Assembly (NCBI GenBank): GCA_030619885.1
Contig: JAUXAN010000002.1
Span: 30,934 to 94,933 of the forward strand
Direction of reading: 5' to 3'
Length of the DNA stretch: 64,000 nucleotides
Source: a bacterium
GTDB lineage: Bacteria; Hydrothermota; DG-26; JAUXAN01
The position numbers were made by a program, and so were the translations under genes. This document shows, one piece after another, positions 1 through 64,000 of the stretch. Under the pieces are notes generated by a model. The model was not told the origin of the DNA. It saw only the letters and a list, made by a program, of their open reading frames with translations, and did no database searches. The stretch's first letter is position 1. Each line of letters begins with the position of its first letter.

Positions 1-676
1 AGTAAATCTTTGGTATCACAACAGTATTATCATCCTTGAAATTTTTTCTGGATCTTTCAATATTCTTTCCCTCATTTATAAAATTGAGTTCAGCGGTCAA
101 TATCTTCCTTATCTCATCAGCCTTTCCTGTGAGATCGTAGTCTTTAAGTTCGGGTATTCTTGTTTCTGCTATCTTTGCCAAATCTGATAATATTTCAAGG
201 TCTGTTCTTATTACCTTTCTAATTTTCGGACGCTGAACCTTCACTGCAACTTTATGACCATCTATGGTTGCACGATGGACCTGTGCCAGAGAGGCAGAAG
301 CGATTGGTCTTTCTTGGAAAGAAGAGAAATGTTTTGATATTGGTTCTTTCAACTCATCCTCTATGGTCTGTTTTATTATGGAAAAGGGGAGAGGAGAGAC
401 CTCATCTTGAAGTTTACTCAATTCAACGATATAACTTTGTGGGAGAAGGTCCGGTCTCACACTCAAGAACTGGCCGAGTTTCACGAATGTTGGTCCGAGT
501 CCTTCGAGTGCCAATCTCAGTCGGTGTTCAATACCACTTTTTTGCAGTCTCTTTTTTTTAAAGGAAAATTTGAAAGCGAGCCTATCTACTATCCATCCAA
601 AACCATATTTTGCAAAGACAGTAAATATCTGGTGGGTTCTCTTAATATTTCTATACCGCCCGTAGAGATTCAACAT
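1..676 (-). CDS. UbiB/ABC1 atypical kinase family protein, N-terminal part; gene runs off the window start (partial)
   Basis: Own minus-strand translation from ATG at 674-676: MLNLYGRYRNIKRTHQIFTVFAKYGFGW...FSSFQERPIASASLAQVHRATIDGHKVAVKVQRP, hallmark ABC1/UbiB motifs; no stop before position 1, so absent from the ORF track. Confidence 0.7.
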   Translation of the reverse strand, partial: MLNLYGRYRNIKRTHQIFTVFAKYGFGWIVDRLAFKFSFKKKRLQKSGIEHRLRLALEGLGPTFVKLGQFLSVRPDLLPQSYIVELSKLQDEVSPLPFSIIKQTIEDELKEPISKHFSSFQERPIASASLAQVHRATIDGHKVAVKVQRPKIRKVIRTDLEILSDLAKIAETRIPELKDYDLTGKADEIRKILTAELNFINEGKNIERSRKNFKDDNTVVIPKIY

Positions 677-710
677 TGGTTAAGAGAAACGGTTGCAAGC
701 GAGGGAGAGA

Positions 711-736
711 GATAGGGGAACAGCCTTAAGGCTGTT
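711..736 (-). terminator. Perfect 11-bp-stem hairpin GGGGAACAGCC-TTAA-GGCTGTTCCCC downstream of the phasin-like/rSAM operon
   Basis: Seen in sequence, 11 nt after the stop of the 747..1019 gene; the 3' flank on the minus strand is U/C-rich rather than a clean U-run. Confidence 0.45.
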
Positions 737-746
737 CCCCTACCAC

Positions 747-1019
747 TTATTTGAGTTTCTTTGCTATCTGATCAAGTTTCTTTTTGATCTCTTCTATATC
801 AGAGCGGGTTGGTAGATTCACTCTGTTGATAGCGCGTTCGATCGCATCGATTATTCTACGATCCACTTCCTCACCTCGCTCGATCAACTCCTTTACAAAA
901 CCGGGCGCTTCTTCCCTTGATATCTCTCCCTTCTTTACCAGATCGTCGACGAACTTTTTGGTCTTCTCTTTTGTCAGCGCTATTGCCCCGATGCTTGCTA
1001 AAATAGCCTTCTTAATCAT
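747..1019 (-). CDS. Phasin-like (PHA-granule-associated protein family), charged coiled-coil protein, 90 aa
   Basis: MIKKAILASIGAIALTKEKTKKFVDDLVKKGEISREEA... resembles the widespread small phasin/TIGR01837-like proteins of anaerobes; its start overlaps the stop of the upstream rSAM gene by 8 nt. Confidence 0.5.
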   Translation of the reverse strand: MIKKAILASIGAIALTKEKTKKFVDDLVKKGEISREEAPGFVKELIERGEEVDRRIIDAIERAINRVNLPTRSDIEEIKKKLDQIAKKLK

Positions 1020-2415
1020 ACTTTCCCTCCTTGAACTGGAGAGTCCATCTTTTCAGCCTATTCTTCCAGACAGGATCGCTCAAATACTCCTCTTTCCAAA
1101 CTCTATCGGCTATCTTACCATAACTTTCAGTATATCTGTCCACCTTGGAAGCAAGGGTGGTTATCAATTTCTCCGCACCTTCATGTGTAGGATGGGCGCC
1201 GGTCTCTGCAACAATATCTCTTAAGAGTTGTGGATTATCCACTAATATGCACGGTCTGAGATGGTTCTCATTGAATGGCTGTTTTTTCTGGATAAATTTA
1301 AAGAAGGAAGAGGCGAGTATTTCGCACAGAGATTTCTCTTTTATATTATCTACGGCGAAATGGCAGAATACACAGGGTTCAACATCTCCATTGGGAATGA
1401 TGTGAAGGTATTCTCTCCCAGCTGAGATGCATCCTCCAACCCAAGGGCCATCGTTCCAGAAATCTCCGATAAAGATGGGCTTATTATTACGCGCATACTC
1501 GACCCATTTTCTCAATCCATCCCTCTGTTCTGGTGTCATCATCGCTTCCACACTCGGTTTCTTGCCAACAGGAACATACATAAAATACCACCCGAATGAA
1601 GCGCCTTTTTCTATCATCTTGTTGATAAAGTCTTCACTGGTTAAGTCATCAACATTATACTTCCCGACCGTTGCAGAGAAACCGAAAATCACACCCTTTT
1701 TATTCAGATTGTCCATTGCGTTCATAATCTTTTGATATACACCCTTACCTCTTCTTCTATCCGTATCCTCTTCTGCACCCTCTATACTTATTGCAGGGAC
1801 TGCGTTGCCCACTTCGGCTAATTTATTCGCAACCCTCGCATCTATGAATGTCCCGTTAGTATATATCTGGAAAGCCATATCGAGATGGTTATTCAAGATG
1901 TCAAACAGGTGGGGCCAGAGAAATGGCTCCCCGCCGGAAATCGTTATAAAATGAATGCCTAACTCTTTTGCTTCGGTGATGATGCGGTTCATCAAATCGA
2001 AGCTCATGCCATCTTTTTTTGAATAATCTCCGGCATAGCAACCCTTACATCTCAAATTACATCTCATACTTGGAGATATGACCAGCAAGAAGGGGATATG
2101 GAACCCATTATTCTGGTTATGCAATCTTCCCCTCACCTCTGAACATTTCATCCCACCTATGAAGAAGTTGACGAGAAATCTATCTCTGCAGTTTGGATTT
2201 ACACCTTTTGAGAGTCTTTTGATGAGTTCAAGTTGAGGATGACCGGTTTGGACTTTCTGTCGAAGGTCTTTCATCATCTCCCGTTGTCGACCAGAAAGGG
2301 CCACCTTACTTGCGATCGAGAAACTCCTTTTTAAACCTTTCATAGAACCATTAGCGAAGTCTGACACCGCCTTCTGCAGTAGCCTCTTTACCAAGAACCC
2401 CTTAATTGGATTCAT
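1012..2415 (-). CDS. Radical SAM protein with C-terminal SPASM-like Cys-rich domain
   Basis: CNLRCKGCY = CX3CX2C radical-SAM motif; C-terminal GGCISAGREYLHIIPNGDVEPCVFCH auxiliary-cluster motif; ~110-aa N-terminal extension. Confidence 0.75.
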   Translation of the reverse strand: MNPIKGFLVKRLLQKAVSDFANGSMKGLKRSFSIASKVALSGRQREMMKDLRQKVQTGHPQLELIKRLSKGVNPNCRDRFLVNFFIGGMKCSEVRGRLHNQNNGFHIPFLLVISPSMRCNLRCKGCYAGDYSKKDGMSFDLMNRIITEAKELGIHFITISGGEPFLWPHLFDILNNHLDMAFQIYTNGTFIDARVANKLAEVGNAVPAISIEGAEEDTDRRRGKGVYQKIMNAMDNLNKKGVIFGFSATVGKYNVDDLTSEDFINKMIEKGASFGWYFMYVPVGKKPSVEAMMTPEQRDGLRKWVEYARNNKPIFIGDFWNDGPWVGGCISAGREYLHIIPNGDVEPCVFCHFAVDNIKEKSLCEILASSFFKFIQKKQPFNENHLRPCILVDNPQLLRDIVAETGAHPTHEGAEKLITTLASKVDRYTESYGKIADRVWKEEYLSDPVWKNRLKRWTLQFKEGKYD

Positions 2416-2461
2416 CTTTTAACACCTCCTTTCTTTAGATTTTTTAAAAAAACAACATATT

Positions 2462-2496
2462 TTAATTTATATTATAAAAGAGACAAAAGATGTCAA
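2462..2496 (-). promoter_or_regulatory. Sigma70-like promoter (TTGACA -35 on minus strand at 2491-2496) for the rSAM/phasin operon
   Basis: Plus strand reads tgtcaagtaaaaaa; reverse complement gives T-rich UP element plus TTGACA, with an AT-rich -10 about 17 nt downstream. Confidence 0.4.
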
Positions 2497-2777
2497 GTAA
2501 AAAACAAAACCAAAAGGATAATGAACCAGATTCAGCATTTCCTACATTATCCTTAAGTAGACACTGATTTACGCAGAAGAACTACATTAGTGAGAATAAA
2601 AGCACCAATGACCAACCACCAATGACTTGCAATGTATATCTGTCCATTCCATACGGTCACAGACCCGTATGGGATGCTGCGCAACGGATCCTGAGATGGT
2701 AATCAGTGTCTGAATTACAATTTATTTTTTTATGAGAACTTTTTTATATTGTTCGTGTGATTCGTGGGTTCTTTTTT

Positions 2778-2806
2778 CTTGACTTTTGCACATTTTCTTT
2801 TAAAAT
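2778..2806 (+). promoter_or_regulatory. Sigma70-like promoter TTGACT-N17-TAAAAT immediately upstream of the rmlD-like ATG (near-leaderless)
   Basis: ttttttcTTGACTtttgcacattttctttTAAAATcgctttaATG; the -10 ends 7 nt before the ATG at 2814. Confidence 0.45.
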
Positions 2807-2813
2807 CGCTTTA

Positions 2814-3680
2814 ATGAAAATTGCCGTAGTTGGCGCAGATGGGCAACTTGGAAGTGATATTGTCAGAACACTGAAAGATGAGGAGATTGTTCCTTTGGCT
2901 ATTCAGGATATGGATATAACAGATTTTGAATCCGTCAACCGAACTCTTGGAAAAATTTCCCCTGCACTGATTATCAATACAGCTGCTTTTACTAATGTAA
3001 AAGAATGCGAGAAAAATGACAGAGAGGCTTATGAGGTGAATGGTATAGGTGCTAAAAATTTAGCTATCGTATGTAAGAGACTGCATAATACCCTTTTCCA
3101 TATAAGCACAGACTATGTCTTCGATGGTGAAAAGGGGAGTCCATATATAGAAACGGACATACCTCGCCCATTGAATGTATATGGGCTGTCCAAATTGGCA
3201 GGAGAGTATTATATCAGATACATTCTTGAAAATTATTTTATAGTCAGAACATCGGGATTGTATGGTATCCATACCTGTATTGGTAAGGGAGGTAATTTCA
3301 TTGACACAATGGTGCGTTTTTCAAAGGAGAAGGACGAAATAAAGGTGGTGGACGATGAAGTTCTTACCCCTACATATACATTAGACTTATCGCAACAGAT
3401 TAAAGCACTGATAAAGACGAACTTTTATGGAATATACCATATAACGAATGAGGGTGAATGTTCGTGGTATGAATTTGCGAAAGCGATTTTCACATTTTTG
3501 GACTTTAATGTAAATTTGAAAAGGGTTAACTCGAAAGAATTCCCATCTTCGGTGAGAAGGCCGAGATACTCTGTATTGGAGAACAGGGCGTTAAAAAAAT
3601 TAAAGTTGAACAGAATGCGACCGTGGCAGGGAGCACTCAAAGATTATATAGAGGAACGTAAAGAAAAGGGAATGGTATGA
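2814..3680 (+). CDS. rmlD: dTDP-4-dehydrorhamnose reductase-like NAD(P)-dependent sugar reductase
   Basis: MKIAVVGADGQLGSDIV Rossmann N-terminus, STDYVFDG and YGLSKLAGE motifs typical of RmlD/RfbD; start set at the internal ATG 2814 rather than the ORF-track start 2757, which overlaps the promoter. Confidence 0.7.
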   Translation: MKIAVVGADGQLGSDIVRTLKDEEIVPLAIQDMDITDFESVNRTLGKISPALIINTAAFTNVKECEKNDREAYEVNGIGAKNLAIVCKRLHNTLFHISTDYVFDGEKGSPYIETDIPRPLNVYGLSKLAGEYYIRYILENYFIVRTSGLYGIHTCIGKGGNFIDTMVRFSKEKDEIKVVDDEVLTPTYTLDLSQQIKALIKTNFYGIYHITNEGECSWYEFAKAIFTFLDFNVNLKRVNSKEFPSSVRRPRYSVLENRALKKLKLNRMRPWQGALKDYIEERKEKGMV

Positions 3681-4150
3681 GAAATAAGATTAAAAAGATT
3701 ATGCAAGAGACAAAGGAGGTAAGGCTGACATACCTTTTTGGCTCCCGAGTGGGTGGTAAAACCGGACCTTTGAGTGATTATGACATCGGGGTAGTGGTAG
3801 ATAGGAAAGTGCTATACGATTTCAAATACAGACTTGCCAGCGAATTACGCCAAGCATTGAACACTGAAAGGGTTGATGTTGTGATTTTAAATTTTGCCCC
3901 CATTGAACTGGTGTATAATGTCATAGCGGCGGGAAAATTAGTTTATGAGAAAAGTGTTTATGAGAGAGTTGAATTTGAGGCAATTACTTTAAGCAAATAT
4001 TTTGACTACCTTCCTGTCTTGAGAAAACAGAGGAAAGAAATATTGGAGGAAACAAATTATGAAAGAGGAATTCAGCGGCATAGAGAGGCATTTAGAAAAA
4101 CTGAAGGAATGCTTGCTGAACTTAGAGCCGCTCAAAAGAAAAAGGTTTGA
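3677..4150 (+). CDS. Minimal nucleotidyltransferase (MntA-like antitoxin/AMPylase) of a HEPN-MNT pair
   Basis: LFGSRVGGKTGPLSDYDIGVVV = GS-X9-DxD pol-beta nucleotidyltransferase motif. Confidence 0.65.
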   Translation: MRNKIKKIMQETKEVRLTYLFGSRVGGKTGPLSDYDIGVVVDRKVLYDFKYRLASELRQALNTERVDVVILNFAPIELVYNVIAAGKLVYEKSVYERVEFEAITLSKYFDYLPVLRKQRKEILEETNYERGIQRHREAFRKTEGMLAELRAAQKKKV

Positions 4151-4397
4151 TGATTTTGTTGATGATGCAAATTTACGAGCCATGACCGAGAGGTGGCTCG
4201 AAATTGCAGCTCAGTGTTGTATTGACATAGCCGGAAGAATAATCTCGTTAGAACAAGCTGAAAAGCCTAAGGATTATAAAGAGGCTATAATGCGATTAGG
4301 AGAGTTGAGAGTAATTCCTATGAGATTTGCCCAAAAATTTGCTCCCATTGCTGGTTTTAGAAATATTCTTGTTTATAATTATCTGGAGATAGGGTAG
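4059..4397 (+). CDS. HEPN/DUF86 (HepT-like) toxin partner of the MNT protein
   Basis: C-terminal RNILVYNY matches the HepT Rx4HxY motif with Y in place of H; overlaps the MNT ORF 3' end in another frame, so one of the two ends is mis-called or the overlap is unusually long. Confidence 0.5.
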   Translation: MKEEFSGIERHLEKLKECLLNLEPLKRKRFDDFVDDANLRAMTERWLEIAAQCCIDIAGRIISLEQAEKPKDYKEAIMRLGELRVIPMRFAQKFAPIAGFRNILVYNYLEIG

Positions 4398-4486
4398 GAA
4401 GAAGTCTACGAAAATCTTCAGAAGATTTCGGATATTTACGAGTTTATGGGGTATGTAAAAGACTGGCTGAAAGAAAGGATTAAAGA

Positions 4487-5692
4487 ATGAAGGTTTTATA
4501 TATAGTAACTGCTTTTGCGAGGTATGAAGGTGATGTAATTACCCCCTGGCTTACTGAAACCATAAAACGACTCAAAAACAACGGAGTAGACATTAGTGTA
4601 TTTGTATCCTCATATAAGGGACTTGGAAATCAAAAAATATCAGGCATAGATGTTAAAAGATTCAGATATTTTTTCAAAAAATGGGAAAATCTGACACATG
4701 AAGAGATGACCGTTGAAAGAATCGAAAGGGAACCGAAATTTCTTATGCTTGTTCCATTTTATATAGTGGGAGGTATGATAAAAATATACCAAATTTGTAA
4801 GAGAGAAAAATTCGAGATAATTCATGTTCATTGGCCATTTCCACATGCCATTTTTGGATGGCTTGGCAAAAAGGTTGGTGGGGTAAAACTTGTATATACC
4901 TTCTATGGAGCAGAGGCGTTGTTGATTACAAAAAAATTAAATTTCTTGCTGAAACCAATGAAATGGGCGTTGCAAAAGGCTGATGATATTATTGCGATCT
5001 CTTCATTCACTGGCAGAGAGATAGAGCAGATTTGCAGTAAGAAAATAAAGGTAATTCCTTGTGGTTCTGGATTTGAGAATATACAACCGAAAAAGAACAC
5101 TAGCGAATCTAACCAAAGAGCAAGGATTCCTAATATCTTGTTTGTAGGCAGACTCGTGGAACGGAAGGGAATAGATTACTTGATAAAAGCTATCTCTATG
5201 GTTCGTAAAGAGAGGGAAATTACACTGACGATTGTAGGGGAAGGTGATGAAAGGACTAAACTGGACAAATTGGTTCGTGATCTAAATCTTAAAAATTGCG
5301 TGGAATTTACAGGATTTGTCTCACATGAGGAACTGGACCCATATTTTCGACGATGTGCACTCTTTGTACTGCCTGCTATTGTTGATTCAAGAGGAGATAC
5401 TGAAGGTCTTGGGATAGTACTTCTGGAAGCAATGAGTTACCAACGACCCGTTATCGCCTCAAATGTTGGGGGCATTGTCGATATTGTAAAAGGCGAAAAA
5501 ACAGGGATGTTGGTGCAAGAGAAAAACCCAAAGGAGTTGGCAGATGCCATAGTGAAGATTCTTTCTGATAGATCTCTTGCGAACAGACTTGCAAAAGCTG
5601 GGAATGAGTTCGTCAAAAATAGATTTAACTGGAATGCTACAATTGATGAATTGGTTAAAGTATACAAAAACCTGGTGAAGGAGTTAAGATGA
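4487..5692 (+). CDS. Glycosyltransferase family 4 (GT-B, retaining)
   Basis: EGLGIVLLEAMSYQRPVIASNVGGIVDIVKGEKTGMLV = GT4 E-X7-E region. Confidence 0.75.
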   Translation: MKVLYIVTAFARYEGDVITPWLTETIKRLKNNGVDISVFVSSYKGLGNQKISGIDVKRFRYFFKKWENLTHEEMTVERIEREPKFLMLVPFYIVGGMIKIYQICKREKFEIIHVHWPFPHAIFGWLGKKVGGVKLVYTFYGAEALLITKKLNFLLKPMKWALQKADDIIAISSFTGREIEQICSKKIKVIPCGSGFENIQPKKNTSESNQRARIPNILFVGRLVERKGIDYLIKAISMVRKEREITLTIVGEGDERTKLDKLVRDLNLKNCVEFTGFVSHEELDPYFRRCALFVLPAIVDSRGDTEGLGIVLLEAMSYQRPVIASNVGGIVDIVKGEKTGMLVQEKNPKELADAIVKILSDRSLANRLAKAGNEFVKNRFNWNATIDELVKVYKNLVKELR

Positions 5693-6729
5693 AGATATTA
5701 GTTACTGGAGGAGCTGGTTTTATTGGCTCACACATAGCGGAGTACTATTCAAAGAGAGGGGAGGAGGTAATAGTTTACGACAATCTATCACGTGCTGAAA
5801 TATTAGGAAAAGAGATGAAGAACATTACCTACATTTGGGATTATCTTCGAGAAAAACATCCTGGTATTACACTCCTAAAATACGATATAAGAGATCTTGA
5901 GAGATTGAGAGAAACGGTTGAAGGTGTGGATGTAATATTCCATACAGCTGCTCAAACAGCTGTTACCACATCAGTAATTGACCCACAAATCGATTTCTCG
6001 GTCAATGTTGAGGGAACTTTCAATGTTTTGCAAGTAGCAAGAGAGTCTAAAAAGAAACCCGCGATTATTTTCTGCTCTACCAATAAGGTTTACGGCGATA
6101 ATGTCAACTCAATCAGAGTTATTGAAGAAGAAAAACATTATAGGTTTGAAGATAAGTATGATAAAGGCGTTCCAGAAAATTTTCCTATAGATTTATGTGA
6201 GCATACACCTTATGGGTGTTCTAAATTGACAGGCGACATCTACACGCAAGATTACGGTCATCTATATGGATTAAAGATTGGGGTTTTCAGGATGAGTTGT
6301 ATTTATGGGGAGAAACAGTTTGGAGTGGAAGACCAGGGATGGGTTGCACATTTTGTTATCTCTACCTTATTAGGCAGACCGATAACCATTTACGGTGATG
6401 GAAAGCAGGTTCGTGATGTCTTATATGTTACTGACTTGATAGAGGCTTATGACAGGTTCTTGACGAGTGACTTGAAACTGGGTGTTTTCAATATTGGAGG
6501 TGGCCATAAGAACAAAATTTCTCTTCTTGAACTTTTGGATATCATAGCAGAGAGCACTGGTAAAAGAAGCGAGATCAGATTTGCTGACTGGCGTCCATCA
6601 GACCAGAAAGTTTATATTTCAAACCTGAGCAGGATTAAGCAACTATTAGGATGGGAACCGAAAACAGATATTAAACTTGGAATCAAAAATCTTATCGATT
6701 GGGTTGTAAAAAATAAGGAAATATTTTAA
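5689..6729 (+). CDS. NAD-dependent sugar epimerase/dehydratase (CDP-paratose-2-epimerase-like SDR)
   Basis: MKILVTGGAGFIGSHI glycine-rich motif, YGCSKLTGD catalytic YxxxK; 4-nt overlap with the upstream GT4. Confidence 0.7.
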   Translation: MKILVTGGAGFIGSHIAEYYSKRGEEVIVYDNLSRAEILGKEMKNITYIWDYLREKHPGITLLKYDIRDLERLRETVEGVDVIFHTAAQTAVTTSVIDPQIDFSVNVEGTFNVLQVARESKKKPAIIFCSTNKVYGDNVNSIRVIEEEKHYRFEDKYDKGVPENFPIDLCEHTPYGCSKLTGDIYTQDYGHLYGLKIGVFRMSCIYGEKQFGVEDQGWVAHFVISTLLGRPITIYGDGKQVRDVLYVTDLIEAYDRFLTSDLKLGVFNIGGGHKNKISLLELLDIIAESTGKRSEIRFADWRPSDQKVYISNLSRIKQLLGWEPKTDIKLGIKNLIDWVVKNKEIF

Positions 6730-6733
6730 AGAT

Positions 6734-7468
6734 GTGAAGCGGTCTGATTTCAAAATGAATAGTACCAAAAGCAGAGATTATTATAATCGACTCTATCATT
6801 TTAAACAAGATGCGAGGTTGCTTGATTTTAAGCGTATGAAGAACTTTCTTTCTGGGCTCAAGATAAAACCAGGTAGCAGGTATCTTGATATAGGATGCGG
6901 TGTGGGAGGTGCCCTTGCAGTGGCTAAAGCCAAAGGGGCAGAGTGTTATGGAATGGATATATCTCTTACTGCGCTGTCAACGGCGAAAGGATTGGTGTCA
7001 AAAGAAATTGACTTGGTGTTAGGTGAGGGAGAATATCTTCCATTTAAGGACGAGGTGTTTGATTATGTTTCTGTCATCGGGTCTCTCGAACATTTCAGAG
7101 ATCCAAAAGCAGGTCTTGAAGAAATAAAAAGAGTCTGCCTCCCGAGTGCGCGTGTGTGTCTTGCGGTTCCCAATTCTTATGGGATACTTAACAAACTAGG
7201 AATTTATCGAGGAACTAACCAACCTCAAGAGATACTGGCTACTCTGAGTGAATGGGTTCGCTATACTAAAGAGAGTGGATATAAAACAATTTCTATAGGG
7301 AGCGATAGAGGTCCTCAGATTCTTAAGAATAAGAAACCTCACAAGATAGTAGAACGTCTCCTGTTGAGATTTACCAAATGTCTCCCTCTTTCTTTTGCTT
7401 ATGTATTTATTTTTATCTGTGAGAAAAAATCGATTTTGCTTAGGAACCACCTTTTAAGAACAAGATGA
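6734..7468 (+). CDS. Class I SAM-dependent methyltransferase (1 of 3 in the glycan locus)
   Basis: LDIGCGVGG motif I. Confidence 0.65.
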   Translation: MKRSDFKMNSTKSRDYYNRLYHFKQDARLLDFKRMKNFLSGLKIKPGSRYLDIGCGVGGALAVAKAKGAECYGMDISLTALSTAKGLVSKEIDLVLGEGEYLPFKDEVFDYVSVIGSLEHFRDPKAGLEEIKRVCLPSARVCLAVPNSYGILNKLGIYRGTNQPQEILATLSEWVRYTKESGYKTISIGSDRGPQILKNKKPHKIVERLLLRFTKCLPLSFAYVFIFICEKKSILLRNHLLRTR

Positions 7469-8295
7469 ACATCGAAATTCAAGTGACTAAAGAAAGAGTG
7501 GGTAAGAAATGGTTGCCCTTTCTTAAGGTCACTGACGGCAAATATGAAATCCTGGGCTTTCCTGCCGATAGAATGCCTCTGATCATGGAACATGTTGCCT
7601 CTTACAAGTTTTTCTTAGAGTATTTAAAAAATAAAACTGTTTTGGACATAGGATGTGGATATGGATACGGTACTTTCCTCCTGTCACTAGTATCTAAAAC
7701 TGTGGTAGGGATAGACCTCTCTTCCGAACGCATAAGAAAAGCCAGAGAAACATATAGAGCTGACAATATCGATTTTCAGGTGATGGATGCCATGTTAATA
7801 GAGAAACATTTTGAACCAAACAATTTTGAGGTGGTAACAGCGATGCAATTTATTGAACATATACCAGAGCCTCAGAACTTTCTTGATAGTGTAAAGACCG
7901 TTCTAACTGAAAGGGGTAGGTTTATTCTGGCTACCCCCAACCGGTTATTTCGTTTAGGCAATAGCAACATTCCATGGAACCCGGAGCATTTTCAGGAATA
8001 TGATGCTAAATCACTTGATCAACTCTTGAGCACTTGCTTTAGGAACATAAATATATATGGAATTTATGGGATTCCAGAAGCTTATGAATGGGAGAGAAGG
8101 AGAATGGGGGGAAACATCTCTCCCAGAATGAAGTCGATTTGGAGATATACACCAGAATGGTTGAAGAAATCACTTCGCAGAGTGGTCAATTTGAACCTGA
8201 AGGAGATAGATGTGACCGTAGATGACTATGTGGTGAAAGATAGTGTAGATTCAAGTAGTTTCTTCTTGCTCGCGAGCTGTACCAAAAGGAGTTAA
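7465..8295 (+). CDS. Class I SAM-dependent methyltransferase (2 of 3)
   Basis: VLDIGCGYGYGT motif I; overlaps the upstream gene by 4 nt. Confidence 0.65.
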   Translation: MNIEIQVTKERVGKKWLPFLKVTDGKYEILGFPADRMPLIMEHVASYKFFLEYLKNKTVLDIGCGYGYGTFLLSLVSKTVVGIDLSSERIRKARETYRADNIDFQVMDAMLIEKHFEPNNFEVVTAMQFIEHIPEPQNFLDSVKTVLTERGRFILATPNRLFRLGNSNIPWNPEHFQEYDAKSLDQLLSTCFRNINIYGIYGIPEAYEWERRRMGGNISPRMKSIWRYTPEWLKKSLRRVVNLNLKEIDVTVDDYVVKDSVDSSSFFLLASCTKRS

Positions 8296-8356
8296 GATTG
8301 TCTATGAAGAGATGAAGACAGCAGTATTTAGGTAGGAAATAAAAGTTGTTATACTT

Positions 8357-9508
8357 ATGAAAGTCCTGGTTTCTATGTACTACTTCAAGCCTCTCAGTTT
8401 GGAGGGTGGAGGAACCTTTATGGATTCTCTTGCAACATCTTTTTGCGATGCTGGGATTGGAACCACTCTTATTGCACCATTAGATTCTGGTGCAAATAAG
8501 CCCTATGAAGTAATCAACTACCTGAAATCAGGATTAGGTGGACCATTTGTAAATTTGAGAAGATACATCAGGACCGTAAAAAAAATTGCAAAAGAGTGTG
8601 ATGCGGTTTATATTCATCAAAATAATCCAGCAGTATCCTTCATCAGTGATGTCGTATATACAGCAAATAAAAATACATTTGTAATCTTTGGTACTCCGTT
8701 GCAGAGATTTTTCATCCATCGGGGAGGTACTTTTACAAAACAACATATTTCTCATTGGCTGGTAAAAAACAAAATGGGAACCTATTTTTCATCCTTTAAG
8801 TGCAGATATTATATAGTTAGCACTCATTTTCAAAAAAGGGAATTACTCTCACTTGATATACCTGAGGAGAAAGTAGTCGTTATCCCATTTGGCATTTCTC
8901 CGAAATATTTTGAGCCTCACAATAAGAAAAAAGCAAGGAGGGAATTTGGACTGAAAGGCGACAAGATTATTTCATATCTTGGACATTTTTCTCCAGTGAA
9001 AGGGGTGCCTGATCTAATTATGTCGTTTAAGAATATAGTTAAGAAAAACGATAATGTTCTCCTTCTTATTGCCCGGAGTGGCAAAGGGAGTGAAACTAAA
9101 AAAGTTTTTAAACTTATCAGAGAGCACGACTTGAACAAAAAGGTAATCATATTGGGAAAAGTGGATGTCAGAAAATTCATTTCTGCTTCAGATGTGATGG
9201 TGTTACCTTACACACATAGTTCAATTCCCCATTTTCCATTGGTGATGATGGAGTCCTTTGCAGTGGGAACCCCAGTGATTTCCACCAATGTTGGAGGGCT
9301 CTCTGAAATGATTGTCAATAATAAGACAGGGATGTTAGTATCACCGAACAGAGTAGACCAATTGACAGGTGCTATTCAGAAGTTATTAGATGATGGAAAT
9401 CTTTATCAAACCATTTCTGAAAATAGTAGAAATGAATTTTTAGAAAAATATAATTCAGATGTAGTAGTAAGGCAATATCTCAAATTATATGAGAAGATTA
9501 AGAGATGA
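8357..9508 (+). CDS. Glycosyltransferase family 4
   Basis: C-terminal MMESFAVGTPVISTNVGGLSEMIVNNKTGMLV GT4 signature. Confidence 0.7.
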   Translation: MKVLVSMYYFKPLSLEGGGTFMDSLATSFCDAGIGTTLIAPLDSGANKPYEVINYLKSGLGGPFVNLRRYIRTVKKIAKECDAVYIHQNNPAVSFISDVVYTANKNTFVIFGTPLQRFFIHRGGTFTKQHISHWLVKNKMGTYFSSFKCRYYIVSTHFQKRELLSLDIPEEKVVVIPFGISPKYFEPHNKKKARREFGLKGDKIISYLGHFSPVKGVPDLIMSFKNIVKKNDNVLLLIARSGKGSETKKVFKLIREHDLNKKVIILGKVDVRKFISASDVMVLPYTHSSIPHFPLVMMESFAVGTPVISTNVGGLSEMIVNNKTGMLVSPNRVDQLTGAIQKLLDDGNLYQTISENSRNEFLEKYNSDVVVRQYLKLYEKIKR

Positions 9509-10209
9509 ATAGAAAGCGTTGGTCAAAAGATAAAAAGCAAGTTTTTGTAGAGAAGGAAAAGATGGATGCCTATGAGCATAAAATGGGCTACTATGCCCGG
9601 ACTATAGACCAGAAAGTTGTCTCCTCATTTTTAGACAATGAGAAAGGCTTTATACTGGATTTGGGGTGCGGTACAGGGAGGTTTACAAGTTTTCTCGAGA
9701 GCAGTGGTGCCAGAGTGATAGGCGCTGACTATTCTCCTGGTATGCTCCATGTTGCTCAAAAGAGAATAAAATCTCCTCTTGTAAGATGCGATGCATTTAA
9801 TCTACCCTTTAAGGATAATGTTTTTGATAATGTGCTCTCTATGCGTCTGATTTTTCACTACTACCGACCGAGAGGAATAGTAGAAGAGGTAAAGAGAGTC
9901 ATGGATGATACTGGAGCATTTGTTTTTGACTCACTGAACAAATATTCTTTAAGGTATTTCTTATATTTTATTCAGCGAGTTTTTCAAAGAAGGGCAGGAA
10001 GACAGATGTGGTATGCCTCAAAAAAGGAAATGCTCGATTTTATAACATCGATTGGACTGGGGATTGAAAAAAGTGAATCAAGATATCTCCTTCCAACTCG
10101 ATTTTATAGATTTCTACCCCATGTATTGATTTTTATTATAGATAAAATAGAACCATTTTGGCCTGCACCCCTGAGACAGATTTCATATTGGAAAACACGA
10201 TGTAAATAA
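9505..10209 (+). CDS. Class I SAM-dependent methyltransferase (3 of 3)
   Basis: LDLGCGTGRFT motif I. Confidence 0.65.
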   Translation: MNRKRWSKDKKQVFVEKEKMDAYEHKMGYYARTIDQKVVSSFLDNEKGFILDLGCGTGRFTSFLESSGARVIGADYSPGMLHVAQKRIKSPLVRCDAFNLPFKDNVFDNVLSMRLIFHYYRPRGIVEEVKRVMDDTGAFVFDSLNKYSLRYFLYFIQRVFQRRAGRQMWYASKKEMLDFITSIGLGIEKSESRYLLPTRFYRFLPHVLIFIIDKIEPFWPAPLRQISYWKTRCK

Positions 10210-10220
10210 GATACACAGAA

Positions 10221-11162
10221 ATGAACCTTAAAAGAAACTATCTTTCAATTGCTATCCTGATCTTTTTCATAGCCTGGTGCGGGATATATGTTAAGAATCA
10301 CATAAATGAATTTAAGATTATTTCCCAGATATCCGTCAAATTTACTCTGATATTGTGTTTGTTATCTCTAACAATCATTTCACTTAGAGGATATTTCACA
10401 AAAATACTGCTTGAACCGTTTAAAATAGACCTGAAATTGAGAGAGTGGTTCGGACTTTCATTTGTGTCAACAATGGGCAATTACCTTGTTCCATTTAGAA
10501 CTGGTGCCGCATTCAGGGCTGTTTACCTTAAAACAAATTATGATTTTTCTTACTCTTCGTTTCTTTCTACAATGGCGGCAACATACATACTCAACTTCTT
10601 TTTTAATTCCATTATTGGTATGGGAAGTATAGTGTTGATTTATGCCAAATACAAAATGTTCAGCATCCCAGTTTTTCTATTCTTCTTAATTGCTTTCCTG
10701 ATTTTGTTAGTGATTATCACCTTTCCACTAAAGGTTTCAAGTAATAGACGGAGGTTCTTAAAGAGCATAAACAACATTATCAACGGATGGTGTCGAATAA
10801 GAACGAATCGATTGCTTATCAGAAATCTCTCATTCTTGCTTCTGCTCAACGCCGTTCTCTTCTTGCTCTCCATCAATTTTGCGTTCAAGGCATTTTCTAT
10901 AAGTCTTCCCTTGATAAAATGTTTGCTGATTTCAGCATTCCACTCCTTCTCGATATTGATAAGTATTACACCAGGTTCTTTAGGTATATCTGAAGGGGTC
11001 ATCGTCTTTACATCCAAATTGTTTGGCATAAGTCCAGTAGAAAGTCTTGTTGTTGCAGGCTTAATTCGGGCTATCACCCTATTCTGGGTTCTTACATTAG
11101 GACCTATATGGAGTTATTTCCTGATTACCCAAAAACGGAGGGATTATGACAAAGAGAACTAA
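10221..11162 (+). CDS. Polytopic membrane protein, lysyl-PG-synthase-TM/flippase-like (UPF0104-type)
   Basis: About 8 predicted TM helices, no soluble domain; this family commonly accompanies glycosyltransferases. Confidence 0.45.
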   Translation: MNLKRNYLSIAILIFFIAWCGIYVKNHINEFKIISQISVKFTLILCLLSLTIISLRGYFTKILLEPFKIDLKLREWFGLSFVSTMGNYLVPFRTGAAFRAVYLKTNYDFSYSSFLSTMAATYILNFFFNSIIGMGSIVLIYAKYKMFSIPVFLFFLIAFLILLVIITFPLKVSSNRRRFLKSINNIINGWCRIRTNRLLIRNLSFLLLLNAVLFLLSINFAFKAFSISLPLIKCLLISAFHSFSILISITPGSLGISEGVIVFTSKLFGISPVESLVVAGLIRAITLFWVLTLGPIWSYFLITQKRRDYDKEN

Positions 11163-13590
11163 GAAGGAACGGAGTAAGATATCTGTCCCAGAGAAGCACG
11201 GCAGATTCTCTGAAAAGAGATTAAATAAAATAGCTATTGGTATTCTATTTATTCTTCCCTTTATATTTTTCTACAGGTTACTTTCTGGAAAGGTGATGAT
11301 GTATGGTTCAGACTGGTTACTTGCTGCGTGCCCTCAGAGGATGTGGATGTCTTCTTATATTGCACAACATGCAAGAATCCCTATGTGGTATCCTTACATT
11401 TACTCTGGCCGTCCAAGCGTTGCTAACTTCTTCGGTGATGCCTTCTATCCAACCGCTCTCTTCCGCCTCTTTATTCCAATACATATTGTATGGACATACG
11501 CCTTTGTCTTTCATATATTTCTTGCTGGCTTAGGAGCATATCTTTTCTTAAGGGAATTGAAACTCTCTGTCTATCCCTCGCTTCTTGCTGGGATGGTCTA
11601 TATGTTTGCTGGTGATGTTATATCTACAACTTATGCAGGGCACGATGGAAAACTTATATGCGCTGCACTCTTTCCCTTTGCCTTACTTTTTCTGCATAAA
11701 GGGTTAAAAACACATAGGCTTCCCTATTTTCTCTTTATGGGCAGCATTTTTGGTCTCTCTCTTCTCTCAGGTCACTTCCAAAAGGCATATTATTCGCTGG
11801 TTTTATCAGCCTTTTATCTTCTCTGTTATCTCATCTGGGAAAGGAAAAAAAATAAATTGGGAGGTAGTATTAAACTTGTACTATTCTATGGATTGGGTAT
11901 CTTATTTATGGTCTGCCTGGTCGCAGTCCAATATCTTCCAGTGTACGGGAGCCTGCCTTACGGTGCAAGAGGTGAAACAAGAGGATATGAGTATGCAACC
12001 TCATGGTCTATGCCAACTGCCGAATTTTTGAACCTGTTAACTCCACATTTCTCCGGGATATTGAATAACTATTGGGGTGAGAGTTATTTCAAGTTACATA
12101 GTGAATACCTGGGTATTCTTTCTCTACTTCTTATGGGGATAGCAGTAGCATATAAGAGAAGGGACAGGTATGTAAAATTTTTCATATGGCTTGGTGTGGT
12201 CACAACGATAATGGCTCTTGGAGGCTATACGCCCTTATATAAGATACCCTACTATCTCCTTCCAGGGTTAAAGAAATTCAGGTGTCCATCACAGATATTC
12301 TATCTTGTCTCTTTTGCTGTTGCCATTCTTGCAGGATTTGGAATACAATCGATACTAAACAAAAGACGAAAGGCAAAAGACGAAAGACAAAAGTCTTATA
12401 CCCGGCTTGCAATTGGGTTGGGAATAGTATTTGGCATTGTAGTCATATTCAGCCTCCTATGTTCTCTTGGAAAGGATTTTATGCTTGGCTCTTTAAAATC
12501 CCATTTCCAGTCGAGCCTCACTCAACAGAAAGTAAATAATCTCTACAAAAATTATCCCTATTTTCTTAAGGGACTTGGGATAGCACTATTTTTGATACTG
12601 ATAAATTCAGGCTTAATTCTTCTATTGGCTATGAAGAGATTGAAAGCGGGTATCTGGGCATTGATTGCCCTTCCAATTCTCATTTTTGATGTATGGATTA
12701 TTGAGTTGCGATTTGTAAGAACTGTCCCGGTGCCCCCAAAATACTATGCACGAGACGATGTTGTAACTTTCCTGAAGAATGATAGAACCCTGTACAGGGT
12801 ATTCCCACTTTATTACGAACACACAAACGATGGATTTCTTGGCTATCATAGTATCCAGAGTGCGGGTGGGGTCACTGCAAATCCTCTTGCAAGATACCAG
12901 AAGTTTATAGGTACCGGAGGAAGTGTTATGTTCAATCCACGGAATTTAATAAAGTATAAGAAGTTTTTAAATCTCTTGAACATAAAGTATATAATAAGTA
13001 TCCAACTTCCAGAGGATGTTTCAAGATATGATAAGAGAACTCAAGAGATGATAAGGAATCTCAAGGATTACCTCAAGGATTTTAAACTTGTTTATAGAGG
13101 GAAGCATACAATTTATGAGAATGAAGATTTTCTTCCAAGGGCATTTCTTGTTCCAGATTTTGAAGTATATCCCAAGGAAGAGGTATTGAATAGGATGAAA
13201 GATTTCGATCCAAGAACTACAGTAATCCTTGAGGAATCACCAGAGGTCTCACATCCAGAATCACTCATAAATTCTGGGACTGTGAATATAATAAGTTATG
13301 ATGCAAATAGGATTGTGTGTGAAGCAAATATGATAGTGCCAGGTTTTCTCGTTTTGAGTGAGAACTATCATCCTGCGTGGAAGTGTTGGGTTGATGGAAA
13401 AAGGAGTAAAATCTACTGTGCAAACTACACTTTCAGGGCTGTATGGTTGCCACCGGGTGTGCATAAAGTGGAATTCGTATACGATTCTATCTATTTCAAA
13501 CTTGGGGCTATAATGAGCTCACTCTCAATTTTATTCCTTATAGGTGTTATAATATGGCATATAAGATTGCGACGTATACGCCATGTCTAA
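11146..13590 (+). CDS. Large polytopic membrane protein (814 aa), YfhO/GT-C-like putative glycan transferase or polymerase
   Basis: More than 10 N-terminal TM helices followed by a ~250-aa extracytoplasmic C-terminal domain and a final TM; family assignment is by architecture only. Confidence 0.4.
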   Translation: MTKRTKKERSKISVPEKHGRFSEKRLNKIAIGILFILPFIFFYRLLSGKVMMYGSDWLLAACPQRMWMSSYIAQHARIPMWYPYIYSGRPSVANFFGDAFYPTALFRLFIPIHIVWTYAFVFHIFLAGLGAYLFLRELKLSVYPSLLAGMVYMFAGDVISTTYAGHDGKLICAALFPFALLFLHKGLKTHRLPYFLFMGSIFGLSLLSGHFQKAYYSLVLSAFYLLCYLIWERKKNKLGGSIKLVLFYGLGILFMVCLVAVQYLPVYGSLPYGARGETRGYEYATSWSMPTAEFLNLLTPHFSGILNNYWGESYFKLHSEYLGILSLLLMGIAVAYKRRDRYVKFFIWLGVVTTIMALGGYTPLYKIPYYLLPGLKKFRCPSQIFYLVSFAVAILAGFGIQSILNKRRKAKDERQKSYTRLAIGLGIVFGIVVIFSLLCSLGKDFMLGSLKSHFQSSLTQQKVNNLYKNYPYFLKGLGIALFLILINSGLILLLAMKRLKAGIWALIALPILIFDVWIIELRFVRTVPVPPKYYARDDVVTFLKNDRTLYRVFPLYYEHTNDGFLGYHSIQSAGGVTANPLARYQKFIGTGGSVMFNPRNLIKYKKFLNLLNIKYIISIQLPEDVSRYDKRTQEMIRNLKDYLKDFKLVYRGKHTIYENEDFLPRAFLVPDFEVYPKEEVLNRMKDFDPRTTVILEESPEVSHPESLINSGTVNIISYDANRIVCEANMIVPGFLVLSENYHPAWKCWVDGKRSKIYCANYTFRAVWLPPGVHKVEFVYDSIYFKLGAIMSSLSILFLIGVIIWHIRLRRIRHV

Positions 13591-13596
13591 ATATAG

Positions 13597-13704
13597 GGGA
13601 CGCAGATTTTCAGGATTCAAAAATTAGAAGATTAAAGATTGAAAAGAATTTGCAATCTCCAAATCTTTCAATTATCTGCGTTTATCCGCGTGTATCTGCG
13701 TCCC
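13597..13704. repeat. TIR-flanked short element copy 1 with three phased 9-mers TTATCTGCG/TTATCCGCG/GTATCTGCG at 10-bp period
   Basis: GGGGACGCAGAT at 13597-13607 and its inverse ATCTGCGTCCC at the right end; boxes at 13672-13680, 13682-13690 and 13692-13700; an AT-rich run follows. Confidence 0.6.
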
Positions 13705-13746
13705 ATTTAAATGTTTTTTTAATAAAAATCCTGTTAATCCTGTCAA

Positions 13747-15288
13747 ATGAATAGAATCAAGACCGAAATAGGAGGGTATAGGAAAAGAAGGGGAAATACC
13801 TCTTTCTGTCTCGTCTATCCCAATATCTACGAAGTTGGAATTGCCAATTTAGGTTTTCAACAGGTGTATAAACTCTTGAATCAGATAGAGGGTGTCTATT
13901 GTGAAAGGGGATTCTATTGTGAAGGTCCATTTAAATCTTTTGAGAGCAGTAGAAAATTGAGTGATTTCTCAATTATCGGATTCTCATTCCCTTACGAGTT
14001 AGATTATATGAATTTCTTTAAAATTCTAAAACACTCTAAAATTCCCATATTTTCAAAAGACCGTGGTCCCCGTTTCCCACCAATAATCGCAGGTGGTGTC
14101 TCCGTTTCAGCCAATCCGACCGTACTCGCCCCATTTGTAGACCTCTTCGTAATAGGAGAAGCAGAAGAAATCTTAGGTGAAATCGTAAAAGTCTTCATCA
14201 ATAATAAAAAGAAGCAGAATTTTCTTAAAGCAGTCTCTGAAATTGAAGGGGTCTATGTCCCTGAACTTGGAAGGGGGAGGATAGAGAGAAGATGGGTCTC
14301 CGATCTGAATAGATTCCCTACCTCATCCTGTATAATTTCCCCCCACTCGCATTTCAAAAATATGTATCTTGTAGAACTTGAAAGAGGGTGTCCGTATAGG
14401 TGCAGATTCTGTATGGGGGGATATTTTCACAACCCTTACAGGGTGAGAGACCACAGAAAGTTGATTGAACATATCAAGACAGATAGGCTGCCAAAGAAAT
14501 CTATCGGGCTCATTGGTGCTGCGATTTCAGAATTCCCACACCTTGAAGAGACAATCCGTGAGCTCTCACCACTTACCAATACTATCCATATCTCATCTTT
14601 AAGGCTCGACAGGGTGAGCAAAAAGTTGGTATCGTTGTTGGTCAAAAAGGGCTTGAAACAACTAACGATTGCACCAGAAACAGGAGGGGAGAGGTTAAGA
14701 AATATCATAGGGAAGAATATAGAAGATGAGAAGATACTTGAGGTTGTCTCATATTGCAGTTCCGCAGGTGCTGAGGGGATCAAACTCTATTTTATGATAG
14801 GGCTCCCTTTTGAGACCGATGATGATGTATTTAAAATTGGAGAACTGATTAAGGAGATTAGAAGAATATATAATAGAAGGATTACAGTTAGCATAAACCC
14901 TTTTGTCCCAAAACCTCACACACCATTTCAGCACCACAATATGGAGGGAAGGGAGAATTTGAGAAGGAAGATGAGATTGGTCGAAAATTCGTTAAAAGTC
15001 GTAGACCCGTATGGGGGGATGAAGGGAATAAAGGTGATCAAAAAGGGAATAAGGGAAGCGATACTTCAGTCAATAGTCTCGAGGGGCGATGAAAAGATCG
15101 GAACTGCATTAGGCAACAGTATTTTAAGGGGTTCACCAGTGCAAAGAATTTTTTTGGAAGAGGGGATAGATACCGATTTTTACACAGGCACAAGGGAAGA
15201 AGTAACTTTCCCATGGGATTTTATACACTCAAAAATTGACAGGAAGGGTCTTTACACTGAATATAGAAGAGCGAAAGAATCTATTTAG
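13747..15288 (+). CDS. Radical SAM protein with N-terminal B12-binding-like domain (TIGR03960-like family)
   Basis: [24 protein letters not shown]-terminus; [13 protein letters not shown]3CX2C motif. Confidence 0.65.
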
Positions 15289-15472
15289 CCTTTTTCACTG
15301 CCCCTGAACGGAGGCATCTTGTGCACACATAAATTTTTTTAACTTTGCCATCTATAACTGCCCTTACCCTTTGAAGATTGGGCTGCCATTTTTTCTTCGT
15401 TACATTATGGGCATGACTCACCGAATGTCCAAATTGTCCTATCTTACCGCAGATCACACATTTTCTTGCCAT
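15281..15472 (-). CDS. rpmB: 50S ribosomal protein L28
   Basis: [57 protein letters not shown], classic L28; start placed at the internal ATG preceded by GGAGG; -35 TTGACA on the minus strand at 15517-15522. Confidence 0.9.
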
Positions 15473-15529
15473 AGTTCCTCCATTATTAATCCCCATGTTA
15501 CATATAATCTAAAACTTGTCAACTTAATA

Positions 15530-15731
15530 GGGACGCAGATTTCCGCAGATAAACGCAGATAATTCAAAGATATAATTCACTTATAGTCACTCGTTTACGT
15601 TAATCGGTTACGATGCTCGTTTTGTCCTTTGGTGACGGAGTCCGCACATCCGTAACCTTTAACCGCGCCACGATACGGGCTTCGTTACCGTTAAACTTTT
15701 ATCGATTCCGAATCTATGTGTATCTGCGTCC
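15530..15731. repeat. TIR-flanked element copy 2 (about 200 bp, GC-richer, internally self-complementary) with three phased boxes AAATCTGCG/TTATCTGCG/TTATCTGCG on the minus strand
   Basis: GGACGCAGATttccGCAGATaaacGCAGATaatt at 15531-15563; inverse GTATCTGCGTCC at 15720-15731; internal GGTTACG/CGTAACC pairings. Confidence 0.6.
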
Positions 15732-15762
15732 TTATTTTTAAAATGACTCACATATTACCTAC

Positions 15763-16341
15763 TCAGTGGAGATTGAATTTGGGCTCTTTCCCTTTGAGCA
15801 AACGTTTTATATTCGAAATATGCCGTACGAGTATTAAGCAGGCAACAACGATTGCCAAAAGAAAGAGCGGGAAAGGTCTTTTCATAAAATAAATCAGAAC
15901 AGGTGCACATACCGCAGCGGTCATACTCGCAAGCGATACATATCTGAAGCCAAGCAGGACTACGACCCATATACCGAAGCATAATAAGACAGGGACTGGT
16001 ACCAATCCCAGAAACACGCCCAGGGCTGTTGATACCCCCTTGCCACCTCTGAACTTCAAAAAGGGTGTGAACATATGTCCTAAAACAGCACCCACACCCG
16101 TAGTTATCCCATAATTAATGCTATATCGAGCGACTATAAATGCGGGAAGAAAGCCCTTAACCACATCGAAGAGAAATGCTACACCACCTGCTTTCTTGCC
16201 ACAGAGCCTCGCCACATTGGCAGCACCTATGTTGCCACTCCCTGCTTTCCTTATATCTACACCTTTCAATTTTCCGATGAGAAAACCAAAAGGTATTCCA
16301 CCTGCCAGAAAACCAATTAGGAAAAATAGAACAAAGTTCAT
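15763..16341 (-). CDS. plsY: Glycerol-3-phosphate acyltransferase PlsY
   Basis: GSGNIGAANVARL and overall PlsY membrane topology. Confidence 0.85.
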   Translation of the reverse strand: MNFVLFFLIGFLAGGIPFGFLIGKLKGVDIRKAGSGNIGAANVARLCGKKAGGVAFLFDVVKGFLPAFIVARYSINYGITTGVGAVLGHMFTPFLKFRGGKGVSTALGVFLGLVPVPVLLCFGIWVVVLLGFRYVSLASMTAAVCAPVLIYFMKRPFPLFLLAIVVACLILVRHISNIKRLLKGKEPKFNLH

Positions 16342-16679
16342 CTCAAAATATCCATCACTTCTCTCAATCCTCGTTTTATTTCCGAAAGGACTTTCCTCGC
16401 CCTGAATTCTGCAAAAGGTATCTCCAATTGAGTTCGGTCGTGTTTTTTTAGTTCCTTCAATCTTTTCTTTGCTCCTTCAATGGTGAATCTATCTTCGTAG
16501 AGCAGTTTTTTAATGAGAAGTATAAGTTTGACCTCATCGAGTGTGTACTTTCTTCTTCCCCTCATCCTTCTCGGCTTCAAAACCTTGAATTCGGATTCCC
16601 AGTATCTGATAATATAAGGCTTCACATCAGCGATCTCCGAGACTTCTTTTATCGAATAGTAATATTTATTTAACTCCAT
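16338..16679 (-). CDS. MerR-family HTH transcriptional regulator (small, 113 aa)
   Basis: YSIKEVSEIADVKPYIIRYWESEF MerR-type HTH; lies between gpsA and plsY with 4-nt and 10-nt overlaps. Confidence 0.6.
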   Translation of the reverse strand: MELNKYYYSIKEVSEIADVKPYIIRYWESEFKVLKPRRMRGRRKYTLDEVKLILLIKKLLYEDRFTIEGAKKRLKELKKHDRTQLEIPFAEFRARKVLSEIKRGLREVMDILR

Positions 16680-17710
16680 ACCTCAGCCTTTGGCTTTCGC
16701 ATCATCAAATCTGAAATCGCATCTTGAGAGCGTTTATTTTTGAAAAGAATTTTGTATACCTGTTCAGCGATTGGTAGTTCTACCTGATATTTTTTAGCCA
16801 GTTTTAAAGCAGCTTTTGTAGTATCCACCCCTTCTGCGACCATAATCATCCCTTTGAGTATTTCTTTCAACTTTCTTCCTTTCCCAATCTCCTCTCCAAC
16901 GAATCTATTCCTGCTGTGTTTAGAAAATGAAGTGGTTATCAGATCGCCAATGCCTGATAGCCCTGCAAATGTAGTCGGCTTTGCACCCATAGCCACACCC
17001 AGCCTCGTTATTTCAGCAAGTCCTCTCGTCATAAGCGCGCCCTTGGTATTTGCACCCGTCTGTAATCCATCGCATATACCGGCAGCAATTGCAATGATAT
17101 TTTTCAAAGCGCCACCCAATTCTACCCCGATCACATCACCATTTGTATATGCTCTGAAACTGGGAGTGAAGAATACATCTTGAATTTTTTTAGAAACTTT
17201 TTCGTCTTCAGATGCCACAACTACCGTAGTAGGAACTTTCCTTGCAACCTCATTGGCTATACAGGGCCCTGATAATACGGCTGTCTTCGAAGATTTGCTC
17301 TCTTCTTCCATTATCTCAGACATCCTCTTCAATGATCTTAGTTCAATACCTTTACTCACGCTGAGCAAGATAGCATCTTTTAACATCCCGGATATTTTTT
17401 TCATAACATCCCTAAATACCTGACACCTGAGTGAAAGGATGACCAGTTCACTATCAGAAACCGCTTCCTCCAATTCATTCGTTATGTACACAGAAGCAGG
17501 AATAGTGAACCCCTTTAAGAATTCCTTATTCTCCCTCTCTTTTTTTAACCTCTCTGCCCTTTCAGGGAAGAATTCCCAGAGTTTTACCTTATGGCCCTTA
17601 TCATTCAAAAGCAGTGCCAGGGTAGTTCCAAAATTCCCTGCACCCAGAATAGATATATCAGCCACTATATAAATTTTGCAAAAAAACCCTCTCTTGTCAA
17701 GAAAAATCAA
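16670..17710 (-). CDS. gpsA: NAD(P)H-dependent glycerol-3-phosphate dehydrogenase
   Basis: ILGAGNFGTTLALLL N-terminal Rossmann fold plus GpsA core; true start uncertain (ATG 17710 overlaps a TTGACA box at 17695-17700; GTG 17665 is the alternative). Confidence 0.8.
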   Translation of the reverse strand: MIFLDKRGFFCKIYIVADISILGAGNFGTTLALLLNDKGHKVKLWEFFPERAERLKKERENKEFLKGFTIPASVYITNELEEAVSDSELVILSLRCQVFRDVMKKISGMLKDAILLSVSKGIELRSLKRMSEIMEEESKSSKTAVLSGPCIANEVARKVPTTVVVASEDEKVSKKIQDVFFTPSFRAYTNGDVIGVELGGALKNIIAIAAGICDGLQTGANTKGALMTRGLAEITRLGVAMGAKPTTFAGLSGIGDLITTSFSKHSRNRFVGEEIGKGRKLKEILKGMIMVAEGVDTTKAALKLAKKYQVELPIAEQVYKILFKNKRSQDAISDLMMRKPKAEVWS

Positions 17711-17730
17711 CCTAATGCACCGAACGGAGT

Positions 17731-17787
17731 GAGGTGCTATGTACCGAGTAAAACGAGGTGCTATGTACCGAGTAAAACGAGGTGCTA
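17731..17787. repeat. 24-bp direct tandem repeat GAGGTGCTATGTACCGAGTAAAAC, 2.4 copies
   Basis: Seen directly; followed by the hairpin GGTCAGatttttCTGACC at 17788-17805. Confidence 0.7.
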
Positions 17788-17943
17788 ATGGTCAGATTTT
17801 TCTGACCCCACGCATTATATATCTTTCAAGGGGTCAAGAAAAAATTGACTTCATTTCATTTTTGTAAGTTCTTGAAACAAAATCTATTCCCCTCTTTGAA
17901 TCAAGTTAAATAATTAATTAAAGTAAAATCTGCTTTTTCTGGG

Positions 17944-18705
17944 TCAATATATTTCAACTTGTATTTTATATCTTCCTTCCAAATCATCCTTTACCTCAAT
18001 TAACTTTTCCTTTTCCACTTTTTTCAAAGAGGTATCAGCAGGTTCTCTATCCAGAGAATAGAGCTGAACATAAAGGGGTTTAATTTCTGCAATTCTTTCT
18101 TTCCAATCCTCCACATCTTTTATGGAGAAATTTCCTCTTTCTCCACCTGCCAGAACTGTTTGAATCACAATGTCGTTGATATTTTTCAAATTTTCATAAA
18201 TTCTTTGAAAAGAAATTTCTTTATAAGGCCGATTGAATCTTTTAAAAGTGTTTTCATTTCCGCAATCAAACTTCATAATCCGTAAATCAAGTTTTTCTAA
18301 GGCGTCCCGCACACTTCTCTTCTCCAACATAGTGGAATTGGAAAGTATCGCTACTTTTTTCTCGAGGACAAATTTATCTCTGACTTTTAAGACCAAGTCG
18401 ACGATTTCTTGAAATTTTGGATAGGAGCAGGGTTCTCCATTGCCGGAGAAAGTGATGAAATCGATGTGTGTATTTTTACTGAAATAGTCTTCGAGGGCTT
18501 TTTCTACCTCTTCTGGCGAGGGCAGGTCCTTTTCAAATTGGGAAAATACATTGGTCAAGTATTCGGTCCAGCCATAATGGCAATAAAGGCAATTAAAACT
18601 GCAGAGCTTGTATTGACAAGGCGAAAGATTAATCCCTAATGAACGTCCCAATCTTCGAGAGTTAACTGGTCCATAAATAGTGGTTTTTTGCAGGGGTATC
18701 GGCAT
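17944..18705 (-). CDS. Radical SAM protein (small, COG0731-like, no SPASM domain)
   Basis: CSFNCLYCHYGW = CX3CX2C; N-terminal YGPVNSRRLGRSLGINL. Confidence 0.65.
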   Translation of the reverse strand: MPIPLQKTTIYGPVNSRRLGRSLGINLSPCQYKLCSFNCLYCHYGWTEYLTNVFSQFEKDLPSPEEVEKALEDYFSKNTHIDFITFSGNGEPCSYPKFQEIVDLVLKVRDKFVLEKKVAILSNSTMLEKRSVRDALEKLDLRIMKFDCGNENTFKRFNRPYKEISFQRIYENLKNINDIVIQTVLAGGERGNFSIKDVEDWKERIAEIKPLYVQLYSLDREPADTSLKKVEKEKLIEVKDDLEGRYKIQVEIY

Positions 18706-18718
18706 CTTTTCAAGTAAC

Positions 18719-19756
18719 TTATTTTTTAATATTTCTCAGTGCCTTTTTGAATTTGTTGAGCTGCTTTTTAAAAAATTCATTACCAGGTTCAATTTCCAAT
18801 GCCTTGGTTTCCCAGTAAACAGCCTGCTCATAATTGCCTGCTGCATAATGGGCTTCAGCAAGAGTATCCATAATATTTGCATCCTTGGGTGCAAGTTCAT
18901 GTGCCTTCTTTGCTGCCTCAAGGGTTTCCTCTGGATACTTCTTCTTGAGAGCAAACTCCCAGGCAAGACTGTTATAAACTTCCGGGCTTTCAAGTTCGCT
19001 TTCAAGTGCCTTTAAAAGAAGCAGATGAGCCTTTTTGAAGAAAGCTTCTTCTGTATCCTTTTCTTCATCTGCAAGACGAAGATAGGCTGGACCAAGAAAG
19101 GCATACTGCCACATTTCATACTGGCGGCGTAATTCCTTAACTGGCTCAGGATTATCAACAACCTTCAAATCGACAAGTCTGTCATCAACCCCCTGATAAC
19201 CTCCCCTCTTTCTTACAACAGTTATTGAAGCCGATTGCTTTCCTCTTTTGTCACCGCCTGCCTTTTCACCTGCTTCGAGTGCTGAAAGCAACCTTTCTGC
19301 AAGTGGACCTTCTGTCTTCTGAAAAACAGTTAGCATGCTATCAACAACTCCAGGTCCAGTCAGAATATTTCCCTGGACTGAAACATATGGGGCAGTTTTA
19401 TGGCCAGCCCATGCAAGAGTGTTTTGACCTGTATATGCAACAGATTTTCCATTGATGTCGACGATTCCAACCTGTCGTTCCTCTGCAAGTGTGTCCTTTT
19501 CAAGTATTATTTTCAAAACCTCATCTGCAGATTTCCCTCGAGATAGGCCGTCCAGAGCCCATGGACCAAAATAAGGATTGGTATAAGCCTGGGTTGCTAC
19601 TGCACCAACGTCTGCCTCAAGCCAGGGTACAATATAGCCAACATCTAAAACCCTTGAAGCAACTGCAATACCCCACTCATCGCTTTCTGGATCCATAGCA
19701 ACAATAGAGAAGGTTCCCTGAGAAATATACGCCAACAAAATTAGAATGTTTAACAT
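18719..19756 (-). CDS. Secreted DUF1028 (Ntn-hydrolase-fold) protein with C-terminal TPR repeats
   Basis: TFSIVAMDPESDEWGIAVASRV...GAVATQAYTNPYFGP...RQVGIVDINGKS matches the DUF1028 core; signal peptide; TPR-like C-terminus. Confidence 0.6.
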   Translation of the reverse strand: MLNILILLAYISQGTFSIVAMDPESDEWGIAVASRVLDVGYIVPWLEADVGAVATQAYTNPYFGPWALDGLSRGKSADEVLKIILEKDTLAEERQVGIVDINGKSVAYTGQNTLAWAGHKTAPYVSVQGNILTGPGVVDSMLTVFQKTEGPLAERLLSALEAGEKAGGDKRGKQSASITVVRKRGGYQGVDDRLVDLKVVDNPEPVKELRRQYEMWQYAFLGPAYLRLADEEKDTEEAFFKKAHLLLLKALESELESPEVYNSLAWEFALKKKYPEETLEAAKKAHELAPKDANIMDTLAEAHYAAGNYEQAVYWETKALEIEPGNEFFKKQLNKFKKALRNIKK

Positions 19757-19831
19757 ACAACCTCCTATTACAATATTATTTGCACTAAAGAGCCTGTCAA
19801 GATCTTAATCCGCCTCAGGCGGACTTGATGA

Positions 19832-22030
19832 CTAAAAGTAGAGCAGATACTTTGCCTTGATTGCGCCAATTCTATTTTCAAGTTTTAATCCACCATCGTC
19901 ATTTTTCACACTATAATCATTCAATGCAATGTAGAGCCAACTCTTGGGTAAGAAATTCCAGGAGAAGAGCAGACCAATCCGGTTAGATAACAATTCGGTT
20001 TCTCCAAAATCTGTTTCTGGTGTTTCCATCACAAATTCATTGAAAAGTCCAAGACTCATATCAGCATTTATTCTGGTATCAATTCTTGGCATTGCCATCG
20101 TTGTAAGTGCAATAATTTTATTTAGTGTATCCCACTCAACCCAGGTATATGATGTTAAAGATAGGGAAATTTGTGGTATGAAACTATGTCCAATTCGAAA
20201 CCAACTCCAGACCTGAGGAGCAAGGAAATCCCTCCTGTAGTTATATTTATAACTGTAATTGCCGCCACAATCAAAATGCTGCCCTGCAATTTGACCCCAA
20301 ACCGAAAGATCTATATTACGGTACAGGTAATTCGTATCTGCCTCATAATAACGGCCAGCCAAAAGCTCAAAATTAATGCCCCAGTTATTACGAAATTCGG
20401 GCGTGATCGTGAAGGCTCCAAGTTTTGACAACTTTCTTTCACCCTGCTCTCGAACAGCTTTAATCCCCACAGCAGCAGAGAGCTCTCTAAGGAACCCCTT
20501 AGGGTAAGTCTTATAGGGACCACTAAAGACTAAGTACTCCTCCCGGGGCATTTCCCAGGGCACATATCCAATATCAGATATATCAAAGGAATCCTGCACC
20601 ACCCGAGCACTTGCCCCGGTCAAGAAATTTCCTATTAAGCCAGAATAACCGGACGAAAACGCCCAGCCTTTCTTTTCGTTCTTATCACTCACTGCACCCT
20701 GGAAGATAAATTGGCTGAACCCCTTACGATACACTCCATCAAGACCAACTACATAATTGTAGTCATCCTTATCAACCGTGGTTCCGCTGATGAGCATACC
20801 GATATCTGAATTCTCAAATACCCTGCGCTTTGCCCTCAGCACGCCAAACCCCCGGCGGGGCTCAATTTCTGCCCCATTCTCAGAATAATCATCTGTATAG
20901 GCACCCAGAACCCCTAAATTCCAGTCTTCAGATTTATTGGTCAATTTCAGTCCACCAAGAATTGGTATTACTTCTCCATTTATAGATTTACCAATTTTAC
21001 GGGAATAAAAGATATCTAATGGTTTAAAGAATTCTTTATGTTCGCCAAGGTCTGACATTCGGAAGATTTCCTTTCCCTCGAGAAAGAATGGTCTCCGTTC
21101 ATCTAAGTAGATTGGATAACGCTCTAAATTTAGTCTGAATGGGTCAGATTCAATCTGTGCAAAGTCCGGATAGGCTGTTGCATTAAGGGTCGTATGCGGG
21201 GTTAAATCCCATTTGAAATTCAAACTCAGCCGAGGCTTCAACGTATCCTCAAATTCGTATTCTTCTCTGTATTCATCATATCGTCTGTATTTATCATATC
21301 GTAAAAATCCCTCGGGATATAGTTCGAAATAGTAACCAGTGACTTTAGGTTCTATGCCCCTCAATGTCCCATATTTAGAAACCATAAGACCTTCTAACTG
21401 TGTGAACTCATTCCAGGAATCAGTTTCTCTGTTATTGGCAAGGTATCGGACGAAGGTTATACCCCATTCTTTAAGACCTTTTTTATACCGGATTGATTTG
21501 AACGGAATCTTCATCTCCACATCATAGCGGTCTTCATATAATTTTACTGCCCGATACCATACTCCCTCCCAGGAATCATCCGTCCTCCGGCCATCATCAA
21601 GTATCCAGCCATCGTTAATTATCTCACTTGCAAATACTATGAAGAGGTAAGCAGTAGTCTTACTGCCAAAAGTATCAATGCCTATTGCAATATAATCCTC
21701 ATCGGCGGTCAAACAGGCAATTGGCTTATGCTTCTCTGCATAACAGCGGAATGCGAAATAGAGGTTTTCCTTATCTTGCAAAACATAAACGACTGTCTTT
21801 TCAGTGGGTGGCGCTTTTTCATAGGGTACAAATTGAACAAAATTATATGCCGAATCTGCTGTCTGCCAGACTTGTTCAATAACACCATCAATCACCGGTG
21901 CTACTTCAGTGTAACGCACTTCAACAGCTTTATTTATTCCACTGGTATCAGGAACCTGTGCAAACAGGTCAACCGCCCAAAGGAACATCAACAATCCTAC
22001 AAATGATACTTTTTTAAGTTGCTTATCCAT
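19832..22030 (-). CDS. Secreted CBM9-like/DUF5916 domain protein (about 730 aa)
   Basis: Signal peptide VSFVGLLMFLWAVDLFAQ after the internal start MDKQLKK; the ORF-track start 22240 is probably too far upstream. Confidence 0.45.
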   Translation of the reverse strand: MDKQLKKVSFVGLLMFLWAVDLFAQVPDTSGINKAVEVRYTEVAPVIDGVIEQVWQTADSAYNFVQFVPYEKAPPTEKTVVYVLQDKENLYFAFRCYAEKHKPIACLTADEDYIAIGIDTFGSKTTAYLFIVFASEIINDGWILDDGRRTDDSWEGVWYRAVKLYEDRYDVEMKIPFKSIRYKKGLKEWGITFVRYLANNRETDSWNEFTQLEGLMVSKYGTLRGIEPKVTGYYFELYPEGFLRYDKYRRYDEYREEYEFEDTLKPRLSLNFKWDLTPHTTLNATAYPDFAQIESDPFRLNLERYPIYLDERRPFFLEGKEIFRMSDLGEHKEFFKPLDIFYSRKIGKSINGEVIPILGGLKLTNKSEDWNLGVLGAYTDDYSENGAEIEPRRGFGVLRAKRRVFENSDIGMLISGTTVDKDDYNYVVGLDGVYRKGFSQFIFQGAVSDKNEKKGWAFSSGYSGLIGNFLTGASARVVQDSFDISDIGYVPWEMPREEYLVFSGPYKTYPKGFLRELSAAVGIKAVREQGERKLSKLGAFTITPEFRNNWGINFELLAGRYYEADTNYLYRNIDLSVWGQIAGQHFDCGGNYSYKYNYRRDFLAPQVWSWFRIGHSFIPQISLSLTSYTWVEWDTLNKIIALTTMAMPRIDTRINADMSLGLFNEFVMETPETDFGETELLSNRIGLLFSWNFLPKSWLYIALNDYSVKNDDGGLKLENRIGAIKAKYLLYF

Positions 22031-22312
22031 ATTTCCTGAAATAAATCTATCCTTCGCAATTTTGTTTATCGTCTTTGGGCTTTCAGAAGCACGATGATAA
22101 ATATGCAATATAGATTGAACTTTGTCAAGTGCAGAAATCGAAACTTCTGAAAAAGTCTTCCTAACCACGAGATTACATCTCAAGATCCGTATGGACAAGA
22201 TTAACACAAGAAAAATTTTCACTTTAAAAATGAAAGCCATTTTTATAATCTCCTGCTATTCGGCAGTTTCGGTGTTATTCAGTCATACGACCCGTATGGG
22301 TGTTTTTACACA

Positions 22313-23107
22313 TTATTTGAGTTTATTTATTTCACTGTCAAGCCGAGCATAGGGTGTTGAGAGCCATGGATCATTCTGAATAAGTCGTAAAAAGTTGGTT
22401 TGAACTGTTTGCATGATGTCTTCTGTAGTAGTCTTTCTCAACTTTGCTAAAGCTTCAATCACATCTTTAATAACTGCTGGCATGCCGGGTGTCCCCGTGA
22501 GCCATTCCAGTCCACCTGGATTATCTGTTTCTGTCAACAATTGATTTGCCGGTAACTCTCGTGCGATGGTTTTAATGTGCTCAGCACGAAGTACCTCAAT
22601 ACCTATCGTGAAATACACACCTCTGGCTACGAGTTCATGAAAGACATCCAGAGGTCCTGAATACCAGTGGATAATTGACCTTTGAATATCATAACGATTA
22701 AGAAGATGCAAGACTTTTTTTTCTGCCCCTTTTGTGTGTACATTGATGATCTTTCCTTGTTCTTTAGCCGCTGATAGAAAGAACTCGAACACTTTTTGCT
22801 GAGCTGGATATTGAGAAGTATCCTCAACAAAGTGGTAGTCTAATCCAATTTCACCGATGATGGGACTCTGTTCAATAACAGTGCTTAGATCTTCCAGATG
22901 CTCAACATATTCAGGAGCATTCCAGGGATGAACCCCGAAGGTAGGCAACACAAGCTCGCACATTTCACCTATCTTTAGATTTCGTTTGTACGAAGGTAGA
23001 TCCATAGAGTTGCTAATAGTGAAAATCGTGTGTTGAGTGATTTCTCCCAAAGCAGATTGCACCGTATTCTCATATCTGTCTAAATGTGAGTGAGCATCTA
23101 TAAGCAT
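22313..23107 (-). CDS. tatD: TatD-family metal-dependent hydrolase
   Basis: MLIDAHSHLD, GEIGLDYHF and IHWYSG motifs. Confidence 0.7.
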   Translation of the reverse strand: MLIDAHSHLDRYENTVQSALGEITQHTIFTISNSMDLPSYKRNLKIGEMCELVLPTFGVHPWNAPEYVEHLEDLSTVIEQSPIIGEIGLDYHFVEDTSQYPAQQKVFEFFLSAAKEQGKIINVHTKGAEKKVLHLLNRYDIQRSIIHWYSGPLDVFHELVARGVYFTIGIEVLRAEHIKTIARELPANQLLTETDNPGGLEWLTGTPGMPAVIKDVIEALAKLRKTTTEDIMQTVQTNFLRLIQNDPWLSTPYARLDSEINKLK

Positions 23108-23286
23108 GTATAACCTCGCGCACAATGGCGTAATAACATCAGTTCGCGGGATTCATGACATTCGCGAACATTACACGCGAAGTCAGTGTCTTGGTGTTTG
23201 CACTTGACGAGGATGAGCCGACTCGGTCAGCGAGCGAATGTCCCGAAGTGTCTGCTGCAGAAGGACAGCGCAAAGTGAATCCACAT

Positions 23287-23917
23287 GTTATATGAAGTGG
23301 CTGGCATGTTACTGTTGGATTATCTTTCCCGCCTGCTCCTTACGAAGGAGGGCGGGCAGGCAATTGCTCTAATATCTTGGATAATCCCTTTTTTCTCTAC
23401 TTCTCGGTGGACGAGCTTCGTCAACTTTCAAGGTACGTCCTTTGAAATCGGAACTGTCCAACGCTTCTTTTGCTTTTTCAGCTTCAGATGGGTCAGACAT
23501 TTCAACAAACCCAAAGCCTTTACCTTCAATTATATTAATTTGTTTAACCTCACCATAATTGGAAAACAATTCTTCCAACTGCTGATTAGTTACAGAATAA
23601 TCAAGGTTTCCTACATAAAGTTTGCTACCTTGCATTCAATCCTCCTACTTTGTCCCGCACTAATACTTTGGTGCGGGGTTTATTTTTCTCTGGCCAATAA
23701 CGTTTCTTTGGAGGTAGAAGCAAAATAGCAATTCTAACCTCTCTGATGAGAACATTATTAAACACAAGAGAACTCTTATTGAAAACTTGTATCACCTGCC
23801 TGTACTGTAGATGCAGGCAGGGAAAATTTATCCCGTTAGATATGAAATTATCTCACGGGGTTTAATCGAGTATTCTTATCACCTCCTTTCACTATTTGCC
23901 AGCCACTTCATATAACT
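23287..23917. repeat. Perfect 20-bp inverted repeat pair bracketing the RRM gene
   Basis: GTTATATGAAGTGGCTGGCA at 23287-23306 and TGCCAGCCACTTCATATAAC at 23898-23917; verified base by base. Confidence 0.8.
23369..23635 (-). CDS. RNA-binding protein with a single RRM domain (Rbp/glycine-rich-type)
   Basis: KLYVGNLDYSVTNQQLEELFSNYGEV (RNP2) and KGFGFVEM (RNP1); AGGAGG SD; hairpin CCCGCAC...GTGCGGG at 23654-23678 abuts the SD. Confidence 0.8.
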   Translation of the reverse strand: MQGSKLYVGNLDYSVTNQQLEELFSNYGEVKQINIIEGKGFGFVEMSDPSEAEKAKEALDSSDFKGRTLKVDEARPPRSREKRDYPRY

Positions 23918-24165
23918 GCTTCTTCTCTCATTTTCTTATTTATCAACTCATTCATCGTCCGGATTATCTAAAGGACTCACTATTTTTCTTATGGATTTCT
24001 TAATAACATGAGTATATGAATAATACCCAAATAATTGGGGTCAGGCTTGAAAGGTTGAATATGTGGGATATAGTCTTCTTTTCCTCTGGATTTTCTCTCA
24101 TAGTCGGGATAAAAAATTTTGACCATCTCATAAACTTGTATTAAATTACAATAAAAACTTAAAAA

Positions 24166-24262
24166 TGTCAAGAAAAAAAGAACCCACGAAACACATTCAC
24201 CCCGTTAGATAGCAAGCATCTAATCCCTACGGATCCGTATGGACGGGGCAGGTTACACGAAT
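24166..24262. repeat. Intergenic repeat element A: two minus-strand TTGACA boxes bracketing CCCACGAAACACATTCACCCC / TACGGATCCGTA palindrome / GGGGCAGGTTACACGAAT
   Basis: Related copies at 53705-53790, 22163-22200, 37051-37085 and 23835-23865. Confidence 0.55.
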
Positions 24263-24283
24263 TTGTCAAGAAAAAGCGACCAT

Positions 24284-27019
24284 TTATAAAAAAATCATTC
24301 CCTGATCGCCATCCACGGTAATTTTATCCCCATTTTTAATAATCCTGGTAGCATCTTTTACTCCTACCACTGCTGGTATGCCATATTCTCTTGCTACAAT
24401 CGCTCCATGAGAAGCAACTCCTCCCACCTCCATTACAAGGGCTTTTGCCGTTAAAAATAGAGGTGTCCAGCCGGGATCGGTATAAGGAACCACTAAAATT
24501 TCTCCTTTGTTGAATACACATCCCTCTGTGGGATCCAGGATAATTCGCGCTTTTCCCGTTACCCTCCCCCTGGATGCCGTCGTGCCTTTCAAAATATTGG
24601 TGTCTTGAGGCTCATGCTCAGAATAAGAAAACATCTTGCCGTCACTTCTTACGATAAAGGGAGGATCTATGGTGAGATTGGTTTCCCATTCTTCTTTGCG
24701 TTCTTGCACCAGATTTTTTATGGTGTTCCTATCAGAGTCTTTTTCCAGGACAAGGGCTTCCAGTTCAGGTAAAGTGAGAAAATAGACCTCGTTTGCGATC
24801 TCAAAATATCCTTCTTCAGCGAGTCTTCGGCCGATTTCTAAAAATATTCTTCTTGAGCCAGAATAACATTTTAAAACATAGTATTTTGGATTTTCTCGGA
24901 GGGGCATATAAGTATGGGCTTTTTTTAACATCTTTTTAAAAAGCCATCTTTTCAAAGGAAACAACCTGGAGAGAATACTTTGAGAAAGCTTTTGATTAAC
25001 TAATTCTGTTAAATGCTCTCGCTTTTCAGCCATTTTTTTGAAATGTTCCAGGGGAGTAATATCTTTGCTATCCAGTTGCAGGTAATTTTTTATCATCTGG
25101 AAAACAAATGAGTGGTCGTCCTTCCATCGAGGGTGTCCAATATCAAATTCTTTCACCCCGCGATGGCCATAAAGTTCCATAAACTGCTCCAACCTTTTCA
25201 GAAATATTTTTCCTTCGCGTCTTTTTTCTAAAAGGGAGGAAATTTCCCCTATTTCTCGGTTTAAAAATATTTGCTTTATCGACTCAGGCATTTGGGAAAG
25301 TTTATACAATTCCAGGGCTCCTTCGGTAGTTTTATTTCCGGGAATACCGGCCACGAGTTTGTCCGGGGACACATCTTTCCATTGCCTCGTTAAAAAATCA
25401 AGCATCCCGTAGCCTAAAACACCATGAGCCATAGCCAAAAATGAAGAAGCCCACAACCTTACCGTATAGGTGGTAAATTCTTTTACATACTTTATCATCT
25501 CTATATTTGATTTCACCTCTACATTCACATTCTCAAACTCGCATGACTCTTGCCAATACTGATTGCATTTCTTTATTATTTTCTTGGGACTTAAAAACCA
25601 TGGCACAAAAAGAAAGCCCAGAAAAATCCTGGTAGCATTAAAAATGAAAAACCATAAGGTCGAGAAACCTTTGGGAAACTCCACCGGTTGCAATTCCCGA
25701 GCCCGGTATAATTTATTAAACAACTTTCCCGCTTCTTTATCTATTTGGGGAAGAAAAAACCTGAAAAATGGGCCGAAAATTGGATTTCCATAGAGCATGT
25801 TCATGTTAAAATACAGTCTTCCATAAACCAAATCTACAAGATTATTATACGGGTAAAGGGATGATTTCTTAGTAATACCAAAGAAACTATTACAAAGAAC
25901 CGGGAATATTATATCCATAAAATAAGAGCAGGCCAAAGTGGTAAGGGGATACGGCATGGTTTCCCGAGTATTCCAGTTGGACCAGAAGACCACTTTATCT
26001 TTCAACAAGTCGCGGCTGGTCTGGTTACCCCATATTACCGGTATAGATTCGGGAGTTTCCTTCATCGTTGTGATCGGTCTGGACTGTAAAATGAAAATTT
26101 GATTCTCATATAATCCCCATTCAATATCCTGCGGGCAATGAAAATACTCTTCGATCCTTTTCCCAATGGCAGCTAATTGTTGAATCTGTTCATCCGAAAC
26201 GCACTGTTGTTGCCTTTGTTCCAAAGGGACAGGAACTTCTACAGACCCTTTTTGTCCTAGTATCGTCATTATTTTCTTCTCGGCAGTGTTTTTGGTCTTA
26301 ATGGATAGATTTTTCTTATCCACAGTGTATTCATCCGGAGAAACTTTTCCAGAAACCACAGACTCGCCCAAACCCCAGTTTGCATTTATAATGAGTTCGT
26401 TTTTATTATGGGTAATCGGATTATGGGTAAAGGTAATACCGGATACAGAGGATGGTACCATCTTTTGGACAACCACAGCCATAAAGACCTTAAGGTGGTC
26501 TACATTGTTCTTGTGCCGATAAGATATCGCCCGGTCTGTCCAAAGAGATGCCCAGCATTTTTTCACGCATAGCAACAGGTCGGGTTCCCGAAAAATATTT
26601 AGCCAAGTGTCGTGCTGACCGGCAAAGGAATAGTTAGGTAAGTCCTCAGCCGTAGCAGAAGATCTGACGGCCACATAAATTTTTTTATGGTGCCCTCCGG
26701 GAAGTTCTCGACATGCCAGTAAGATAGCCTCTTTAACACCCTCTGGAATTTCGTTATCCATTATTAGTTGCCTTAACCTTACCCCGCATTTTTGTATATT
26801 TTCAATATTGGACAGGTCAGAGCCTTCTATTTCTGAGGAGATTTTCTTCCCTAAACTGGAATTTTTAATAAATCCCTGATAAGCTTCGGTAGTAATACAA
26901 AATCCTGATGGAACTAAGAAATCTGCTGAGGTCAACTCTGCTAGGTTTACACCTTTACCACCTACTTCACGAACATCGTTCTTACTTATCTCGGATAAAT
27001 TCTTAATAAAGTTACTCAT
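24284..27019 (-). CDS. PEP-synthase-family phosphotransferase with rifampin-phosphotransferase-like architecture (ATP-grasp/PPDK_N + large insert + C-terminal PEP-utilising His domain)
   Basis: N-terminus GGKGVNLAELTSADFLVPSGFCITTEAY; C-terminus GTTASRGRVTGKARIIL...GEILVVPYTDPGWTPLFLTAKALVMEVGGVASHGAIVAREYGIPAVVGV; 911 aa. Confidence 0.6.
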   Translation of the reverse strand: MSNFIKNLSEISKNDVREVGGKGVNLAELTSADFLVPSGFCITTEAYQGFIKNSSLGKKISSEIEGSDLSNIENIQKCGVRLRQLIMDNEIPEGVKEAILLACRELPGGHHKKIYVAVRSSATAEDLPNYSFAGQHDTWLNIFREPDLLLCVKKCWASLWTDRAISYRHKNNVDHLKVFMAVVVQKMVPSSVSGITFTHNPITHNKNELIINANWGLGESVVSGKVSPDEYTVDKKNLSIKTKNTAEKKIMTILGQKGSVEVPVPLEQRQQQCVSDEQIQQLAAIGKRIEEYFHCPQDIEWGLYENQIFILQSRPITTMKETPESIPVIWGNQTSRDLLKDKVVFWSNWNTRETMPYPLTTLACSYFMDIIFPVLCNSFFGITKKSSLYPYNNLVDLVYGRLYFNMNMLYGNPIFGPFFRFFLPQIDKEAGKLFNKLYRARELQPVEFPKGFSTLWFFIFNATRIFLGFLFVPWFLSPKKIIKKCNQYWQESCEFENVNVEVKSNIEMIKYVKEFTTYTVRLWASSFLAMAHGVLGYGMLDFLTRQWKDVSPDKLVAGIPGNKTTEGALELYKLSQMPESIKQIFLNREIGEISSLLEKRREGKIFLKRLEQFMELYGHRGVKEFDIGHPRWKDDHSFVFQMIKNYLQLDSKDITPLEHFKKMAEKREHLTELVNQKLSQSILSRLFPLKRWLFKKMLKKAHTYMPLRENPKYYVLKCYSGSRRIFLEIGRRLAEEGYFEIANEVYFLTLPELEALVLEKDSDRNTIKNLVQERKEEWETNLTIDPPFIVRSDGKMFSYSEHEPQDTNILKGTTASRGRVTGKARIILDPTEGCVFNKGEILVVPYTDPGWTPLFLTAKALVMEVGGVASHGAIVAREYGIPAVVGVKDATRIIKNGDKITVDGDQGMIFL

Positions 27020-27189
27020 GGTCTGTACTCTTTAGAGTAATAATAGGGACAGTCCCCATTTTCTCATGAAAATATCTTTTCCACCTCTCCTTTGATTTAC
27101 ATATTTTTTAAAAATAGGGGCCAATTCTTATTTTTTCAAACAAAAGTAGATTTTATCACTACGGATCCGTATGGAAAGGTTTGACCCCA

Positions 27190-27945
27190 TCATTTCATTT
27201 CCATGAAATGAAAAGGATCGTCGTATTCATCAATCACCCCTATTTGTTTTTGCTTCTTTAAAATTCTTGTAATCGCTTTACCGTGTATCCTATCGTGCCA
27301 GACAAATCTCCTCAGCACCTTCTTGAGTGTCCATAGTTCATTGGCTACCTCAAATATTATCGAATTATTGTTTTTGCGATATAAAGGTTCAAGTTTTTCG
27401 AGACAGAATTTTCTGATTGTCATGAAATCTTCCTCTATCTCTTCTGTTATCTTCATTCTCGATAGATAATAGTATTGACAGTATTTTACATGGTCAAATA
27501 TTTCCTGTATCGTCTTGGGATTATCTCCGTAGAAAGTTTTTCTGATTCTTGACTCATCAACCCAGTCTTTGAGTTTGCTGTTAGTGTAAAGTTGTAAAAA
27601 GGTTTCCCCAGAATGCCATACAAGATTATATAGGTTTCTAAATTCTCCATCTCTTATTGTTTCTTTATCTGCTTCCAGTAAAATTTCATTATCTGCATCT
27701 TCAACTGGCAATGAACTCTGATGCCTTTGAACGATTTGAATCCTGTAGTCATGTTTTTGTTCGCCTCCTAACCATTTCAGATATACACTCACCTCATGAT
27801 TGACTTTCATCAGGGCTTCTTGTTCCGTGATACCTCGTATGAAAGCGCCTGGCAATTCTACTATAAATCCCATATATCCTCTCCCGTTAGTTTCAAATGC
27901 TACAGCAACTACATCTGTTAACTCTATCTGTGATCTCCATGACAT
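27190..27945 (-). CDS. Hypothetical protein, N-terminal HicB-like fold and C-terminal DinB/YfiT-like His-rich region
   Basis: GFIVELPGAFIRGITEQEALMKVNHEV resembles HicB/UPF0150; C-terminal WHDRIHGKAI resembles the DinB_2 HxxxHxGQ motif; weak. Confidence 0.3.
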   Translation of the reverse strand: MSWRSQIELTDVVAVAFETNGRGYMGFIVELPGAFIRGITEQEALMKVNHEVSVYLKWLGGEQKHDYRIQIVQRHQSSLPVEDADNEILLEADKETIRDGEFRNLYNLVWHSGETFLQLYTNSKLKDWVDESRIRKTFYGDNPKTIQEIFDHVKYCQYYYLSRMKITEEIEEDFMTIRKFCLEKLEPLYRKNNNSIIFEVANELWTLKKVLRRFVWHDRIHGKAITRILKKQKQIGVIDEYDDPFHFMEMK

Positions 27946-28079
27946 ATCAACACCCTTGCATTCCGATTATTTTTGGCAGGCCTTTTTCTTTAAAGAATTT
28001 AAAGCTAATAGCAAAAGTACTTGAAGAAAAAAATGTCAATTTTTCAAGCCTGGCCCCACTTTTGACATCATTTTTCATT

Positions 28080-28571
28080 TTATAGATAAAATATTTTTGA
28101 TTTTATTTTTTTATGTATAGAAAAAGGTATATCTCTCATAACAGTTATTATTCCATAAGCAGTATCAAATCTGACATTTCGGTGTAAATTCTGGTTAATA
28201 TCATATCCAATTAGTGTAAAATCATACTTCTTTAATTCAGATAATGTCTCTGAGATTGGTCCTTCATTGTTTAAGCCACCAACTACAACTAATTCTAAAC
28301 TTTTGTCTCTAATTGAAGTATGTTTCTCTTTAAGTAATTCTAATAATCTTGGGATAGCCTTATCTGCGTAATAAAATCCACCTGTCTTTAAATATCTTCC
28401 ACTTGGTGTAGTATCATTTTTACGACTTCCAGAAATATGAGTTATTCCTCCAATTTTAAATGTTGGATGATATAAACATACGGAAACGCATGTACTAATA
28501 GAAGTATACAAAATGTCGATATCACTGATTTTTACTTCTCCTCTATCAAGTGATATTTTTCTTCTTCTCAT
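28080..28571 (-). CDS. Divergent orphan CheD-like protein (chemoreceptor glutamine deamidase family)
   Basis: ISTCVSVCLYHPTFKIGGITHISGS aligns with the CheD Cys/His core (compare the canonical CheD at 56505: [26 protein letters not shown]); sits in a strongly AT-rich islet. Confidence 0.55.
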   Translation of the reverse strand: MRRRKISLDRGEVKISDIDILYTSISTCVSVCLYHPTFKIGGITHISGSRKNDTTPSGRYLKTGGFYYADKAIPRLLELLKEKHTSIRDKSLELVVVGGLNNEGPISETLSELKKYDFTLIGYDINQNLHRNVRFDTAYGIITVMRDIPFSIHKKIKSKIFYL

Positions 28572-28778
28572 TTATAAAAGCCTTAATGTTTTATTTTATT
28601 TAATTGTAATTAGAGCCATTTTATAAATATGTCGTCATAATAGTTTCTAATCAGTTATATATACTCCACTCAGTTTTTGTCAATAAAAAAAATGTAGATG
28701 GATCATTACTTCCTCTGTCTTCTCTGTGCACTCTGGTTTGCAGTTGACAAAAGACTTCGATTTTTGTATTATCCCCGC

Positions 28779-29882
28779 ATGCAAAGTAAAGTCTATTTCA
28801 CAGATTTAAGAGCTTCCATCGATAGAAATATCTTTGAGAAAATAGACGATTTGCTTAAAATATCAAATCTTAACTCTGTTTTTTCTAATCATAATCTTGT
28901 CGCCTTGAAACTCCATTTCGGCGAACCTGGAAATCCAAAGACCGTGAATCCAACTTTTGTAAGGCAGATAGTTCAGTTTGTGAGAAAATATGGTGGCAAA
29001 CCATTTCTGACCGATACGAATACCTTATACAGGGGAACGAGAGGGAATTCTGCTGCCCACCTCGAGACCGCTTTAAAGAATGGTTATAATTTTTTGACTA
29101 CAAATGCACCCATAATCATAGCCGATGGACTGAGAGGTGCAAATTATAAGGAAGTGGAGATAAATAAGAAACACTACAGGAATGTGAAGATTGCTCAGGA
29201 GATTTACTATGCGGATTCGATCATCTCCATAGCCCATTTCAAGGGGCATGAGTTAATGGCTTTTGGGGGCGCTATAAAGAACATAGGTATGGGGTGTGCC
29301 TCGAGGGCTGGTAAATTGAGTATACACTCTTCCCTTTTTCCTTATGTTGATAAAAGAAGATGTGAAGCCTGCCAGAGTTGTGTTCGCTGGTGTCCACAAA
29401 ATGCCATAGTAGTTAAAGAGACAGCAGTTATAGATAAGAAAAGATGCATTGGATGCTGTGAATGTATATCTGCCTGTCCGAATGGTGCCATACAGATCCA
29501 TTGGGACGAGGATGCAAAGAATGCACAGGAGAAGCTGGTCGAATACTTCTATGGTGTTGCCAGGATTAAGCAGGGGAGGGTAGGGTATATTAACTTCTTA
29601 CTCGATATATCACCAGAGTGTGATTGCTATCAGTATTCCGACTATCCCATCGTGCCGGATATAGGGATAGTAGCATCTTTAGACCCTGTAGCGGTAGACC
29701 TCGCCTCGGTCGATTTAGTCAACTCACAACGGGGGCTTCGGGGTTCAAAACTACGCTCTGGATTCGAAGAAGGTGAAGATAAATTCAAATCACTCTATCC
29801 CTCTATTGACTGGGATTTGCAACTCAAATACGCCGAGAAACTCGGACTCGGTGTGCAGAATTATGAACTGGTCAAAATCTGA
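28779..29882 (+). CDS. DUF362 domain protein with two 4Fe-4S ferredoxin motifs
   Basis: CEACQSCVRWCP and CIGCCECISACP; start placed at MQSKVYF rather than the ORF-track start 28698. Confidence 0.55.
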   Translation: MQSKVYFTDLRASIDRNIFEKIDDLLKISNLNSVFSNHNLVALKLHFGEPGNPKTVNPTFVRQIVQFVRKYGGKPFLTDTNTLYRGTRGNSAAHLETALKNGYNFLTTNAPIIIADGLRGANYKEVEINKKHYRNVKIAQEIYYADSIISIAHFKGHELMAFGGAIKNIGMGCASRAGKLSIHSSLFPYVDKRRCEACQSCVRWCPQNAIVVKETAVIDKKRCIGCCECISACPNGAIQIHWDEDAKNAQEKLVEYFYGVARIKQGRVGYINFLLDISPECDCYQYSDYPIVPDIGIVASLDPVAVDLASVDLVNSQRGLRGSKLRSGFEEGEDKFKSLYPSIDWDLQLKYAEKLGLGVQNYELVKI

Positions 29883-29892
29883 GATAAAATTT

Positions 29893-30915
29893 ATGAGGGA
29901 AGCCCTGCGACTCGCAAAATACGGCAGAGGCAAAACTTCTCCGAACCCTTTAGTCGGCGCTGTGGTGGTGCGCAACAATAGAATCATTGGTAGAGGATGC
30001 CACAGAGGTCCTGGGAAACCTCATGCAGAGGTAATAGCTATAGATTCATCTGCAAAACCCAAAGGCTCGACTCTGTATGTTACTTTGGAACCCTGTGTCC
30101 ACTACGGAAGAACTCCGCCCTGTGTGGATAAGATTATTGAGGAAGAGTTGAAAAAGGTCATAATATCGGTTATAGACCCGAATCCCTGTGTCTCGGGTAA
30201 GGGGATAGAGAAACTGAAAGGTGCAGGTATATCCGTCGAATGCGGACTTCTCGAAAAGGAGGCGAAAAGGTTGAACGAATTCTATTTCAAGCACATAACC
30301 ACTAAATTGCCCTTCGTAATATTAAAAGTTGCACTCACCCTCGATGGAAAGATTGCCGATGCGAATAGAGAGAGTAAGTGGATAAGTTGTGAAGCATCGA
30401 GGAAGTTCACCCATAGGCTAAGAAGTGAGGTGGATGGGGTGGTGGTAGGTATAGAGACCGTATTGAAGGATGACCCAAACTTGACATCGAGAGCGAAAAG
30501 AAATCCCTTGCGCATTGTTCTGGACAGTAATTTAAGAATTCCTCCAAATGCGAAGATACTGAACGAGGAGGCAAAAACAGTAATAGTTACAACTGTGAAA
30601 AAGAAATCAGATCACCAAACCTGGGTCGTCGGAAAAAATAGGCAGGGGAGAGTCAACCTTTCAGAATTTTTAAAAGTTGCAGGAAAATTTTCACTGAATA
30701 GTATTTTGGTGGAGGGTGGGGCAGAGGTGTTCACATCTTTTTTAAAAGAAAGACTTGTGGATAAGGTTCTCCTATTCATCTCCCCAAAAATCTTGGCCAA
30801 TGGACTGCCGTTTGTTAAAAATATTGGGATTGAGCATCTCAAGGATGCTATAAATCTTACAAAGGTAAGTTACAAACGAATAGGAAAAGACCTGCTGATA
30901 GAAGGGTATTTATGA
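29893..30915 (+). CDS. ribD: Bifunctional riboflavin biosynthesis deaminase/reductase
   Basis: CHRGPGKPHAEVIAI and TLYVTLEPCVHYGRTPPC deaminase zinc motifs plus C-terminal reductase domain; start at ATG 29893 (MREAL), 8 nt after the upstream stop. Confidence 0.85.
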   Translation: MREALRLAKYGRGKTSPNPLVGAVVVRNNRIIGRGCHRGPGKPHAEVIAIDSSAKPKGSTLYVTLEPCVHYGRTPPCVDKIIEEELKKVIISVIDPNPCVSGKGIEKLKGAGISVECGLLEKEAKRLNEFYFKHITTKLPFVILKVALTLDGKIADANRESKWISCEASRKFTHRLRSEVDGVVVGIETVLKDDPNLTSRAKRNPLRIVLDSNLRIPPNAKILNEEAKTVIVTTVKKKSDHQTWVVGKNRQGRVNLSEFLKVAGKFSLNSILVEGGAEVFTSFLKERLVDKVLLFISPKILANGLPFVKNIGIEHLKDAINLTKVSYKRIGKDLLIEGYL

Positions 30916-32024
30916 AAATAATAATATCTACAGGTGAAAAATCGGGTGACCTGCATGGAGCGAATCTAATTCTGCAATTGAAAAAGTATTTTCCTGATAT
31001 GGAGGTCTTTGGAATAGGTGGAGAGAATCTAAAAAATGCAGGGGTGAAACTCATCTACAGGATGGAATCGCTCGCCGTAGTGGGTTTCAGTGAGGTATTC
31101 AGAAAATTACCACGGGTTATGGCTGGGTTAAAAACCATTCATAGGTTCATAATCAACTTTAAACCTGACCTCATTATCCTGGTGGACTATCCTGGATTCA
31201 ATCTCAGACTTGCAAAGTTTGCGAAACGGCATAATATAAAAGTTGTCTATTACATCTCACCTCAGGTTTGGGCATGGGGTAGTTGGAGGGTACGCACGAT
31301 TCGCAGATATGTGGACAAGATGATATGTATACTACCCTTCGAAGCCGAGTTCTATCGAAAAGCAGGTGTAGATGCTACATTCGTCGGACACCCCCTATTA
31401 GATATAGTCAAATACAAAGAGTCAAAACCATCTTTTTTAAACAGGTTTGGGATAAGTCGAGATAAAACAATTATCACCCTCCTTCCTGGTAGTAGAACAG
31501 AAGAGATAAAAAAAATACTCCCCGTGATGCTTGAAGTCGAGGAGAAGTTAAGAGAGATAAAGGATATAGAATGTTTTTTAGTCGCTACACCTGAACTCTT
31601 TGAAGAGATAAAACATTTTTTAAACCAGAAAAAAATACATCTAATAAAAGGCTTGAAATATGAAGCGATGCGATACGCGGATCTCATTCTATGTGCATCA
31701 GGAACGGTGACATTAGAGGCATTACTTCTTGAAACCCCTATGATAATTCTCTATAAGCTTTCCACTATCTCCTACATAATTGCAAAAATTTTATCAAGGG
31801 TGCCATACATCGGGCTTGTCAACATCATAGCAGGGGAGAGCATAGTGCCCGAGTTCATCCAATCTAACGCAAGTGCTCAACGAATTTTACCTGTAGTGCT
31901 TAAATCGATTGAACGGAGAGAAGAGATAAGAGATACATTGACCTCAATAAGAACAAAATTAGGGTCAAAAGGTGCATCTTCGAGGGCTGCTAAAACGATA
32001 GCACACTTTTCTACTTGCTCATAG
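30912..32024 (+). CDS. lpxB: Lipid-A-disaccharide synthase
   Basis: [20 protein letters not shown] and [14 protein letters not shown]19 signatures; implies a diderm host. Confidence 0.85.
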
Positions 32025-33261
32025 AGGACATAAACTCCTTATTATCTTTTGTATTTTTTATTCTGCTCAGAAGGAATTCCATTCCTTCGAGTGAATTCAT
32101 CTCTGCAAGTAGCCTTCTTAAAACCCAGACCCTGTTCAATTCTTCAGGAGGGAGCAAGAGTTCTTCTTTTCTGGTAGAGGTTTTCTGGAGGTCCAGAGCA
32201 GGGAAGATTCTCCTATCTGATAATCGTCTATCCAGAATCAATTCCATATTGCCGGTTCCCTTAAACTCCTCAAAAATGACCTCGTCCATCTTGCTGCCTG
32301 TATCAACTAAAGCGGTGGCGATAATGGTCAAACTTCCACCTTCTTCTATATTTCTTGCTGCGCCGAAGAATCTCTTTGGTTTCTGGAGGGCATTCGAATC
32401 TACACCCCCTGTGAGGGTCTTGCCACTATGGGGAATGACAGTATTATTTGCTCTCGCAAGCCTCGTTATACTGTCTAAGAGAATAACGACATCCTTCTTC
32501 TGTTCAACGAGTCGCCTCGCCTTTTCCAACACCATGGTAGCTACCTGAACATGTCGTTCTGCCGGTTCATCAAAAGTTGATGAAATGACCTCCGCTTTCA
32601 CAGAACGTTCCATATCAGTAACCTCTTCGGGTCTCTCATCAATAAGGAGTATTATGAGGATGATCTCAGGATGGTTTGTAATTATACTGTTCGCTATTTG
32701 CTGAAGCAATATAGTTTTTCCTGCTTTCGGCGGTGAGACTATGAGTCCCCTCTGTCCTTTTCCAAGAGGTGCCAAGAGATTGATTATACGCATAGAGAAA
32801 TCTTTATTATCTTTTACTTCTAAATTTATTCTCTCGTTAGGATGGAGGGGGGTAAGACTATCAAAAAAAACTCGCTCTCTCATTTCAGTTGGAGGTTCGA
32901 AATTCACTGCCTCAACCTTCAGAAGGGCAAAGAACTTTTCATTATCCTTTGGTGGACGAATCTGTCCTGATATAGTATCGCCTGTTAAAAGAGAGAATTT
33001 TTTAATCTGGGAAGGCGATACATATATGTCGTCAGGTCCCGAGACATAACTGTGGTTTGGAGACCTCAAAAAGCCATATCCCTCCTGAAGTTTCGCTAAA
33101 ACACCCTCACCGAAGAGATAGCCATTCTTCTTCGCATCGCTCTCTAAGATCTTGAATATCAGTTCCTGCTTTCTTAGACCAGAGTAACCTGCAACTTTCA
33201 GATCCTTCGCTATCTTGTAGAGTTCAGATATGGTTTGTTTCTTCAAATCGGTAATATCCAT
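32011..33261 (-). CDS. rho: Transcription termination factor Rho
   Basis: N-terminal [27 protein letters not shown] and Walker [13 protein letters not shown]; stop overlaps lpxB stop (convergent). Confidence 0.95.
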
Positions 33262-33371
33262 TTCTATTTCACCTCCTTTTATTTATTTGTTTTAATTAGC
33301 ATTGAAAATATCTCACATAGGATATATTTTAATACTCTAGATTTTACATAGATGATAATTCAGGAGTTATT

Positions 33372-33406
33372 TGAAATCAATATATAAAAATAAAAAAACT
33401 TGTCAA
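33372..33406 (-). promoter_or_regulatory. Sigma70-like promoter for rho (TTGACA at 33401-33406 on minus strand), leader about 130 nt
   Basis: aaaaaaaCTTGTCAAGtaaaaaa on the plus strand gives UP element plus TTGACA on the minus strand. Confidence 0.45.
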
Positions 33407-33519
33407 GTAAAAAACTCCACAAAATCCAGTTGACTTTTTGCCAAAGATATTATAAACAACAAATTATAAGTAGAAGAGAATTTGAGATAGAGAAGAGAAA
33501 AGAGAGGGCTAAAAGAGGA

Positions 33520-33900
33520 CACTTTGAGATAAAAAACAGCGGTACAGAACCAATATTCTCCCAGAAGAGATTGAAAACTATTTCTCTACAGATGGATATT
33601 TCAAATCGACCGTTAAAGATGTTAAACCGTTATTGAAAAAGTTTGGGTGAAGCACAGATCGAAGTCACCGATGAGGTGAGAACGAAAATTTCCCCAATAT
33701 TTTTAAGAAGGAAGAAGGCTGAGGTCTTAGACGAACTTCCTCCAAGAGTTGATGAGACATACACTATGACCAAAGGAAGATCTTGCCAGGGTGCTCGAAC
33801 TCATCACCTATATGAGAGAGGTATGCGATTCTACACTACTCATTAGGAAAAGGGCGAAAGATCGTTCAGCAAAACTTTTTGAACTCTCGCTTCTTTTAAA
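33520..33900 (+). pseudogene. Decayed fragment of a SNF2-family helicase (frameshifted; about 130 aa of a roughly 1-kaa protein)
   Basis: Frames joined across a shift near 33780 read ...SPIFLRRKKAEVLDELPPRVDETYTMTKEDLARVLELITYMREVCDSTLLIRKRAKDRSAKLFELSLLLNDVKIG, matching the SNF2 LPPKxE / RLRQiCnHP / SgKl linker region. Confidence 0.45.
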
Positions 33901-33943
33901 TGATGTAAAAATAGGGACTGTCCCCCTGTAATTGATTTTTTTC

Positions 33944-33972
33944 TTGACAATTGAATAAAAATAAACTAAAAG
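33944..33972 (+). promoter_or_regulatory. Sigma70-like promoter TTGACA-N17-TAAAAG for the archaemetzincin gene
   Basis: tttttttcTTGACAattgaataaaaataaacTAAAAG. Confidence 0.4.
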
Positions 33973-34124
33973 ACTTGCACAGGATAATTGGAGCCAAAGA
34001 TGGTGATAGTTAAAGTCTTTGATGTTGTAAGCTTAAGAAACTTGCGAAGTTGAAGGATTTAGGATTTACTATAAGATGTGTATGTGCATCTTATTGATGA
34101 CTATTTTTACTCACAAAAGCTAAT

Positions 34125-34661
34125 ATGATCGCATTGGTTCCAGTTGATGGAATTGACACAAAAGTGTTCAATTTCCTCAAGGATTCACTTAAAGTAAGGT
34201 TTGAAAGGGAGATTATAATTGATTCAGGGGTTAACCCACCGACCCATGCGTATAATCCGAAGCGGAGTCAATATTATGCGACTCCCATTGTTAAGTTTAT
34301 CTCGAATTCTGTAAAGGGATATGAGAAAGTATTAGGTGTGATAGATTTCGACTTTTGGGTTCCCGGGCTCAACTTCATATTTGGTGAGGCAGAGGGGATA
34401 GGAGGTAGGGTTGGTATAATCTCACTTACTCGACTGAGACAGGAGTTTTATGGTCTTCCACCAGATACTAATCTTTTCTATGAAAGGGCATTGAAGGAGG
34501 CAGTTCATGAACTTGGTCATCTTTACGGGCTTGTGCATTGTGAGAATTCCAAGTGCGTCATGCATTTCTCGAATAGTCTCCGGGATACAGACTACAAGGA
34601 CTCTCACTTTTGTTCTGAGTGTATGGAGAAGTTAAAGCAATTGTGTTTCAAAAGGAGGTAA
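34125..34661 (+). CDS. amzA: Archaemetzincin (peptidase M54)
   Basis: HELGHLYGLVHCENSKCVMH...CSEC = HExxHxxGxxHCx4CxMx17CxxC signature. Confidence 0.8.
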   Translation: MIALVPVDGIDTKVFNFLKDSLKVRFEREIIIDSGVNPPTHAYNPKRSQYYATPIVKFISNSVKGYEKVLGVIDFDFWVPGLNFIFGEAEGIGGRVGIISLTRLRQEFYGLPPDTNLFYERALKEAVHELGHLYGLVHCENSKCVMHFSNSLRDTDYKDSHFCSECMEKLKQLCFKRR

Positions 34662-34755
34662 CTACGAAAAGAGCCTTTAGTGCTGTGGCTTAATCCAGGG
34701 TATCGGAAAGGAATAAGTGAGGAATGGTTTAAAGAAATAGAATAAGGAGGGATAT

Positions 34756-35082
34756 ATGTCAAGAAGATCGAAGAAGAGGAAGAAAGCCAGTCCTTGTAAA
34801 CACCTCTATATTGATGTATTTGGACATCCTTTCTGTACGCTGAAACCAGAAAAGGCACTCGAATGTGAATATTGCATGGTTTCACAGGAATACAAAGAGG
34901 TGATAGCACAACAGAATTCACCAGAGTATAAGCGAATCTGTAAAGGTAATGTTGTACACAAATTTCCAAGTATTTACCGGTGCACTCGATTAGATCATCT
35001 CGCAGATAAATACGGACATCTTCCGGAAAGAATGCGTCCCAGGTTAAAGAAGGGGCTTTATAGCGTTACAGTTGGATTTTAG
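34756..35082 (+). CDS. Hypothetical Cys-rich small protein
   Basis: ORF with AGGAGG SD; CKHLYIDVFGHPFC...CEYC pattern; no family recognised. Confidence 0.3.
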   Translation: MSRRSKKRKKASPCKHLYIDVFGHPFCTLKPEKALECEYCMVSQEYKEVIAQQNSPEYKRICKGNVVHKFPSIYRCTRLDHLADKYGHLPERMRPRLKKGLYSVTVGF

Positions 35083-35352
35083 CCAAGATTCCCCCAAACT
35101 GGGGTGGTAGAAAGAATTATATGATGATATAGGTGAAAATTATCTATATCCAAGTAAATAAGAGAAGAGAGAAAATTACCAACTTTCGTTTTTGCTCTTA
35201 TCATGAAATACGAACCTTTTTCAAGTCTGCCGGTTTTAAAAAAATACAACGCTACGGCTCATTGGAAGAAATACCCATTGAACTTGACACCCATTTGATG
35301 GAAATAATTGGGAGGAAATAGAAAGTTTTGGGGGTCTGGATTATGATTAAAA

Positions 35353-35875
35353 ATGTCGAAAAGAAGATATAGAAAGATTATCCCAAAGGGGGTGTATTAT
35401 AAACAAGTGGAAAAGCCTGACCCAGATGAAAAAAATATCATACTTATGGCAACGGACTCTATTATCCCTTTCTCTGGTTGTAGAAACTATCTCGTAAAGC
35501 TACTCAATGATTCGAAATCTAAGATAATGATTCGCAATAATGCCGAAAAGAGTTAATATTATGGCAAACTTTCAAATCTTACACTCGATGAGATTCAGAG
35601 AAAGGTCGATTGGTTAATAGTAAATGGATGGTTAGCTCTGGAACAAAAATGGGAAACACCATTTATCGTCCATACTCCAAGAGGATGGGAATCGGTCAAG
35701 TACCTCTGGGTAAATAAGTTATTGGACCTTATGAAAAAGAAGCCTGAAGCATTCCTTCAAAAAATCAGGGATATAAATCCACAAATTAAGCATCTGCTTC
35801 TTGATGTAATAGAAGATAAGTGGATTATTAAGGATAAAGGATTTGAACTTCATTCAGAATATAGGGAGAAATAAA
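35353..35875 (+). pseudogene. Possible remnant of a RecQ-like helicase C-terminal (RQC winged-helix-like) region with an in-frame TAA at 35554-35556
   Basis: The 67-aa ORF 35353..35556 continues in the same frame after TAA as YYGKLSNLTLDEIQRKVDWLIVNGWLALEQKWETPFIVHTPRGWE... (106 more codons), resembling the RecQ RQC YG...W..LI..L...G.L pattern. Confidence 0.3.
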
Positions 35876-35898
35876 GTGTGTCGAAACAGTAGAACATA

Positions 35899-37107
35899 AT
35901 GAGTTCTAAAAAGACCATATTCTTCATACTTTGTCTTTCGATATTCTCCTCAATGCTTGGGGTGGGTATCATATCTCCACTTCTTCCAATATATGCAAAT
36001 ACCCTTGGCGCCACAGGAATTGAGTTAGGAATTATCTTTGCCGGATTCTCTATTGCCCGTGCTATTTCTATGCCCATAATCGGTAAGGGATCTGACAGAT
36101 ATGGGAGGAAAGTCTTTATATGCATTGGTCTTTTTATCTATGCCCTTATGTCTGTGGGTTACGCATTGTCAAAAACAGAATATCATCTCGCTATAGTGAG
36201 ATTCTTACAGGGGTTCGCTGCTGGTATGATCATACCCATAGCAACTGCTTATATAGGCGATCTTGCCCCAGAGGGTAGTGAAGGAAGATATATTGGATAT
36301 TTTTATCTCTCCTTATTCCTCGGATTCGGAATCGGCCCTCTTATTGGAGGATTCGTAAGCGACTATTTTGGAATGAAGAACTCCTTCTACACGATGGGTG
36401 GATTTAATTTTGTCGCTTTTATTCTTGCCTCCTCCTTTCTCCCGCGGGTGGAAGTGCATCGAAAAAAGGGAGTATCTCACATTTCTTACATCTCGATGAT
36501 AAAGGAAAGTGGAGTAATAAAGGGGTTACTCACTTTCAGAATCTCAAATGCCATTACCAGGGGTATATTTTTCTGTTTCCTTCCTATTTTTGCTGGGATC
36601 AAACTGGGACTATCAAGTTCAAAGATTGGAGTATTAATATCTGCAGGTTTCCTTATAACTGGGATTCTTCAGGCACCTGCAGGAAGGATGGCAGACAGGT
36701 TTTCGAAAAGAAGGCTGATTCTATTTGGAACCATTGTAGATATTGTTTGTCTATCACTTATCCCATCGATGAACAGTTTCAGTCAGTTGCTCACTATATG
36801 CATTATTGCGAGTACTACCCGTGCCTTTTCTCTGCCATCTGCTACGGCTATGATAGTTGGTGAAGGGAAGAGATATGGAATGGGTGCTTCTATGGGAATA
36901 TTCAATATGGCAATGAGCATTGGCATGGCAGGCGGCCCACTCATAGGTGGGCTGGTCTCTGATTTTATAGGGGTAAAATTCTCTTCCTACTTCGCTGCAG
37001 CAATCGAACTTTTGGGAATCCTGTTCTTTGCCAGATTTACGGCCCAGAAAGTCAAGAAAAAAAGAACCCACGAGATTACACAGATTGACACAGAGTTCAA
37101 ACTCTAA
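35899..37107 (+). CDS. MFS transporter
   Basis: 12 TM helices; GKGSDRYGRK MFS signature between TM2 and TM3. Confidence 0.75.
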   Translation: MSSKKTIFFILCLSIFSSMLGVGIISPLLPIYANTLGATGIELGIIFAGFSIARAISMPIIGKGSDRYGRKVFICIGLFIYALMSVGYALSKTEYHLAIVRFLQGFAAGMIIPIATAYIGDLAPEGSEGRYIGYFYLSLFLGFGIGPLIGGFVSDYFGMKNSFYTMGGFNFVAFILASSFLPRVEVHRKKGVSHISYISMIKESGVIKGLLTFRISNAITRGIFFCFLPIFAGIKLGLSSSKIGVLISAGFLITGILQAPAGRMADRFSKRRLILFGTIVDIVCLSLIPSMNSFSQLLTICIIASTTRAFSLPSATAMIVGEGKRYGMGASMGIFNMAMSIGMAGGPLIGGLVSDFIGVKFSSYFAAAIELLGILFFARFTAQKVKKKRTHEITQIDTEFKL

Positions 37108-37212
37108 AGATTGTCCATAATCCCAATAAATACCAAAACATCGCTTTTGGGGTGCAGAGTTCTCTGTTACTTTGGAATTTTAAAATTGGGATTTATTAGG
37201 GATAATCTGGGT

Positions 37213-38442
37213 TTATCTCAACCACCTTTTTATAAGATAATCCTTCATTTCTTCGAAGATCTTCGCCTGTTCTACTACTTTCTCCTCCGCCTCTTCATTG
37301 GAGAGTTCTTCGACCTCCCCTATAAAAGTTCCAACCCTTCCAAGATAGAGTGGAATCAAAAGGTTCACAAGTTTGTGCCTGTTTCGTTCCCACCTTCTGA
37401 AAACAGAAGCAAAATCATATATGACCCTTGTCCAGACATTCGCAGGAAGATGAATTTTGCTTGACTTGACGCATCTTTTTAAATCTTTAAATGTTCCATT
37501 GGAAGTTATCTCCTCCCATAATCTTCCAAAATGTTTAAACCCATCTTCTAATTCCTTCAAAAGCGGTTCACTCGAAACCTCAACAGGTTCGGGTGGGATA
37601 CCTTCGTCAATATTGTAGGTCTTCACTTTCTTTGTCTTTGAAATCTTGAGCCATTTATCTTCATATTTAATCATTTGTGTAAAGAGTGTCCACACTACCT
37701 GTATGAACATCAATCTTAGATTGGCGCCCGGTTCTTTGGGTTCATGAATCTTCGCTCCCATATCACTCTTACATATCTTTTTGCCTCGAACTATGGCGGT
37801 TGTTGTCATCCATATATCTATCCCGAACTTGGCAATATCTGTATTCCATACATCTTCTTCTTCTTTGAAAGTTTTCGCCAATTTACCTGAAAATCCGAAA
37901 TCTCCTCCTATGGGCTGTCTGATGTTAAGTCCATAAAGCATCCTCGTCATCGGGTAAACTATATTGTTGGTTATCGTCCCATCATTTTTGTCCCTCTTGT
38001 ATCCGGGTGTCACATATTCAAAATTGTCTTTTAAAACAGGTTCAAGAAGTCGTTTAACCCATTCCGGAGTTATCGAAATGAGGTCTGAATCAAAGACGGC
38101 ACAACCCTTTACTCCAAGTAAGGAAGCGGCTTCAAAGACGCACCTGAATGCAGAACCCTTGCCAGCGACTCCTCTGTAGATTGTGACAATCTTATCAATA
38201 GAGGAGGGAACAGCAGCGGCTTCGGCTTCCTCTCTCGTATCATCGAGGGAACCACCGTCAGATATAAAAATTAAAGATTTTTCACCCTTATAATACTTTT
38301 TCAATCCTTCCCCAACATTTTCTATAACATTTCTTATAGTCTTTTCATTGCCATAACAAGGAATGCCGACTATTATATCGACATCGCCAATTTTTTCGAG
38401 ATTCTTTCTCGTATCATCCCTTAAGGAAGTGAGATGATTCAT
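37213..38442 (-). CDS. Glycosyltransferase family 2-like (GpgS/MpgS-like fold)
   Basis: IIVGIPCYGNE, ISDGGSLDDT and VFDSDL (DxD) motifs. Confidence 0.5.
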   Translation of the reverse strand: MNHLTSLRDDTRKNLEKIGDVDIIVGIPCYGNEKTIRNVIENVGEGLKKYYKGEKSLIFISDGGSLDDTREEAEAAAVPSSIDKIVTIYRGVAGKGSAFRCVFEAASLLGVKGCAVFDSDLISITPEWVKRLLEPVLKDNFEYVTPGYKRDKNDGTITNNIVYPMTRMLYGLNIRQPIGGDFGFSGKLAKTFKEEEDVWNTDIAKFGIDIWMTTTAIVRGKKICKSDMGAKIHEPKEPGANLRLMFIQVVWTLFTQMIKYEDKWLKISKTKKVKTYNIDEGIPPEPVEVSSEPLLKELEDGFKHFGRLWEEITSNGTFKDLKRCVKSSKIHLPANVWTRVIYDFASVFRRWERNRHKLVNLLIPLYLGRVGTFIGEVEELSNEEAEEKVVEQAKIFEEMKDYLIKRWLR

Positions 38443-38567
38443 CGCTGCTTCCTCTCTTTCATCTTTTTAATTTTTAATAGTAGGAAATATATATTTCTTG
38501 TCAAGTGAAAAACACGAAGACAGAATCATACAGAAAATCGATCCTCTCGCGATATTAAGGGAGAGGG

Positions 38568-39686
38568 TTAAGTTGTGAGGTCTAATAACATTATTATCGC
38601 ATCTTCCCCTTCTGGTCTGTAGTACCCTTTTCTTATTGCAACCTCTTTGAACCCAAATTTCTTATATAGAGATATTGCATAGCTATTCGATACCCTGACT
38701 TCCAGGGTAATTTTTGTGCATCTCTTTTCTTTCGCAACCTGAATGGTTCGGGCAAGGAGCCTGTGTGCAAGTCCCATCCTTCTGTACTTTTTGTCACTTG
38801 CGATGTTTCCAAAATGAACCTCGTCTGCTACAAACCACGCAACTGAATATCCGACCACCTTCCCATCCATCTTTACAACGAGTGGATGGGATGTTCTGGA
38901 TTTTAACTCGTAAGCGAAGGAGACTCTTGACCACGGCTGATTGAAAGATTCATTCTCAATCCTTATTACCTCATCAAGGTCTTCCAACTTCATCAGTTCT
39001 ATCGTTATTCGATGCTTTTTTAATTCTGCATCGGACGCTCTTATATAGAGAGGTTCAAGACTGTTTATCTCTGCGATGTCGCCCTTTTTATACTTTTTTC
39101 TACTTAGAATGCAGATAGTAGAAGCGTGAGCAGAAACAGGGTTTGGCTTGACAAACACTGCAAGGTCTTTTAACTCGGCTTTTAATAAATTACCCCAAAC
39201 TTGAACTCCACTTCCTATGAAAAGCGTCTTTTCTTTCGTTCTTTCTATCAGTTCTTTCAGGGAGAATGATTCGGGATAGGTAATTCTATCTATCCTGCCA
39301 TTCCTGAATTTATAGAGGGCGGTATATACCTCGCCCCTTTTAGCATCTATTATAGGGGAGATATTATGGGTAACATATCCTGCCTCTTTTGCTAACGCAT
39401 CGAGAGTACAGACTGCGACTATTGGTTTTTTGGCAGTGAGTGCCAGTCCTTTAATAAATGATAACCCAACCCTTAACGAAGTAAAAGAACCAGGCCCTAT
39501 TGATATACCATAAAGGTCAATCTCTGGAATCGTCTTCTTACCTTTTTTTAGAGTTTTATCTATGAGTTGAGGCAGAACTTCTGCATGTTTCTGAGTGGGG
39601 ATGGAATATTCGGAAAGTATATCGTTATCTCCTGTCAGAGCAACGCTACAAATTCTTTCCGATGTCTCTAATCCTAAGATTAACAT
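38568..39686 (-). CDS. tsaB: Fusion of tRNA t6A protein TsaB with ribosomal-protein-alanine acetyltransferase RimI
   Basis: N-terminus MLILGLETSERICSVALTGDN (TsaB/YeaZ); C-terminal GNAT with RRMGLAHRLL. Confidence 0.7.
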   Translation of the reverse strand: MLILGLETSERICSVALTGDNDILSEYSIPTQKHAEVLPQLIDKTLKKGKKTIPEIDLYGISIGPGSFTSLRVGLSFIKGLALTAKKPIVAVCTLDALAKEAGYVTHNISPIIDAKRGEVYTALYKFRNGRIDRITYPESFSLKELIERTKEKTLFIGSGVQVWGNLLKAELKDLAVFVKPNPVSAHASTICILSRKKYKKGDIAEINSLEPLYIRASDAELKKHRITIELMKLEDLDEVIRIENESFNQPWSRVSFAYELKSRTSHPLVVKMDGKVVGYSVAWFVADEVHFGNIASDKKYRRMGLAHRLLARTIQVAKEKRCTKITLEVRVSNSYAISLYKKFGFKEVAIRKGYYRPEGEDAIIMLLDLTT

Positions 39687-39809
39687 TCAATCTGTCTTTA
39701 CCATTTTTTTTCCTTTTTGTCAATATTTTATGCACTCCAGAAAGGGTTAAAATTTGTTTCTACCCTTTCCCCTATAGTTCAGTCTGCATTAATCTGTGGA
39801 TTTTTTTCT

Positions 39810-39838
39810 TGACAGATTTTTAAAATAGATTATATTAA
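39810..39838 (+). promoter_or_regulatory. Sigma70-like promoter TTGACA-N17-TATATT upstream of the 39891 small ORF and the DUF47/PiT genes
   Basis: tttttttcTTGACAgatttttaaaatagatTATATT. Confidence 0.4.
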
Positions 39839-39890
39839 TTATATATGGGCTCTGTCTCCATATTTCTTCATATTTATGTCTTAAATTAAC

Positions 39891-40094
39891 ATGGGAATCA
39901 CTATTCATTATCAGGGAAAGATTGATAATAAAAATAAACTCCCACAGATGGTGGCTGAACTAATGGATTTTGCGGAGGTGATGGGTTGGAGGTATAATAT
40001 AATAGATAACCATAATGAGCCACGGCTGAGTGGGATTATTTTAGATATACATAATGAAAAAAAATGTGAAAAACTCCAGCTCCTTTTTCCTTGA
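39891..40094 (+). CDS. Hypothetical small protein (67 aa)
   Basis: ORF only; no family recognised. Confidence 0.2.
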   Translation: MGITIHYQGKIDNKNKLPQMVAELMDFAEVMGWRYNIIDNHNEPRLSGIILDIHNEKKCEKLQLLFP

Positions 40095-40146
40095 CTTTTT
40101 AATATGAATATGATATGTTAAAAACATATCATCAAAGGAGGTAAAA

Positions 40147-40794
40147 ATGTTGTTCGGAAGGGGTAAAAAAGGTGAGAAAAAAATTCGATCGCTCTTCGAT
40201 GAACATTTGAACATTATTGAGAATTGTCTTGACAAGCTAAAGGAGTTAACAGTTAATTATATTGATGACAATATAGTCTATAAAGAGAATGCTTTTGATG
40301 TTCACAAGTTAGAAGGTAGAGCTGACGATATTCGTAGGGATATTGAGAAGGAGATCCATGCTGGAGCATTTTTTCCATTTCTTCGAGAAGATTACATAAA
40401 TTTAGCTGAAAGAATAGATAAAATTGCCGATCGAGCAGAGTCGGTAAGTGACTTTTATGTGCTTGTTAATCCAGTTATTTCCAAACAATTACATGGCGCC
40501 ATTAAAGAAATTACCGAAAATTCCATTGCCGCCTATCCATTTTTTAAAGAGATGTTGGGTTTGCTTCACTTTGATATGACCCAAGTTTTAAGTAAAGCAG
40601 CCCAAATTAATGCTGTGGAGGGGAAGGTTGATAAGCTTGAATGGGACCTAATGAAAAGAATTTTCCATTTAGAGATAGATTTATCTCACAAGCTTGTATT
40701 AAGAGAGCTTGTATGGAGTATTGCCAACATATCTGACCGAATTCAAGATGCCTCAGACCGCATTGAGATAATGGTTGCCAAACATAAAGTTTGA
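40147..40794 (+). CDS. DUF47/TIGR00153 PhoU-like phosphate-transport accessory protein
   Basis: Helical PhoU-like repeats; lies immediately upstream of the PiT transporter, the conserved pairing. Confidence 0.6.
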   Translation: MLFGRGKKGEKKIRSLFDEHLNIIENCLDKLKELTVNYIDDNIVYKENAFDVHKLEGRADDIRRDIEKEIHAGAFFPFLREDYINLAERIDKIADRAESVSDFYVLVNPVISKQLHGAIKEITENSIAAYPFFKEMLGLLHFDMTQVLSKAAQINAVEGKVDKLEWDLMKRIFHLEIDLSHKLVLRELVWSIANISDRIQDASDRIEIMVAKHKV

Positions 40795-40800
40795 TTTCTT

Positions 40801-41748
40801 ATGCTCTTTTTTGTATCGACACTTTTGGGAGGGATGTATGTTGGCTGGAATATTGGTGCAAACGATACAGCCAATTGCATGGGTACATCTGTTGGCTCAG
40901 GACTCATTCCCTACAAAAAAGCTGTTCTTCTGGTAGCTGTTTTCGTCATAATCGGTGCTTCCTTACAAGGACATTATGTCATGAAAACTATTGGAAAGGG
41001 CATTGTGACTGAGAGGCTATCTAATTTAGCGGTCATCATTGCTTTGCTTTCAGCCGGTGGGTTTGTTACTTTAGCCACTTATTTAAAGTTACCTGTATCT
41101 ACTTCACAAGCCATCGTTGGTGGGATAGCGGGGGTTGGATTTGGCTTTGGAGCCAATGTTGACCTAACTAAACTTGCATCAATCGTTGGTTGCTGGGTAA
41201 TAAGTCCAATATTAACTATAGCTATGTCGTACGCGCTTTGCTATCTATTAGCCTTGCCAACACGCTGGATAAAGCGTATTAGGGTATGGGAAAGGGTTAT
41301 TGGTATTTTTCTTATTTGCACCATCTGTTATTTAGCTTACTCTTTGGGAGCTAATCATGCTGGCAACGCCATGGGGCCCATAGCCAATTTAGGTATGATA
41401 GACACCAGATGGCTGGTGATTGGCGGTGGCCTGTCTATCGCCTTCGGTGCTTTAACTTATGGCCGTAGGGTTTCTGAGACAGTCGGTAAAAGTATCACCC
41501 TTTTACATCCTATCAGTGCATGTGCTGCTCAGCTTTCAGCCGCCATAGCTATACATCTTTTTTCAGTTCTCGGTATACCAGTATCGACTTCACAAGCGAT
41601 TGTTGGAGCAGTGATAGGTGTTGGTTTAGTCAAGGGTATTAGGACGGTCAACAAAAAGATGGTAGCAAGAATCGTTATTGGGTGGATAGCTACACCAACC
41701 GTGGTTGGTTTGGTTTCCTTTTCTCTCTATAAGCTTCTCTCTACATAA
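40801..41748 (+). CDS. pit: Inorganic phosphate transporter, PiT family
   Basis: GANDTANCMGTSVGSG PiT signature, duplicated in the C-terminal half (GANHAGNAMGP). Confidence 0.8.
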   Translation: MLFFVSTLLGGMYVGWNIGANDTANCMGTSVGSGLIPYKKAVLLVAVFVIIGASLQGHYVMKTIGKGIVTERLSNLAVIIALLSAGGFVTLATYLKLPVSTSQAIVGGIAGVGFGFGANVDLTKLASIVGCWVISPILTIAMSYALCYLLALPTRWIKRIRVWERVIGIFLICTICYLAYSLGANHAGNAMGPIANLGMIDTRWLVIGGGLSIAFGALTYGRRVSETVGKSITLLHPISACAAQLSAAIAIHLFSVLGIPVSTSQAIVGAVIGVGLVKGIRTVNKKMVARIVIGWIATPTVVGLVSFSLYKLLST

Positions 41749-42142
41749 TTTGTTTGCATTGTACTCGCTCCATATCCCTGGTGCTGATAAGGTCAGAACC
41801 TGTGTCTGCGATATTTTTTAGGATAGTTTCTCCCATTTTGGTTGGAGCTTTTACTTCTAACCTGGATAAATTTCTAATGCATTCAAATATTTTGTCTTTA
41901 AGTATGGGCAGATTGGTTCTTACTGGCAATAAAGGTAAGACACCTTCTTTTATCTTTATCGTAGCTGTTAGCACTCTTGTCGGATTAAGGAGTTCTTGTA
42001 TAGCATAATCTTTGCCTTTCGCACACTTCTGACCACTTACCCTGATACCTGTCTTTTTTCTAATGGTCATAATCTTACATCCTAAAGGACAGAGAATACA
42101 AGTGATTGATTTATGTGTTTTTTTCATGTTTACTGACCGCAA
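41741..42142 (-). CDS. DUF1667 domain protein (accessory subunit of GlpA-like anaerobic dehydrogenase clusters)
   Basis: CILCPLGC N-terminal Cys motif and size; conserved neighbourhood with the two oxidoreductases. Confidence 0.45.
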   Translation of the reverse strand: MRSVNMKKTHKSITCILCPLGCKIMTIRKKTGIRVSGQKCAKGKDYAIQELLNPTRVLTATIKIKEGVLPLLPVRTNLPILKDKIFECIRNLSRLEVKAPTKMGETILKNIADTGSDLISTRDMERVQCKQIM

Positions 42143-43400
42143 TAGTCACCTTCTCTGCTTTAGAGATCTTACGAATTGCCTCATCACTCACTTCGAACAC
42201 CACCATTTCACTGGGCTTTACAATTAACTCTTTTTTTGAAAATATTTCTTTTGTCCCCCAATATAATGCCACTTTTACTTTCTCTTGAGGATGTTGCACT
42301 CTTATGTAGAACTTTATAGGCTCAACCTGCTTCCCTAAAGAGAACCTCTGCGGTACCACCTGCTGGACATTTTCTCCCCTCTCTACGGCAATGGTTCTAT
42401 GATTTTTTAATTTTCCCTTCATAAATAGATTAGCCCCTTTTGCTGCAATCTCTGCGGATTCGGTAACATAATCCACCAAATCATACACTTGGACTACATT
42501 CCCGCAAGCGAAGATACCGGGGATAGAGGTTTGCATATACTGATCAACAAATGCTCCTCCTGTAGCTTTATCCAATTCTATTCCCACGGATTTAGACAAT
42601 TCATTCTCTGGAATCAAACCTACCGATAACAATAAAGTATCGCAAGGGATAAATTTTTCGCTGCCTTTTATTGGATTTCTGTTTTCATCCACTTTCGCAA
42701 TAGTTACACCTTTTAAGCGATCTTGACCATGAATGTCCACCACTGTGTGGGAAAGAATTAAAGGAATATTGTAATCCTCTAAGCACTGGACAATATTTCT
42801 CGTCAGACCTGAGGGATAAGGTAATATCTCTACTACTGCTTTAACCTTTGCTCCTACCCAAGTCAACCTGCGAGCCATAATCAAACCCACGTCTCCAGAC
42901 CCCAAAACAACGATGTTCTTACCTGGAAGTAAATTTTCCATATTTACTAATCTTTGGGCAGTACCAGCAGTGTATATACCAGCAGGTCTTGTCCCTGGTA
43001 TATTCAATGCACCCCTTGTTCTCTCACGACAACCCATTGATAGGATCACCGCTTTAGCAGTTATTTGCGCGAGACCTTCTTTGGAGCTCAAACCAAAAAT
43101 TCTTTTGTCTTTAGTTATCTCGAGAAGCATGGTATTCAGTTTAGCTTCCACCCTTAACTTGTCAGCTTCTTCTATAAACCGGGTAGCGTACTCAGGACCG
43201 GTTAAATCTTCTTTAAAATATAAGAGTCCAAATCCATTGTGGATACATTGTGGTAGAATTCCTCCTAATTCTCGATCACGTTCCAAAATAAGTACTTTCT
43301 TTATACCTAATTTCTTAGCTTTACAGGCAGCTCCCAATCCAGCTGGTCCACCACCAATGATAGCTATATCTACTTTAATATTATACATTAAAGGATCCAT
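42111..43400 (-). CDS. NAD(P)/FAD-dependent pyridine-nucleotide-disulfide-type oxidoreductase
   Basis: IAIIGGGPAGLGAA and VVLGSGDVGLIMAR, two Rossmann dinucleotide motifs. Confidence 0.65.
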   Translation of the reverse strand: MDPLMYNIKVDIAIIGGGPAGLGAACKAKKLGIKKVLILERDRELGGILPQCIHNGFGLLYFKEDLTGPEYATRFIEEADKLRVEAKLNTMLLEITKDKRIFGLSSKEGLAQITAKAVILSMGCRERTRGALNIPGTRPAGIYTAGTAQRLVNMENLLPGKNIVVLGSGDVGLIMARRLTWVGAKVKAVVEILPYPSGLTRNIVQCLEDYNIPLILSHTVVDIHGQDRLKGVTIAKVDENRNPIKGSEKFIPCDTLLLSVGLIPENELSKSVGIELDKATGGAFVDQYMQTSIPGIFACGNVVQVYDLVDYVTESAEIAAKGANLFMKGKLKNHRTIAVERGENVQQVVPQRFSLGKQVEPIKFYIRVQHPQEKVKVALYWGTKEIFSKKELIVKPSEMVVFEVSDEAIRKISKAEKVTIAVSKHEKNT

Positions 43401-44871
43401 CCCATACTTTCCCTTTCACTAACCTTGATCCTTTACCACGTTTACTAATCTTTGTTAATGGAGTTTTAAGTTCACTTGATAGAATTTCCATAACTCTGGG
43501 AGTACAAAAACCTCCCTGGCATCTTCCCATTCCACAACGTACACGAAACTTTATTCCATCGAGGGTAGTTGCTCCCCTTCTAATTGCTTCTATAACTTCA
43601 GCTTCGCTCACAGTCTCACAACGGCAGACTATGTGTCCATATCTTGGGTCTCCTTCGATTAGTTTTTCTTTAGTTTTATAATCTACATCTTTTATTCTAT
43701 GGATTGTCCGCCTTTCGGGATTAAAGTGAGGATTTGGATGTAGCTTCATGCCCTGATCCTTAAGGATATCCATTACCATTGAAGCGATTGCAGGTGCTGC
43801 AGTTAAACCAGGTGACTGAATACCAGCTGCATGAATTAAGCCTTTCATATTATAAGAGGGTCTGATAATAAAATCGTTCTCATCTGCTACTGCTCTTAAA
43901 CCACAAAAATTCCTGATCATATACCTCTTGAATGGGATTTCTGGGAAAAATTTTTCAGCTGAATTAAATACTTTTTTGAGACCTTCAAAAGAGGTAAATA
44001 AGTCTTCTTTATCCTGTATATCTTCATCTGTAGGACCTACAGCATAATTCCCTTCCACAAAGGGAGCAAATGCTATACCCTTACTTATAGGAGTGGGGGC
44101 TGGAAAAATTATTTTGCCTGTAATTTCTCCTATTGTTTCATCAAAAAGTATATACTCCCCTTTCCGTGGATGGATATTAAACTCCTTTTCCCCAGACATA
44201 GCAGATATCTCATCTGCCCAGAGACCAGCAGCATTTATAACGAAATCTGTACGTACATCACCAGAGGTAGTGTTAAGAGTAATTCCTTGGCGTTTTTTTT
44301 CAAGTCCCAGCACTTTGGTCTGCAACAAAACATTTAGACCATTTGCTTGTGCATTCTCTACCAATGCAATAGCGAGCCCATAAGGACTTACTATTGCAGC
44401 AGTTGGAGCATAAAAACCATATACAGCCTTAGGAGTCAAATGGGGTACCATACTATGCAATTCATCTTTCTTTAAGATTCTGGTTCCAGTGACGCCTAAA
44501 ATTTTGGCATAATTTTCAAGTTTATTTAAAACTGGAAGCTCTTTTCTATTTAAACTCACCACAATGGAGCCAATACGTTTTAATGGGACCTCTAATTCCT
44601 CACACAACTGCTTAGAGATACGATTGCCTGGGGTAGTTAGTTTCCCCCTTAGCGTATGTGGGTCCTCACTGTAACCAGCATGTATAACACCGGTATTCGC
44701 TTTAGTCGTCCCCCAGCCAACATCAGCCTCTTTATCTATAAGAATGGTGCTTAATTTATACCTTGATAATTCTCTTGCAATTGTCGCCCCAATAATGCCT
44801 GCACCAATAATAGCTACATCGGCTTTTGACCTAGTTAGAAATGGAGTTCTTAATGTAGTTGAACCACCCAT
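43381..44871 (-). CDS. FAD-dependent glycerol-3-phosphate-dehydrogenase-like oxidoreductase with C-terminal BFD-like [2Fe-2S] domain
   Basis: VAIIGAGIIGATIARELS FAD motif; C-terminal CRCETVSEAE...CGMGRCQGGFC. Confidence 0.6.
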   Translation of the reverse strand: MGGSTTLRTPFLTRSKADVAIIGAGIIGATIARELSRYKLSTILIDKEADVGWGTTKANTGVIHAGYSEDPHTLRGKLTTPGNRISKQLCEELEVPLKRIGSIVVSLNRKELPVLNKLENYAKILGVTGTRILKKDELHSMVPHLTPKAVYGFYAPTAAIVSPYGLAIALVENAQANGLNVLLQTKVLGLEKKRQGITLNTTSGDVRTDFVINAAGLWADEISAMSGEKEFNIHPRKGEYILFDETIGEITGKIIFPAPTPISKGIAFAPFVEGNYAVGPTDEDIQDKEDLFTSFEGLKKVFNSAEKFFPEIPFKRYMIRNFCGLRAVADENDFIIRPSYNMKGLIHAAGIQSPGLTAAPAIASMVMDILKDQGMKLHPNPHFNPERRTIHRIKDVDYKTKEKLIEGDPRYGHIVCRCETVSEAEVIEAIRRGATTLDGIKFRVRCGMGRCQGGFCTPRVMEILSSELKTPLTKISKRGKGSRLVKGKVWDGSFNV

Positions 44872-44874
44872 CCG

Positions 44875-45771
44875 TTATTTTAGCTGGACGGCAAGATTAA
44901 TCTTACCTTTAAAACCAAAAATGCTGGATACTGGGTCACACTTGGTAGTAAAGAGGCAAAATATATTTCCCGAGATTTCTTCCTTATATTCAGAGAAAAC
45001 ATAAAAATTTGCCTGTCCTTTAGTAATAACGATAGCTGCTTCATTTAAGGCATCGGTCAAATCTTTGGATTTCTCCCTCCAGGATATACCCAGAGTATCC
45101 GGACCTGCTATGATAATACGGGCTCCTGACTCACTCAAATTTATTTGCCCAGCATCCTTAAGGGTGGCATCGCTTGTGATAGGACCCCCACGCACTGTAG
45201 TAGTGACTGAATTACCAAATCCAACTATTTTTTTGATCAACAACTTATCAATAGCAATTTCGCCTACATTATCTAAAATATACAGGACTTTTCTTCCCCC
45301 TTCCTTCAGTATTTCGTATAACTTATCGGTGTGGTCTAATTTTAGGCCTTCCTGAATATTATTCTCGAGCATCTTCCTAATGCGAGAAACTGATATTCCA
45401 TAACCAGTTCCCACAGTACGAAAATCCAATAAGTTGCCAGCAATTGCCCATTTTGCTAAATAATGTAGCGCATCAAAACCTGAAAGCTCTTCGGATTCTT
45501 GGGATAGGTAATCGGCTATCTCGATACCTACTTTGTTACAGTTAATCCGCAACTCTTCGAATGGGACCTCTATCCCTGAAATTCTTTTTAAGATACGATG
45601 TACTTGGGTAATATGATAAGATGGAATTGTTTGGAGATTGAAATTCTTACTTAAATAATCTAAACTCTCACTAAGTATTCTCTTCTGTGTCTTAGGAGGC
45701 AAGTTTAATAACTTTATCGCTCCAACTAAATCATCTATAATACATTGTGCACATTCTAATTGACTGAGCAT
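44875..45771 (-). CDS. DUF89/ARMT1-like metal-dependent (damage-control) phosphatase
   Basis: ILDNVGEIAIDKL contains the DN[AS]GE family motif; AGNLLDF. Confidence 0.5.
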   Translation of the reverse strand: MLSQLECAQCIIDDLVGAIKLLNLPPKTQKRILSESLDYLSKNFNLQTIPSYHITQVHRILKRISGIEVPFEELRINCNKVGIEIADYLSQESEELSGFDALHYLAKWAIAGNLLDFRTVGTGYGISVSRIRKMLENNIQEGLKLDHTDKLYEILKEGGRKVLYILDNVGEIAIDKLLIKKIVGFGNSVTTTVRGGPITSDATLKDAGQINLSESGARIIIAGPDTLGISWREKSKDLTDALNEAAIVITKGQANFYVFSEYKEEISGNIFCLFTTKCDPVSSIFGFKGKINLAVQLK

Positions 45772-45854
45772 CTTGCTTTTATCCTACTAACCGATCTTAT
45801 TCTTATTGAAATCATCCAGAGCAGTGTGCTTCCTTACAGAATAGATTTTCTTTT

Positions 45855-47693
45855 CTAAAATATCTTCTCTACACTTACTTTCGTACCTTCCTTAAATCGT
45901 CCTCTATCCATCAAGACTTTAGGTACATACACTTTGTCAAAATCCTCCACTTCAGTAATAGGATCTCCAGCCTTAGCATGTGTAGAATGTAATCCTCCCA
46001 TCCACCACCTATGATCTGTAACATACAATAAATCACCAGTATTTGCTTTCATTAGTTGCATAGCCCTAGGAGATACTTTAACTATCTCTCCCTTACCGGG
46101 TATCTCTACCTGCTTTATCCTGAGAACAGCCAACTTACCTTCTCGTTCATTAGGCTTGGCACCTTTAAATTTTGTCATTCCCTCTTTCTCTGTCCCCCAA
46201 ACCAAACCACTGATTTTTTCCTTTGATGGAGGTGCTGTAAATAAAGTAACAACTACCCCAATCACTCCCGAGACTACCAATCCATAAAGAGCGCGGATGA
46301 AGAACCAGCCAGAATGTGCTATCCCACAGCTAAACGGAGCTAACAGGATGTCATACTTTATTGAAAGAAACATAAGGATTATCCCTCCTAACAAGGTCCA
46401 GAAAGCAGCTTTAGCTGTATAACGTTTCCAGGTACAACCCAAAACAATGGCTACAACCATAGGTGGAGTGATGGTTGCAGTAAATGCTCCATGAGCAGCA
46501 TAAATAGTTTTAAACTTCATATAAATGGGAACCAGTGCAATCCCAATGATAGCCCCTGCTATACACGTTATCCTTGCAACTCTCAAATAATGCTTATCTG
46601 GAGCCTTCTTTACTATATGAGGTCGCCAGACATCGTTCACAAATACTGCTGAAGCAGCATTGAGTAAGGTATCCACAGTAGACATAAGAGCCGCAGTAAG
46701 AGCTGCAAGGACAAACCCAAATACACCTGGACGACACAACAAATAGGCAGCTTTGACAAATGCATCTCTACCAGCAAGAGTTTTTGGAAGAAACCCAGCA
46801 CTCACAAGAGCTCTTGCTATCCAGCCACCACCAGAAGTAGCAACGGAAGCTACGATTATTAACACTAAGATATTGAAAAGAGCAGCCTTCCTTGAATCGA
46901 ACAAGCTCTTTGCTGACATAAATCTCATCATTATTCCCTGGTTCATAAGCCAGAATGCAAAAGAATTTGCAATAGCATCTTGCCAGAAGATCCCCACGAA
47001 ATTGAAACTAGGCGGTTTATTGAAGTAAGCCAAGGCATATTTATGGCCGGCCGGAAAGAGATTCCAAAAACCACCGTGCTGCCTTAAGAAGAAGATTCCT
47101 CCAACAAATAGCCCTATTCCTGCAATTAAAAGAATGAAAGCTTGCAATAAATCTGTCCAGATCACAGCAGTCTGTCCACCTGCTACCACATAAATAGTTG
47201 CTAATACTGCCACTGCAACAGCAGCCCAGAATACCGGCAAACCTATTAAGGTATGAAAGGCAACACCTAAAGTGTAAAGATTGATACCCACATAGCCTAC
47301 CAGATAAATTATAAGAATAATCGTACCCACTATACGAGTTTTAGGATCGAATCTCTTCCCAAGATATTCGGGAATTGACAAAACTCTCGAAAAGTAGATT
47401 ACAGGTAACCAGCAAAACATGAAGATTGGAAGCAGAAAGATATCGTTGATGTAGGACTGTGTAGAAGAGAATCCGTAGAGGTATCCCACTGATGAGTACT
47501 TGATAAAACTATAGGAACCCACTAATGTAGCTACACATGAAAATGAAATTATCCACCAGGGAAATCTTTGCCCACCCAAAAAGAATTCTTTAGTTGTCCT
47601 TGTATATCTGGCAAAAAATGTGCCGAAGGCTACAATGAGAATAAAGTAGCCAATCATGATTGTATAATCTAAAGGTGTTCCTAATATCTCCAT
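45855..47693 (-). CDS. Sodium:solute symporter (SSS) family transporter with about 120-aa C-terminal cytoplasmic extension
   Basis: GGQTAVIWTDLLQ SSS core, about 13 TM; soluble tail GKGEIVKVSPRAMQLMKANTGDLLYV. Confidence 0.7.
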   Translation of the reverse strand: MEILGTPLDYTIMIGYFILIVAFGTFFARYTRTTKEFFLGGQRFPWWIISFSCVATLVGSYSFIKYSSVGYLYGFSSTQSYINDIFLLPIFMFCWLPVIYFSRVLSIPEYLGKRFDPKTRIVGTIILIIYLVGYVGINLYTLGVAFHTLIGLPVFWAAVAVAVLATIYVVAGGQTAVIWTDLLQAFILLIAGIGLFVGGIFFLRQHGGFWNLFPAGHKYALAYFNKPPSFNFVGIFWQDAIANSFAFWLMNQGIMMRFMSAKSLFDSRKAALFNILVLIIVASVATSGGGWIARALVSAGFLPKTLAGRDAFVKAAYLLCRPGVFGFVLAALTAALMSTVDTLLNAASAVFVNDVWRPHIVKKAPDKHYLRVARITCIAGAIIGIALVPIYMKFKTIYAAHGAFTATITPPMVVAIVLGCTWKRYTAKAAFWTLLGGIILMFLSIKYDILLAPFSCGIAHSGWFFIRALYGLVVSGVIGVVVTLFTAPPSKEKISGLVWGTEKEGMTKFKGAKPNEREGKLAVLRIKQVEIPGKGEIVKVSPRAMQLMKANTGDLLYVTDHRWWMGGLHSTHAKAGDPITEVEDFDKVYVPKVLMDRGRFKEGTKVSVEKIF

Positions 47694-47711
47694 TTTTACC
47701 TCCTATTTTCT

Positions 47712-47924
47712 CTAAAGACGGGGTACTACGAAGAAGAAAAATGAATGAATGGCAAGATAAATGAAGTAACCTACAATTAACCAAATGACCTGTGTTCTGT
47801 ATTTTCTTAACCTCAGATCGACTACATCCGACTTGAATACAAGTATCATACCAATTAGGAATAAGATACCTCCTACGATATATTGATAAAGAAGAGATAA
47901 AATTGTTGGTGTAGGCATATCCAC
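47712..47924 (-). CDS. Small 2-TM membrane protein upstream of the SSS transporter
   Basis: Two hydrophobic helices; position analogous to the small subunits often found with SSS permeases. Confidence 0.35.
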   Translation of the reverse strand: MDMPTPTILSLLYQYIVGGILFLIGMILVFKSDVVDLRLRKYRTQVIWLIVGYFIYLAIHSFFFFVVPRL

Positions 47925-47938
47925 CTCCTTATTTTTAA

Positions 47939-48785
47939 TTATTCTGTAACTCCATAGATCTTTATGAGATTTTTATTCAATTGAGATGAGATAATGAACT
48001 TATTCATCCTCGGTCCTATCACCTCCATTGTTTCCAGATACATCCTATCTTTAGTTACTTTAGGAGCTTTTTGATACTCCTTAAGGATTGCTACGAACCT
48101 ATTTGCTTCCCCGAGAGACCGATTTATCTTTTCCTCTTTATAGGCCTCTACTTCTTTCAATAACCTCACCATCTCCCCTCTGGCTTGTGACATAACTACA
48201 CTTTGTAATATTTCAATCCCGGTGAATACAATGAATAGTGTCACAATTATCGCAGCCAATGCATCAATACGAAGTCCTATAAGGTAGCCCACTAATCCTA
48301 TCAGAACTGCTATGGATTGAGTACATATCGGCTCGTGAATGATAACCATCTGCAATCAAACTGGGTGAATTTGTAGCTTTGCCTACATATATTTTATAAC
48401 GAGCAAGAAAGTAGGAGATGATTATTGATAGAAATGTTCCAAAGATCGCAACTGGTAAAATTCTAATTGCGACCCTTTGTCCTACTGTTGCTGTTTTAAA
48501 TACGGTGTAAGCAGCATACAAGATAAAAAAGGAGATTACTACAGAGACGATGTTTTCGATACTGGCTCTCCGAGAAGGGGTGGTAGTCTTTTTTTTAGGA
48601 ATCTTAACACCCAAAAAGACAAGCAGGGATACAAAGATATCCGAACAAGAATGGTATGCATCAGCCAGAAGTGCCAAACTACCAGAAAAGATAGCCAGTA
48701 GTACTTTCAGTAAGGCGAGGAAAACATTAATCCCAACAGATACTAAAGCCGCACCAGATTTTCTACCTATCCCTAAGTCTTTCAT
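47939..48785 (-). pseudogene. Cation diffusion facilitator (CDF) transporter split by a frameshift near 48264-48355
   Basis: ORF 48264..48785 carries the CDF TM1-4 region (LLADAYHSCSDIF...ADGYHSRADM) and then runs into nonsense; ORF 47939..48355 carries TM5-6 plus the C-terminal cytoplasmic domain in another frame. Confidence 0.5.
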
Positions 48786-48846
48786 TGCCTTTCATAAAGA
48801 TAAAGTAAGGAGGTCTTACATCTCAAAATTTTCTAACTAGTTAAAT

Positions 48847-49962
48847 TTATCTAACCGCCACCCCTAAGAGTTCCTCAGAAGGAATTCCTAATTCTCCATA
48901 GCGCTTGGGTTTGAAGCTAACGGGGAGCTTACCCTTCATAGTTTCCTTAGCTTCAAAGAATTTCAGCATCTTTTTGTCACCCGCTGGTCCTTCAGGATGA
49001 TCTGAGCCTCTCCACCACTCACCAGGCTTACCAATGATATTCTCCTTGGCTCGCTTCCAGATGTCCTTAGTAGATGGCACATCACGGGATACCCAACTGA
49101 GCTCCTTAGGTGTTAGTGTATACACTGTGTACCGCATCGGATACGAACAAATGGCAGGATGAACGATGTGGTAAACATCGTTCACTTTCTTATACCGTAA
49201 TCCAATATGACGATGGCCACCCATCACAAAGCTGACCTGCGGGTATTTATCAAAAATCGCTTGTACTTCTGCAGCGTTATCGACGACAAACTGTGCGTAT
49301 TCTTTCCATTTCATACTTTTATCGTCTTTGTGCCAGGCAACAAAACCATGATGAGTAAAAACGATCGTCAGTTTGTCGCGGTTGGAATAGAGATCTTGGT
49401 CTAACCACTTGACCTCAGCTCCTACTATATGACCGGCCCAGGTCCCGGGTACATTTGTGTCTAAACCAATTATATGCAGACCCGGTATTGGATCCAAACT
49501 CCACCAGAACTCCGGCCCTTCAAACCCATGTCCCTGAAAAGCCCAAACGAACGTAGATCTTGTCACTCCTCTTGCAGGTGGAGGACCAGGAAATTTCCTC
49601 GGCTTAGGTACAGGGCTCAAATCGTGGTTTCCCAACACGATATAATAAGGTGCCCTTAATTCATCCATAACAGTTTTAAGTATCTCCAGGTTCCACGGCT
49701 CTGCATCAAGGGTTAGGTCACCACATGCAACTACAAAGTCAAGATCCGGAATCTTATTAAATTCGTTTACTGCAGAACGAAGGAGATCGACACTTGAAAC
49801 TGTCATCTTGAATTCATCTTTTATACCTTCCACAGCCATTCCCATATGCATATCAGAAATAACCCCAAACTTTACTGCTTCAAAGCCATAGGAAGTGGTC
49901 CAAACAAAGACTACTACTAATACTGTAAGTAGTCCTATCAAAAGTCCTTTAGATCGTTTCAT
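48847..49962 (-). CDS. Secreted calcineurin-like metallophosphoesterase
   Basis: GDLTLD, VLGNHD and GHRH metallophosphatase motifs; signal peptide. Confidence 0.7.
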   Translation of the reverse strand: MKRSKGLLIGLLTVLVVVFVWTTSYGFEAVKFGVISDMHMGMAVEGIKDEFKMTVSSVDLLRSAVNEFNKIPDLDFVVACGDLTLDAEPWNLEILKTVMDELRAPYYIVLGNHDLSPVPKPRKFPGPPPARGVTRSTFVWAFQGHGFEGPEFWWSLDPIPGLHIIGLDTNVPGTWAGHIVGAEVKWLDQDLYSNRDKLTIVFTHHGFVAWHKDDKSMKWKEYAQFVVDNAAEVQAIFDKYPQVSFVMGGHRHIGLRYKKVNDVYHIVHPAICSYPMRYTVYTLTPKELSWVSRDVPSTKDIWKRAKENIIGKPGEWWRGSDHPEGPAGDKKMLKFFEAKETMKGKLPVSFKPKRYGELGIPSEELLGVAVR

Positions 49963-50120
49963 TTTTTCCCTCCTTGTTATTTGGGGGCAAAAAGAGAGAA
50001 CCCCCTTTCTAACCCTTTATACTCCTTTCTCTCTGTTAAACTGTAAAACCTCCTTGTCTGTTATACTGTAAGACCTCCTTACAAATTTTAGCAAGTAGCA
50101 AGTATAGGTAGGACCTATCC

Positions 50121-51185
50121 TCACTTAAACAACACTTCTGTCCTTATCTCAAATACATCATCAGGCTCTGGGGCAAAGTAAGCTCCATCATCGTCAGTGA
50201 TCATCCTGTTGTTGATCATAAACTTGAGGTTCTCGCCCAAATATAGGTTCACACCAACAGTAATAACAGTAGCAGGGTCAATGTCTTCAATATCAGGAGC
50301 ATAGGATGAGTAGTTGATAATAGGTTGGATTTTTAGGGTTCCTATTTCAAAAGCCTCTACAGATTTCTCGATGGTATAACCACCCATAATATGGAAACCA
50401 GTGTATTCTCCAGTGTATTTTCCCCCAGTTAATGTGTCTATTGCATTCGTTATTGTTCCATAATCACCAGCATCTCCCATATCGTATCCACCACGGATAT
50501 CAAGTCCAGCGCCTGTGTACCAAAAATCTACTCCAGATAGAGTACGCTCATCTATTGAATCTGTAGCAGCAGGCACATAAGCTTTTACGAGTTGTGTCCA
50601 ACCACCTATCAGTAGTCCTTTAGTGGGGGTAAGATTAGCCCTGCAACAAATATCGACTTCGCCATCAGGATTTTTCGCTATTCCAGAACCTTTGCCATTA
50701 GTTATCGAGACTATGTAGCCCAATTTAGACTCAGCCCCCAATTTAAAGGTTCCACTACCCTGTACTCCATAGTCAAAGAGGTCGCCTATCTCCCAAATCT
50801 TTCTTGTGATAGGGTTAATCCATACTGTCAATTGCTTGGGCGGCCAGGTCCAATAGACTTCTACATTTGATGGAACACAGAACTTACCAACCCTGAAATT
50901 GAAGTAGGGAGCCATGTATTTGATGTCAGCATAGGCGAACTTTACATCGAGTGCCTTGCCATCCTTTTCAAACGCTTGTTCCAGCCTATAAGCTAATTTA
51001 CCATCGGCCAAACTACCAGTGAAACGTAACCTCATTCTCCTGATACTGAAGGTCAAATTATCCTCAGTATACCTGATCTCTTGCTGAATATAGGACTGGG
51101 CGGCGTTTTCAAAGACTTTTGCTTGCAATGAAGCAAAAAATCCCAACATCATAACTCCTGCAATTACAAAGCAAACTCTCTTCAT
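50121..51185 (-). CDS. Putative outer-membrane beta-barrel/porin-like protein
   Basis: Signal peptide MKRVCFVIAGVMMLGFFASLQA; alternating amphipathic beta-strand pattern; no family recognised. Confidence 0.35.
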   Translation of the reverse strand: MKRVCFVIAGVMMLGFFASLQAKVFENAAQSYIQQEIRYTEDNLTFSIRRMRLRFTGSLADGKLAYRLEQAFEKDGKALDVKFAYADIKYMAPYFNFRVGKFCVPSNVEVYWTWPPKQLTVWINPITRKIWEIGDLFDYGVQGSGTFKLGAESKLGYIVSITNGKGSGIAKNPDGEVDICCRANLTPTKGLLIGGWTQLVKAYVPAATDSIDERTLSGVDFWYTGAGLDIRGGYDMGDAGDYGTITNAIDTLTGGKYTGEYTGFHIMGGYTIEKSVEAFEIGTLKIQPIINYSSYAPDIEDIDPATVITVGVNLYLGENLKFMINNRMITDDDGAYFAPEPDDVFEIRTEVLFK

Positions 51186-51945
51186 ATCCCCTCCTTATTG
51201 TTATTTATTTAAATTTTCTAAATTTTACCTCTTTTTAATGGCATAATTCGCCAGAGGAGAAAATTGTTTTAAGAACTACCCTGCGCATCATAAGACACAC
51301 AGGGCTGACTTAAACAGACCTTATAGGCCTCGCATAGAAAAAACCGGAGTTATAAATAAAAATACCCTCAACCCATAAGAGGATTGTGCAGGTAAAAAAC
51401 TCCGCTTTCTTCAGTTTAGATAGAGCAAACATAAGTTATACTTCAATTTCACCACAAAATTTCCATTTTGTCAAGACAAAAAAAGTAAGTATGTCACACT
51501 CGATTTTTTCTGACCACGCCCCACTTTATATGAATCCTTTTCTAAAATTAAAGGGGCTTTTTCACTTATGGGAAACTGATATACATCTTTTAGCCCCTTT
51601 TCAATCATACTTTTTATCTTCCACCTCCTTATATAAATTTTAAAATATATCTATAAAAAGCATAGTAAATAGAAATTTCTTGTCAAGTAAAAAAGTGAGT
51701 CCAGCTTTATTTTTTCTTCTATTATTTTTAAGCAGCCTTTCGTTCATAATCTTCAAAATCTTTTCTATGGCACTTTGGGTCTTGTCCTTACCAACTGCAA
51801 TTAGGGATGGGAAAAGAGCTATTGATTTATGAATCCAAGGATAGAAACTCTTTAGTTGGCCCTCTTTCTTAAAGCAAGCACTTTTCTCTACACTTTTCTC
51901 TTGACAAGATTTTTTATATCTAAAAAATAGGAATAGGATATAAAA

Positions 51946-52398
51946 ATGAAGAAATTTTTCAAGATTCTCTTAATTGTTGCAGTGGTAATATTTACATATT
52001 TTCTAATTCAGCATCTGATCGTAACCGATAAAGAGAAAATAGTGAAAGCAGTAAAGACCGGCAGAGAGGCTATCGAACAAAAAGATAAAGAACGGCTGAT
52101 AGATCTTTTCTCGAAAGATTATGAAGATGAAACTGGATTAACCTACGCCCAGATAGATTCCATCATAGATTGGAGTTTTGACTATTTTGACGACTTTGAC
52201 ATATTTCTAACTAAAGCAGAAGTAGAGATAGAAAAAGATAGGGGAGAGGCGGAATTTGGCGTAAAGGTCATTGGTAGAAAAGAAGAAGAACTATTCTTAT
52301 TGGCGGGCACCCTTACAGCCTTTGCGAAGGTTAAACTCGTCTTCAAAAAAGAAGAGAAGGCCTGGAGAGCAATAAGCGGAGACCTACCCTGGCCATAA
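51946..52398 (+). CDS. Hypothetical membrane-anchored protein
   Basis: N-terminal TM segment, charged remainder; promoter TTGACA-N17-AAAATA at 51897-51925. Confidence 0.3.
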   Translation: MKKFFKILLIVAVVIFTYFLIQHLIVTDKEKIVKAVKTGREAIEQKDKERLIDLFSKDYEDETGLTYAQIDSIIDWSFDYFDDFDIFLTKAEVEIEKDRGEAEFGVKVIGRKEEELFLLAGTLTAFAKVKLVFKKEEKAWRAISGDLPWP

Positions 52399-52539
52399 TA
52401 CAGATTGCGCTTTAATCTAAGAAATCCCAATACTACTAAATCCAAAGCAAATCCCAATCTCCAAATCCTAACAACCTAGGAAACAGTGCATCCTATCTCC
52501 TGTATACTGTATTCTGTATACTATACGCATTATTTGGCT

Positions 52540-53280
52540 TTATGGTTCTGGAATCGTCTTCATCTCCTTCCCAGTATGATAGATGAAGAATCTTTTTAAT
52601 AATTCCGTGATTTCACGACCCTGCTCTTTGCTGACCAAAAGATTTCTAACCCTATTCAACCCCAACTTCTTTAATTTCCTCAGAATCGTTAAACTTCCCC
52701 TACTCAAACAGAAAGTTTCACCTACTCCACAACTCGCACACAAAATACCACCACCCCCTATACTAAACGCTAAATTGTCAGTCTCACATTTACACTTGAT
52801 ACATTTTTTAAATTCAGGTTCATACCCTATATATCGCAAACCCTTAAGGAGATAAGTTAATAAAAATATTTGAAATTTATTTTTACTTGCTGTTTTTTCC
52901 ACAAGTTCAAGAGTTTCAAGGGTTAACTTGTAAAGGTCTGGATTTCTACTCTCTTTTGGTTTTGCCAGGTTCAGAAATTCGAGGACTGGGATGGCGTAGG
53001 TGAATGATTCGAGGTTGTTTTTTAATTTTGTAAAGGGATGTATTACATTACTTTCAGAAATGATATAAAGGTCTTTTCCTTCTCTCTTATAGAAGATGAT
53101 ATTGCAGTTTGTAAAAAGTTCCAAAGAGGAGCCGAATCTGCTCTTTGGACTTCTTATGCCCTTTGCTACGACCTTTATTTTACCGAATTTCTCTGAAAAT
53201 AGCGTGATTATTCTACTCGTCTCCCTGAATCGTTGGGTCTTTATAACTATTGCCTCTGTCTTTTGAATATTTGCCATCAT
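52540..53280 (-). CDS. recO: DNA repair protein RecO
   Basis: N-terminal OB fold (EAIVIKTQRFRETSRIITLFSEKFGKI), C-terminal CIKCKCE...CASCG zinc motif. Confidence 0.8.
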   Translation of the reverse strand: MMANIQKTEAIVIKTQRFRETSRIITLFSEKFGKIKVVAKGIRSPKSRFGSSLELFTNCNIIFYKREGKDLYIISESNVIHPFTKLKNNLESFTYAIPVLEFLNLAKPKESRNPDLYKLTLETLELVEKTASKNKFQIFLLTYLLKGLRYIGYEPEFKKCIKCKCETDNLAFSIGGGGILCASCGVGETFCLSRGSLTILRKLKKLGLNRVRNLLVSKEQGREITELLKRFFIYHTGKEMKTIPEP

Positions 53281-53704
53281 CCTACCTTGGTACTGTCAAA
53301 AAACCACAGATAAACACTGTGAAGAAACTTTTCCCATCTCTCAAGTAATCCACAACCCATTCCCCACAAGCCGATACTTTATATTTTATTACAAATTACT
53401 TTAAATTCATCCCATTACTGATAAAAACATTGTATCTTATTGGCATTAAAGAGGTTCTTGTTGTAAGAGTCCATCTTTTGAATTGACAAATTTCTCAATG
53501 GGGACCATGGAGCCTGCGTAGTGGAGTTCTTCTGTCCAGGATTCATAGACCTATGCGATCTGTGGGGATTTTCCCCCTAGAATAGCACTCATTATCTTCT
53601 GGGATAGGGTCTGATAGCTTCGCATATTGACAGATTTTACATAAATAGGGGGGTGGGTCTCATTGAACTCATCTATCATATCATTATATAATTGAAATCC
53701 ACGA

Positions 53705-53790
53705 CAGATTGTCAAGGAAAAAGACCCACGAATCACATTCACCCCGCACTTATGCATAAGTGCGGGGCAGGTTAATCGAATGCACACGAA
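53705..53790. repeat. Intergenic repeat element B: minus-strand TTGACA + CCCACGAATCACATTCACCCC + perfect 13-bp-stem palindrome CCCCGCACTTATG/CATAAGTGCGGGG + CAGGTTAATCGAAT
   Basis: Homologous arms to element A at 24166-24262; hairpin at 53742-53767. Confidence 0.55.
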
Positions 53791-53983
53791 TAATATAAAA
53801 ACTTTTCAAAAAGAAGAATAAAAAGATTCGTGAAATTTTCAAGTTTGTGAACATTCGTGTTTATACTTTCATTATGAAAAGAGACCATTTATACGGTGCA
53901 GAGATACTCCCAAAAAATCATTAGTTTACATAAGATATATTATCAGACACAAACTCTTCCTCTTTCTGTGGGTAAAAATTTCT

Positions 53984-54493
53984 TCACCATTCTTCGGAGG
54001 CTTCGATTATTGCAAGATATAGCCCTCTAACTCTCCTCACATATCTCCTTGCCAACTTTTGGCTGTAGCTTGCATATTTCAGTTCCAATTTTTCTAATGT
54101 ATTTTTCGATAATTTTTGTCTTCTCGTCTGAGAAATTTCTGGCACTTCCCAGTGACACTCCAGTCTGAGGGTACATGTTCCCCCTCCTATGTATTTCATA
54201 ATGCGAGCCACAAGCCATGATTTTCTCTTCCCCTTTGGTTCTGTAAGGATGAGACCGTAATATGCCCTTCCCTCACCGGTTCTGATTTTAGATTTTTGGG
54301 ATGTCTCAATAGTATACCTTCCAAGTCGTTTTTCGACGAGTGAAAATAATTTTTTAAAACTTGTCTCGATCTCGTCGTTTCCTCCATATGTATAATATCC
54401 TGTTTCTGCAGGGGCTTCGGTAGGGGATTTTATTGCTGGTACACAGCATAATAGAAGGAGTAATACTGAAGAGAGTAATTTTATATTCTTCAT
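53984..54493 (-). CDS. Hypothetical secreted protein/lipoprotein
   Basis: Signal peptide with LLLCC lipobox-like Cys; minus-strand promoter TTGACA at 54528-54533. Confidence 0.3.
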   Translation of the reverse strand: MKNIKLLSSVLLLLLCCVPAIKSPTEAPAETGYYTYGGNDEIETSFKKLFSLVEKRLGRYTIETSQKSKIRTGEGRAYYGLILTEPKGKRKSWLVARIMKYIGGGTCTLRLECHWEVPEISQTRRQKLSKNTLEKLELKYASYSQKLARRYVRRVRGLYLAIIEASEEW

Positions 54494-54597
54494 ACACTTA
54501 TTTTTAAAATAATAGAAAAACTTGTCAAGAGAAAAATTGAGAGGGCTTTTGGCTGTTTTCTACTTGACTGGAATTGAGTCTTATGTAAAATAATAAT

Positions 54598-55497
54598 ATG
54601 GATGCTGAATCCTATAGAAGATTTTTGATTCCCGGTGTCCTGTCCAAACTGAAAGGGATGGAGTTGAAAGCAAAGTTGGTCGTCGAAGGTTTTCTAACGG
54701 GACTTCATCATAGTCCCTATAAGGGTTTCTCTGTGGAGTTTGTAGAACATAGACCATATATGCCTGGAGATGAGATCAAGAGGATCGACTGGAAGATATT
54801 TGGAAAGACAGACAGGTTTTATATTAAAGAGTTTGAGGAGGAGACAAATTTAAAGGCTTATATCTTCCTCGACGCGAGTGGCTCGATGAGATATACTTCT
54901 ACTAAACTCACAAAACTCGAGTATGGATCTTACCTGTCTGCATCTCTTGTATATCTTTTGCTCCGTCAAAAAGATTCTGTGGGGTTGTGCATATTCGATA
55001 ATAAGATACGGAAGTATATCGCTCCTAAATCTTCGCCCCGACATTTGCACATCATTTTAAAAGAACTCGATGAAATCAAACCAGGTGGCGAAACGGATTT
55101 GGGTTCAACCTTTCATCAGATAGCAGAACGGATAAAACGGAGAGGGTTGATTATTATTATATCAGATCTGTTTGATGAACCATCCAGGGTACTTTTAGGT
55201 CTGAAACATTTCAGACATAGAAAGAACGAAGTAATAGTTTTCCATATATTAGATCCTGCAGAGATACATCTACCTTCAGTACAGCCCTGTATCTTAAAAG
55301 ACCTCGAATCGAAAGAAGAATTACAGATTGAGCCAAAAACTGCAGTTTTGGAGTATGAGAAAAATTTTAAAGTTTTTGTGGAGAGATATAGGAGAGAATG
55401 TAGAGAAAATTTAATAGATTATATACCCTTAAATACATTGACCCCCTTCGATTATGCACTTCTTTCCTACCTCGGTAAGAGGAAAAGATTATTTTAA
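54598..55497 (+). CDS. DUF58 domain protein (vWA-like, usually MoxR-associated)
   Basis: RPYMPGDEIKRIDWKIFGKTDRFYIKEFEEE...LDASGSM DUF58 signature; near-leaderless TTGACT-N16-TAAAAT promoter. Confidence 0.7.
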   Translation: MDAESYRRFLIPGVLSKLKGMELKAKLVVEGFLTGLHHSPYKGFSVEFVEHRPYMPGDEIKRIDWKIFGKTDRFYIKEFEEETNLKAYIFLDASGSMRYTSTKLTKLEYGSYLSASLVYLLLRQKDSVGLCIFDNKIRKYIAPKSSPRHLHIILKELDEIKPGGETDLGSTFHQIAERIKRRGLIIIISDLFDEPSRVLLGLKHFRHRKNEVIVFHILDPAEIHLPSVQPCILKDLESKEELQIEPKTAVLEYEKNFKVFVERYRRECRENLIDYIPLNTLTPFDYALLSYLGKRKRLF

Positions 55498-56508
55498 TGC
55501 TTTTATTACCTCTTTTGGAATTTCCGTCAATTTCACTACTTTATCCACACAGCCTGTGGAAATAGCTGCATTGGGCATTCCAAATACCACACAAGTTGAT
55601 CTGTCTTCTGCTATCGTCTTCCCCCCTACCTCTTTTATCCTCTTCATGCCTACACTCCCATCTTTTCCCATTCCTGTCAAAATGACACCTATGCTATTTT
55701 CACCATATACTTCTGCAATGGATTCCATCATCGTATCTACCGATGGTCTCACTCCATGTCGTGGTGGATCTTCTGTAAGCACAACTTTTCTCTGAGGTGA
55801 TATTTTGAGGTGTATACCACCGGGGGCAATCAGCACTTCTCCATCGTTTACAGTATCATCTTCTGATGCTTCTTTTATCTCAAGTCCGCATATAGAATTG
55901 AGCCTTGATGCAAAAGGTGCTGTGAAGTCTGCAGAGATGTGCTGAACGACTACAACCCCTGCGGGCAGGTTCTTTGGAAGGGCAGGTAGTATGGTTGAAA
56001 GTGCTTTGGGCCCTCCTGTCGATGAACCGATAGCAACAATTTTTCCTCTCTTTACCTTTGAGAGTAACGCCTTCTTTATTTCCTTTGGCTTCTCTTTTAT
56101 TAAATGCTCCAATTCAATCTTTACTGCAATTCTGATCTTTGACACGAGTTCTTCCTTTATTTTATGAATATTTAAAGAGACAGGGCCATCAGGTTTAGCA
56201 ACAAAATCCACTGCACCAGATTCTAAAGACTCGATAGTAGCCTCTGCCCCCTTCTGGGTATACGCACTCACCATAACCACAGGGGTGGGAAAGTCGTTCA
56301 TAATCCTCTTGAGAGTATGCAGTCCATCCATTCCTGGCATAGCTACATCCAGGGTTATAACATCCGGTCTGTACTCTCTTACCTTATCGAGCGCTTCATA
56401 ACCATTCTTTGCTGTAGCGGTTACCTGCAAGTCATCAGATTCATTCAGCATATCGGACAAGAACTGTCGCATGAATGCGGAGTCATCAACGACTAAAATA
56501 CGAATCAT
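55489..56508 (-). CDS. cheB: Chemotaxis response regulator protein-glutamate methylesterase
   Basis: N-terminal REC (VVDDSAFMR...DVAMPGMDG) plus C-terminal GSSTGGP/VVQHI/GMGKDG methylesterase. Confidence 0.9.
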   Translation of the reverse strand: MIRILVVDDSAFMRQFLSDMLNESDDLQVTATAKNGYEALDKVREYRPDVITLDVAMPGMDGLHTLKRIMNDFPTPVVMVSAYTQKGAEATIESLESGAVDFVAKPDGPVSLNIHKIKEELVSKIRIAVKIELEHLIKEKPKEIKKALLSKVKRGKIVAIGSSTGGPKALSTILPALPKNLPAGVVVVQHISADFTAPFASRLNSICGLEIKEASEDDTVNDGEVLIAPGGIHLKISPQRKVVLTEDPPRHGVRPSVDTMMESIAEVYGENSIGVILTGMGKDGSVGMKRIKEVGGKTIAEDRSTCVVFGMPNAAISTGCVDKVVKLTEIPKEVIKALK

Positions 56509-56990
56509 ATCCTCTTCTCCCCCGTCCTGTAAGATCTTACAATGACTTCACCTGTTTCTAAAAGAAGTCTTACAGACCTACCATAGTTTGCACCTGTATC
56601 CTCAGCTACGATTTTTATCTTGGTGGCATTTAAGACAGATTTTGCTGCTTCAACATTTTTAGAACCCATCGTCTGTGACGACTCTTCCTTCCCAGAGGTT
56701 GAAAACATATTTGCTCCACCTACTACTTTCGCAACAAAATTTTTTCTCTCTCCCCCAAGATATACCATCTCATCACACATATCTGATATGGCAGTTTGGG
56801 GAAATTTCGCTCGGTTAGTTGTCTCTTTTGAATAAGACTGATCAGGTAGCATTATATGAGCGAGACCGCCCACTCTCTTTTCGGGATCGTAAAGTGTAAC
56901 CGCTACACACGAGCCCAGTCCAAAAGTGGTGAGAGTATCCGAAGTTCTCCCAACCTTGAAATCTGCAATCTTTACCTTTATCTCACTCAT
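56505..56990 (-). CDS. cheD: Chemoreceptor glutamine deamidase CheD
   Basis: GLGSCVAVTLYDPEKRVGGLAHIMLP. Confidence 0.85.
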   Translation of the reverse strand: MSEIKVKIADFKVGRTSDTLTTFGLGSCVAVTLYDPEKRVGGLAHIMLPDQSYSKETTNRAKFPQTAISDMCDEMVYLGGERKNFVAKVVGGANMFSTSGKEESSQTMGSKNVEAAKSVLNATKIKIVAEDTGANYGRSVRLLLETGEVIVRSYRTGEKRI

Positions 56991-57808
56991 AATTTCTGGT
57001 ATATTCTTTCTTTAACATTTACGGGTTGAAAGAGTTTCCTTACATCACCCAGCATCCCTTCAACCTTGCCTAAAATCACATATCCTCCTGTTTTAAGCCT
57101 TTCGTAGAATTTAGAGAAGAGGTCATTCTGAAAATCTTTTGTAAAATATATAAGAACATTTCTACAGAGGATGAGGTCTAAATTTCTCAAATCCGGATCA
57201 TCATAAAACAGATCTTCACATCTGAATTCAACAATATTTTTGATTGTATTGGAGATCTTATATTTATGGTTTATACTGAAATATTTTTTGATATATTGAG
57301 ACGGACACCCTTTCAAAGAGAGCTCATCATATATCCCATTTTTAGCCTTCAGTATAGATTTTTTGTCAAGATCGGTGGCGTATATCTTGAGTTGAAATCT
57401 GTATCCCGGCAGATTTTTCAAACACTCAACTATCATAATAGCAATTGAATAAGCTTCTTCACCACTACTGCACCCGGCGCTCCATACCTTGAGAAGTGAT
57501 TCATTTTTTTCATTTTTTGATTGAAAGATGCGTGGGAGAACAGAACTTTCTATAGCATCAAAGGTCTCTCTATTCCTGAAAAACTCGGTAACATTTACAG
57601 TAAGAGCTTCAAACAGTTTTTCATATTCGTCGGCTTTGCTATTGAGTAGTTTGATATAATCTTCGTATGTTTTGACTTTATTCGCCCTCATCCTGACGGC
57701 TATTCTTCTCTTCAATGGTCTGATTTTATATCTACTGAAGTCAAAGCCCGTATCTTTATAAATTTTTGCTTTTAATACCTCGAAATATTCGTCTCCCATT
57801 TGCCCCAA
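56987..57808 (-). CDS. cheR: Chemotaxis protein methyltransferase CheR
   Basis: N-terminal all-alpha domain plus SAM-MTase VWSAGCSSGEEAYSIAI and ILCRNVLIYF. Confidence 0.9.
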   Translation of the reverse strand: MGQMGDEYFEVLKAKIYKDTGFDFSRYKIRPLKRRIAVRMRANKVKTYEDYIKLLNSKADEYEKLFEALTVNVTEFFRNRETFDAIESSVLPRIFQSKNEKNESLLKVWSAGCSSGEEAYSIAIMIVECLKNLPGYRFQLKIYATDLDKKSILKAKNGIYDELSLKGCPSQYIKKYFSINHKYKISNTIKNIVEFRCEDLFYDDPDLRNLDLILCRNVLIYFTKDFQNDLFSKFYERLKTGGYVILGKVEGMLGDVRKLFQPVNVKERIYQKL

Positions 57809-57852
57809 AATTCAGTAACAAAGCAATTCTCTTTTCTTTGTATAACTGTTTT

Positions 57853-59478
57853 TCAAGCTTGTATTTTCTTTGCGACTTCCAGGTTTTTCTTCGCGGTCTC
57901 ATTTTCCGGTTCGAGTTCAAGACATCTATTCCAGTAACTGATCGCTTGGTTTAAAAAACCATTCTTATAACTGATATTACCCAGTTTCAATAGTATATCA
58001 GGTGTCTCCTCTGCTTTGATTATCTTTTCAAAATGGGAACTCGCTTCTTTAAAATAGCCTCTTTTGTAATAGATATCTGCAACATTTCCAATTACTTTGG
58101 GATTTTCTGGATCCAGCTCATAAGCCTTTTTATATTCTTCGGTAGCACCGGTATAGTTCTTCTGCTTCTCCATCGTTACCCCAAGGTTATTATGGAGCGA
58201 TGCTATTTCTGAATTCAAGTTTACACCGGTTCTGAATTTCTCTTCTGCCTTTTTGAAATTTACCTTGCGGATGTAAATCAATCCTGAATAGAAGTAGGGA
58301 GGCAGCAATTTAGCATTCAAAGAAGACGCACTGTTCAGGTATGTGAGTGCCTTATCGAAAGCACCCTTTTTGTAGTAAAGAACTCCAAGATTCGAGTGTA
58401 ATTCTGCGTATGAAGGTTCGATCTCAATGCCCTTGTGATAGAAATTTTCTGCGTCTTCAAAAGATCCTTGAAATTCGTATATAAGGGCAAGGTTATTATA
58501 TATCGATGCCCTTCTCGGATTGATCTCCAACGCCTTTTTGTAGTATACAGATGCCTCTTTGAATTTCTTCTCTTTATATTTAATCATTCCTAAATAGAAA
58601 AATGCCTCTGCAAGATTGGGATCCAACTCTATGATTTTTTTATACTCCCTTTCTGCCTCCTCAAGCATATCTGTCCGCAGGAAGGCGTAGCCTAAATTTT
58701 TATGTTCCTCTATCCTCTCCATTGACCTTTCTGGGAGCTCCTCCCTCTTCTTCCCGACTTCCGAACAGAAACCTGCCTGAAGTAGTCCGTATATTATTTT
58801 TAAAGTCTCGAAATCAGTGGCTTTACTTATACCTTTTATCTCCCCCAATGTCCGGTTACCATCAATTAAAAGGAGCACTCCCTTCTCTTTCTCTGTAAGT
58901 GAGGCAAACTTCGGTAAAAATTCTATCCCCTCCATCTTTCGGAGCAGTGTGTTTCGTGACGGAATCTTGCGTTCAAGTTCGGTCCATTCATCTATCTTCC
59001 TTGCTTCCTCAAGCAGGATATTCTCGGGCGCTATCGAAATCAGTATAGATTTTTCTGGAGTCTGGACGTCCTGTTCAAAATTGAAATAACCATCCTCCCA
59101 GGTTAATAGAAGAAAGAGAATATTCTGTATTTCTGTTTTTAGATATTCTTTCAAATCTTCCTTTGAGACAAGATTCAGTTCGAGTAATATCTCTTCAGCA
59201 GTTCTCTCTTTGTTATTCTCTTTTATCTTTTTGATCTGTTCGAACTGCTCTTTTGTAATTCTTCCTTCTTTTACCAAAATTTCAGATATCTTGAGCTCCT
59301 GATTGACTATATTACCGTATACGATCTTTCCATTTTTGAAATAGATATTTGCAATATTCTTCCTATCGGAAATGGTGAGACATCCATTCTTATTTCCCAT
59401 AGATAATAACTGAACTATATCGGGAAAAGTTGCTTCGGAAAGGAGTCCTTTTATCGCCATTTTAATAATCTTCCACAA
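57853..59478 (-). CDS. PATAN/DUF4388 N-terminal domain protein with long TPR-repeat C-terminal region
   Basis: MAIKGLLSEATFPDIVQLLSMGNKNGCLTISDRKNIANIYFKNGKIVY (DUF4388/PatA-N-like) followed by about 10 TPR units. Confidence 0.6.
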   Translation of the reverse strand: MWKIIKMAIKGLLSEATFPDIVQLLSMGNKNGCLTISDRKNIANIYFKNGKIVYGNIVNQELKISEILVKEGRITKEQFEQIKKIKENNKERTAEEILLELNLVSKEDLKEYLKTEIQNILFLLLTWEDGYFNFEQDVQTPEKSILISIAPENILLEEARKIDEWTELERKIPSRNTLLRKMEGIEFLPKFASLTEKEKGVLLLIDGNRTLGEIKGISKATDFETLKIIYGLLQAGFCSEVGKKREELPERSMERIEEHKNLGYAFLRTDMLEEAEREYKKIIELDPNLAEAFFYLGMIKYKEKKFKEASVYYKKALEINPRRASIYNNLALIYEFQGSFEDAENFYHKGIEIEPSYAELHSNLGVLYYKKGAFDKALTYLNSASSLNAKLLPPYFYSGLIYIRKVNFKKAEEKFRTGVNLNSEIASLHNNLGVTMEKQKNYTGATEEYKKAYELDPENPKVIGNVADIYYKRGYFKEASSHFEKIIKAEETPDILLKLGNISYKNGFLNQAISYWNRCLELEPENETAKKNLEVAKKIQA

Positions 59479-60640
59479 TTATTTTCGAATCAGGTAGGTT
59501 TTCATTTACGAGTTCTATATCTGCACTCTCAGGTGTTGATAGTTGAATATCGGGGGCTCCTTCAGTACTTGGTTTTTTTTCTTCCACCCTACCTTTTTTC
59601 TGCAAGATTTTCTTTCCAAGGTTTGCAATCTCTGCCTCCACTTCAACGACCCTATAGGGTGAGAAAAGTTTGGATTCTATGGAATTGGCATCCTCAGGAA
59701 AGTCCCTCACATCCAACATTCCATACCTCTTCTGGAGCTCTACGAGTCTCTGAACATAAGTAGTGAAACTTATGAACTCACTCGTGACAGATTCGATATT
59801 CTCATCGATAACTTTCTTTAATCTTGAAACATCAAAACCTTTCATCTCCCATACGAAGAGCCTCTGGCGATACTCATCTCTCAGTCTCTCTGTCTCACCA
59901 ACCTTCACAAAATCTTCGGGAAGAGTCTCTGTCACATCGGATATATAATTTTCAAACTCTCCCTTTCTTTTCGGTCTATGCTTTTCCTTTTTCATTATTC
60001 CAAGTCTATAGAGCGCATCACTGTCGATTGGTTTACCCTCGATCTGGCGGTAGGCAATGAGTTTATTCATCATCCCGTGGAGTTCGCTTACACTCGCCAC
60101 AGACTTTCTGGATACAATTTCGACGACTTCATCACTAATATCCATTCCTTCTGAGAATTGCTTAAAGATTTTCTTCCTGTCTTCGAATTCAGGGGGGCTA
60201 ATCTCAATAACAAGCCCTGAATTGATCCCTGAGAGGAGGCGTTCATCGAGTACTAACTCATCAGGTGGCTTATTTGCTGATAAGACGACCTGTTTGTTTT
60301 TTGACAAAAGGAGATTGGAAATTTTAATTATTACAGACTGGGCTTCGAGATTTATATATTGTAGGTCGTCCACCAATAACATATCCATCTCTTTTAATTT
60401 TTCAAAACCGATTTCTTCTTTTGGATCTTCTCCCCGAATGAGATACCACTTTATGTTCGGTTTGTTCGCTTTTAGATAATTTGCAATCGAAAAAAGGAGG
60501 TGGGTCTTCCCATTTCCCACATGTGAATGGATAAATAATGGGTTAAAGGTGGTCTTTTCCGATTCGGCTACCTTACGGGCAACATCGTATACGAGTCTGT
60601 TAAAATCACCAACAACAAAATTGTCAAAACTCTTCTCCAA
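59462..60640 (-). CDS. DnaA-domain-III-like AAA+ ATPase (Hda/DnaA paralogue) lacking the DnaA DNA-binding domain IV, with unrelated about 170-aa C-terminal tail
   Basis: FDNFVVGDFNRLVYDVARKVA, NPLFIHSHVGNGKTHLL (Walker A), DMLLVDDLQYI (Walker B), QVVLSANKPPDEL, LSGINSGLVIEISPPEFEDRKKI; collinear with DnaA box VII/sensor region. Confidence 0.65.
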   Translation of the reverse strand: MEKSFDNFVVGDFNRLVYDVARKVAESEKTTFNPLFIHSHVGNGKTHLLFSIANYLKANKPNIKWYLIRGEDPKEEIGFEKLKEMDMLLVDDLQYINLEAQSVIIKISNLLLSKNKQVVLSANKPPDELVLDERLLSGINSGLVIEISPPEFEDRKKIFKQFSEGMDISDEVVEIVSRKSVASVSELHGMMNKLIAYRQIEGKPIDSDALYRLGIMKKEKHRPKRKGEFENYISDVTETLPEDFVKVGETERLRDEYRQRLFVWEMKGFDVSRLKKVIDENIESVTSEFISFTTYVQRLVELQKRYGMLDVRDFPEDANSIESKLFSPYRVVEVEAEIANLGKKILQKKGRVEEKKPSTEGAPDIQLSTPESADIELVNENLPDSKIIVEDY

Positions 60641-60642
60641 AT

Positions 60643-61113
60643 TTACCTCCCAAATAATTTGCCCAAGGCTTTTTCTGTAGGTTTGATGCTCTTCAATTCT
60701 TCTGGCTTTTCTTCGAGTGAGGATAAGATTTTTTGTAATTCTTCAGATGTCTCTTTTGCAGACATCTGAATGACTCCTAAAAGGGCTGTATCGTCGAATA
60801 GGGTTGCAAATATGTATCTCTTCATCAAAACAGAATAGTGTATCTTTAACTTCGACCCTTCCTGTATAAATAGAGAGAATGCCTTCTCTCCTACTAAATT
60901 CGCCAGTGCTTGTGTAGAATTGAATACCCCTGCAATTAGAGCAGAGATGTTGAAGGTGTCGAAATTGGATACAAAACCTGTCTGAAATAATAACTGTCCG
61001 CTATCGGAAAGAAGCAGGGCACATCTCGCATTAGAACTGTCTATGTATTTATGAAGGCAGTCGCTTATTTTGTTTGAAATTTCCTCTGTAATTACGAGTT
61101 GTTCTGTTAACAT
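60643..61113 (-). CDS. Roadblock/LC7 (MglB-like) domain protein
   Basis: CALLLSDSGQLLFQTG...ISALIAGVFNSTQALA...IFATLFDDTALLGVIQ pattern. Confidence 0.55.
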   Translation of the reverse strand: MLTEQLVITEEISNKISDCLHKYIDSSNARCALLLSDSGQLLFQTGFVSNFDTFNISALIAGVFNSTQALANLVGEKAFSLFIQEGSKLKIHYSVLMKRYIFATLFDDTALLGVIQMSAKETSEELQKILSSLEEKPEELKSIKPTEKALGKLFGR

Positions 61114-61114
61114 A

Positions 61115-61456
61115 TTAGAGAAGGTTTATGATTTTTTTAATCTGTTTTGTCAAAGCTATCCTTATGGATCCAACATTTATATTTTTCCCGGTCACAACCG
61201 CAAGGATACATTCTTTTGTAGAGACGAAGAATATATTGCCATCCGTTGTATAGATTGACACGAATATGTGTTCTGTCGTCTTCTGTCTTAAAGAATTTTC
61301 TATATCTCTGCTCATCGTGGCTATCATTGCAGCCACCTTCGTTTCATCTATGTCTGACATCAAGTTCGATTTAATCGGTATACCATCTTTGCCAATCACC
61401 ACCGAACCTCGAATACTAGGAATCTTATTTATCTCATCCAAGATTTCCTCAATCAT
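61115..61456 (-). CDS. Roadblock/LC7 (MglB-like) domain protein
   Basis: IRGSVVIGKDGIPIKSNL...VAAMIATMSRDIEN...ILAVVTGKNINVGSIRIAL. Confidence 0.6.
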   Translation of the reverse strand: MIEEILDEINKIPSIRGSVVIGKDGIPIKSNLMSDIDETKVAAMIATMSRDIENSLRQKTTEHIFVSIYTTDGNIFFVSTKECILAVVTGKNINVGSIRIALTKQIKKIINLL

Positions 61457-62301
61457 TTAAGAATTTTCTCCAATTTTTCGACTGCCTTCTTCACACATAC
61501 TGAAAGCAGTCCAATCCTTGTTGTTCGTTTGCCCATCACTGTGAGAATCAAATCTCCCAGTTTTGTCATATAGATTAGTCCATTACCTATCTCCACTATG
61601 GCACGGTCAAAGGATCCGAGTCTGAGTTTTGAAGTGGAATTGACAGCGGATTTGAATATAGTAGCAACCAAAGCACCTATCTCTTCAGAATCAACATTCC
61701 CTTTTTCCACTTCGGAGACTACCAGTCCACCATCTGAAATTATCATCGTTGCTATAACACCCTGAGTATCATTCAATTCCTGCAGTGTCCTGTATATATT
61801 AGTTTCGGTTTCGGGGACGAGTGGTAGTTCTTCCTCAATACCGGCTTTCTGTTTCATTTTATCAACGATTACCTCCAGTGTCTTTTTTATTTCTTCGTCA
61901 TTGGGGTCGATGTCGAGAGACTTTTCCAAGTAATCGGCTGCTTCTTCTAAAAGGTCTTTACGGAGATAAATCTCACCCAAGTACTTGTAACCATCTTTGG
62001 AATTCATGTCTTGTTCGATTACCTTTTTGAATTCTGCCTCGGCTAACTCATATTCTTTTTTATCAACATATGCCTTCCCAAGTATGAGCCTTCCAACTAC
62101 AAAATCAGAATGATCCTTTAATCCCGAGAGGCACATCTCAATCGCTTCATCAACCATACCGTTCTCTCTGTAGTAATCCGCCAGTTCTGCAAAGACCAGA
62201 GAGCCCGGGTCACTCACCATTTCCTTTGACAGAAGTTCGCGTATCTTATCTTGAGCGAGTTTTTTCATATCACTCGATGGCTTCTTTCCATGATCTGGCA
62301 A
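61453..62301 (-). CDS. TPR-repeat protein with C-terminal Roadblock/LC7-like domain
   Basis: N-terminal TPRs; C-terminal GVIATMIISDGGLVVSEVEKGNVDSEEIGALVATIFKSAVNS...LILTVMGKR. Confidence 0.5.
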   Translation of the reverse strand: MPDHGKKPSSDMKKLAQDKIRELLSKEMVSDPGSLVFAELADYYRENGMVDEAIEMCLSGLKDHSDFVVGRLILGKAYVDKKEYELAEAEFKKVIEQDMNSKDGYKYLGEIYLRKDLLEEAADYLEKSLDIDPNDEEIKKTLEVIVDKMKQKAGIEEELPLVPETETNIYRTLQELNDTQGVIATMIISDGGLVVSEVEKGNVDSEEIGALVATIFKSAVNSTSKLRLGSFDRAIVEIGNGLIYMTKLGDLILTVMGKRTTRIGLLSVCVKKAVEKLEKILK

Positions 62302-63271
62302 GCCTTATCTTTTCTTTTACATTGAATTCATCCGAAGGAGAGAGTACGATATACTTCTCCCAATAGCTCACTGCCTTGTTCAGATCGTTCAACTTTGCAT
62401 AACATTGTCCAATTGAATGATAGAGTCTATAATTATTAGAGTCGATTTCGAGTGCCTTCTCATATTCTTCAATCGCCTCTCTGTATTGCCCACCCCTGAC
62501 ATAGTCATTACCTTTTGTTAAATAGGATTCTAATGAAATTTGACCCTTTCCTAACTCGCATACACCGGTCATCAGAAAACCGTATATTACCTTACACACA
62601 TCGAACTCATTCTGATTAACAGATTTGACTATTTCAGAGATACTTCTCTTCCCGTCAATACAGGCGAGTATGGACCATTCATCTGGTTTGAAATCTATCG
62701 AGTCAACTGACTCAATATAATCTCTCGAATCGACTGACTCGATATTGGGAGACACTCTCACTACAGTATCCATTGAAGGGACTTTTTCTCTGATTTTTGA
62801 CCACTCATCTATTCGTCTTGAGCCTTCCATAATGATATTTTCTGTTCGAAGTGATATGACAGTCTTTGAAGGAGCAGGAATTCCTTCTTCAAATCTGAAG
62901 TCACCATCATTTATCTTCAATAGTTCATAAACCAATTCTTCGGTGAATTTGGTCAGATAGGTACGGATTTCAGAAGATGGAATGAGTTTTTGGGAGACCA
63001 ATCCATCCACCAGTTGTTCATCTTTTCCAAGGGAATTCCTCAGCCTTTTTACATCTTCTTCACTCATCCTTCGTTTTTTAATGAGGACATTCCCTATATC
63101 ATATTCTCTATCATCTGAAGAGGCGAAGGTAATCCTTCCCTTCTCAAAATAGATAAATACATCGTGCCCACCGGATGGACTTATTGTGAGTCTGCCCGAT
63201 TTTTCTGATAGAGATAATAACTGAAAAAGGTCTGTTAGACCCAGTTCTTTAATCGGTCCTTCAATTGCCAT
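62270..63271 (-). CDS. PATAN/DUF4388 N-terminal domain protein with C-terminal TPRs (paralogue of 57853..59478)
   Basis: MAIEGPIKELGLTDLFQLLSLSEKSGRLTISPSGGHDVFIYFEKGRITFA. Confidence 0.6.
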   Translation of the reverse strand: MAIEGPIKELGLTDLFQLLSLSEKSGRLTISPSGGHDVFIYFEKGRITFASSDDREYDIGNVLIKKRRMSEEDVKRLRNSLGKDEQLVDGLVSQKLIPSSEIRTYLTKFTEELVYELLKINDGDFRFEEGIPAPSKTVISLRTENIIMEGSRRIDEWSKIREKVPSMDTVVRVSPNIESVDSRDYIESVDSIDFKPDEWSILACIDGKRSISEIVKSVNQNEFDVCKVIYGFLMTGVCELGKGQISLESYLTKGNDYVRGGQYREAIEEYEKALEIDSNNYRLYHSIGQCYAKLNDLNKAVSYWEKYIVLSPSDEFNVKEKIRLARSWKEAIE

Positions 63272-63284
63272 AGTTTATAACCTC

Positions 63285-63980
63285 TCATTTAGATAACATC
63301 TCTAACCATCCCTTTGCCACTTGAATATGCATCTCTGCCTGGTGGATTTCGGTTTCATTCTTTGAAATCTGTTTCACCTTATTCCACGATATTATAGCAT
63401 CGTCTATTTTATCAAGTTTAGCGTAAGCCAGACCCAGCCACAGATAAGCCTGTGCAAAATTCGGATTACATTTCAATGCAATTTCACACTCCTTTACAAC
63501 TTTTTCAATGCTACCCTTTTCATACCATATCCTCCCCAAAAGGGTATGCACTTTCTCACTACGCGGCTCTATCTTTACAGCCTTGTCGAGGAAAGAGAGC
63601 GCTTCATCGAATCTTTTTAGCTCTACCTTCATCTCTCCAAGTTTGTAAAGAGCTGACGAGTATGTGGGCACTATTCTGATTGCCTCTTTATACTCTTTTT
63701 CTGCCTCATCATAGACTTTCATCAACTGGTAAGTAACACCGAGATTCAAATGGGCGAGGGCATAGTTCTTATCAATTGAGATGGCGCGAAGATACGATTC
63801 TATTGCTTGATTGTATAACTCTTTTTCCCTGTACAATGTTCCAAGATTATTCAAAGCGAGTGTATTTTTTGGGTCAATCCTCACAACATCAGAGAACTGG
63901 TTGATCGCCTCATCTCTTTTCCCAAGTTCCCAGTAGACTTCGCCAAGGATTGAATGTGCTTCAGAAGAGTCTGTGTTCAT
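63285..63980 (-). CDS. TPR-repeat protein (possibly extends beyond the called start toward the window end)
   Basis: About 6 TPR units (e.g. AHLNLGVTYQLMKVYDEAEKEYKEAIRIVP); first gene of the minus-strand operon within the window. Confidence 0.6.
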   Translation of the reverse strand: MNTDSSEAHSILGEVYWELGKRDEAINQFSDVVRIDPKNTLALNNLGTLYREKELYNQAIESYLRAISIDKNYALAHLNLGVTYQLMKVYDEAEKEYKEAIRIVPTYSSALYKLGEMKVELKRFDEALSFLDKAVKIEPRSEKVHTLLGRIWYEKGSIEKVVKECEIALKCNPNFAQAYLWLGLAYAKLDKIDDAIISWNKVKQISKNETEIHQAEMHIQVAKGWLEMLSK

Positions 63981-64000
63981 AGAAACCGCTTTCTTGCACT

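Follow-up and report, generated by a model that had tools for sequence, protein, structure and literature searches.

The genes MTb, GT4b and MTc, which encode two methyltransferases and a GT4 glycosyltransferase, constitute one interchangeable decoration cassette, whose site is occupied in a sister strain by a phosphonate cassette. They belong to a cluster at positions 2814-13590 of the window, the 64-kb stretch of DNA that was analysed. This cluster probably (we put it at roughly 60%) acts as a serotype-like, strain-variable locus that supplies the envelope of an uncultured diderm WOR-3 bacterium with a small saccharide, methylated and lipid-linked. That the host is a diderm containing lipid A follows from LpxB, which is encoded in the window. 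The allele swap is the main new result; like the phylum-wide core of a flippase-like and a YfhO gene and a MntA/HepT toxin-antitoxin pair, it is absent from an earlier sequence-only reading, whose description of a co-directional envelope-glycan cluster with three different class-I methyltransferases is supported here.

Gene content and packing

The cluster comprises 11 tightly packed ORFs, all on the plus strand, and is flanked by two radical SAM genes:

1012-2415, minus strand: radical SAM protein, rSAM-SPASM
2814-3680, plus strand: rmlD, dTDP-4-dehydrorhamnose reductase (TIGR01214, 308 bits, cut-off 224; PF04321, 291 bits)
3677-4150, plus strand: mntA, antitoxin (nucleotidyltransferase) of a type VII toxin-antitoxin pair (NF047752, 82.8 bits, cut-off 60; PF18765)
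4059-4397, plus strand: hepT, RNase toxin of the type VII pair (NF047751, 85.1 bits, cut-off 60; PF01934)
4487-5692, plus strand: GT4a, retaining GT-B glycosyltransferase (PF00534, PF13439, PF13692)
5689-6729, plus strand: extended SDR, nucleotide-sugar epimerase (epimerase/dehydratase families)
6734-7468, plus strand: MTa, class-I SAM methyltransferase (PF08241, 70 bits)
7465-8295, plus strand: MTb, class-I SAM methyltransferase, first cassette gene (PF13847, 76.6 bits)
8357-9508, plus strand: GT4b, second GT4, centre of the cassette (PF00534, 129 bits)
9505-10209, plus strand: MTc, class-I SAM methyltransferase (PF08241, 79.7 bits)
10221-11162, plus strand: stand-alone flippase-like membrane protein, MprF-type (UPF0104/PplT/LPG_synthase_TM; PF03706, 108.9 bits, cut-off 33.4; TIGR00374, 57.9 bits, cut-off 43.2)
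11146-13590, plus strand: YfhO-like membrane glycosyltransferase, 814 aa (PF09586, 57 bits, cut-off 28.5)
13747-15288, plus strand: radical SAM protein, B12-type (TIGR03960-like, below cut-off)

The nine genes named in the sequence-only reading are all present in their places on this strand, while the MntA/HepT pair (3677-4397), inserted between rmlD and GT4a, had been overlooked. The 4-nt overlaps described there hold for rmlD/mntA, GT4a/SDR, MTa/MTb and GT4b/MTc, but not for the other junctions: the flippase-like and YfhO genes overlap by 17 nt, and the remaining intergenic gaps measure 4, 11, 61 and 89 nt. From this spacing we infer a single operon, and a search for terminators inside the cluster returned none that was convincing. 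However, rmlD could form a unit of its own, set apart from the rest by the toxin-antitoxin genes and the 89 nt that precede GT4a.

The deoxy-sugar that had been predicted for the product has rmlD as its evidence, the sole rml gene of the window; rmlA, rmlB and rmlC were searched for across the 64 kb and are absent. The SDR is closest to CDP-tyvelose 2-epimerase, with full-length matches to 9rl0_E (259 bits) and 1orr (216 bits), and scores below the cut-offs of both the RmlB and the GalE models; its orthologs (64-66% identity) occur in GT4-SDR-SDR-flippase modules at five other loci. GT4a reaches none of the NCBIfam equivalogs and scores 66 bits against the GpgS model, whose cut-off is 480.

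A cassette exchanged between near-identical strains

The sister contig L086 aligns with the window on both sides of the cassette (blastn; window 182-7427 with L086 1-7227, and window 10220-21193 with L086 10000-20955). Between these segments, positions 7428-10219, i.e. the last 41 nt of MTa together with MTb, GT4b and MTc, have no blastn match in the 2.77 kb that L086 carries at this point, and MTb likewise has no homolog in that contig. In their place, L086 encodes a CDP-alcohol phosphotransferase (CDP-OH_P_transf), a PEP mutase-nucleotidyltransferase fusion (TIGR02320, 398 bits, cut-off 319.6) and a 99-aa Ppd fragment, the remnant of a truncated phosphonopyruvate decarboxylase. Both alleles are contained in metagenome Ga0114921. 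Strain variability, which the sequence-only reading had raised as a question, is thus clearly demonstrated by the replacement of the cassette in a near-identical relative.

The divergence extends into the neighbouring genes. While the distant flanks of L086 are 98-99.7% identical to the window, sliding identity falls to 75-88% in a block around the cassette (6782-12019), which takes in MTa, the cassette and the flippase-like gene and reaches ~290 codons into YfhO, through its first third. MTa is found in both alleles in diverged form (74% amino-acid identity; 75-79% at the nucleotide level against 98-99% in the flanks), and the flippase-like protein is 80% identical to its L086 counterpart, compared with 97% for RmlD; hepT is intact in both alleles. 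Of the 75 amino-acid differences between the two YfhO proteins, 52 fall within residues 1-250, although this diverged stretch may mark a mere recombination tract rather than co-adaptation.

The flippase-like/YfhO pair and its methyltransferases

To judge from its gene neighbourhoods, the conserved core of this system is an MprF-type flippase-like gene followed by a YfhO-type GT-C gene, a pair that recurs in WOR-3 and allied phyla. In a census of 81 related loci, based on crude ORF and HMM detection in partly truncated contigs and therefore yielding lower bounds, the flippase-like gene lies within the YfhO neighbourhood in 49 loci, and immediately upstream of YfhO in 36 of the 55 that could be scored. 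YfhO homologs are found at 40-54% identity throughout WOR-3. In one locus, the gene next to YfhO on its upstream side encodes a Wzx flippase instead of the flippase-like protein, which supports a translocase role for that protein; elsewhere in WOR-3, YfhO has a small GT2 or a PMT_2 GT-C as its neighbour. In many WOR-3 genomes a GT4a ortholog stands ahead of the pair, in at least 12 loci ~2 kb upstream of YfhO (43-51% identity).

Structural models bear out the earlier assignments of both proteins. The flippase-like protein (313 aa) adopts the MprF flippase fold in its AlphaFold2 model (pLDDT 87), and MprF structures account for all of its top Foldseek matches in the PDB (TM-score 0.59-0.63). 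For the 814-aa protein, the model (pLDDT 77, pTM 0.79) shows a GT-C fold, with matches to AftD, STT3/PglB and ArnT (E 4e-7 to 1e-3); a membrane domain of several helices is predicted at its N-terminus and a beta-rich periplasmic domain at its C-terminus, and its D56, just past the first membrane helix, is invariant.

The three methyltransferases are distinct proteins, with a mutual identity of 28-32% over about 110-125 residues. Their number had been called unusual, and within this family it is: methyltransferases adjoin the flippase-like/YfhO pair in 20 of the 81 loci, 19 of these with a single methyltransferase and the other with two, so that no locus reaches three. The proposal that they act on sugars was neither proved nor refuted by profile searches, in which none reached a curated cut-off, including those of the ubiquinone and menaquinone models. 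Since the curated models and solved structures allow no substrate assignment by homology, sugar methylation by MTa, MTb and MTc is putative and finds its support in genomic context.

This context speaks against a very improbable alternative, in which the methyltransferases, possibly along with the radical SAM genes, have no functional tie to the genes around them: the former would be quinone, lipid or small-molecule enzymes, and the cluster a chance juxtaposition of separate units. It could be argued from the best sub-threshold NCBIfam matches, which are UbiE/MenG/UbiG/BioC-type models, and from the fact that a methyltransferase substrate is not readable from sequence; yet these models come nowhere near their cut-offs, and all matches, those to solved structures included, are limited to the SAM-binding core. 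Moreover, MTa-MTb and GT4b-MTc are joined by 4-nt overlaps, MTb and MTc were swapped en bloc with GT4b, and in distant genomes each methyltransferase has orthologs that adjoin flippase-like/YfhO or GT4b genes: MTa directly upstream of flippase-YfhO in two loci (42-46% identity), MTb near YfhO in two (44-45%), and MTc next to GT4b. GT4b belongs to a rare family of just 12 database proteins at E<=1e-30, and the GT4b-MTc pair recurs in three distant loci. In two of these, L122 and L124, GT4b is 54% and 44% and MTc 51% and 42% identical, and the 4-nt overlap, which suggests translational coupling, is preserved. The radical SAM genes, by contrast, are real but without detectable link to the cluster: both belong to the conserved backbone, which is 98-99% identical and lies beyond the variable block, and as radical SAM genes were never found beside YfhO homologs in the 81 other loci, we exclude them from the system.

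Proposed pathway and comparison with known systems

Given the families present, we propose that GT4a and GT4b would add sugars to a membrane-lipid acceptor at the cytoplasmic face, with RmlD supplying a 6-deoxyhexose and the SDR a C2-epimerised sugar as unusual nucleotide sugars. The product would then be methylated by MTa, MTb and MTc, the last of these together with GT4b, as their conserved gene pairing (rather than homology) suggests. By analogy with MprF, GpgF and HexF, the flippase-like protein would carry the completed lipid-linked unit across to the periplasmic leaflet, where the YfhO-type GT-C, to judge from its fold and conserved Asp, is predicted to carry out a glycosyl transfer involving this unit. 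As the anchor, a membrane glycolipid, or else a lipoglycan primer extended or decorated by GT-C enzymes, has our slight preference, with an undecaprenyl-diphosphate repeat unit as second choice. This preference follows the logic of mycobacterial PIM/LM synthesis (GT4, flip, GT-C) and of GpgSDF and HexSDF (synthase, modifier, flippase). Counting against the proposed pathway, a GT2 and a GtrA-type gene are both absent from the cluster; the missing homology-based methyltransferase substrates, the low score of GT4a against GpgS and the lack of rmlABC in the window are further points of this kind.

A possible, though rather doubtful, alternative follows O-antigen or S-layer-glycan logic. Here, the GT4s would build an undecaprenyl-diphosphate-linked, methylated, rhamnose-containing repeat that the flippase-like protein flips in a Wzx-like manner and the YfhO-like GT-C polymerises or transfers to lipid A-core or protein. 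The content of the cluster (rmlD, two GT4s, epimerase, methyltransferases) is indeed typical of O-antigen loci, as is, for O-antigen and capsule loci alike, a cassette swap between conserved flanks. LpxB is present, a true Wzx can replace the flippase-like gene, L124 carries its GT4b-MTc pair within a Wzx/UDP-Glc-dehydrogenase/DegT polysaccharide cluster, and GT-C enzymes include oligosaccharyltransferases such as the STT3/PglB matches. However, no initiating phosphoglycosyltransferase, Wzx, Wzy, Wzz, ligase/WaaL or ABC exporter was found in the 64-kb window, which leaves the LPS O-antigen of the sequence-only reading unsupported, and the CDP-alcohol phosphotransferase of the alternative allele is of lipid-headgroup type. 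Likewise, the characterised or proposed substrates of MprF-type flippase domains are glycerolipids, not Und-PP-glycans: MprF acts on Lys-PG, while GpgF and HexF are proposed to act on GlcN-PG and a hexosyl glycolipid, respectively (PMC12713373, PMC10128005, PMC11980842).

A strict three-component decoration system appears unlikely. In such a system, one of the GT4s would stand in for the usual GT2 and make a polyprenyl-phosphate mono- or disaccharide, which, once methylated and flipped by the flippase-like protein, would serve YfhO as donor for the decoration of a pre-existing envelope polymer. GT4 enzymes are not known to make polyprenyl-phosphate sugars; the only GT2 of the window lies 24 kb from the cluster and resembles glucosyl-3-phosphoglycerate synthase, and two GT4s and three methyltransferases exceed the needs of a single-sugar decoration. 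In its favour, a small GT2 or PMT_2 GT-C adjoins YfhO elsewhere in WOR-3, and the allele-linked divergence of YfhO is concentrated in the N-terminal part near D56, where GT-C enzymes bind lipid-linked donors. Characterised YfhO enzymes also act in this way: their donor is a C55-P-sugar that a GT2 synthesises and a GtrA-type protein flips (PMC8035078, PMC5836110).

The preferred reading, a methylated lipid-linked saccharide, has several partial counterparts. In the CsbB/GtcA/YfhO three-component systems of Firmicutes (PMC8035078, PMC5836110), a YfhO-family GT-C likewise works alongside a dedicated translocase for the lipid and one or more cytoplasmic glycosyltransferases, and both arrangements imply that cytoplasmic synthesis is split from extracytoplasmic transfer. 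Here, however, the host is a diderm WOR-3 bacterium and the acceptor cannot be teichoic acid; the translocase is MprF-type (UPF0104) where the Firmicutes have GtrA/GtcA, GT4 enzymes (GT-B, retaining) take the part of the cytoplasmic GT2, and nucleotide-sugar enzymes and three methyltransferases are added.

GpgSDF, which makes GlcN-phosphatidylglycerol in P. aeruginosa (PMC12713373), and HexSDF, which makes aminohexosyl-hexosyl-diradylglycerol in C. difficile (PMC10128005), produce glycolipids with a glycosyltransferase, a head-group modifier and a stand-alone MprF-like flippase, the same operon logic as here. GpgS is itself a GT4, and the GT4b-MTc-flippase sub-module mirrors this order of synthase, modifier and flippase. 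Yet the modifier here is a methyltransferase rather than a deacetylase, neither GT4 of the cluster is an ortholog of GpgS, and the second glycosyltransferase, the sugar-nucleotide enzymes and the downstream GT-C have no counterpart in Gpg and Hex.

As in O-antigen and capsule loci, a central block is exchanged while its flanks stay nearly identical, and the divergence reaches into adjoining genes; the locus differs from them in its missing export and initiation genes and in that the swap exchanges chemically unrelated decorations, a proposed methyl-sugar and a phosphonate. In mycobacterial PIM/LM/LAM synthesis, a GT4 primes a membrane glycolipid at the cytoplasmic face, which is flipped and extended by GT-C enzymes, and the GPL rhamnose O-methyltransferases exemplify several sugar O-methyltransferases in one glycolipid cluster. 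The likeness is one of logic, without sequence orthology and in another phylum with other lipid chemistry. The L086 allele, in turn, resembles phosphonoglycan and phosphonolipid clusters, in which a Ppm-nucleotidyltransferase fusion is typical of cell-surface phosphonate tailoring (PMC6697681), but its phosphonopyruvate decarboxylase is truncated. Finally, archaeal UPF0104 (arCOG00899) neighbourhoods with PMT/STT3-like and AglD-like enzymes show the same predicted association of MprF-type flippase domain, GT-C and cytoplasmic glycosyltransferase, and flippase domains fused to GT-A, GT-B and methyltransferase domains are also reported (PMC5898192; PplT family survey, bioRxiv 10.1101/2022.03.11.483950). 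Whereas these cases are archaeal or domain fusions, and predictions only, the pair described here is bacterial, phylum-wide and unfused, and its GT-C member is specifically YfhO.

Gene content and layout of the cluster

Between positions 2814 and 13590, ORF listing and profile searches reveal a co-directional run of genes on the + strand. This essentially confirms the glycan biosynthesis cluster described in the sequence-only reading, to which a mntA/hepT pair has to be added.

Genes of the cluster (scores in bits)
2814-3680, + strand: rmlD (TIGR01214, 308, cut-off 224)
3677-4150, + strand: mntA, type VII antitoxin (NF047752, 82.8, cut-off 60)
4059-4397, + strand: hepT, type VII toxin (NF047751, 85.1, cut-off 60)
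4487-5692, + strand: GT4a, glycosyltransferase of the GT4 families
5689-6729, + strand: SDR, extended SDR
6734-7468, + strand: MTa, class-I methyltransferase
7465-8295, + strand: MTb, class-I methyltransferase
8357-9508, + strand: GT4b, glycosyltransferase of the GT4 families
9505-10209, + strand: MTc, class-I methyltransferase
10221-11162, + strand: flippase-like protein (PF03706 and TIGR00374, both above cut-off)
11146-13590, + strand: YfhO-like protein, 814 aa (PF09586, above cut-off)

The genes are tightly packed, with four overlaps of 4 nt and one of 17 nt; the widest gaps lie ahead of GT4a (89 nt) and GT4b (61 nt). Scans for promoter and terminator consensus sequences gave the same counts as shuffled sequence, and scans for Rfam families and tRNAs found none in the window. 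At the sugar-nucleotide level, rmlD exceeds its equivalog cut-off and rmlA, rmlB and rmlC are missing from the 64-kb window. The SDR is nearest to CDP-tyvelose 2-epimerase (full-length match, 259 bits), and modules of the type GT4-SDR-SDR-flippase-like carry orthologs that are 64-66% identical to it.

The MntA/HepT proteins both score above their equivalog cut-offs as an adjacent, overlapping type VII toxin-antitoxin pair, their ORFs sharing 92 nt (3677-4397) between rmlD and GT4a. The pair is present in both alleles of the locus described below, and MNT or HepT genes are also found near YfhO loci elsewhere (L001, L018, L022). An anti-phage defence function, prompted by a GT4-conflict Pfam match and the toxin-antitoxin genes, was considered and rejected, as the PADLOC matches are weak and involve generic domains. 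Likewise, a hopanoid HpnA/HpnJ/HpnL cluster was dismissed, with scores far below the cut-offs.

The remainder of the window encodes housekeeping functions (lpxB, rho, a PEP-utilising enzyme, che genes, plsY, gpsA), and LpxB points to a diderm with lipid A. No initiating phosphoglycosyltransferase, Wzx, Wzy, Wzz, ligase or ABC exporter is found among the ORFs annotated in the window; such genes may reside elsewhere in the genome. Of the interpretation offered in the sequence-only reading, a methylated glycoconjugate locus is plausible, but the label of an O-antigen locus finds no support in the window. To our knowledge, no experimental work has addressed the cell envelope in WOR-3 or the uncultured phyla related to it.

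A conserved pair of membrane proteins

The 313-aa flippase-like protein matches PF03706 with 108.9 bits (cut-off 33.4) and TIGR00374 with 57.9 bits (cut-off 43.2). A profile of its subfamily gave no meaningful match to PDB sequences, and its structural relatives were found by fold search: for the AlphaFold2 model (pLDDT 87), the only high-probability Foldseek matches are the flippase domains of MprF structures, with TM-scores of 0.59-0.63 over about 300 residues. The protein thus belongs to the MprF flippase domain family (UPF0104 / PplT / PF03706). Lipid translocation is unproven even for GpgF and HexF (PMC12713373, PMC10128005). The subfamily found in the window is rare, with 28 database matches. 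One relative, at 40% identity, closes a complete phosphonate cassette on a Tara marine contig (L088, 2254-8918), which comprises a B12 radical SAM protein, a CDP-alcohol phosphotransferase, a cytidylyltransferase-PEP mutase fusion, a TPP decarboxylase and an Fe-alcohol dehydrogenase; a GT-C gene of the PMT_2 type lies nearby.

The YfhO-like protein matches PF09586 with 57 bits (cut-off 28.5) in two stretches, of which the C-terminal one is best. Its homologs, 40-54% identical, are named YfhO family, and the sources given are almost all candidate division WOR-3 or just 'bacterium'. As its sequence has no match in the PDB at E<=1, a fold search was needed here, too. With the AlphaFold2 model (pLDDT 77, pTM 0.79), Foldseek retrieved AftD, STT3/PglB and ArnT (probability 1.0, E 4e-7 to 1e-3, TM-score about 0.35-0.5), and the model accordingly predicts a GT-C architecture, consisting of an N-terminal multi-helix membrane domain and an extracytoplasmic domain. 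Asp56 (D56), which is invariant in 15 homologs, directly follows the first membrane helix of the model (residues 23-41); it represents the conserved acid of the first extracytoplasmic loop, with the side of the membrane deduced rather than computed.

To place this protein in its genomic context, one genome per species was scanned, yielding 80 loci with a YfhO homolog. Almost all are from metagenome-assembled genomes of WOR-3, TA06, Stahlbacteria, Edwardsbacteria, Zixibacteria, Cloacimonadota, Gemmatimonadota and Fibrobacterota. By Pfam, the ORF directly upstream of the YfhO homolog is an LPG_synthase_TM protein in 36 of 55 cases, and in one locus (L001) a Wzx flippase occupies this position in place of the flippase-like gene. 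Downstream, we found a GT2 in 9/50 and a second GT-C gene (PMT_2) in 7/50 cases. Other YfhO homologs have flippase-like partners that share just 12-24% identity with the protein in the window, and for this reason most were missed by tblastn and phmmer searches started from it; they were detected instead by Pfam on upstream ORFs and by iterated local HMMs. The latter were also used for a census of 81 non-redundant loci.

Neighbours of YfhO homologs in 81 non-redundant loci
Flippase-like gene: 49/81
GT4: 28/81
Class-I methyltransferase: 20/81 (one in 19 loci, two in 1, three in 0)
GT2: 16/81
PMT_2: 8/81
SDR: 8/81
Wzx: 2/81

A common compact form consists of a GT4a ortholog, the flippase-like gene, YfhO and PMT_2. 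Based on these counts, the conserved core is the flippase-like/YfhO pair, often accompanied by GT4a; methyltransferases and enzymes for sugar nucleotides are accessories that vary between loci. The window holds the methyltransferase-richest locus among those seen. Given its recurrence in dozens of genomes, the pair is a candidate for a lineage-wide pathway, which would place stand-alone MprF-like 'flippases' in more than the two glycolipid systems characterized to date.

Methyltransferases and exchange of the central cassette

The three methyltransferases are 28-32% identical to one another over the SAM-binding core and hence represent three different enzymes rather than recent duplicates. None reaches the cut-off of any NCBIfam model. 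Their PDB matches cover the SAM-binding core only and include a D-glucose O-methyltransferase (26-31 bits), which scores no better than unrelated methyltransferases; it is the gene context that makes a sugar substrate plausible. GT4b is rare (12 matches at E<=1e-30), and its orthologs recur together with MTc. In L122/L123, a GT4b ortholog (54%) overlaps a downstream MTc ortholog (51%) by 4 nt, as in the window, and a flippase-like gene (47%) comes next; in another locus (L124), a GT4b (44%) and MTc (42%) pair is part of a polysaccharide cluster that also encodes Wzx, UDP-glucose dehydrogenases and a DegT aminotransferase. That the two genes stay coupled is the strongest evidence at hand that MTc methylates the sugar on which GT4b acts, as we infer. 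The L122/L123 module (SDR-SDR-GT2-MT-GT4b-MTc-flippase-like, about 2191-14966) is flanked by HicAB and PIN toxin-antitoxin genes as well as by two DDE transposase genes, an arrangement that suggests an ability to move as a unit.

Apart from its own allele (P0121, 98%), the nearest relative of the flippase-like protein in the window is P0122 (80% identity), encoded on an ENA contig (L086) whose gene order is conserved to the left and right of it. In blastn, window positions 182-7427 align with L086 1-7227 and 10220-21193 with 10000-20955, with no alignment in between. The variability of the locus between strains, which the sequence-only reading had put forward for checking, is thus evident as a swap of the central cassette. 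A 300-nt sliding comparison resolves its borders.

Identity between the window and L086
Distant flanks: 98-99.7%
MTa: 75-79%
7428-10219 (MTb, GT4b, MTc): no homology
Flippase-like gene: 78-88%
YfhO gene, first ~900 nt: 80-84%, back to 92-99% past 12020

ORFs of the L086 cassette
CDP-alcohol phosphotransferase-family protein
PEP mutase fused to a nucleotidyltransferase (NTP_transferase; TIGR02320, 398 bits, cut-off 319.6)
9700-9999: 99-aa N-terminal fragment of phosphonopyruvate decarboxylase

The PEP mutase of L086 is a true one, and such Ppm-nucleotidyltransferase fusions are a hallmark of cell-surface phosphonate tailoring (PMC6697681). The ORF at the right-hand junction (9700-9999) matches just positions 2-53 of the 360 in TIGR03297, so that about the first 50 residues of the decarboxylase are left. 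The phosphonate cassette looks truncated, and phosphonate output would depend on genes elsewhere in the genome.

According to a metagenome scan with an eight-sequence alignment, both alleles occur in a single JGI metagenome (Ga0114921), in which one contig (L089) is 99.8% identical to L086 and another (L090) 98.7% identical to window 9338-10696. The two YfhO alleles differ at 75 amino acids, of which 52 fall at residues 1-250, and they cluster at 58-76 beside D56. Co-adaptation to the product of the cassette may explain these differences; they may equally be the mark of a recombination tract. Two alleles on a 98-99.7% identical backbone in the same metagenome constitute a clean natural experiment of methyl-sugar versus phosphonate, and a tidy case of micro-diversity in the surface structures of an uncultured organism.

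The flanking radical SAM genes (1012-2415, - strand, rSAM-SPASM; 13747-15288, + strand, B12-type), which the sequence-only reading had linked to the cluster, are real, and neither reaches a curated family cut-off; the SPASM protein reaches no equivalog. As they never adjoin YfhO homologs in the 81 loci and both lie outside the variable block, we discard a role in the cluster. The radical SAM proteins encoded at 17944-18705 and 1012-2415 have weak viperin-like matches (NF038283, 35 bits, cut-off 180; PADLOC pVip, 59 bits), which are confined to the radical SAM core and give no evidence for antiviral function. The 400-bp divergent intergenic region from the rSAM-SPASM gene to rmlD (2416-2813) is less well conserved in L086 (92-96% identity) than any other part of the left flank and has no Rfam match. 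On the right, the B12-type gene and an adjacent short region, which holds rpmB in L086, are enclosed by a 48-nt inverted repeat (13663-13710 and 15524-15571, 85% complementary; also 13600-13607 and 15722-15729). The octamer ATCTGCGT is repeated within each arm at 10-nt spacing, and 6 of the 7 copies in the 64-kb window fall in these two intergenic regions (0.9 expected by chance). The repeat, also kept in L086, may be an operator or another regulatory repeat.

A putative pathway and its relation to known systems

The gene families, the folds of the two membrane proteins, their conserved pairing and the cassette swap are established here, and from them a pathway can be sketched. The cytoplasmic GT4 enzymes would use unusual nucleotide sugars to assemble a lipid-linked saccharide, which the methyltransferases would O-methylate and the MprF-type protein would translocate, and the GT-C enzyme would carry out a periplasmic transfer.

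There are two candidates for the lipid anchor. A glycerolipid or other membrane glycolipid is suggested by the characterized stand-alone MprF-like flippase systems GpgSDF (PMC12713373) and HexSDF (PMC10128005), which yield glycolipids, by the broad lipid scramblase activity of MprF (PMC11980842), by the lack of an initiating transferase in the window and by the lipid-headgroup-type CDP-alcohol phosphotransferase of the L086 allele. A polyprenyl-linked unit, on the other hand, would agree with the C55-P-sugar donors of characterized YfhO proteins (PMC8035078, PMC5836110), with the substitution of Wzx for the flippase-like gene in L001 and with the GT4b-MTc pair in the Wzx cluster of L124.

A more far-reaching reading, to which we tentatively assign a probability of about three in ten, is that the GT4, MprF-type flippase-like and YfhO-type GT-C proteins form a hitherto uncharacterized pathway for an envelope glycolipid or lipoglycan, conserved in WOR-3 and in neighbouring phyla of the FCB group. 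Strains living side by side would diversify its product by exchanging chemically unrelated cassettes, O-methyl-sugar for phosphonate, and both the flippase-like protein and the N-terminal, donor-binding part of the GT-C enzyme would evolve along with the cassette, in a serotype-like manner plausibly driven by phages or grazers. If the product were an ordinary O-antigen unit, this would be one more variable polysaccharide locus. The main value of the locus lies in the phylum-wide flippase-like/YfhO pair and the clean swap of methyl-sugar and phosphonate alleles. Both the GT4b-MTc-flippase and the full GT4a-to-YfhO sets are small enough for heterologous expression and lipidomics, as with gpgSDF.

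An association of UPF0104 proteins with GT-C enzymes and glycosyltransferases has already been predicted in archaea (PMC5898192), and domain fusions have been catalogued in a preprint (10.1101/2022.03.11.483950). Compared with a Wzx/Wzy- or ABC-dependent O-antigen cluster, the required genes were not found in the window. The Firmicute CsbB-GtcA-YfhO system differs by its GT2 and GtrA-type genes, both absent from 2814-13590, where the translocase is of the MprF type. GpgSDF and HexSDF differ in their glycosyltransferase, as GT4a and GT4b score 66.5 and 66.3 bits against the GpgS model NF053787 (cut-off 480) and are not orthologs, and in their deacetylase, which has no counterpart here and whose position as modifier is filled by the methyltransferases. 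The locus is a variation on the known logic of multi-component transmembrane glycosylation and glycolipid systems rather than a new category.

Follow-up and report, generated by a model that had tools for sequence, protein, structure and literature searches.

The spacer between plsY and rpmB holds a non-coding inverted-repeat insertion (copy 2) that belongs to a widespread repeat family, the members of which are built from phased ATCTGCG boxes. The explanation that we favour, on balance, is a mobile, hypervariable palindromic repeat akin to MITEs and REPINs, in which arms made of decamer arrays enclose an arbitrary centre. A second, shorter member (copy 1) lies within 2 kb, and the family is of greater interest than the plsY-rpmB locus itself. 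The features needed to follow the argument are listed here, numbered along the 64-kb window (the whole stretch of DNA that was analysed):

15531..15731, no strand assigned: copy 2, inverted-repeat element in the plsY-rpmB spacer, 201 bp, with exact 10-nt termini and a 15-nt inverted repeat
15534..15560, plus strand (ATCTGCG on the minus strand): rpmB-proximal arm of copy 2, three CGCAGAT boxes at an exact 10-bp spacing (15534-40, 15544-50 and 15554-60)
15561..15711, no strand assigned: variable centre of copy 2, reaching 49% GC and containing an imperfect inverted repeat (15598-15616 / 15679-15696)
15712..15731, plus strand: plsY-proximal arm of copy 2, with a degenerate box ATCTATG (15712-18), an intact ATCTGCG (15722-28) and the terminus GTCC
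15281..15472, minus strand: rpmB (ribosomal protein L28), the downstream neighbour, 63 codons plus stop as called in relatives, where Pfam finds Ribosomal_L28
15495..15522, minus strand: rpmB promoter match TTGACA-16-TAACAT, outside copy 2 and starting 8 nt from it
15763..16341, minus strand: plsY, the upstream neighbour and last gene of gpsA-merR-plsY (minus-strand order gpsA, MerR-family gene, plsY, spacer, rpmB)
13747-15288, plus strand: radical SAM gene, converging on rpmB
13598..13703, no strand assigned: copy 1, paralogous element between a YfhO-family gene and the radical SAM gene, 106 bp, with the same pair of 10-mer termini
13674-80, 13684-90 and 13694-700, plus strand: the three boxes of copy 1, which has one further box at its left end, the mirror layout of copy 2

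The 10-mer GGACGCAGAT is present exactly four times in the window, forming two inverted pairs (13598-13607 plus with 13694-13703 minus, and 15531-15540 plus with 15722-15731 minus). The second pair bounds copy 2, its reverse complement forming the ATCTGCGTCC end, and the terminal inverted repeat reaches 15 nt (AATAGGGACGCAGAT/ATCTGCGTCCTTATT, 93%). Read on the minus strand, the rpmB-proximal boxes are AAATCTGCG (15534-15542) and two of TTATCTGCG (15544-15552 and 15554-15562). The original prediction had described these termini, the three phased boxes on the opposite strand at the left end and a lone GTATCTGCG at the right (15720-15728), and all are found in place. The right-hand box is indeed intact, but it is not the sole box at that end, since the degenerate ATCTATG stands in phase with it. 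Over 14 nt this plsY-proximal arm is identical to the end of copy 1. Phased arrays of at least two boxes are confined in the window to the loci of the two copies; shuffled sequences give a mean of 0.5.

Placing rpmB at 15281-15472 makes the plsY-rpmB spacer 290 nt long. The TTGACA -35 element that was predicted beside the insertion is confirmed, and the promoter match is conserved in a relative with 92% identical PlsY (L151) and not alignable in one with 81% identical PlsY (L153). The only ORFs that overlap either copy are short (42-66 aa) and are judged spurious, and Pfam searches of the arm translations gave nothing above threshold. On its far side, rpmB (minus strand) meets the convergent radical SAM gene (plus strand), and the two ORFs overlap by 8 nt (15281-15288). 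Plus-strand read-through from the radical SAM gene would cross rpmB antisense into copy 2 and then meet TTATTTTT.

Alignment of the two copies identifies them as paralogues, their three-box ends with 11 nt of inner flank being 85% identical over 48 nt. Both have the size and ends of a MITE, being small and non-coding (201 bp and 106 bp) with terminal inverted repeats of 15-16 nt, which supports the predicted repeat family with such termini and a variable internal length. The orientation flip that had been read from the pair does not stand. Followed along the transcription of the flanking genes, both copies run alike, from gene end through one box, centre and three boxes to the next gene, and the apparent flip reflects only that the flanking genes lie on opposite strands.

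Beyond the window, the family was traced with the strict pattern ATCTGCG-N3-ATCTGCG-N3-ATCTGCG, which has 21 fixed bases and an expectation of about 0.3 chance matches in 596 Gb. It has at least 120 matches in a species-representative genome collection. Among the matches listed are Cyanobacteria (Nodularia, Dolichospermum, Microcoleus and Stigonema), Planctomycetota, Verrucomicrobiota, Acidobacteriota, Nitrospirota, Chloroflexota, several proteobacterial orders, Latescibacterota, NC10 and Alicyclobacillus, together with archaeal Methanoperedens and Methanosarcinales MAGs on contigs of up to 448 kb. An initial scan for ATCYGCG-N3-ATCTGCGTCC in viral sequence picked out three phased boxes on contigs of 39-68% GC, many of them as inverted pairs with a short spacer. 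The strict pattern is present in 25 viral stretches, which derive from many unrelated samples. The reversed heptamer, with 3 matches, is the usable control, because the 31 matches of a permuted heptamer (ACTTGGC) come from one homologous phage locus and do not form a clean background. Cultured phages gave no BLAST match, and plasmids gave three weak ones (Dolichospermum, Sphaerospermopsis and Skermanella). Several copies can occupy one genome region, with up to 3-4 per 8 kb in four of the loci fetched (L011, L013, L088 and L093) and two in the 64-kb window. The further copies that had been anticipated outside the window therefore exist in many bacterial phyla, archaea and phages, and the family is shown to be widespread, at many unrelated intergenic sites. 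The boxes are not specific to the source genome, and the family spans bacteria, some archaea and phages.

The usual layout is AAC-(CGCAGAT-RRA)n, a variable centre and (TYC-ATCTGCG)n-GTT, set in a short intergenic spacer. The decamer unit consists of two variable bases, usually A, followed by CGCAGAT. In 192 aligned arms the consensus is ATCTGCGTTC ATCTGCGTYC ATCTGCGGTTAA, the base following each inner box is T in 83-92%, and the other two linker positions are variable. Centres, of 7 to about 200 nt, show no similarity from one locus to another; copies in one genome have centre or flank sequence in common. Subfamilies are set by the terminal triplets AAC/GTT, AGC/GCT, GTC/GAC and GGA/TCC, the last of which is the window type and also terminates elements in other contigs (e.g. 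L004). Across 28 elements the outermost triplets covary (AAC/GTT in 15, AGC/GCT in 9, other pairs in 2, unpaired in 2), with a covariation score of 0.168 against 0.103 +/- 0.009 in shuffles, a score that relatedness of the sequences can inflate. The two termini of a copy vary together, and this, with the sequence common to copies of one genome and the 48 nt common to the two window copies, speaks for inheritance as a unit.

Some arrays have a different setting. The chromosome of Alicyclobacillus mengziensis carries seven perfect tandem ATCTGCGTTC units with no inverted partner nearby (L100, 7227-7293). In three Nostocales loci an ATCTGCG array of 3-4 units occupies the loop of a GAGGTACAAG...CTTGTACCTC inverted repeat (L030 3624-3660, L043 7788-7814 and L091 4278-4314), and the recurrence of this unit of about 100 nt between unrelated flanks (Nodularia, Dolichospermum, Sphaerospermopsis) marks it as a composite repeat. 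In Methanoperedens (L090 139-595 and L036 1914-2399), ATCTGCG arms are accompanied by CACAAAG/CGCAAAG...CTTTGCG palindromes and by CGCGGAT palindromes in a 9-nt phase. These mixed palindromes suggest a broader class of box-array palindromes with other heptamers.

Relatives of the source genome disclose how the two sites change. In the contigs that are 95-98% identical to the window in DNA (L144, L145 and L213-L216), the copies are kept at the sites each contig covers, and copy 2 is kept in those examined at its site (L144, L145, L213, L214 and L215). L151 also has an element between plsY and rpmB, with a different centre: its left arm is AACCACAGATAAACACAGATGGACACAGAT, its 74-nt centre is AT-rich and unrelated to that of copy 2, and its right arm is degenerate. 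L153 has an empty site, its spacer measuring 87 nt against the 89 nt that remain of the window spacer when the element is subtracted; at 81% identity, an insertion and a deletion would look alike. The states of L151 and L153 imply that the site is polymorphic for the element and that one centre can freely replace another. Related genomes thus differ in the presence and in the length of the element, which supports the suggested mobile family.

The number of boxes differs even among the close strains. L144, L145 and L215 lack one decamer (CGCAGATAAA) of the three-box arm of copy 2 and retain two boxes there, a clean 10-nt indel. At the left arm of copy 1 the window and L216 have one box, L213 has two, and L214 has two that are split by a perfect 35-nt hairpin (TAACCCCGTTAGATATAAAAATTATCTAACGGGGTGA), a relative of which lies in the window at 23831-23860. 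Over about 19 kb aligned with L213, all indels of at least 10 nt are repeat units or small palindromes, and L214 adds two alike. The centre has the same orientation as in the window in all strains examined at either site (L144, L145 and L213-L216), and the two opposite orientations expected of an inverton were not seen in this small sample. Four short public assemblies of the source organism and its relatives terminate inside or at the edge of the two elements (L001, L002, L144 and L152), either because the arms are repeated elsewhere in the genome or because heterogeneity in box number breaks assembly graphs. Among TA06/WOR-3 relatives, the 16-20 kb fetched around plsY contained no arrays.

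Family-wide, crude ORF calls place 48 elements between tandem genes, 20 between convergent and 12 between divergent ones, and 16 within long, possibly spurious ORFs. The elements typically lie 10-30 nt from the flanking genes and fill the short spacers between them. Their neighbours are unrelated housekeeping genes, such as GT2 glycosyltransferases, response regulators and transporters, and two of the viral contigs (L011 and L013) are genuine phages, with Mu-type portal, capsid, connector and tail tube genes, that carry the element in several late-gene spacers. Clustering of neighbouring proteins at about 140 loci found no recurrent family within 1.5 kb of the arrays. Neither a transposase nor a recombinase was found inside or beside the copies, including the few arm pairs that stand 0.5-3 kb apart, where Pfam searches of the candidate cargo ORFs were made and the ORFs are housekeeping or unknown genes. 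The samples extend over 8 kb each, and a rare master copy with a transposase may lie outside them. No target-site duplication was found outside AAC...GTT in aligned copies from L011, L013 and L093, and the window flanks have no direct repeats beyond those expected by chance for AT-rich DNA.

The original prediction of a non-autonomous mobile family is therefore upheld in its repeats and its polymorphism, but not in the MITE hallmarks of target-site duplication and a matching autonomous element. Counting against mobility are the lack of a transposase and of a target-site duplication, and the presence of only two copies in the 64-kb window and of none in the sequence fetched around plsY from the TA06/WOR-3 relatives. 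A near-identical 7-mer across phyla and domains is also unusual for transposase recognition sites.

The mechanism that we propose for a mobile repeat is one in which the element would spread as a unit, like a MITE or REPIN. The boxes are probably protein-binding sites. Set one helical turn apart, they would offer several same-face sites to a hypothetical recombinase- or transposase-type protein encoded elsewhere, the predicted target of which is (GAACGCAGAT)3 DNA as against a mutated box such as GAACGCTCAT. Such a protein could join the two arms or act on the extruded hairpin. Replication slippage would add and remove decamers, and mobilisation would leave no target duplication. Copy 2 lies past the 3' end of plsY and ahead of the rpmB promoter and would disrupt neither, and read-through transcripts from plsY would carry a long closing stem.

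Among known systems, MITEs such as Correia and ERIC/IRU resemble the family in several respects. Like them, its members are small and non-coding, have terminal inverted repeats and a variable interior, and are intergenic and often co-transcribed. They also reach several copies per genome in some hosts, are common to phages and hosts, and differ in presence and absence between relatives; the two dispersed window copies and the empty orthologous site of L153 are instances of these properties. Unlike MITEs, the ATCTGCG family has neither a detected target-site duplication nor a cognate insertion sequence, and its arms are tandem 10-bp units with a number apparently altered by slippage. MITE families are usually confined to a genus or family, whereas the ATCTGCG heptamer is kept across many phyla and archaea. 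REPINs, the inverted REP doublets mobilised by RAYT, are similar in their inverted arms, short spacer and potential for a long hairpin, in their lack of a target duplication and of an internal transposase, in arms that evolve together, and in their location in short intergenic spacers. Each REP unit forms a stem-loop of 20-40 nt that bears a GTAG or CGTC tag (PMC3733652), unlike the ATCTGCG arms, which are direct RRA-CGCAGAT repeats with no internal stem and no tag. No RAYT gene (encoding a Y1 HUH transposase) was found beside the arrays sampled.

A function selected in the transcript, compatible with a mobile origin, is unlikely to account for the family. The palindrome would then be a long intercistronic hairpin that stabilises mRNA 3' ends, is processed by RNase III or terminates transcription in both directions. 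Elements do lie 10-30 nt from stop and start codons in co-directional gene strings, including phage late operons, and in 68 of 80 intergenic cases a gene 3' end is found on at least one side. The arms are 86% paired overall, the outward flanks of the family are mildly T-rich, and TTATTTTT trails the plus-strand stem of copy 2. However, each of the linker positions is unpaired in 29-43% of 28 elements. In co-directional gene pairs, the transcribed strand shows no excess of G-U (34) over A-C mismatches (28), which gives no sign of selection for an RNA helix specifically. The terminator scan found none at either window copy, where the loops far exceed its 8-nt limit, and a hairpin function would leave the conservation of one heptamer across phyla unexplained.

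It is also rather improbable that the boxes are cis-regulatory operator or iteron arrays, in which a factor bound to the three proximal boxes and the distal inverted one would loop the DNA and control rpmB and the radical SAM gene. Iteron and operator arrays, including plasmid iterons, ParR-parC, OmpR/PhoB-type sites and P2 Cox boxes, likewise consist of short boxes at a spacing of about 10 bp, in direct and inverted orientation. They are tied to one replicon, gene or regulon and imply cooperative binding of protein to one face of the DNA. The 10-bp phasing of the ATCTGCG boxes would set them on one helix face in the same manner. The three-box arm is the one nearer to the next gene in the two window copies, which have the same polarity relative to that gene, and at rpmB it stands 8 nt from the -35 element; decamer arrays upstream of a single gene also exist in phages. 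This regularity is not maintained in the family, where the asymmetry in box number is without polarity to transcription (14 against 14, tallied by hand), and where the arrays stand at hundreds of unrelated loci without a linked gene, the neighbours including phage structural genes and convergent pairs. Many copies lie so close to the following start codon, at only 10-20 nt, that a promoter would not fit between them. Furthermore, L153 has the same gene order without the element, and box number differs among near-identical strains. Regulation by the arrays and folding of their transcripts may each occur as secondary or local effects of a mobile repeat.

The interior of copy 2 is very unlikely to be an independent structured ncRNA gene or a riboregulator of rpmB or plsY. 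It had been described as a markedly GC-rich, self-complementary core and taken as a possible structured RNA. Its GC content does exceed that of the window (a peak of 49% against 39%), but neighbouring coding DNA reaches 51-54%, so that "markedly" is an overstatement; internal pairing exists, in the form of the imperfect inverted repeat, but the resulting fold is weak. The whole of copy 2 folds better than shuffled sequence (z of -4.0 on the plus strand and -3.0 on the minus strand), mainly because of its terminal stem, and the interior alone is barely better than shuffled (z of -1.3 on the gene (minus) strand and -2.1 on the plus strand). Three substitutions distinguish the interior in close strains over about 160 nt, and when the alignments are set against the predicted fold, a G-U pair on the plus strand would survive one of the three.

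At gathering scores, neither the window nor any of 12 loci with typical elements matched Rfam 15, and nothing relevant appeared around the plsY-rpmB locus at E-values up to 10; in E-value mode the overlapping sub-threshold matches were all to microRNA-precursor or other eukaryotic hairpin-type models. Scans for tRNA and tmRNA found none, and the interior has no convincing promoter or terminator of its own. The window and all fetched loci hold no other copy of this interior save the same-site copies in the 95-98% strains; it is exchanged for unrelated sequence in L151 and absent from L153. Non-conservation of this kind essentially refutes an RNA gene, and the suggested structured payload is not supported. 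We infer that the GC-rich centre is passenger sequence and lineage-specific filler rather than a gene, possibly a nested palindrome. Copy 2 might be a copy-1-like element that took up a nested GC-rich insertion, but once the putative insert is removed, the centre that is left has no significant similarity to copy 1 or L151. In practical terms the result for the plsY-rpmB locus is negative, as it holds no new RNA gene.

That the elements are integron attC-type recombination sites is scarcely credible, since the imperfect palindrome, the variable centre of 7-200 nt, the position between co-directional genes (at some loci in every spacer of a gene string) and the consensus flanks ATTTAAC...GTTAAAT of the commonest subfamily, which fit RYYYAAC/GTTRRRY, are offset by window ends of GGAC/GTCC, by AGC/GCT or GTC/GAC ends in other subfamilies, by longer, sequence-conserved arms (30 nt of repeats) without bulged bases, and by a housekeeping or phage context with no integrase recurring nearby, the gene strings with an element in every spacer being phage structural operons.

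The palindromes of ATCTGCG arrays may form a class of DNA element, so far undescribed and either selfish or recruited by its hosts, that passes between phyla and domains, a proposal that we hold only tentatively. Its driver would be a hypothetical sequence-specific protein or a hairpin-based copying process, with one heptamer as the target throughout Cyanobacteria, Planctomycetota, Acidobacteria, candidate phyla, Methanoperedens and the phages of these groups. On this view the window copies, in which change between strains continues, would count as active members. Small palindromic repeats of the REP, REPIN and MITE kinds are as a rule restricted to a lineage, and only a few have a known mobilising enzyme. 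One 7-mer common to distant phyla, archaea and phages would thus point to a very promiscuous mobilising protein or to an unrecognised common host factor. Finding it would explain frequent assembly breaks and spurious ORFs in environmental genomes, and could provide a marker for linking phages to hosts. Literature searches by box and arm strings and by encoded peptides returned only primer or other coincidental matches, and concept searches returned REP/REPIN and MITE papers describing different anatomies; a description may exist elsewhere in the literature. A relation to DnaA boxes, the Fur box, ECF promoters or mimicry of 23S rRNA was rejected, as they match over only 4-7 nt.

Other small repeats were met in the window. 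A perfect 24-nt tandem repeat (GAGGTGCTATGTACCGAGTAAAAC) of 2.4 copies lies just upstream of gpsA (17731-17787) and has one unit fewer in L213. It is followed at 17794-17838 by a 45-nt palindromic segment, TGACCCC...GGGGTCA, that is absent from L214. A hairpin family of the form CCCGTTAGATA-loop-TATCTNACGGGG is represented in the window at 23831-23860 and 24200-24211 and in L214 at 9820-9850; the 35-nt copy between two boxes of copy 1 is present in strain L214 only.

The mini-hairpin TACG(N3-4)CGTATGG looks like a second family of small mobile palindromes. It occurs at 22286-22299, 24228-24242 and 27160-27174 (three copies against none expected), and CCGTATGG is found seven times against 0.5 expected, including at 2649/2665 and 22187. 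L213, at 95% identity, lacks the copies at 22284 (18 nt) and 27157 (20 nt), and in L151 the right arm of the element is interrupted by this motif. Finally, related phage contigs in IMG/VR (L182-L212, many from sample 3300045988), encountered through the permuted control pattern, carry (GGTACTTGGC)n in 3 to more than 10 units at one orthologous site just upstream of a gene start, which looks like an iteron or operator array.

Follow-up and report, generated by a model that had tools for sequence, protein, structure and literature searches.

The stretch of bacterial DNA considered here, hereafter referred to as the window, is 64,000 nucleotides (nt) long, and carries on its minus strand a short gene, rbp, whose product harbours a single RRM_1 domain. 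On the same strand, rbp is preceded by a gene for a PPDK_N/PEP-utiliser protein and followed by one for a TatD-family protein; elsewhere, the window encodes both Rho and LpxB, which identifies its host as a diderm bacterium. The gene lies within an inverted repeat, whose first arm (GTTATATGAAGTGGCTGGCA on the plus strand, 23287-23306) and second arm (23897-23916) are exact reverse complements of each other (20/20 positions, 100% complementary), separated by a spacer of 590 nt. The first-pass annotation had described a perfect 20-bp inverted repeat that encloses the whole rbp coding sequence (23369-23635, minus strand), and on both counts its description holds, with the sole correction that the second arm had been placed one base too far, at 23898-23917. 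The 20-mer has no further copy in the 64-kb window when up to three mismatches are allowed, and none of 100 shuffles gave a match. The features of the locus are collected in Table 1. The 3' arm is separated from the TatD-family gene, in addition, by a GC-rich spacer of 160 nt (23126-23286; ~50% GC vs ~39% in its surroundings), for which no fold signal was found on either strand (z about 0), nor any Rfam match or similarity to the other loci compared below.

Table 1. Features of the rbp locus, in window coordinates (SD, Shine-Dalgarno sequence)
Feature	Position	Strand	Remarks
3' arm of the long-range helix (UGCCAGCCACUUCAUAUAAC)	23287..23306	-	Repeat search and comparison of loci
Conserved 3'-UTR box AGAUAAUCC	23317..23325	-	29 of 156 loci, usually 10 nt past the stop codon
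Hairpin H4, directly after the stop codon	23328..23360	-	No U-tract, not scored as terminator; displaces the 3' box relative to other loci
rbp CDS, 88 aa, single RRM_1 domain	23369..23635	-	Pfam RRM_1, E=4e-22
rbp SD, AGGAGG	23641..23646	-	Sequence inspection
Inserted hairpin H3	23652..23680	-	Between purine-rich linker and SD, relative to consensus
Conserved leader core	23658..23773	-	Covariance model, 87.2 bits, E=2e-15; core proper ends at ~23686
Helix P1	5' strand 23751-23773; 3' strand 23686-23705	-	Within leader core
Box D, CUUCUACCUCC, anti-SD-like	23710-23720	-	Complementary to boxes A and C and to the real SD
Box C, GAGGUUAGAAU, copy of ribosome-binding site	23731-23744	-	Within leader core
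Inserted hairpin H2 (CCCUGCCUGC...GCAGGCAGG)	23795..23822	-	Specific to the window's lineage
Inserted hairpin H1 (CCCCGUGAGAUAAUUUCAUAUCUAACGGG; cccgttagata...cgggg element)	23832..23860	-	Absent from the family consensus
Box A, GAAAGGAGGUGAU, 13 nt, SD-like, without start codon	23878..23890	-	GAAGGRGGUGAU in most leaders (alignment A2)
5' arm of the long-range helix (GUUAUAUGAAGUGGCUGGCA in mRNA)	23897..23916	-	Homologous to the AUGAAAUGGCUGGCA arm conserved in other loci

Folding of a 661-nt minus-strand stretch that includes both arms placed them opposite each other in the minimum free energy (MFE) structure as well as in the centroid (z = -6.8 relative to shuffles), in a predicted helix of 20 perfect pairs followed by an imperfect extension to about 29. 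In 24 full-length predicted transcripts of 517-662 nt, the core arm pairs are likewise present in the MFE structure, with pair probabilities of 0.85-1.0. The proposal that the two 20-mers pair in the mRNA is thus sustained both by these predictions and by the relatives described below, which keep paired arms through compensatory changes. Since hairpin H4, which lies between the stop codon and the downstream arm, lacks a U-tract, read-through into the 3' arm is likely.

The first-pass annotation had also called for a check for covarying pairing in orthologous loci, and this comparison was carried out with 160 loci that encode close relatives of Rbp (67-86% identity; 85-86% amino-acid identity for the best), 80 from species-representative genomes and 80 from metagenomes, numbered here with the prefix L. 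Their phylum labels, taken as given on the genome records, include Clostridia, Zixibacteria, WOR-3, Dehalococcoidia, Thermodesulfobacteriota, Latescibacterota, and Nitrospinota, as well as Nitrospira, Cloacimonadota, Ignavibacteria, Atribacterota, Actinomycetota, and Planctomycetota. An exact search for complementarity between the two flanks of the gene uncovered the same kind of repeat, with GATATGAAATGGCTGGCA present in L057 and L072 and variants of it in L050, L067, L053, L029, and L022. RNAduplex returned meaningless giant duplexes on long flanks, and the arms were instead sought as ungapped stems around the conserved core UGGCUGG, with shuffles as control. Homologous arm pairs were recognized in this manner in about 28 of the 160 loci, which belong to different phyla, and their positions are consistent: the distance from the 5' arm to the ATG is usually 175-200 nt (119-153 nt in L057, L072, and L011), and the 3' arm is found 35-120 nt past the stop codon. 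Many of these homologous stems consist of just 12-15 contiguous pairs, with wobbles and mismatches, and a clear ungapped stem is present in about a fifth of the loci only.

In the arm alignment (A1), standard pairs occupy 75.3% of cells, a figure that is inflated by the fact that the arms were located through a complementarity search, compared to 66.2% in column shuffles (0 of 500 reach the observed value) and to 31-42% when the register is slid. Double-sided changes occur at 21 of the 22 pairs, and the compensatory combinations include UGACUGG/CCAGUCA, UGGCCGG/CCGGCCA, UGGAUGG/UCAUCCA, CAGUUGG/CCAGCUG, and GAGGCUGG/CCAGCCUC. An unbiased ungapped test, in which the best stem between 5' and 3' flanks had to be matched by no more than 2 of 200 shuffles, detected a stem at p<=0.015 in 22 of 141 loci, where about 2 would be expected; the stems of L126 and L108, which arose as indexing artefacts, were dropped from this test. 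[quoted passage not shown]

The form that the pairing takes varies between lineages. The paired region grows outward in some of them and inward in others, and two groups of loci make use of different sequences altogether: L081 and L128, which are close to L022, pair UGACUCGGUGAC, upstream of the usual arm, with a different segment of the 3' UTR, and L097, L098, and L100 pair UUGUGCAAU with AUUGCACAA. As these loci join their UTRs through unrelated sequences, it is the pairing itself, and not one particular sequence, that has been kept. The arm core TGGCTGG/CCAGCCA, for its part, is conserved beyond what pairing requires. Counts of G-U vs A-C combinations in the long-range helix were suggestive (18:7 in the core; 36:13), but fell to 13:8 after the removal of near-duplicates (p=0.38); since the excess of G-U is not significant after de-duplication, the long-range helix taken alone does not prove selection at the RNA level. 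A further observation concerns L088, whose 3' arm (UGCCAGCCCCUUCAUAC) finds a better match in box A (GUGAAGGGGGUGGUA) than in the canonical 5' arm. Box A and the 5' arm are alike, which may reflect an ancient duplication or a choice of partners open to the 3' arm.

The position of the arms with respect to predicted transcription signals is most easily read in the relatives. L057 and L072 carry a consensus TTGACT-17-TATAAT promoter whose predicted start falls where the pairing of the 5' arm begins, and in loci labelled Atribacterota/Caldatribacteriota, as well as in L038 and L043, a predicted promoter lies 8-20 nt upstream of the helix. At the other end, an intrinsic terminator follows the 3' arm at a distance of 0-25 nt in ten loci (L057, L072, L065, L148, L044, L105, L107, L021, L040, and L010), so that the downstream arm is, by prediction, co-transcribed with the gene in those loci; the expectation that this arm forms part of the transcript agrees with the predictions for those relatives in which a terminator can be recognized. 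Taken together, the positions of promoters and terminators imply that the helix joins the extreme 5' end of the transcript to terminator-adjacent sequence.

In the window itself, the promoter scan yielded no minus-strand sigma-70-like promoter within 22800-24600, neither scan nor inspection revealed a convincing sigma-70-type promoter adjoining the 5' arm, and no intrinsic terminator was recognized by the scan past the 3' arm. Two TTGACA hexamers do occur on the minus strand (24171-24166 and 24269-24264), from which a leader of 500 nt had been deduced, but neither is accompanied by a matching -10 element. Similarity between the window and the other loci starts at 23919, 3 nt upstream of the 5' arm, and ends before the 3' arm; this onset implies a conserved leader of about 280 nt, and the estimate of 500 nt finds no support. 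Each hexamer forms part of a 12-nt sequence, TGTCAAGAAAAA (on the minus strand, TTTTTCTTGACA), that is directly repeated without mismatch, its copies at 24166-24177 and 24264-24275 flanking a hairpin at 24200-24248.

Downstream of the 5' arm, the leader is itself conserved, with TAATAATGTT near -100 and CTACCTCC near -57 being common to more than half of the loci. The consensus (alignment A2) begins with the 5' arm, followed by box A (GAAGGRGGUGAUAAGAAU), a variable segment, GGUUCUCUUGUGUUUAAUAAUGUU, and box C (GAGAGGUUAGAAU), and continues through a 12-nt loop, box D, AACAUUAUUGGACAGAGAGAA, a purine-rich linker, and the SD. When the core was cast into a covariance model (R1) from 46 loci, with the window left out, the only significant match in the 64 kb lay in the leader of the window's rbp (Table 1); the portion of this match that runs across H3 is forced onto the unpaired 3' tail of the model. 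Model R1 matches 106 of the 160 loci (54 of 80 genomes, 52 of 80 metagenomes), and, save for one weak antisense match, always does so on the coding strand, directly upstream of the rbp start codon. In some loci (L110, 2114-3003; L061; L077), two or three copies of the core occur in tandem, ~390 nt apart; these represent rbp paralogues, each with its own leader and with little room for long-range arms.

RNAalifold, applied to the full leader alignment, recovered only helix P1a (UAAUAAUGUU/AACAUUAUUG), and the other leader helices were tested by naming them. P1 and the hairpin formed by boxes C and D are 85.8% paired, vs about 50% in slid registers, and P1a is 97.5% paired; as variation within P1a leads nearly always to G-U, selection there must act on the sense strand of the mRNA only. 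No relevant Rfam 15 family was detected at gathering score in the whole window or in 16 of the loci, and nothing relevant was found at E<=10 in the leaders of the window and of L022. Sub-threshold matches to RAGATH-25 (22 bits, vs a gathering score of 49, and absent in L022) and to S6-S18-Chlorobi were treated as chance.

The leader thus contains three sequences that resemble ribosome-binding sites, namely box A, box C, and the real SD, as well as box D, which is complementary to all of them. We take box A to be complementary to the conserved 3' tail of 16S rRNA; the window holds no rRNA gene against which this could be compared. In predicted structures, box D pairs with box C and the SD stays moderately open; a switch in which box D would capture the SD is conceivable in such models, and receives no support from covariation. 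A leader of the cold-shock type, as had been suggested for rbp, fits the conserved, structured core and what has been reported for the RRM-1 proteins of Bacteroides (PMC13370968). Partition-function folding of 10 leaders between 10 and 50 C gave no consistent temperature-dependent opening of the ribosome-binding site in silico.

Hairpins H1, H2, and H3 together account for the greater length of the window's leader. Both the cccgttagata element, which corresponds to H1, and the hairpin that abuts the SD, which corresponds to H3, had been singled out by the first-pass annotation, and both are present; they are, however, lineage-specific insertions and not components of the conserved leader. A hairpin of the H1 type, CCCCGTTAGAT...ATCTAACGGGG, recurs in a longer variant ~300 nt further upstream (24200-24248), and is found in the rbp 3' UTR of L022, L081 (3304-3328), and L128 (2759-2783), that is, in other organisms. 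Given this recurrence, the hairpin may be a small module that accompanies rbp mRNAs, either mobile or bound by a protein. Read on the plus strand and followed by TTATTTTTCT, H3 scores as an intrinsic terminator, which no nearby plus-strand gene explains; it could act as a stop for antisense transcription through rbp. On the other side of the gene, the 3'-UTR box, which reads AGATAATCC in the window and in 28 other loci, is often followed by AAATTTAGTGGTAAA and then by the 3' arm. A search for a pairing partner of AGATAATCC gave none, and the box could be a protein-binding site.

The coding sequence displays a peculiarity of its own. Between the window and loci of other phyla (L083, L022, L128, L089, and others), rbp is 0.85-0.90 identical at the nucleotide level vs 0.80-0.85 at the amino-acid level, with the same codon being used at ~80% of identical residues and a GC3 that is near 0.28 everywhere. 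This pattern suggests either constraint on synonymous sites, imposed by RNA structure or by codon choice, or recent horizontal transfer.

An inverted repeat that brackets a gene lends itself to more than one explanation. The very same RNA duplex could mainly be a substrate for RNase III, whose cleavage would remove both the 5' triphosphate end and the terminator, and would either mature the mRNA or trigger its decay. The usual length of an RNase III substrate is roughly two helical turns, which is what the 20 perfect pairs of the window and their imperfect extension to about 29 amount to, and complementary flanks around a complete functional unit reproduce the geometry of the rRNA processing stems. 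The short and imperfect stems of many relatives, with their 12-15 contiguous pairs, speak against such a role, as does the cost that the loss of both protective ends would seem to entail for an mRNA otherwise apparently built for stability, and we consider this explanation, although the foremost among the rivals, rather unlikely. Other possibilities place the function of the arms in the DNA. They could be two inverted copies of an operator, bound at either end of the gene by a regulator, whose parallel change would mimic covariation, a proposal with which both the conservation of the TGGCTGG/CCAGCCA core beyond pairing needs and the insignificance of the de-duplicated G-U excess (13:8) are in agreement. 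A fixed protein site, however, does not predict that the paired segment should shift in extent or be replaced by unrelated sequences in some lineages; moreover, the 5' arm lies downstream of the predicted transcription start in L057 and L072, and the arms themselves are not dyad-symmetric. An operator pair is thus very improbable.

Two further readings involve rearrangement or movement of the segment. Perfect 20-bp inverted repeats 590 bp apart are of a size typical for invertible segments, and could serve as recombinase sites that invert a 630-bp segment, turning rbp off as it comes to face away from an outside promoter. The scan found no promoter inside the segment, however, and Pfam identified no recombinase in the interval from 10.2 to 38.4 kb, where 21 larger ORFs were scanned (the ORF at 27190-27945 is without a Pfam match); the arms are, furthermore, conserved in sequence and position across phyla, within a predicted transcription unit, and display register-specific compensatory change as well as relocated pairing. 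The low rank that DNA inversion had been given at the outset is therefore confirmed, and of all the readings considered here it is the one to which we attach the least credence; look-ups of the exact Rbp protein and of its PPDK-like neighbour returned nothing on record and no near-identical contigs. Alternatively, rbp could pass from one genome to another on a small mobile cassette, with the arms as its terminal inverted repeats. The TatD, PPDK-like, and DUF5916 proteins of the window have no relatives in any of the 160 loci, so that no neighbourhood is shared, the stretch of nucleotide similarity sets in at the 5' arm and falls short of the 3' arm, and the nucleotide identity of the coding sequence across phyla exceeds its amino-acid identity, all of which a cassette would account for. 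Yet no transposase or integrase was found among the same 21 ORFs, there is no target-site duplication (the flanks being ccacat and ctgctt) and no other copy of the 20-mer in the window, no Rbp relative was found on viral contigs, and the boundaries fit a transcription unit equally well. A cassette delimited by the arms is accordingly highly doubtful, though the missing synteny and the unusually high nucleotide identity of the coding sequence would allow for horizontal spread of the rbp unit as such.

The repeat is real and is matched by arm pairs in many phyla, and the two ends of the rbp mRNA therefore most likely pair with each other. The explanation that we favour, and which we judge reasonably probable from the comparison of sequences, is that the two 20-mers represent the 5'-UTR and 3'-UTR arms of a single rbp mRNA and close it into a panhandle that would serve in the control of its stability. 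The unit would be composed, in this order, of promoter, 5' arm, SD-like box A, leader core, purine-rich linker, SD, rbp, 3' box, 3' arm, and terminator, with the leader core comprising helix P1 and the ribosome-binding-site mimic paired to the anti-SD-like box. [quoted passage not shown] The leader core is probably a further layer of control, translational or by feedback, in which Rbp itself or temperature would be the effector. What was observed is the complementarity of the arms, which is conserved and shows compensatory change, the place that it takes in the unit, and the conserved structure of the leader; formation of the helix in vivo, the ends of the window transcript, and each of the functional consequences outlined above are inferred.

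A broader and more tentative proposal, which may well prove too ambitious, can be built upon this panhandle. It would see in rbp a self-contained, closed-loop mRNA module common to more than a dozen bacterial phyla and made up of the end-pairing helix, the 3'-UTR box, and a ~190-nt leader in which a ribosome-binding-site-like sequence occurs three times and the 16S rRNA tail is mimicked once. Such a module would constitute a widespread, undescribed class of cis-regulatory RNA that adjusts how much of a global RNA chaperone is present, by autoregulation and/or in response to temperature, combined with protection of the mRNA ends. In bacteria without Hfq or CsrA, proteins with a single RRM are coming to be seen as global RNA chaperones, and the control of their own level is at issue. 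Should the leader and the end-pairing helix hold as features conserved across phyla around these genes, they would offer a concrete, mutable RNA element with which feedback and cold control could be probed, widen by a broadly distributed example the very small set of bacterial mRNAs with known pairing between their two UTRs, and define a new RNA family, complete with alignment and covariance model, that current Rfam-based annotation misses. Neither a cross-phylum, covarying end-pairing helix around RRM-protein genes nor a description of the rbp leader and its 3'-UTR box AGAUAAUCC was found in Rfam or in the searchable literature, which for the most part leaves subscription journals outside.

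Two elements of known kinds are combined here, namely UTR-UTR pairing within a bacterial mRNA and a long leader ahead of an RNA-chaperone gene. With respect to the leader, RRM-1 proteins of Bacteroides have 5' UTRs of 122-155 nt, accumulate in the cold, and repress themselves in part through the 5' UTR (PMC13370968), and RbpB cross-links to its own mRNA (PMC11697453). The rbpA/B/C genes of Bacteroides and cspA of E. coli share with rbp a long 5' UTR upstream of a small gene of the RNA-chaperone type; by contrast, no report of 5'-3' pairing was found for those leaders in the publications consulted, and that of rbp folds without clear thermosensor behaviour. Among the Rfam families without a match at gathering score, in the window as in 16 of the loci, is the cspA thermoregulator. 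The Chlorobi-RRM motif (Weinberg et al. 2010, PMC2864571; Rfam) is likewise a conserved RNA, presumed to lie in the 5' UTRs of genes for RRM proteins, but it has no match in the leaders of the window or of L022 at E<=10, nor at gathering score in the window and 16 loci. Box A, being SD-like and devoid of a start codon, recalls a STAB-SD or a decoy, from which it differs in that it could also pair with the anti-SD-like box D. In the cryIIIA mRNA of B. thuringiensis, the STAB-SD is a strong SD-like sequence without a start codon, situated near the 5' end of a long leader.

With respect to the pairing, the RNase III stems of 16S and 23S rRNA resemble the rbp arms in that complementary sequences lie on both sides of a complete unit and form a long duplex; the rbp unit, however, is an mRNA, and the stems of its relatives often fall below the length of a standard RNase III substrate. 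The UTRs of one and the same mRNA also pair in icaR of S. aureus, where the interaction is regulatory: the 3' UTR pairs with the Shine-Dalgarno region, translation is blocked, and cleavage of the duplex by RNase III triggers decay. The rbp pairing is situated about 250 nt ahead of the SD, which it leaves free. [quoted passage not shown] As in rbp, the gene encodes a small, abundant nucleic-acid-binding protein, and its mRNA is monocistronic, with a structured leader and a UTR duplex of similar length. The predicted rbp helix differs from that of hbs in that its 5' arm is located at or near the very 5' end of the transcript, in that it counts 20 perfect pairs in the window, and in that many phyla have kept its pairing, with compensatory change.
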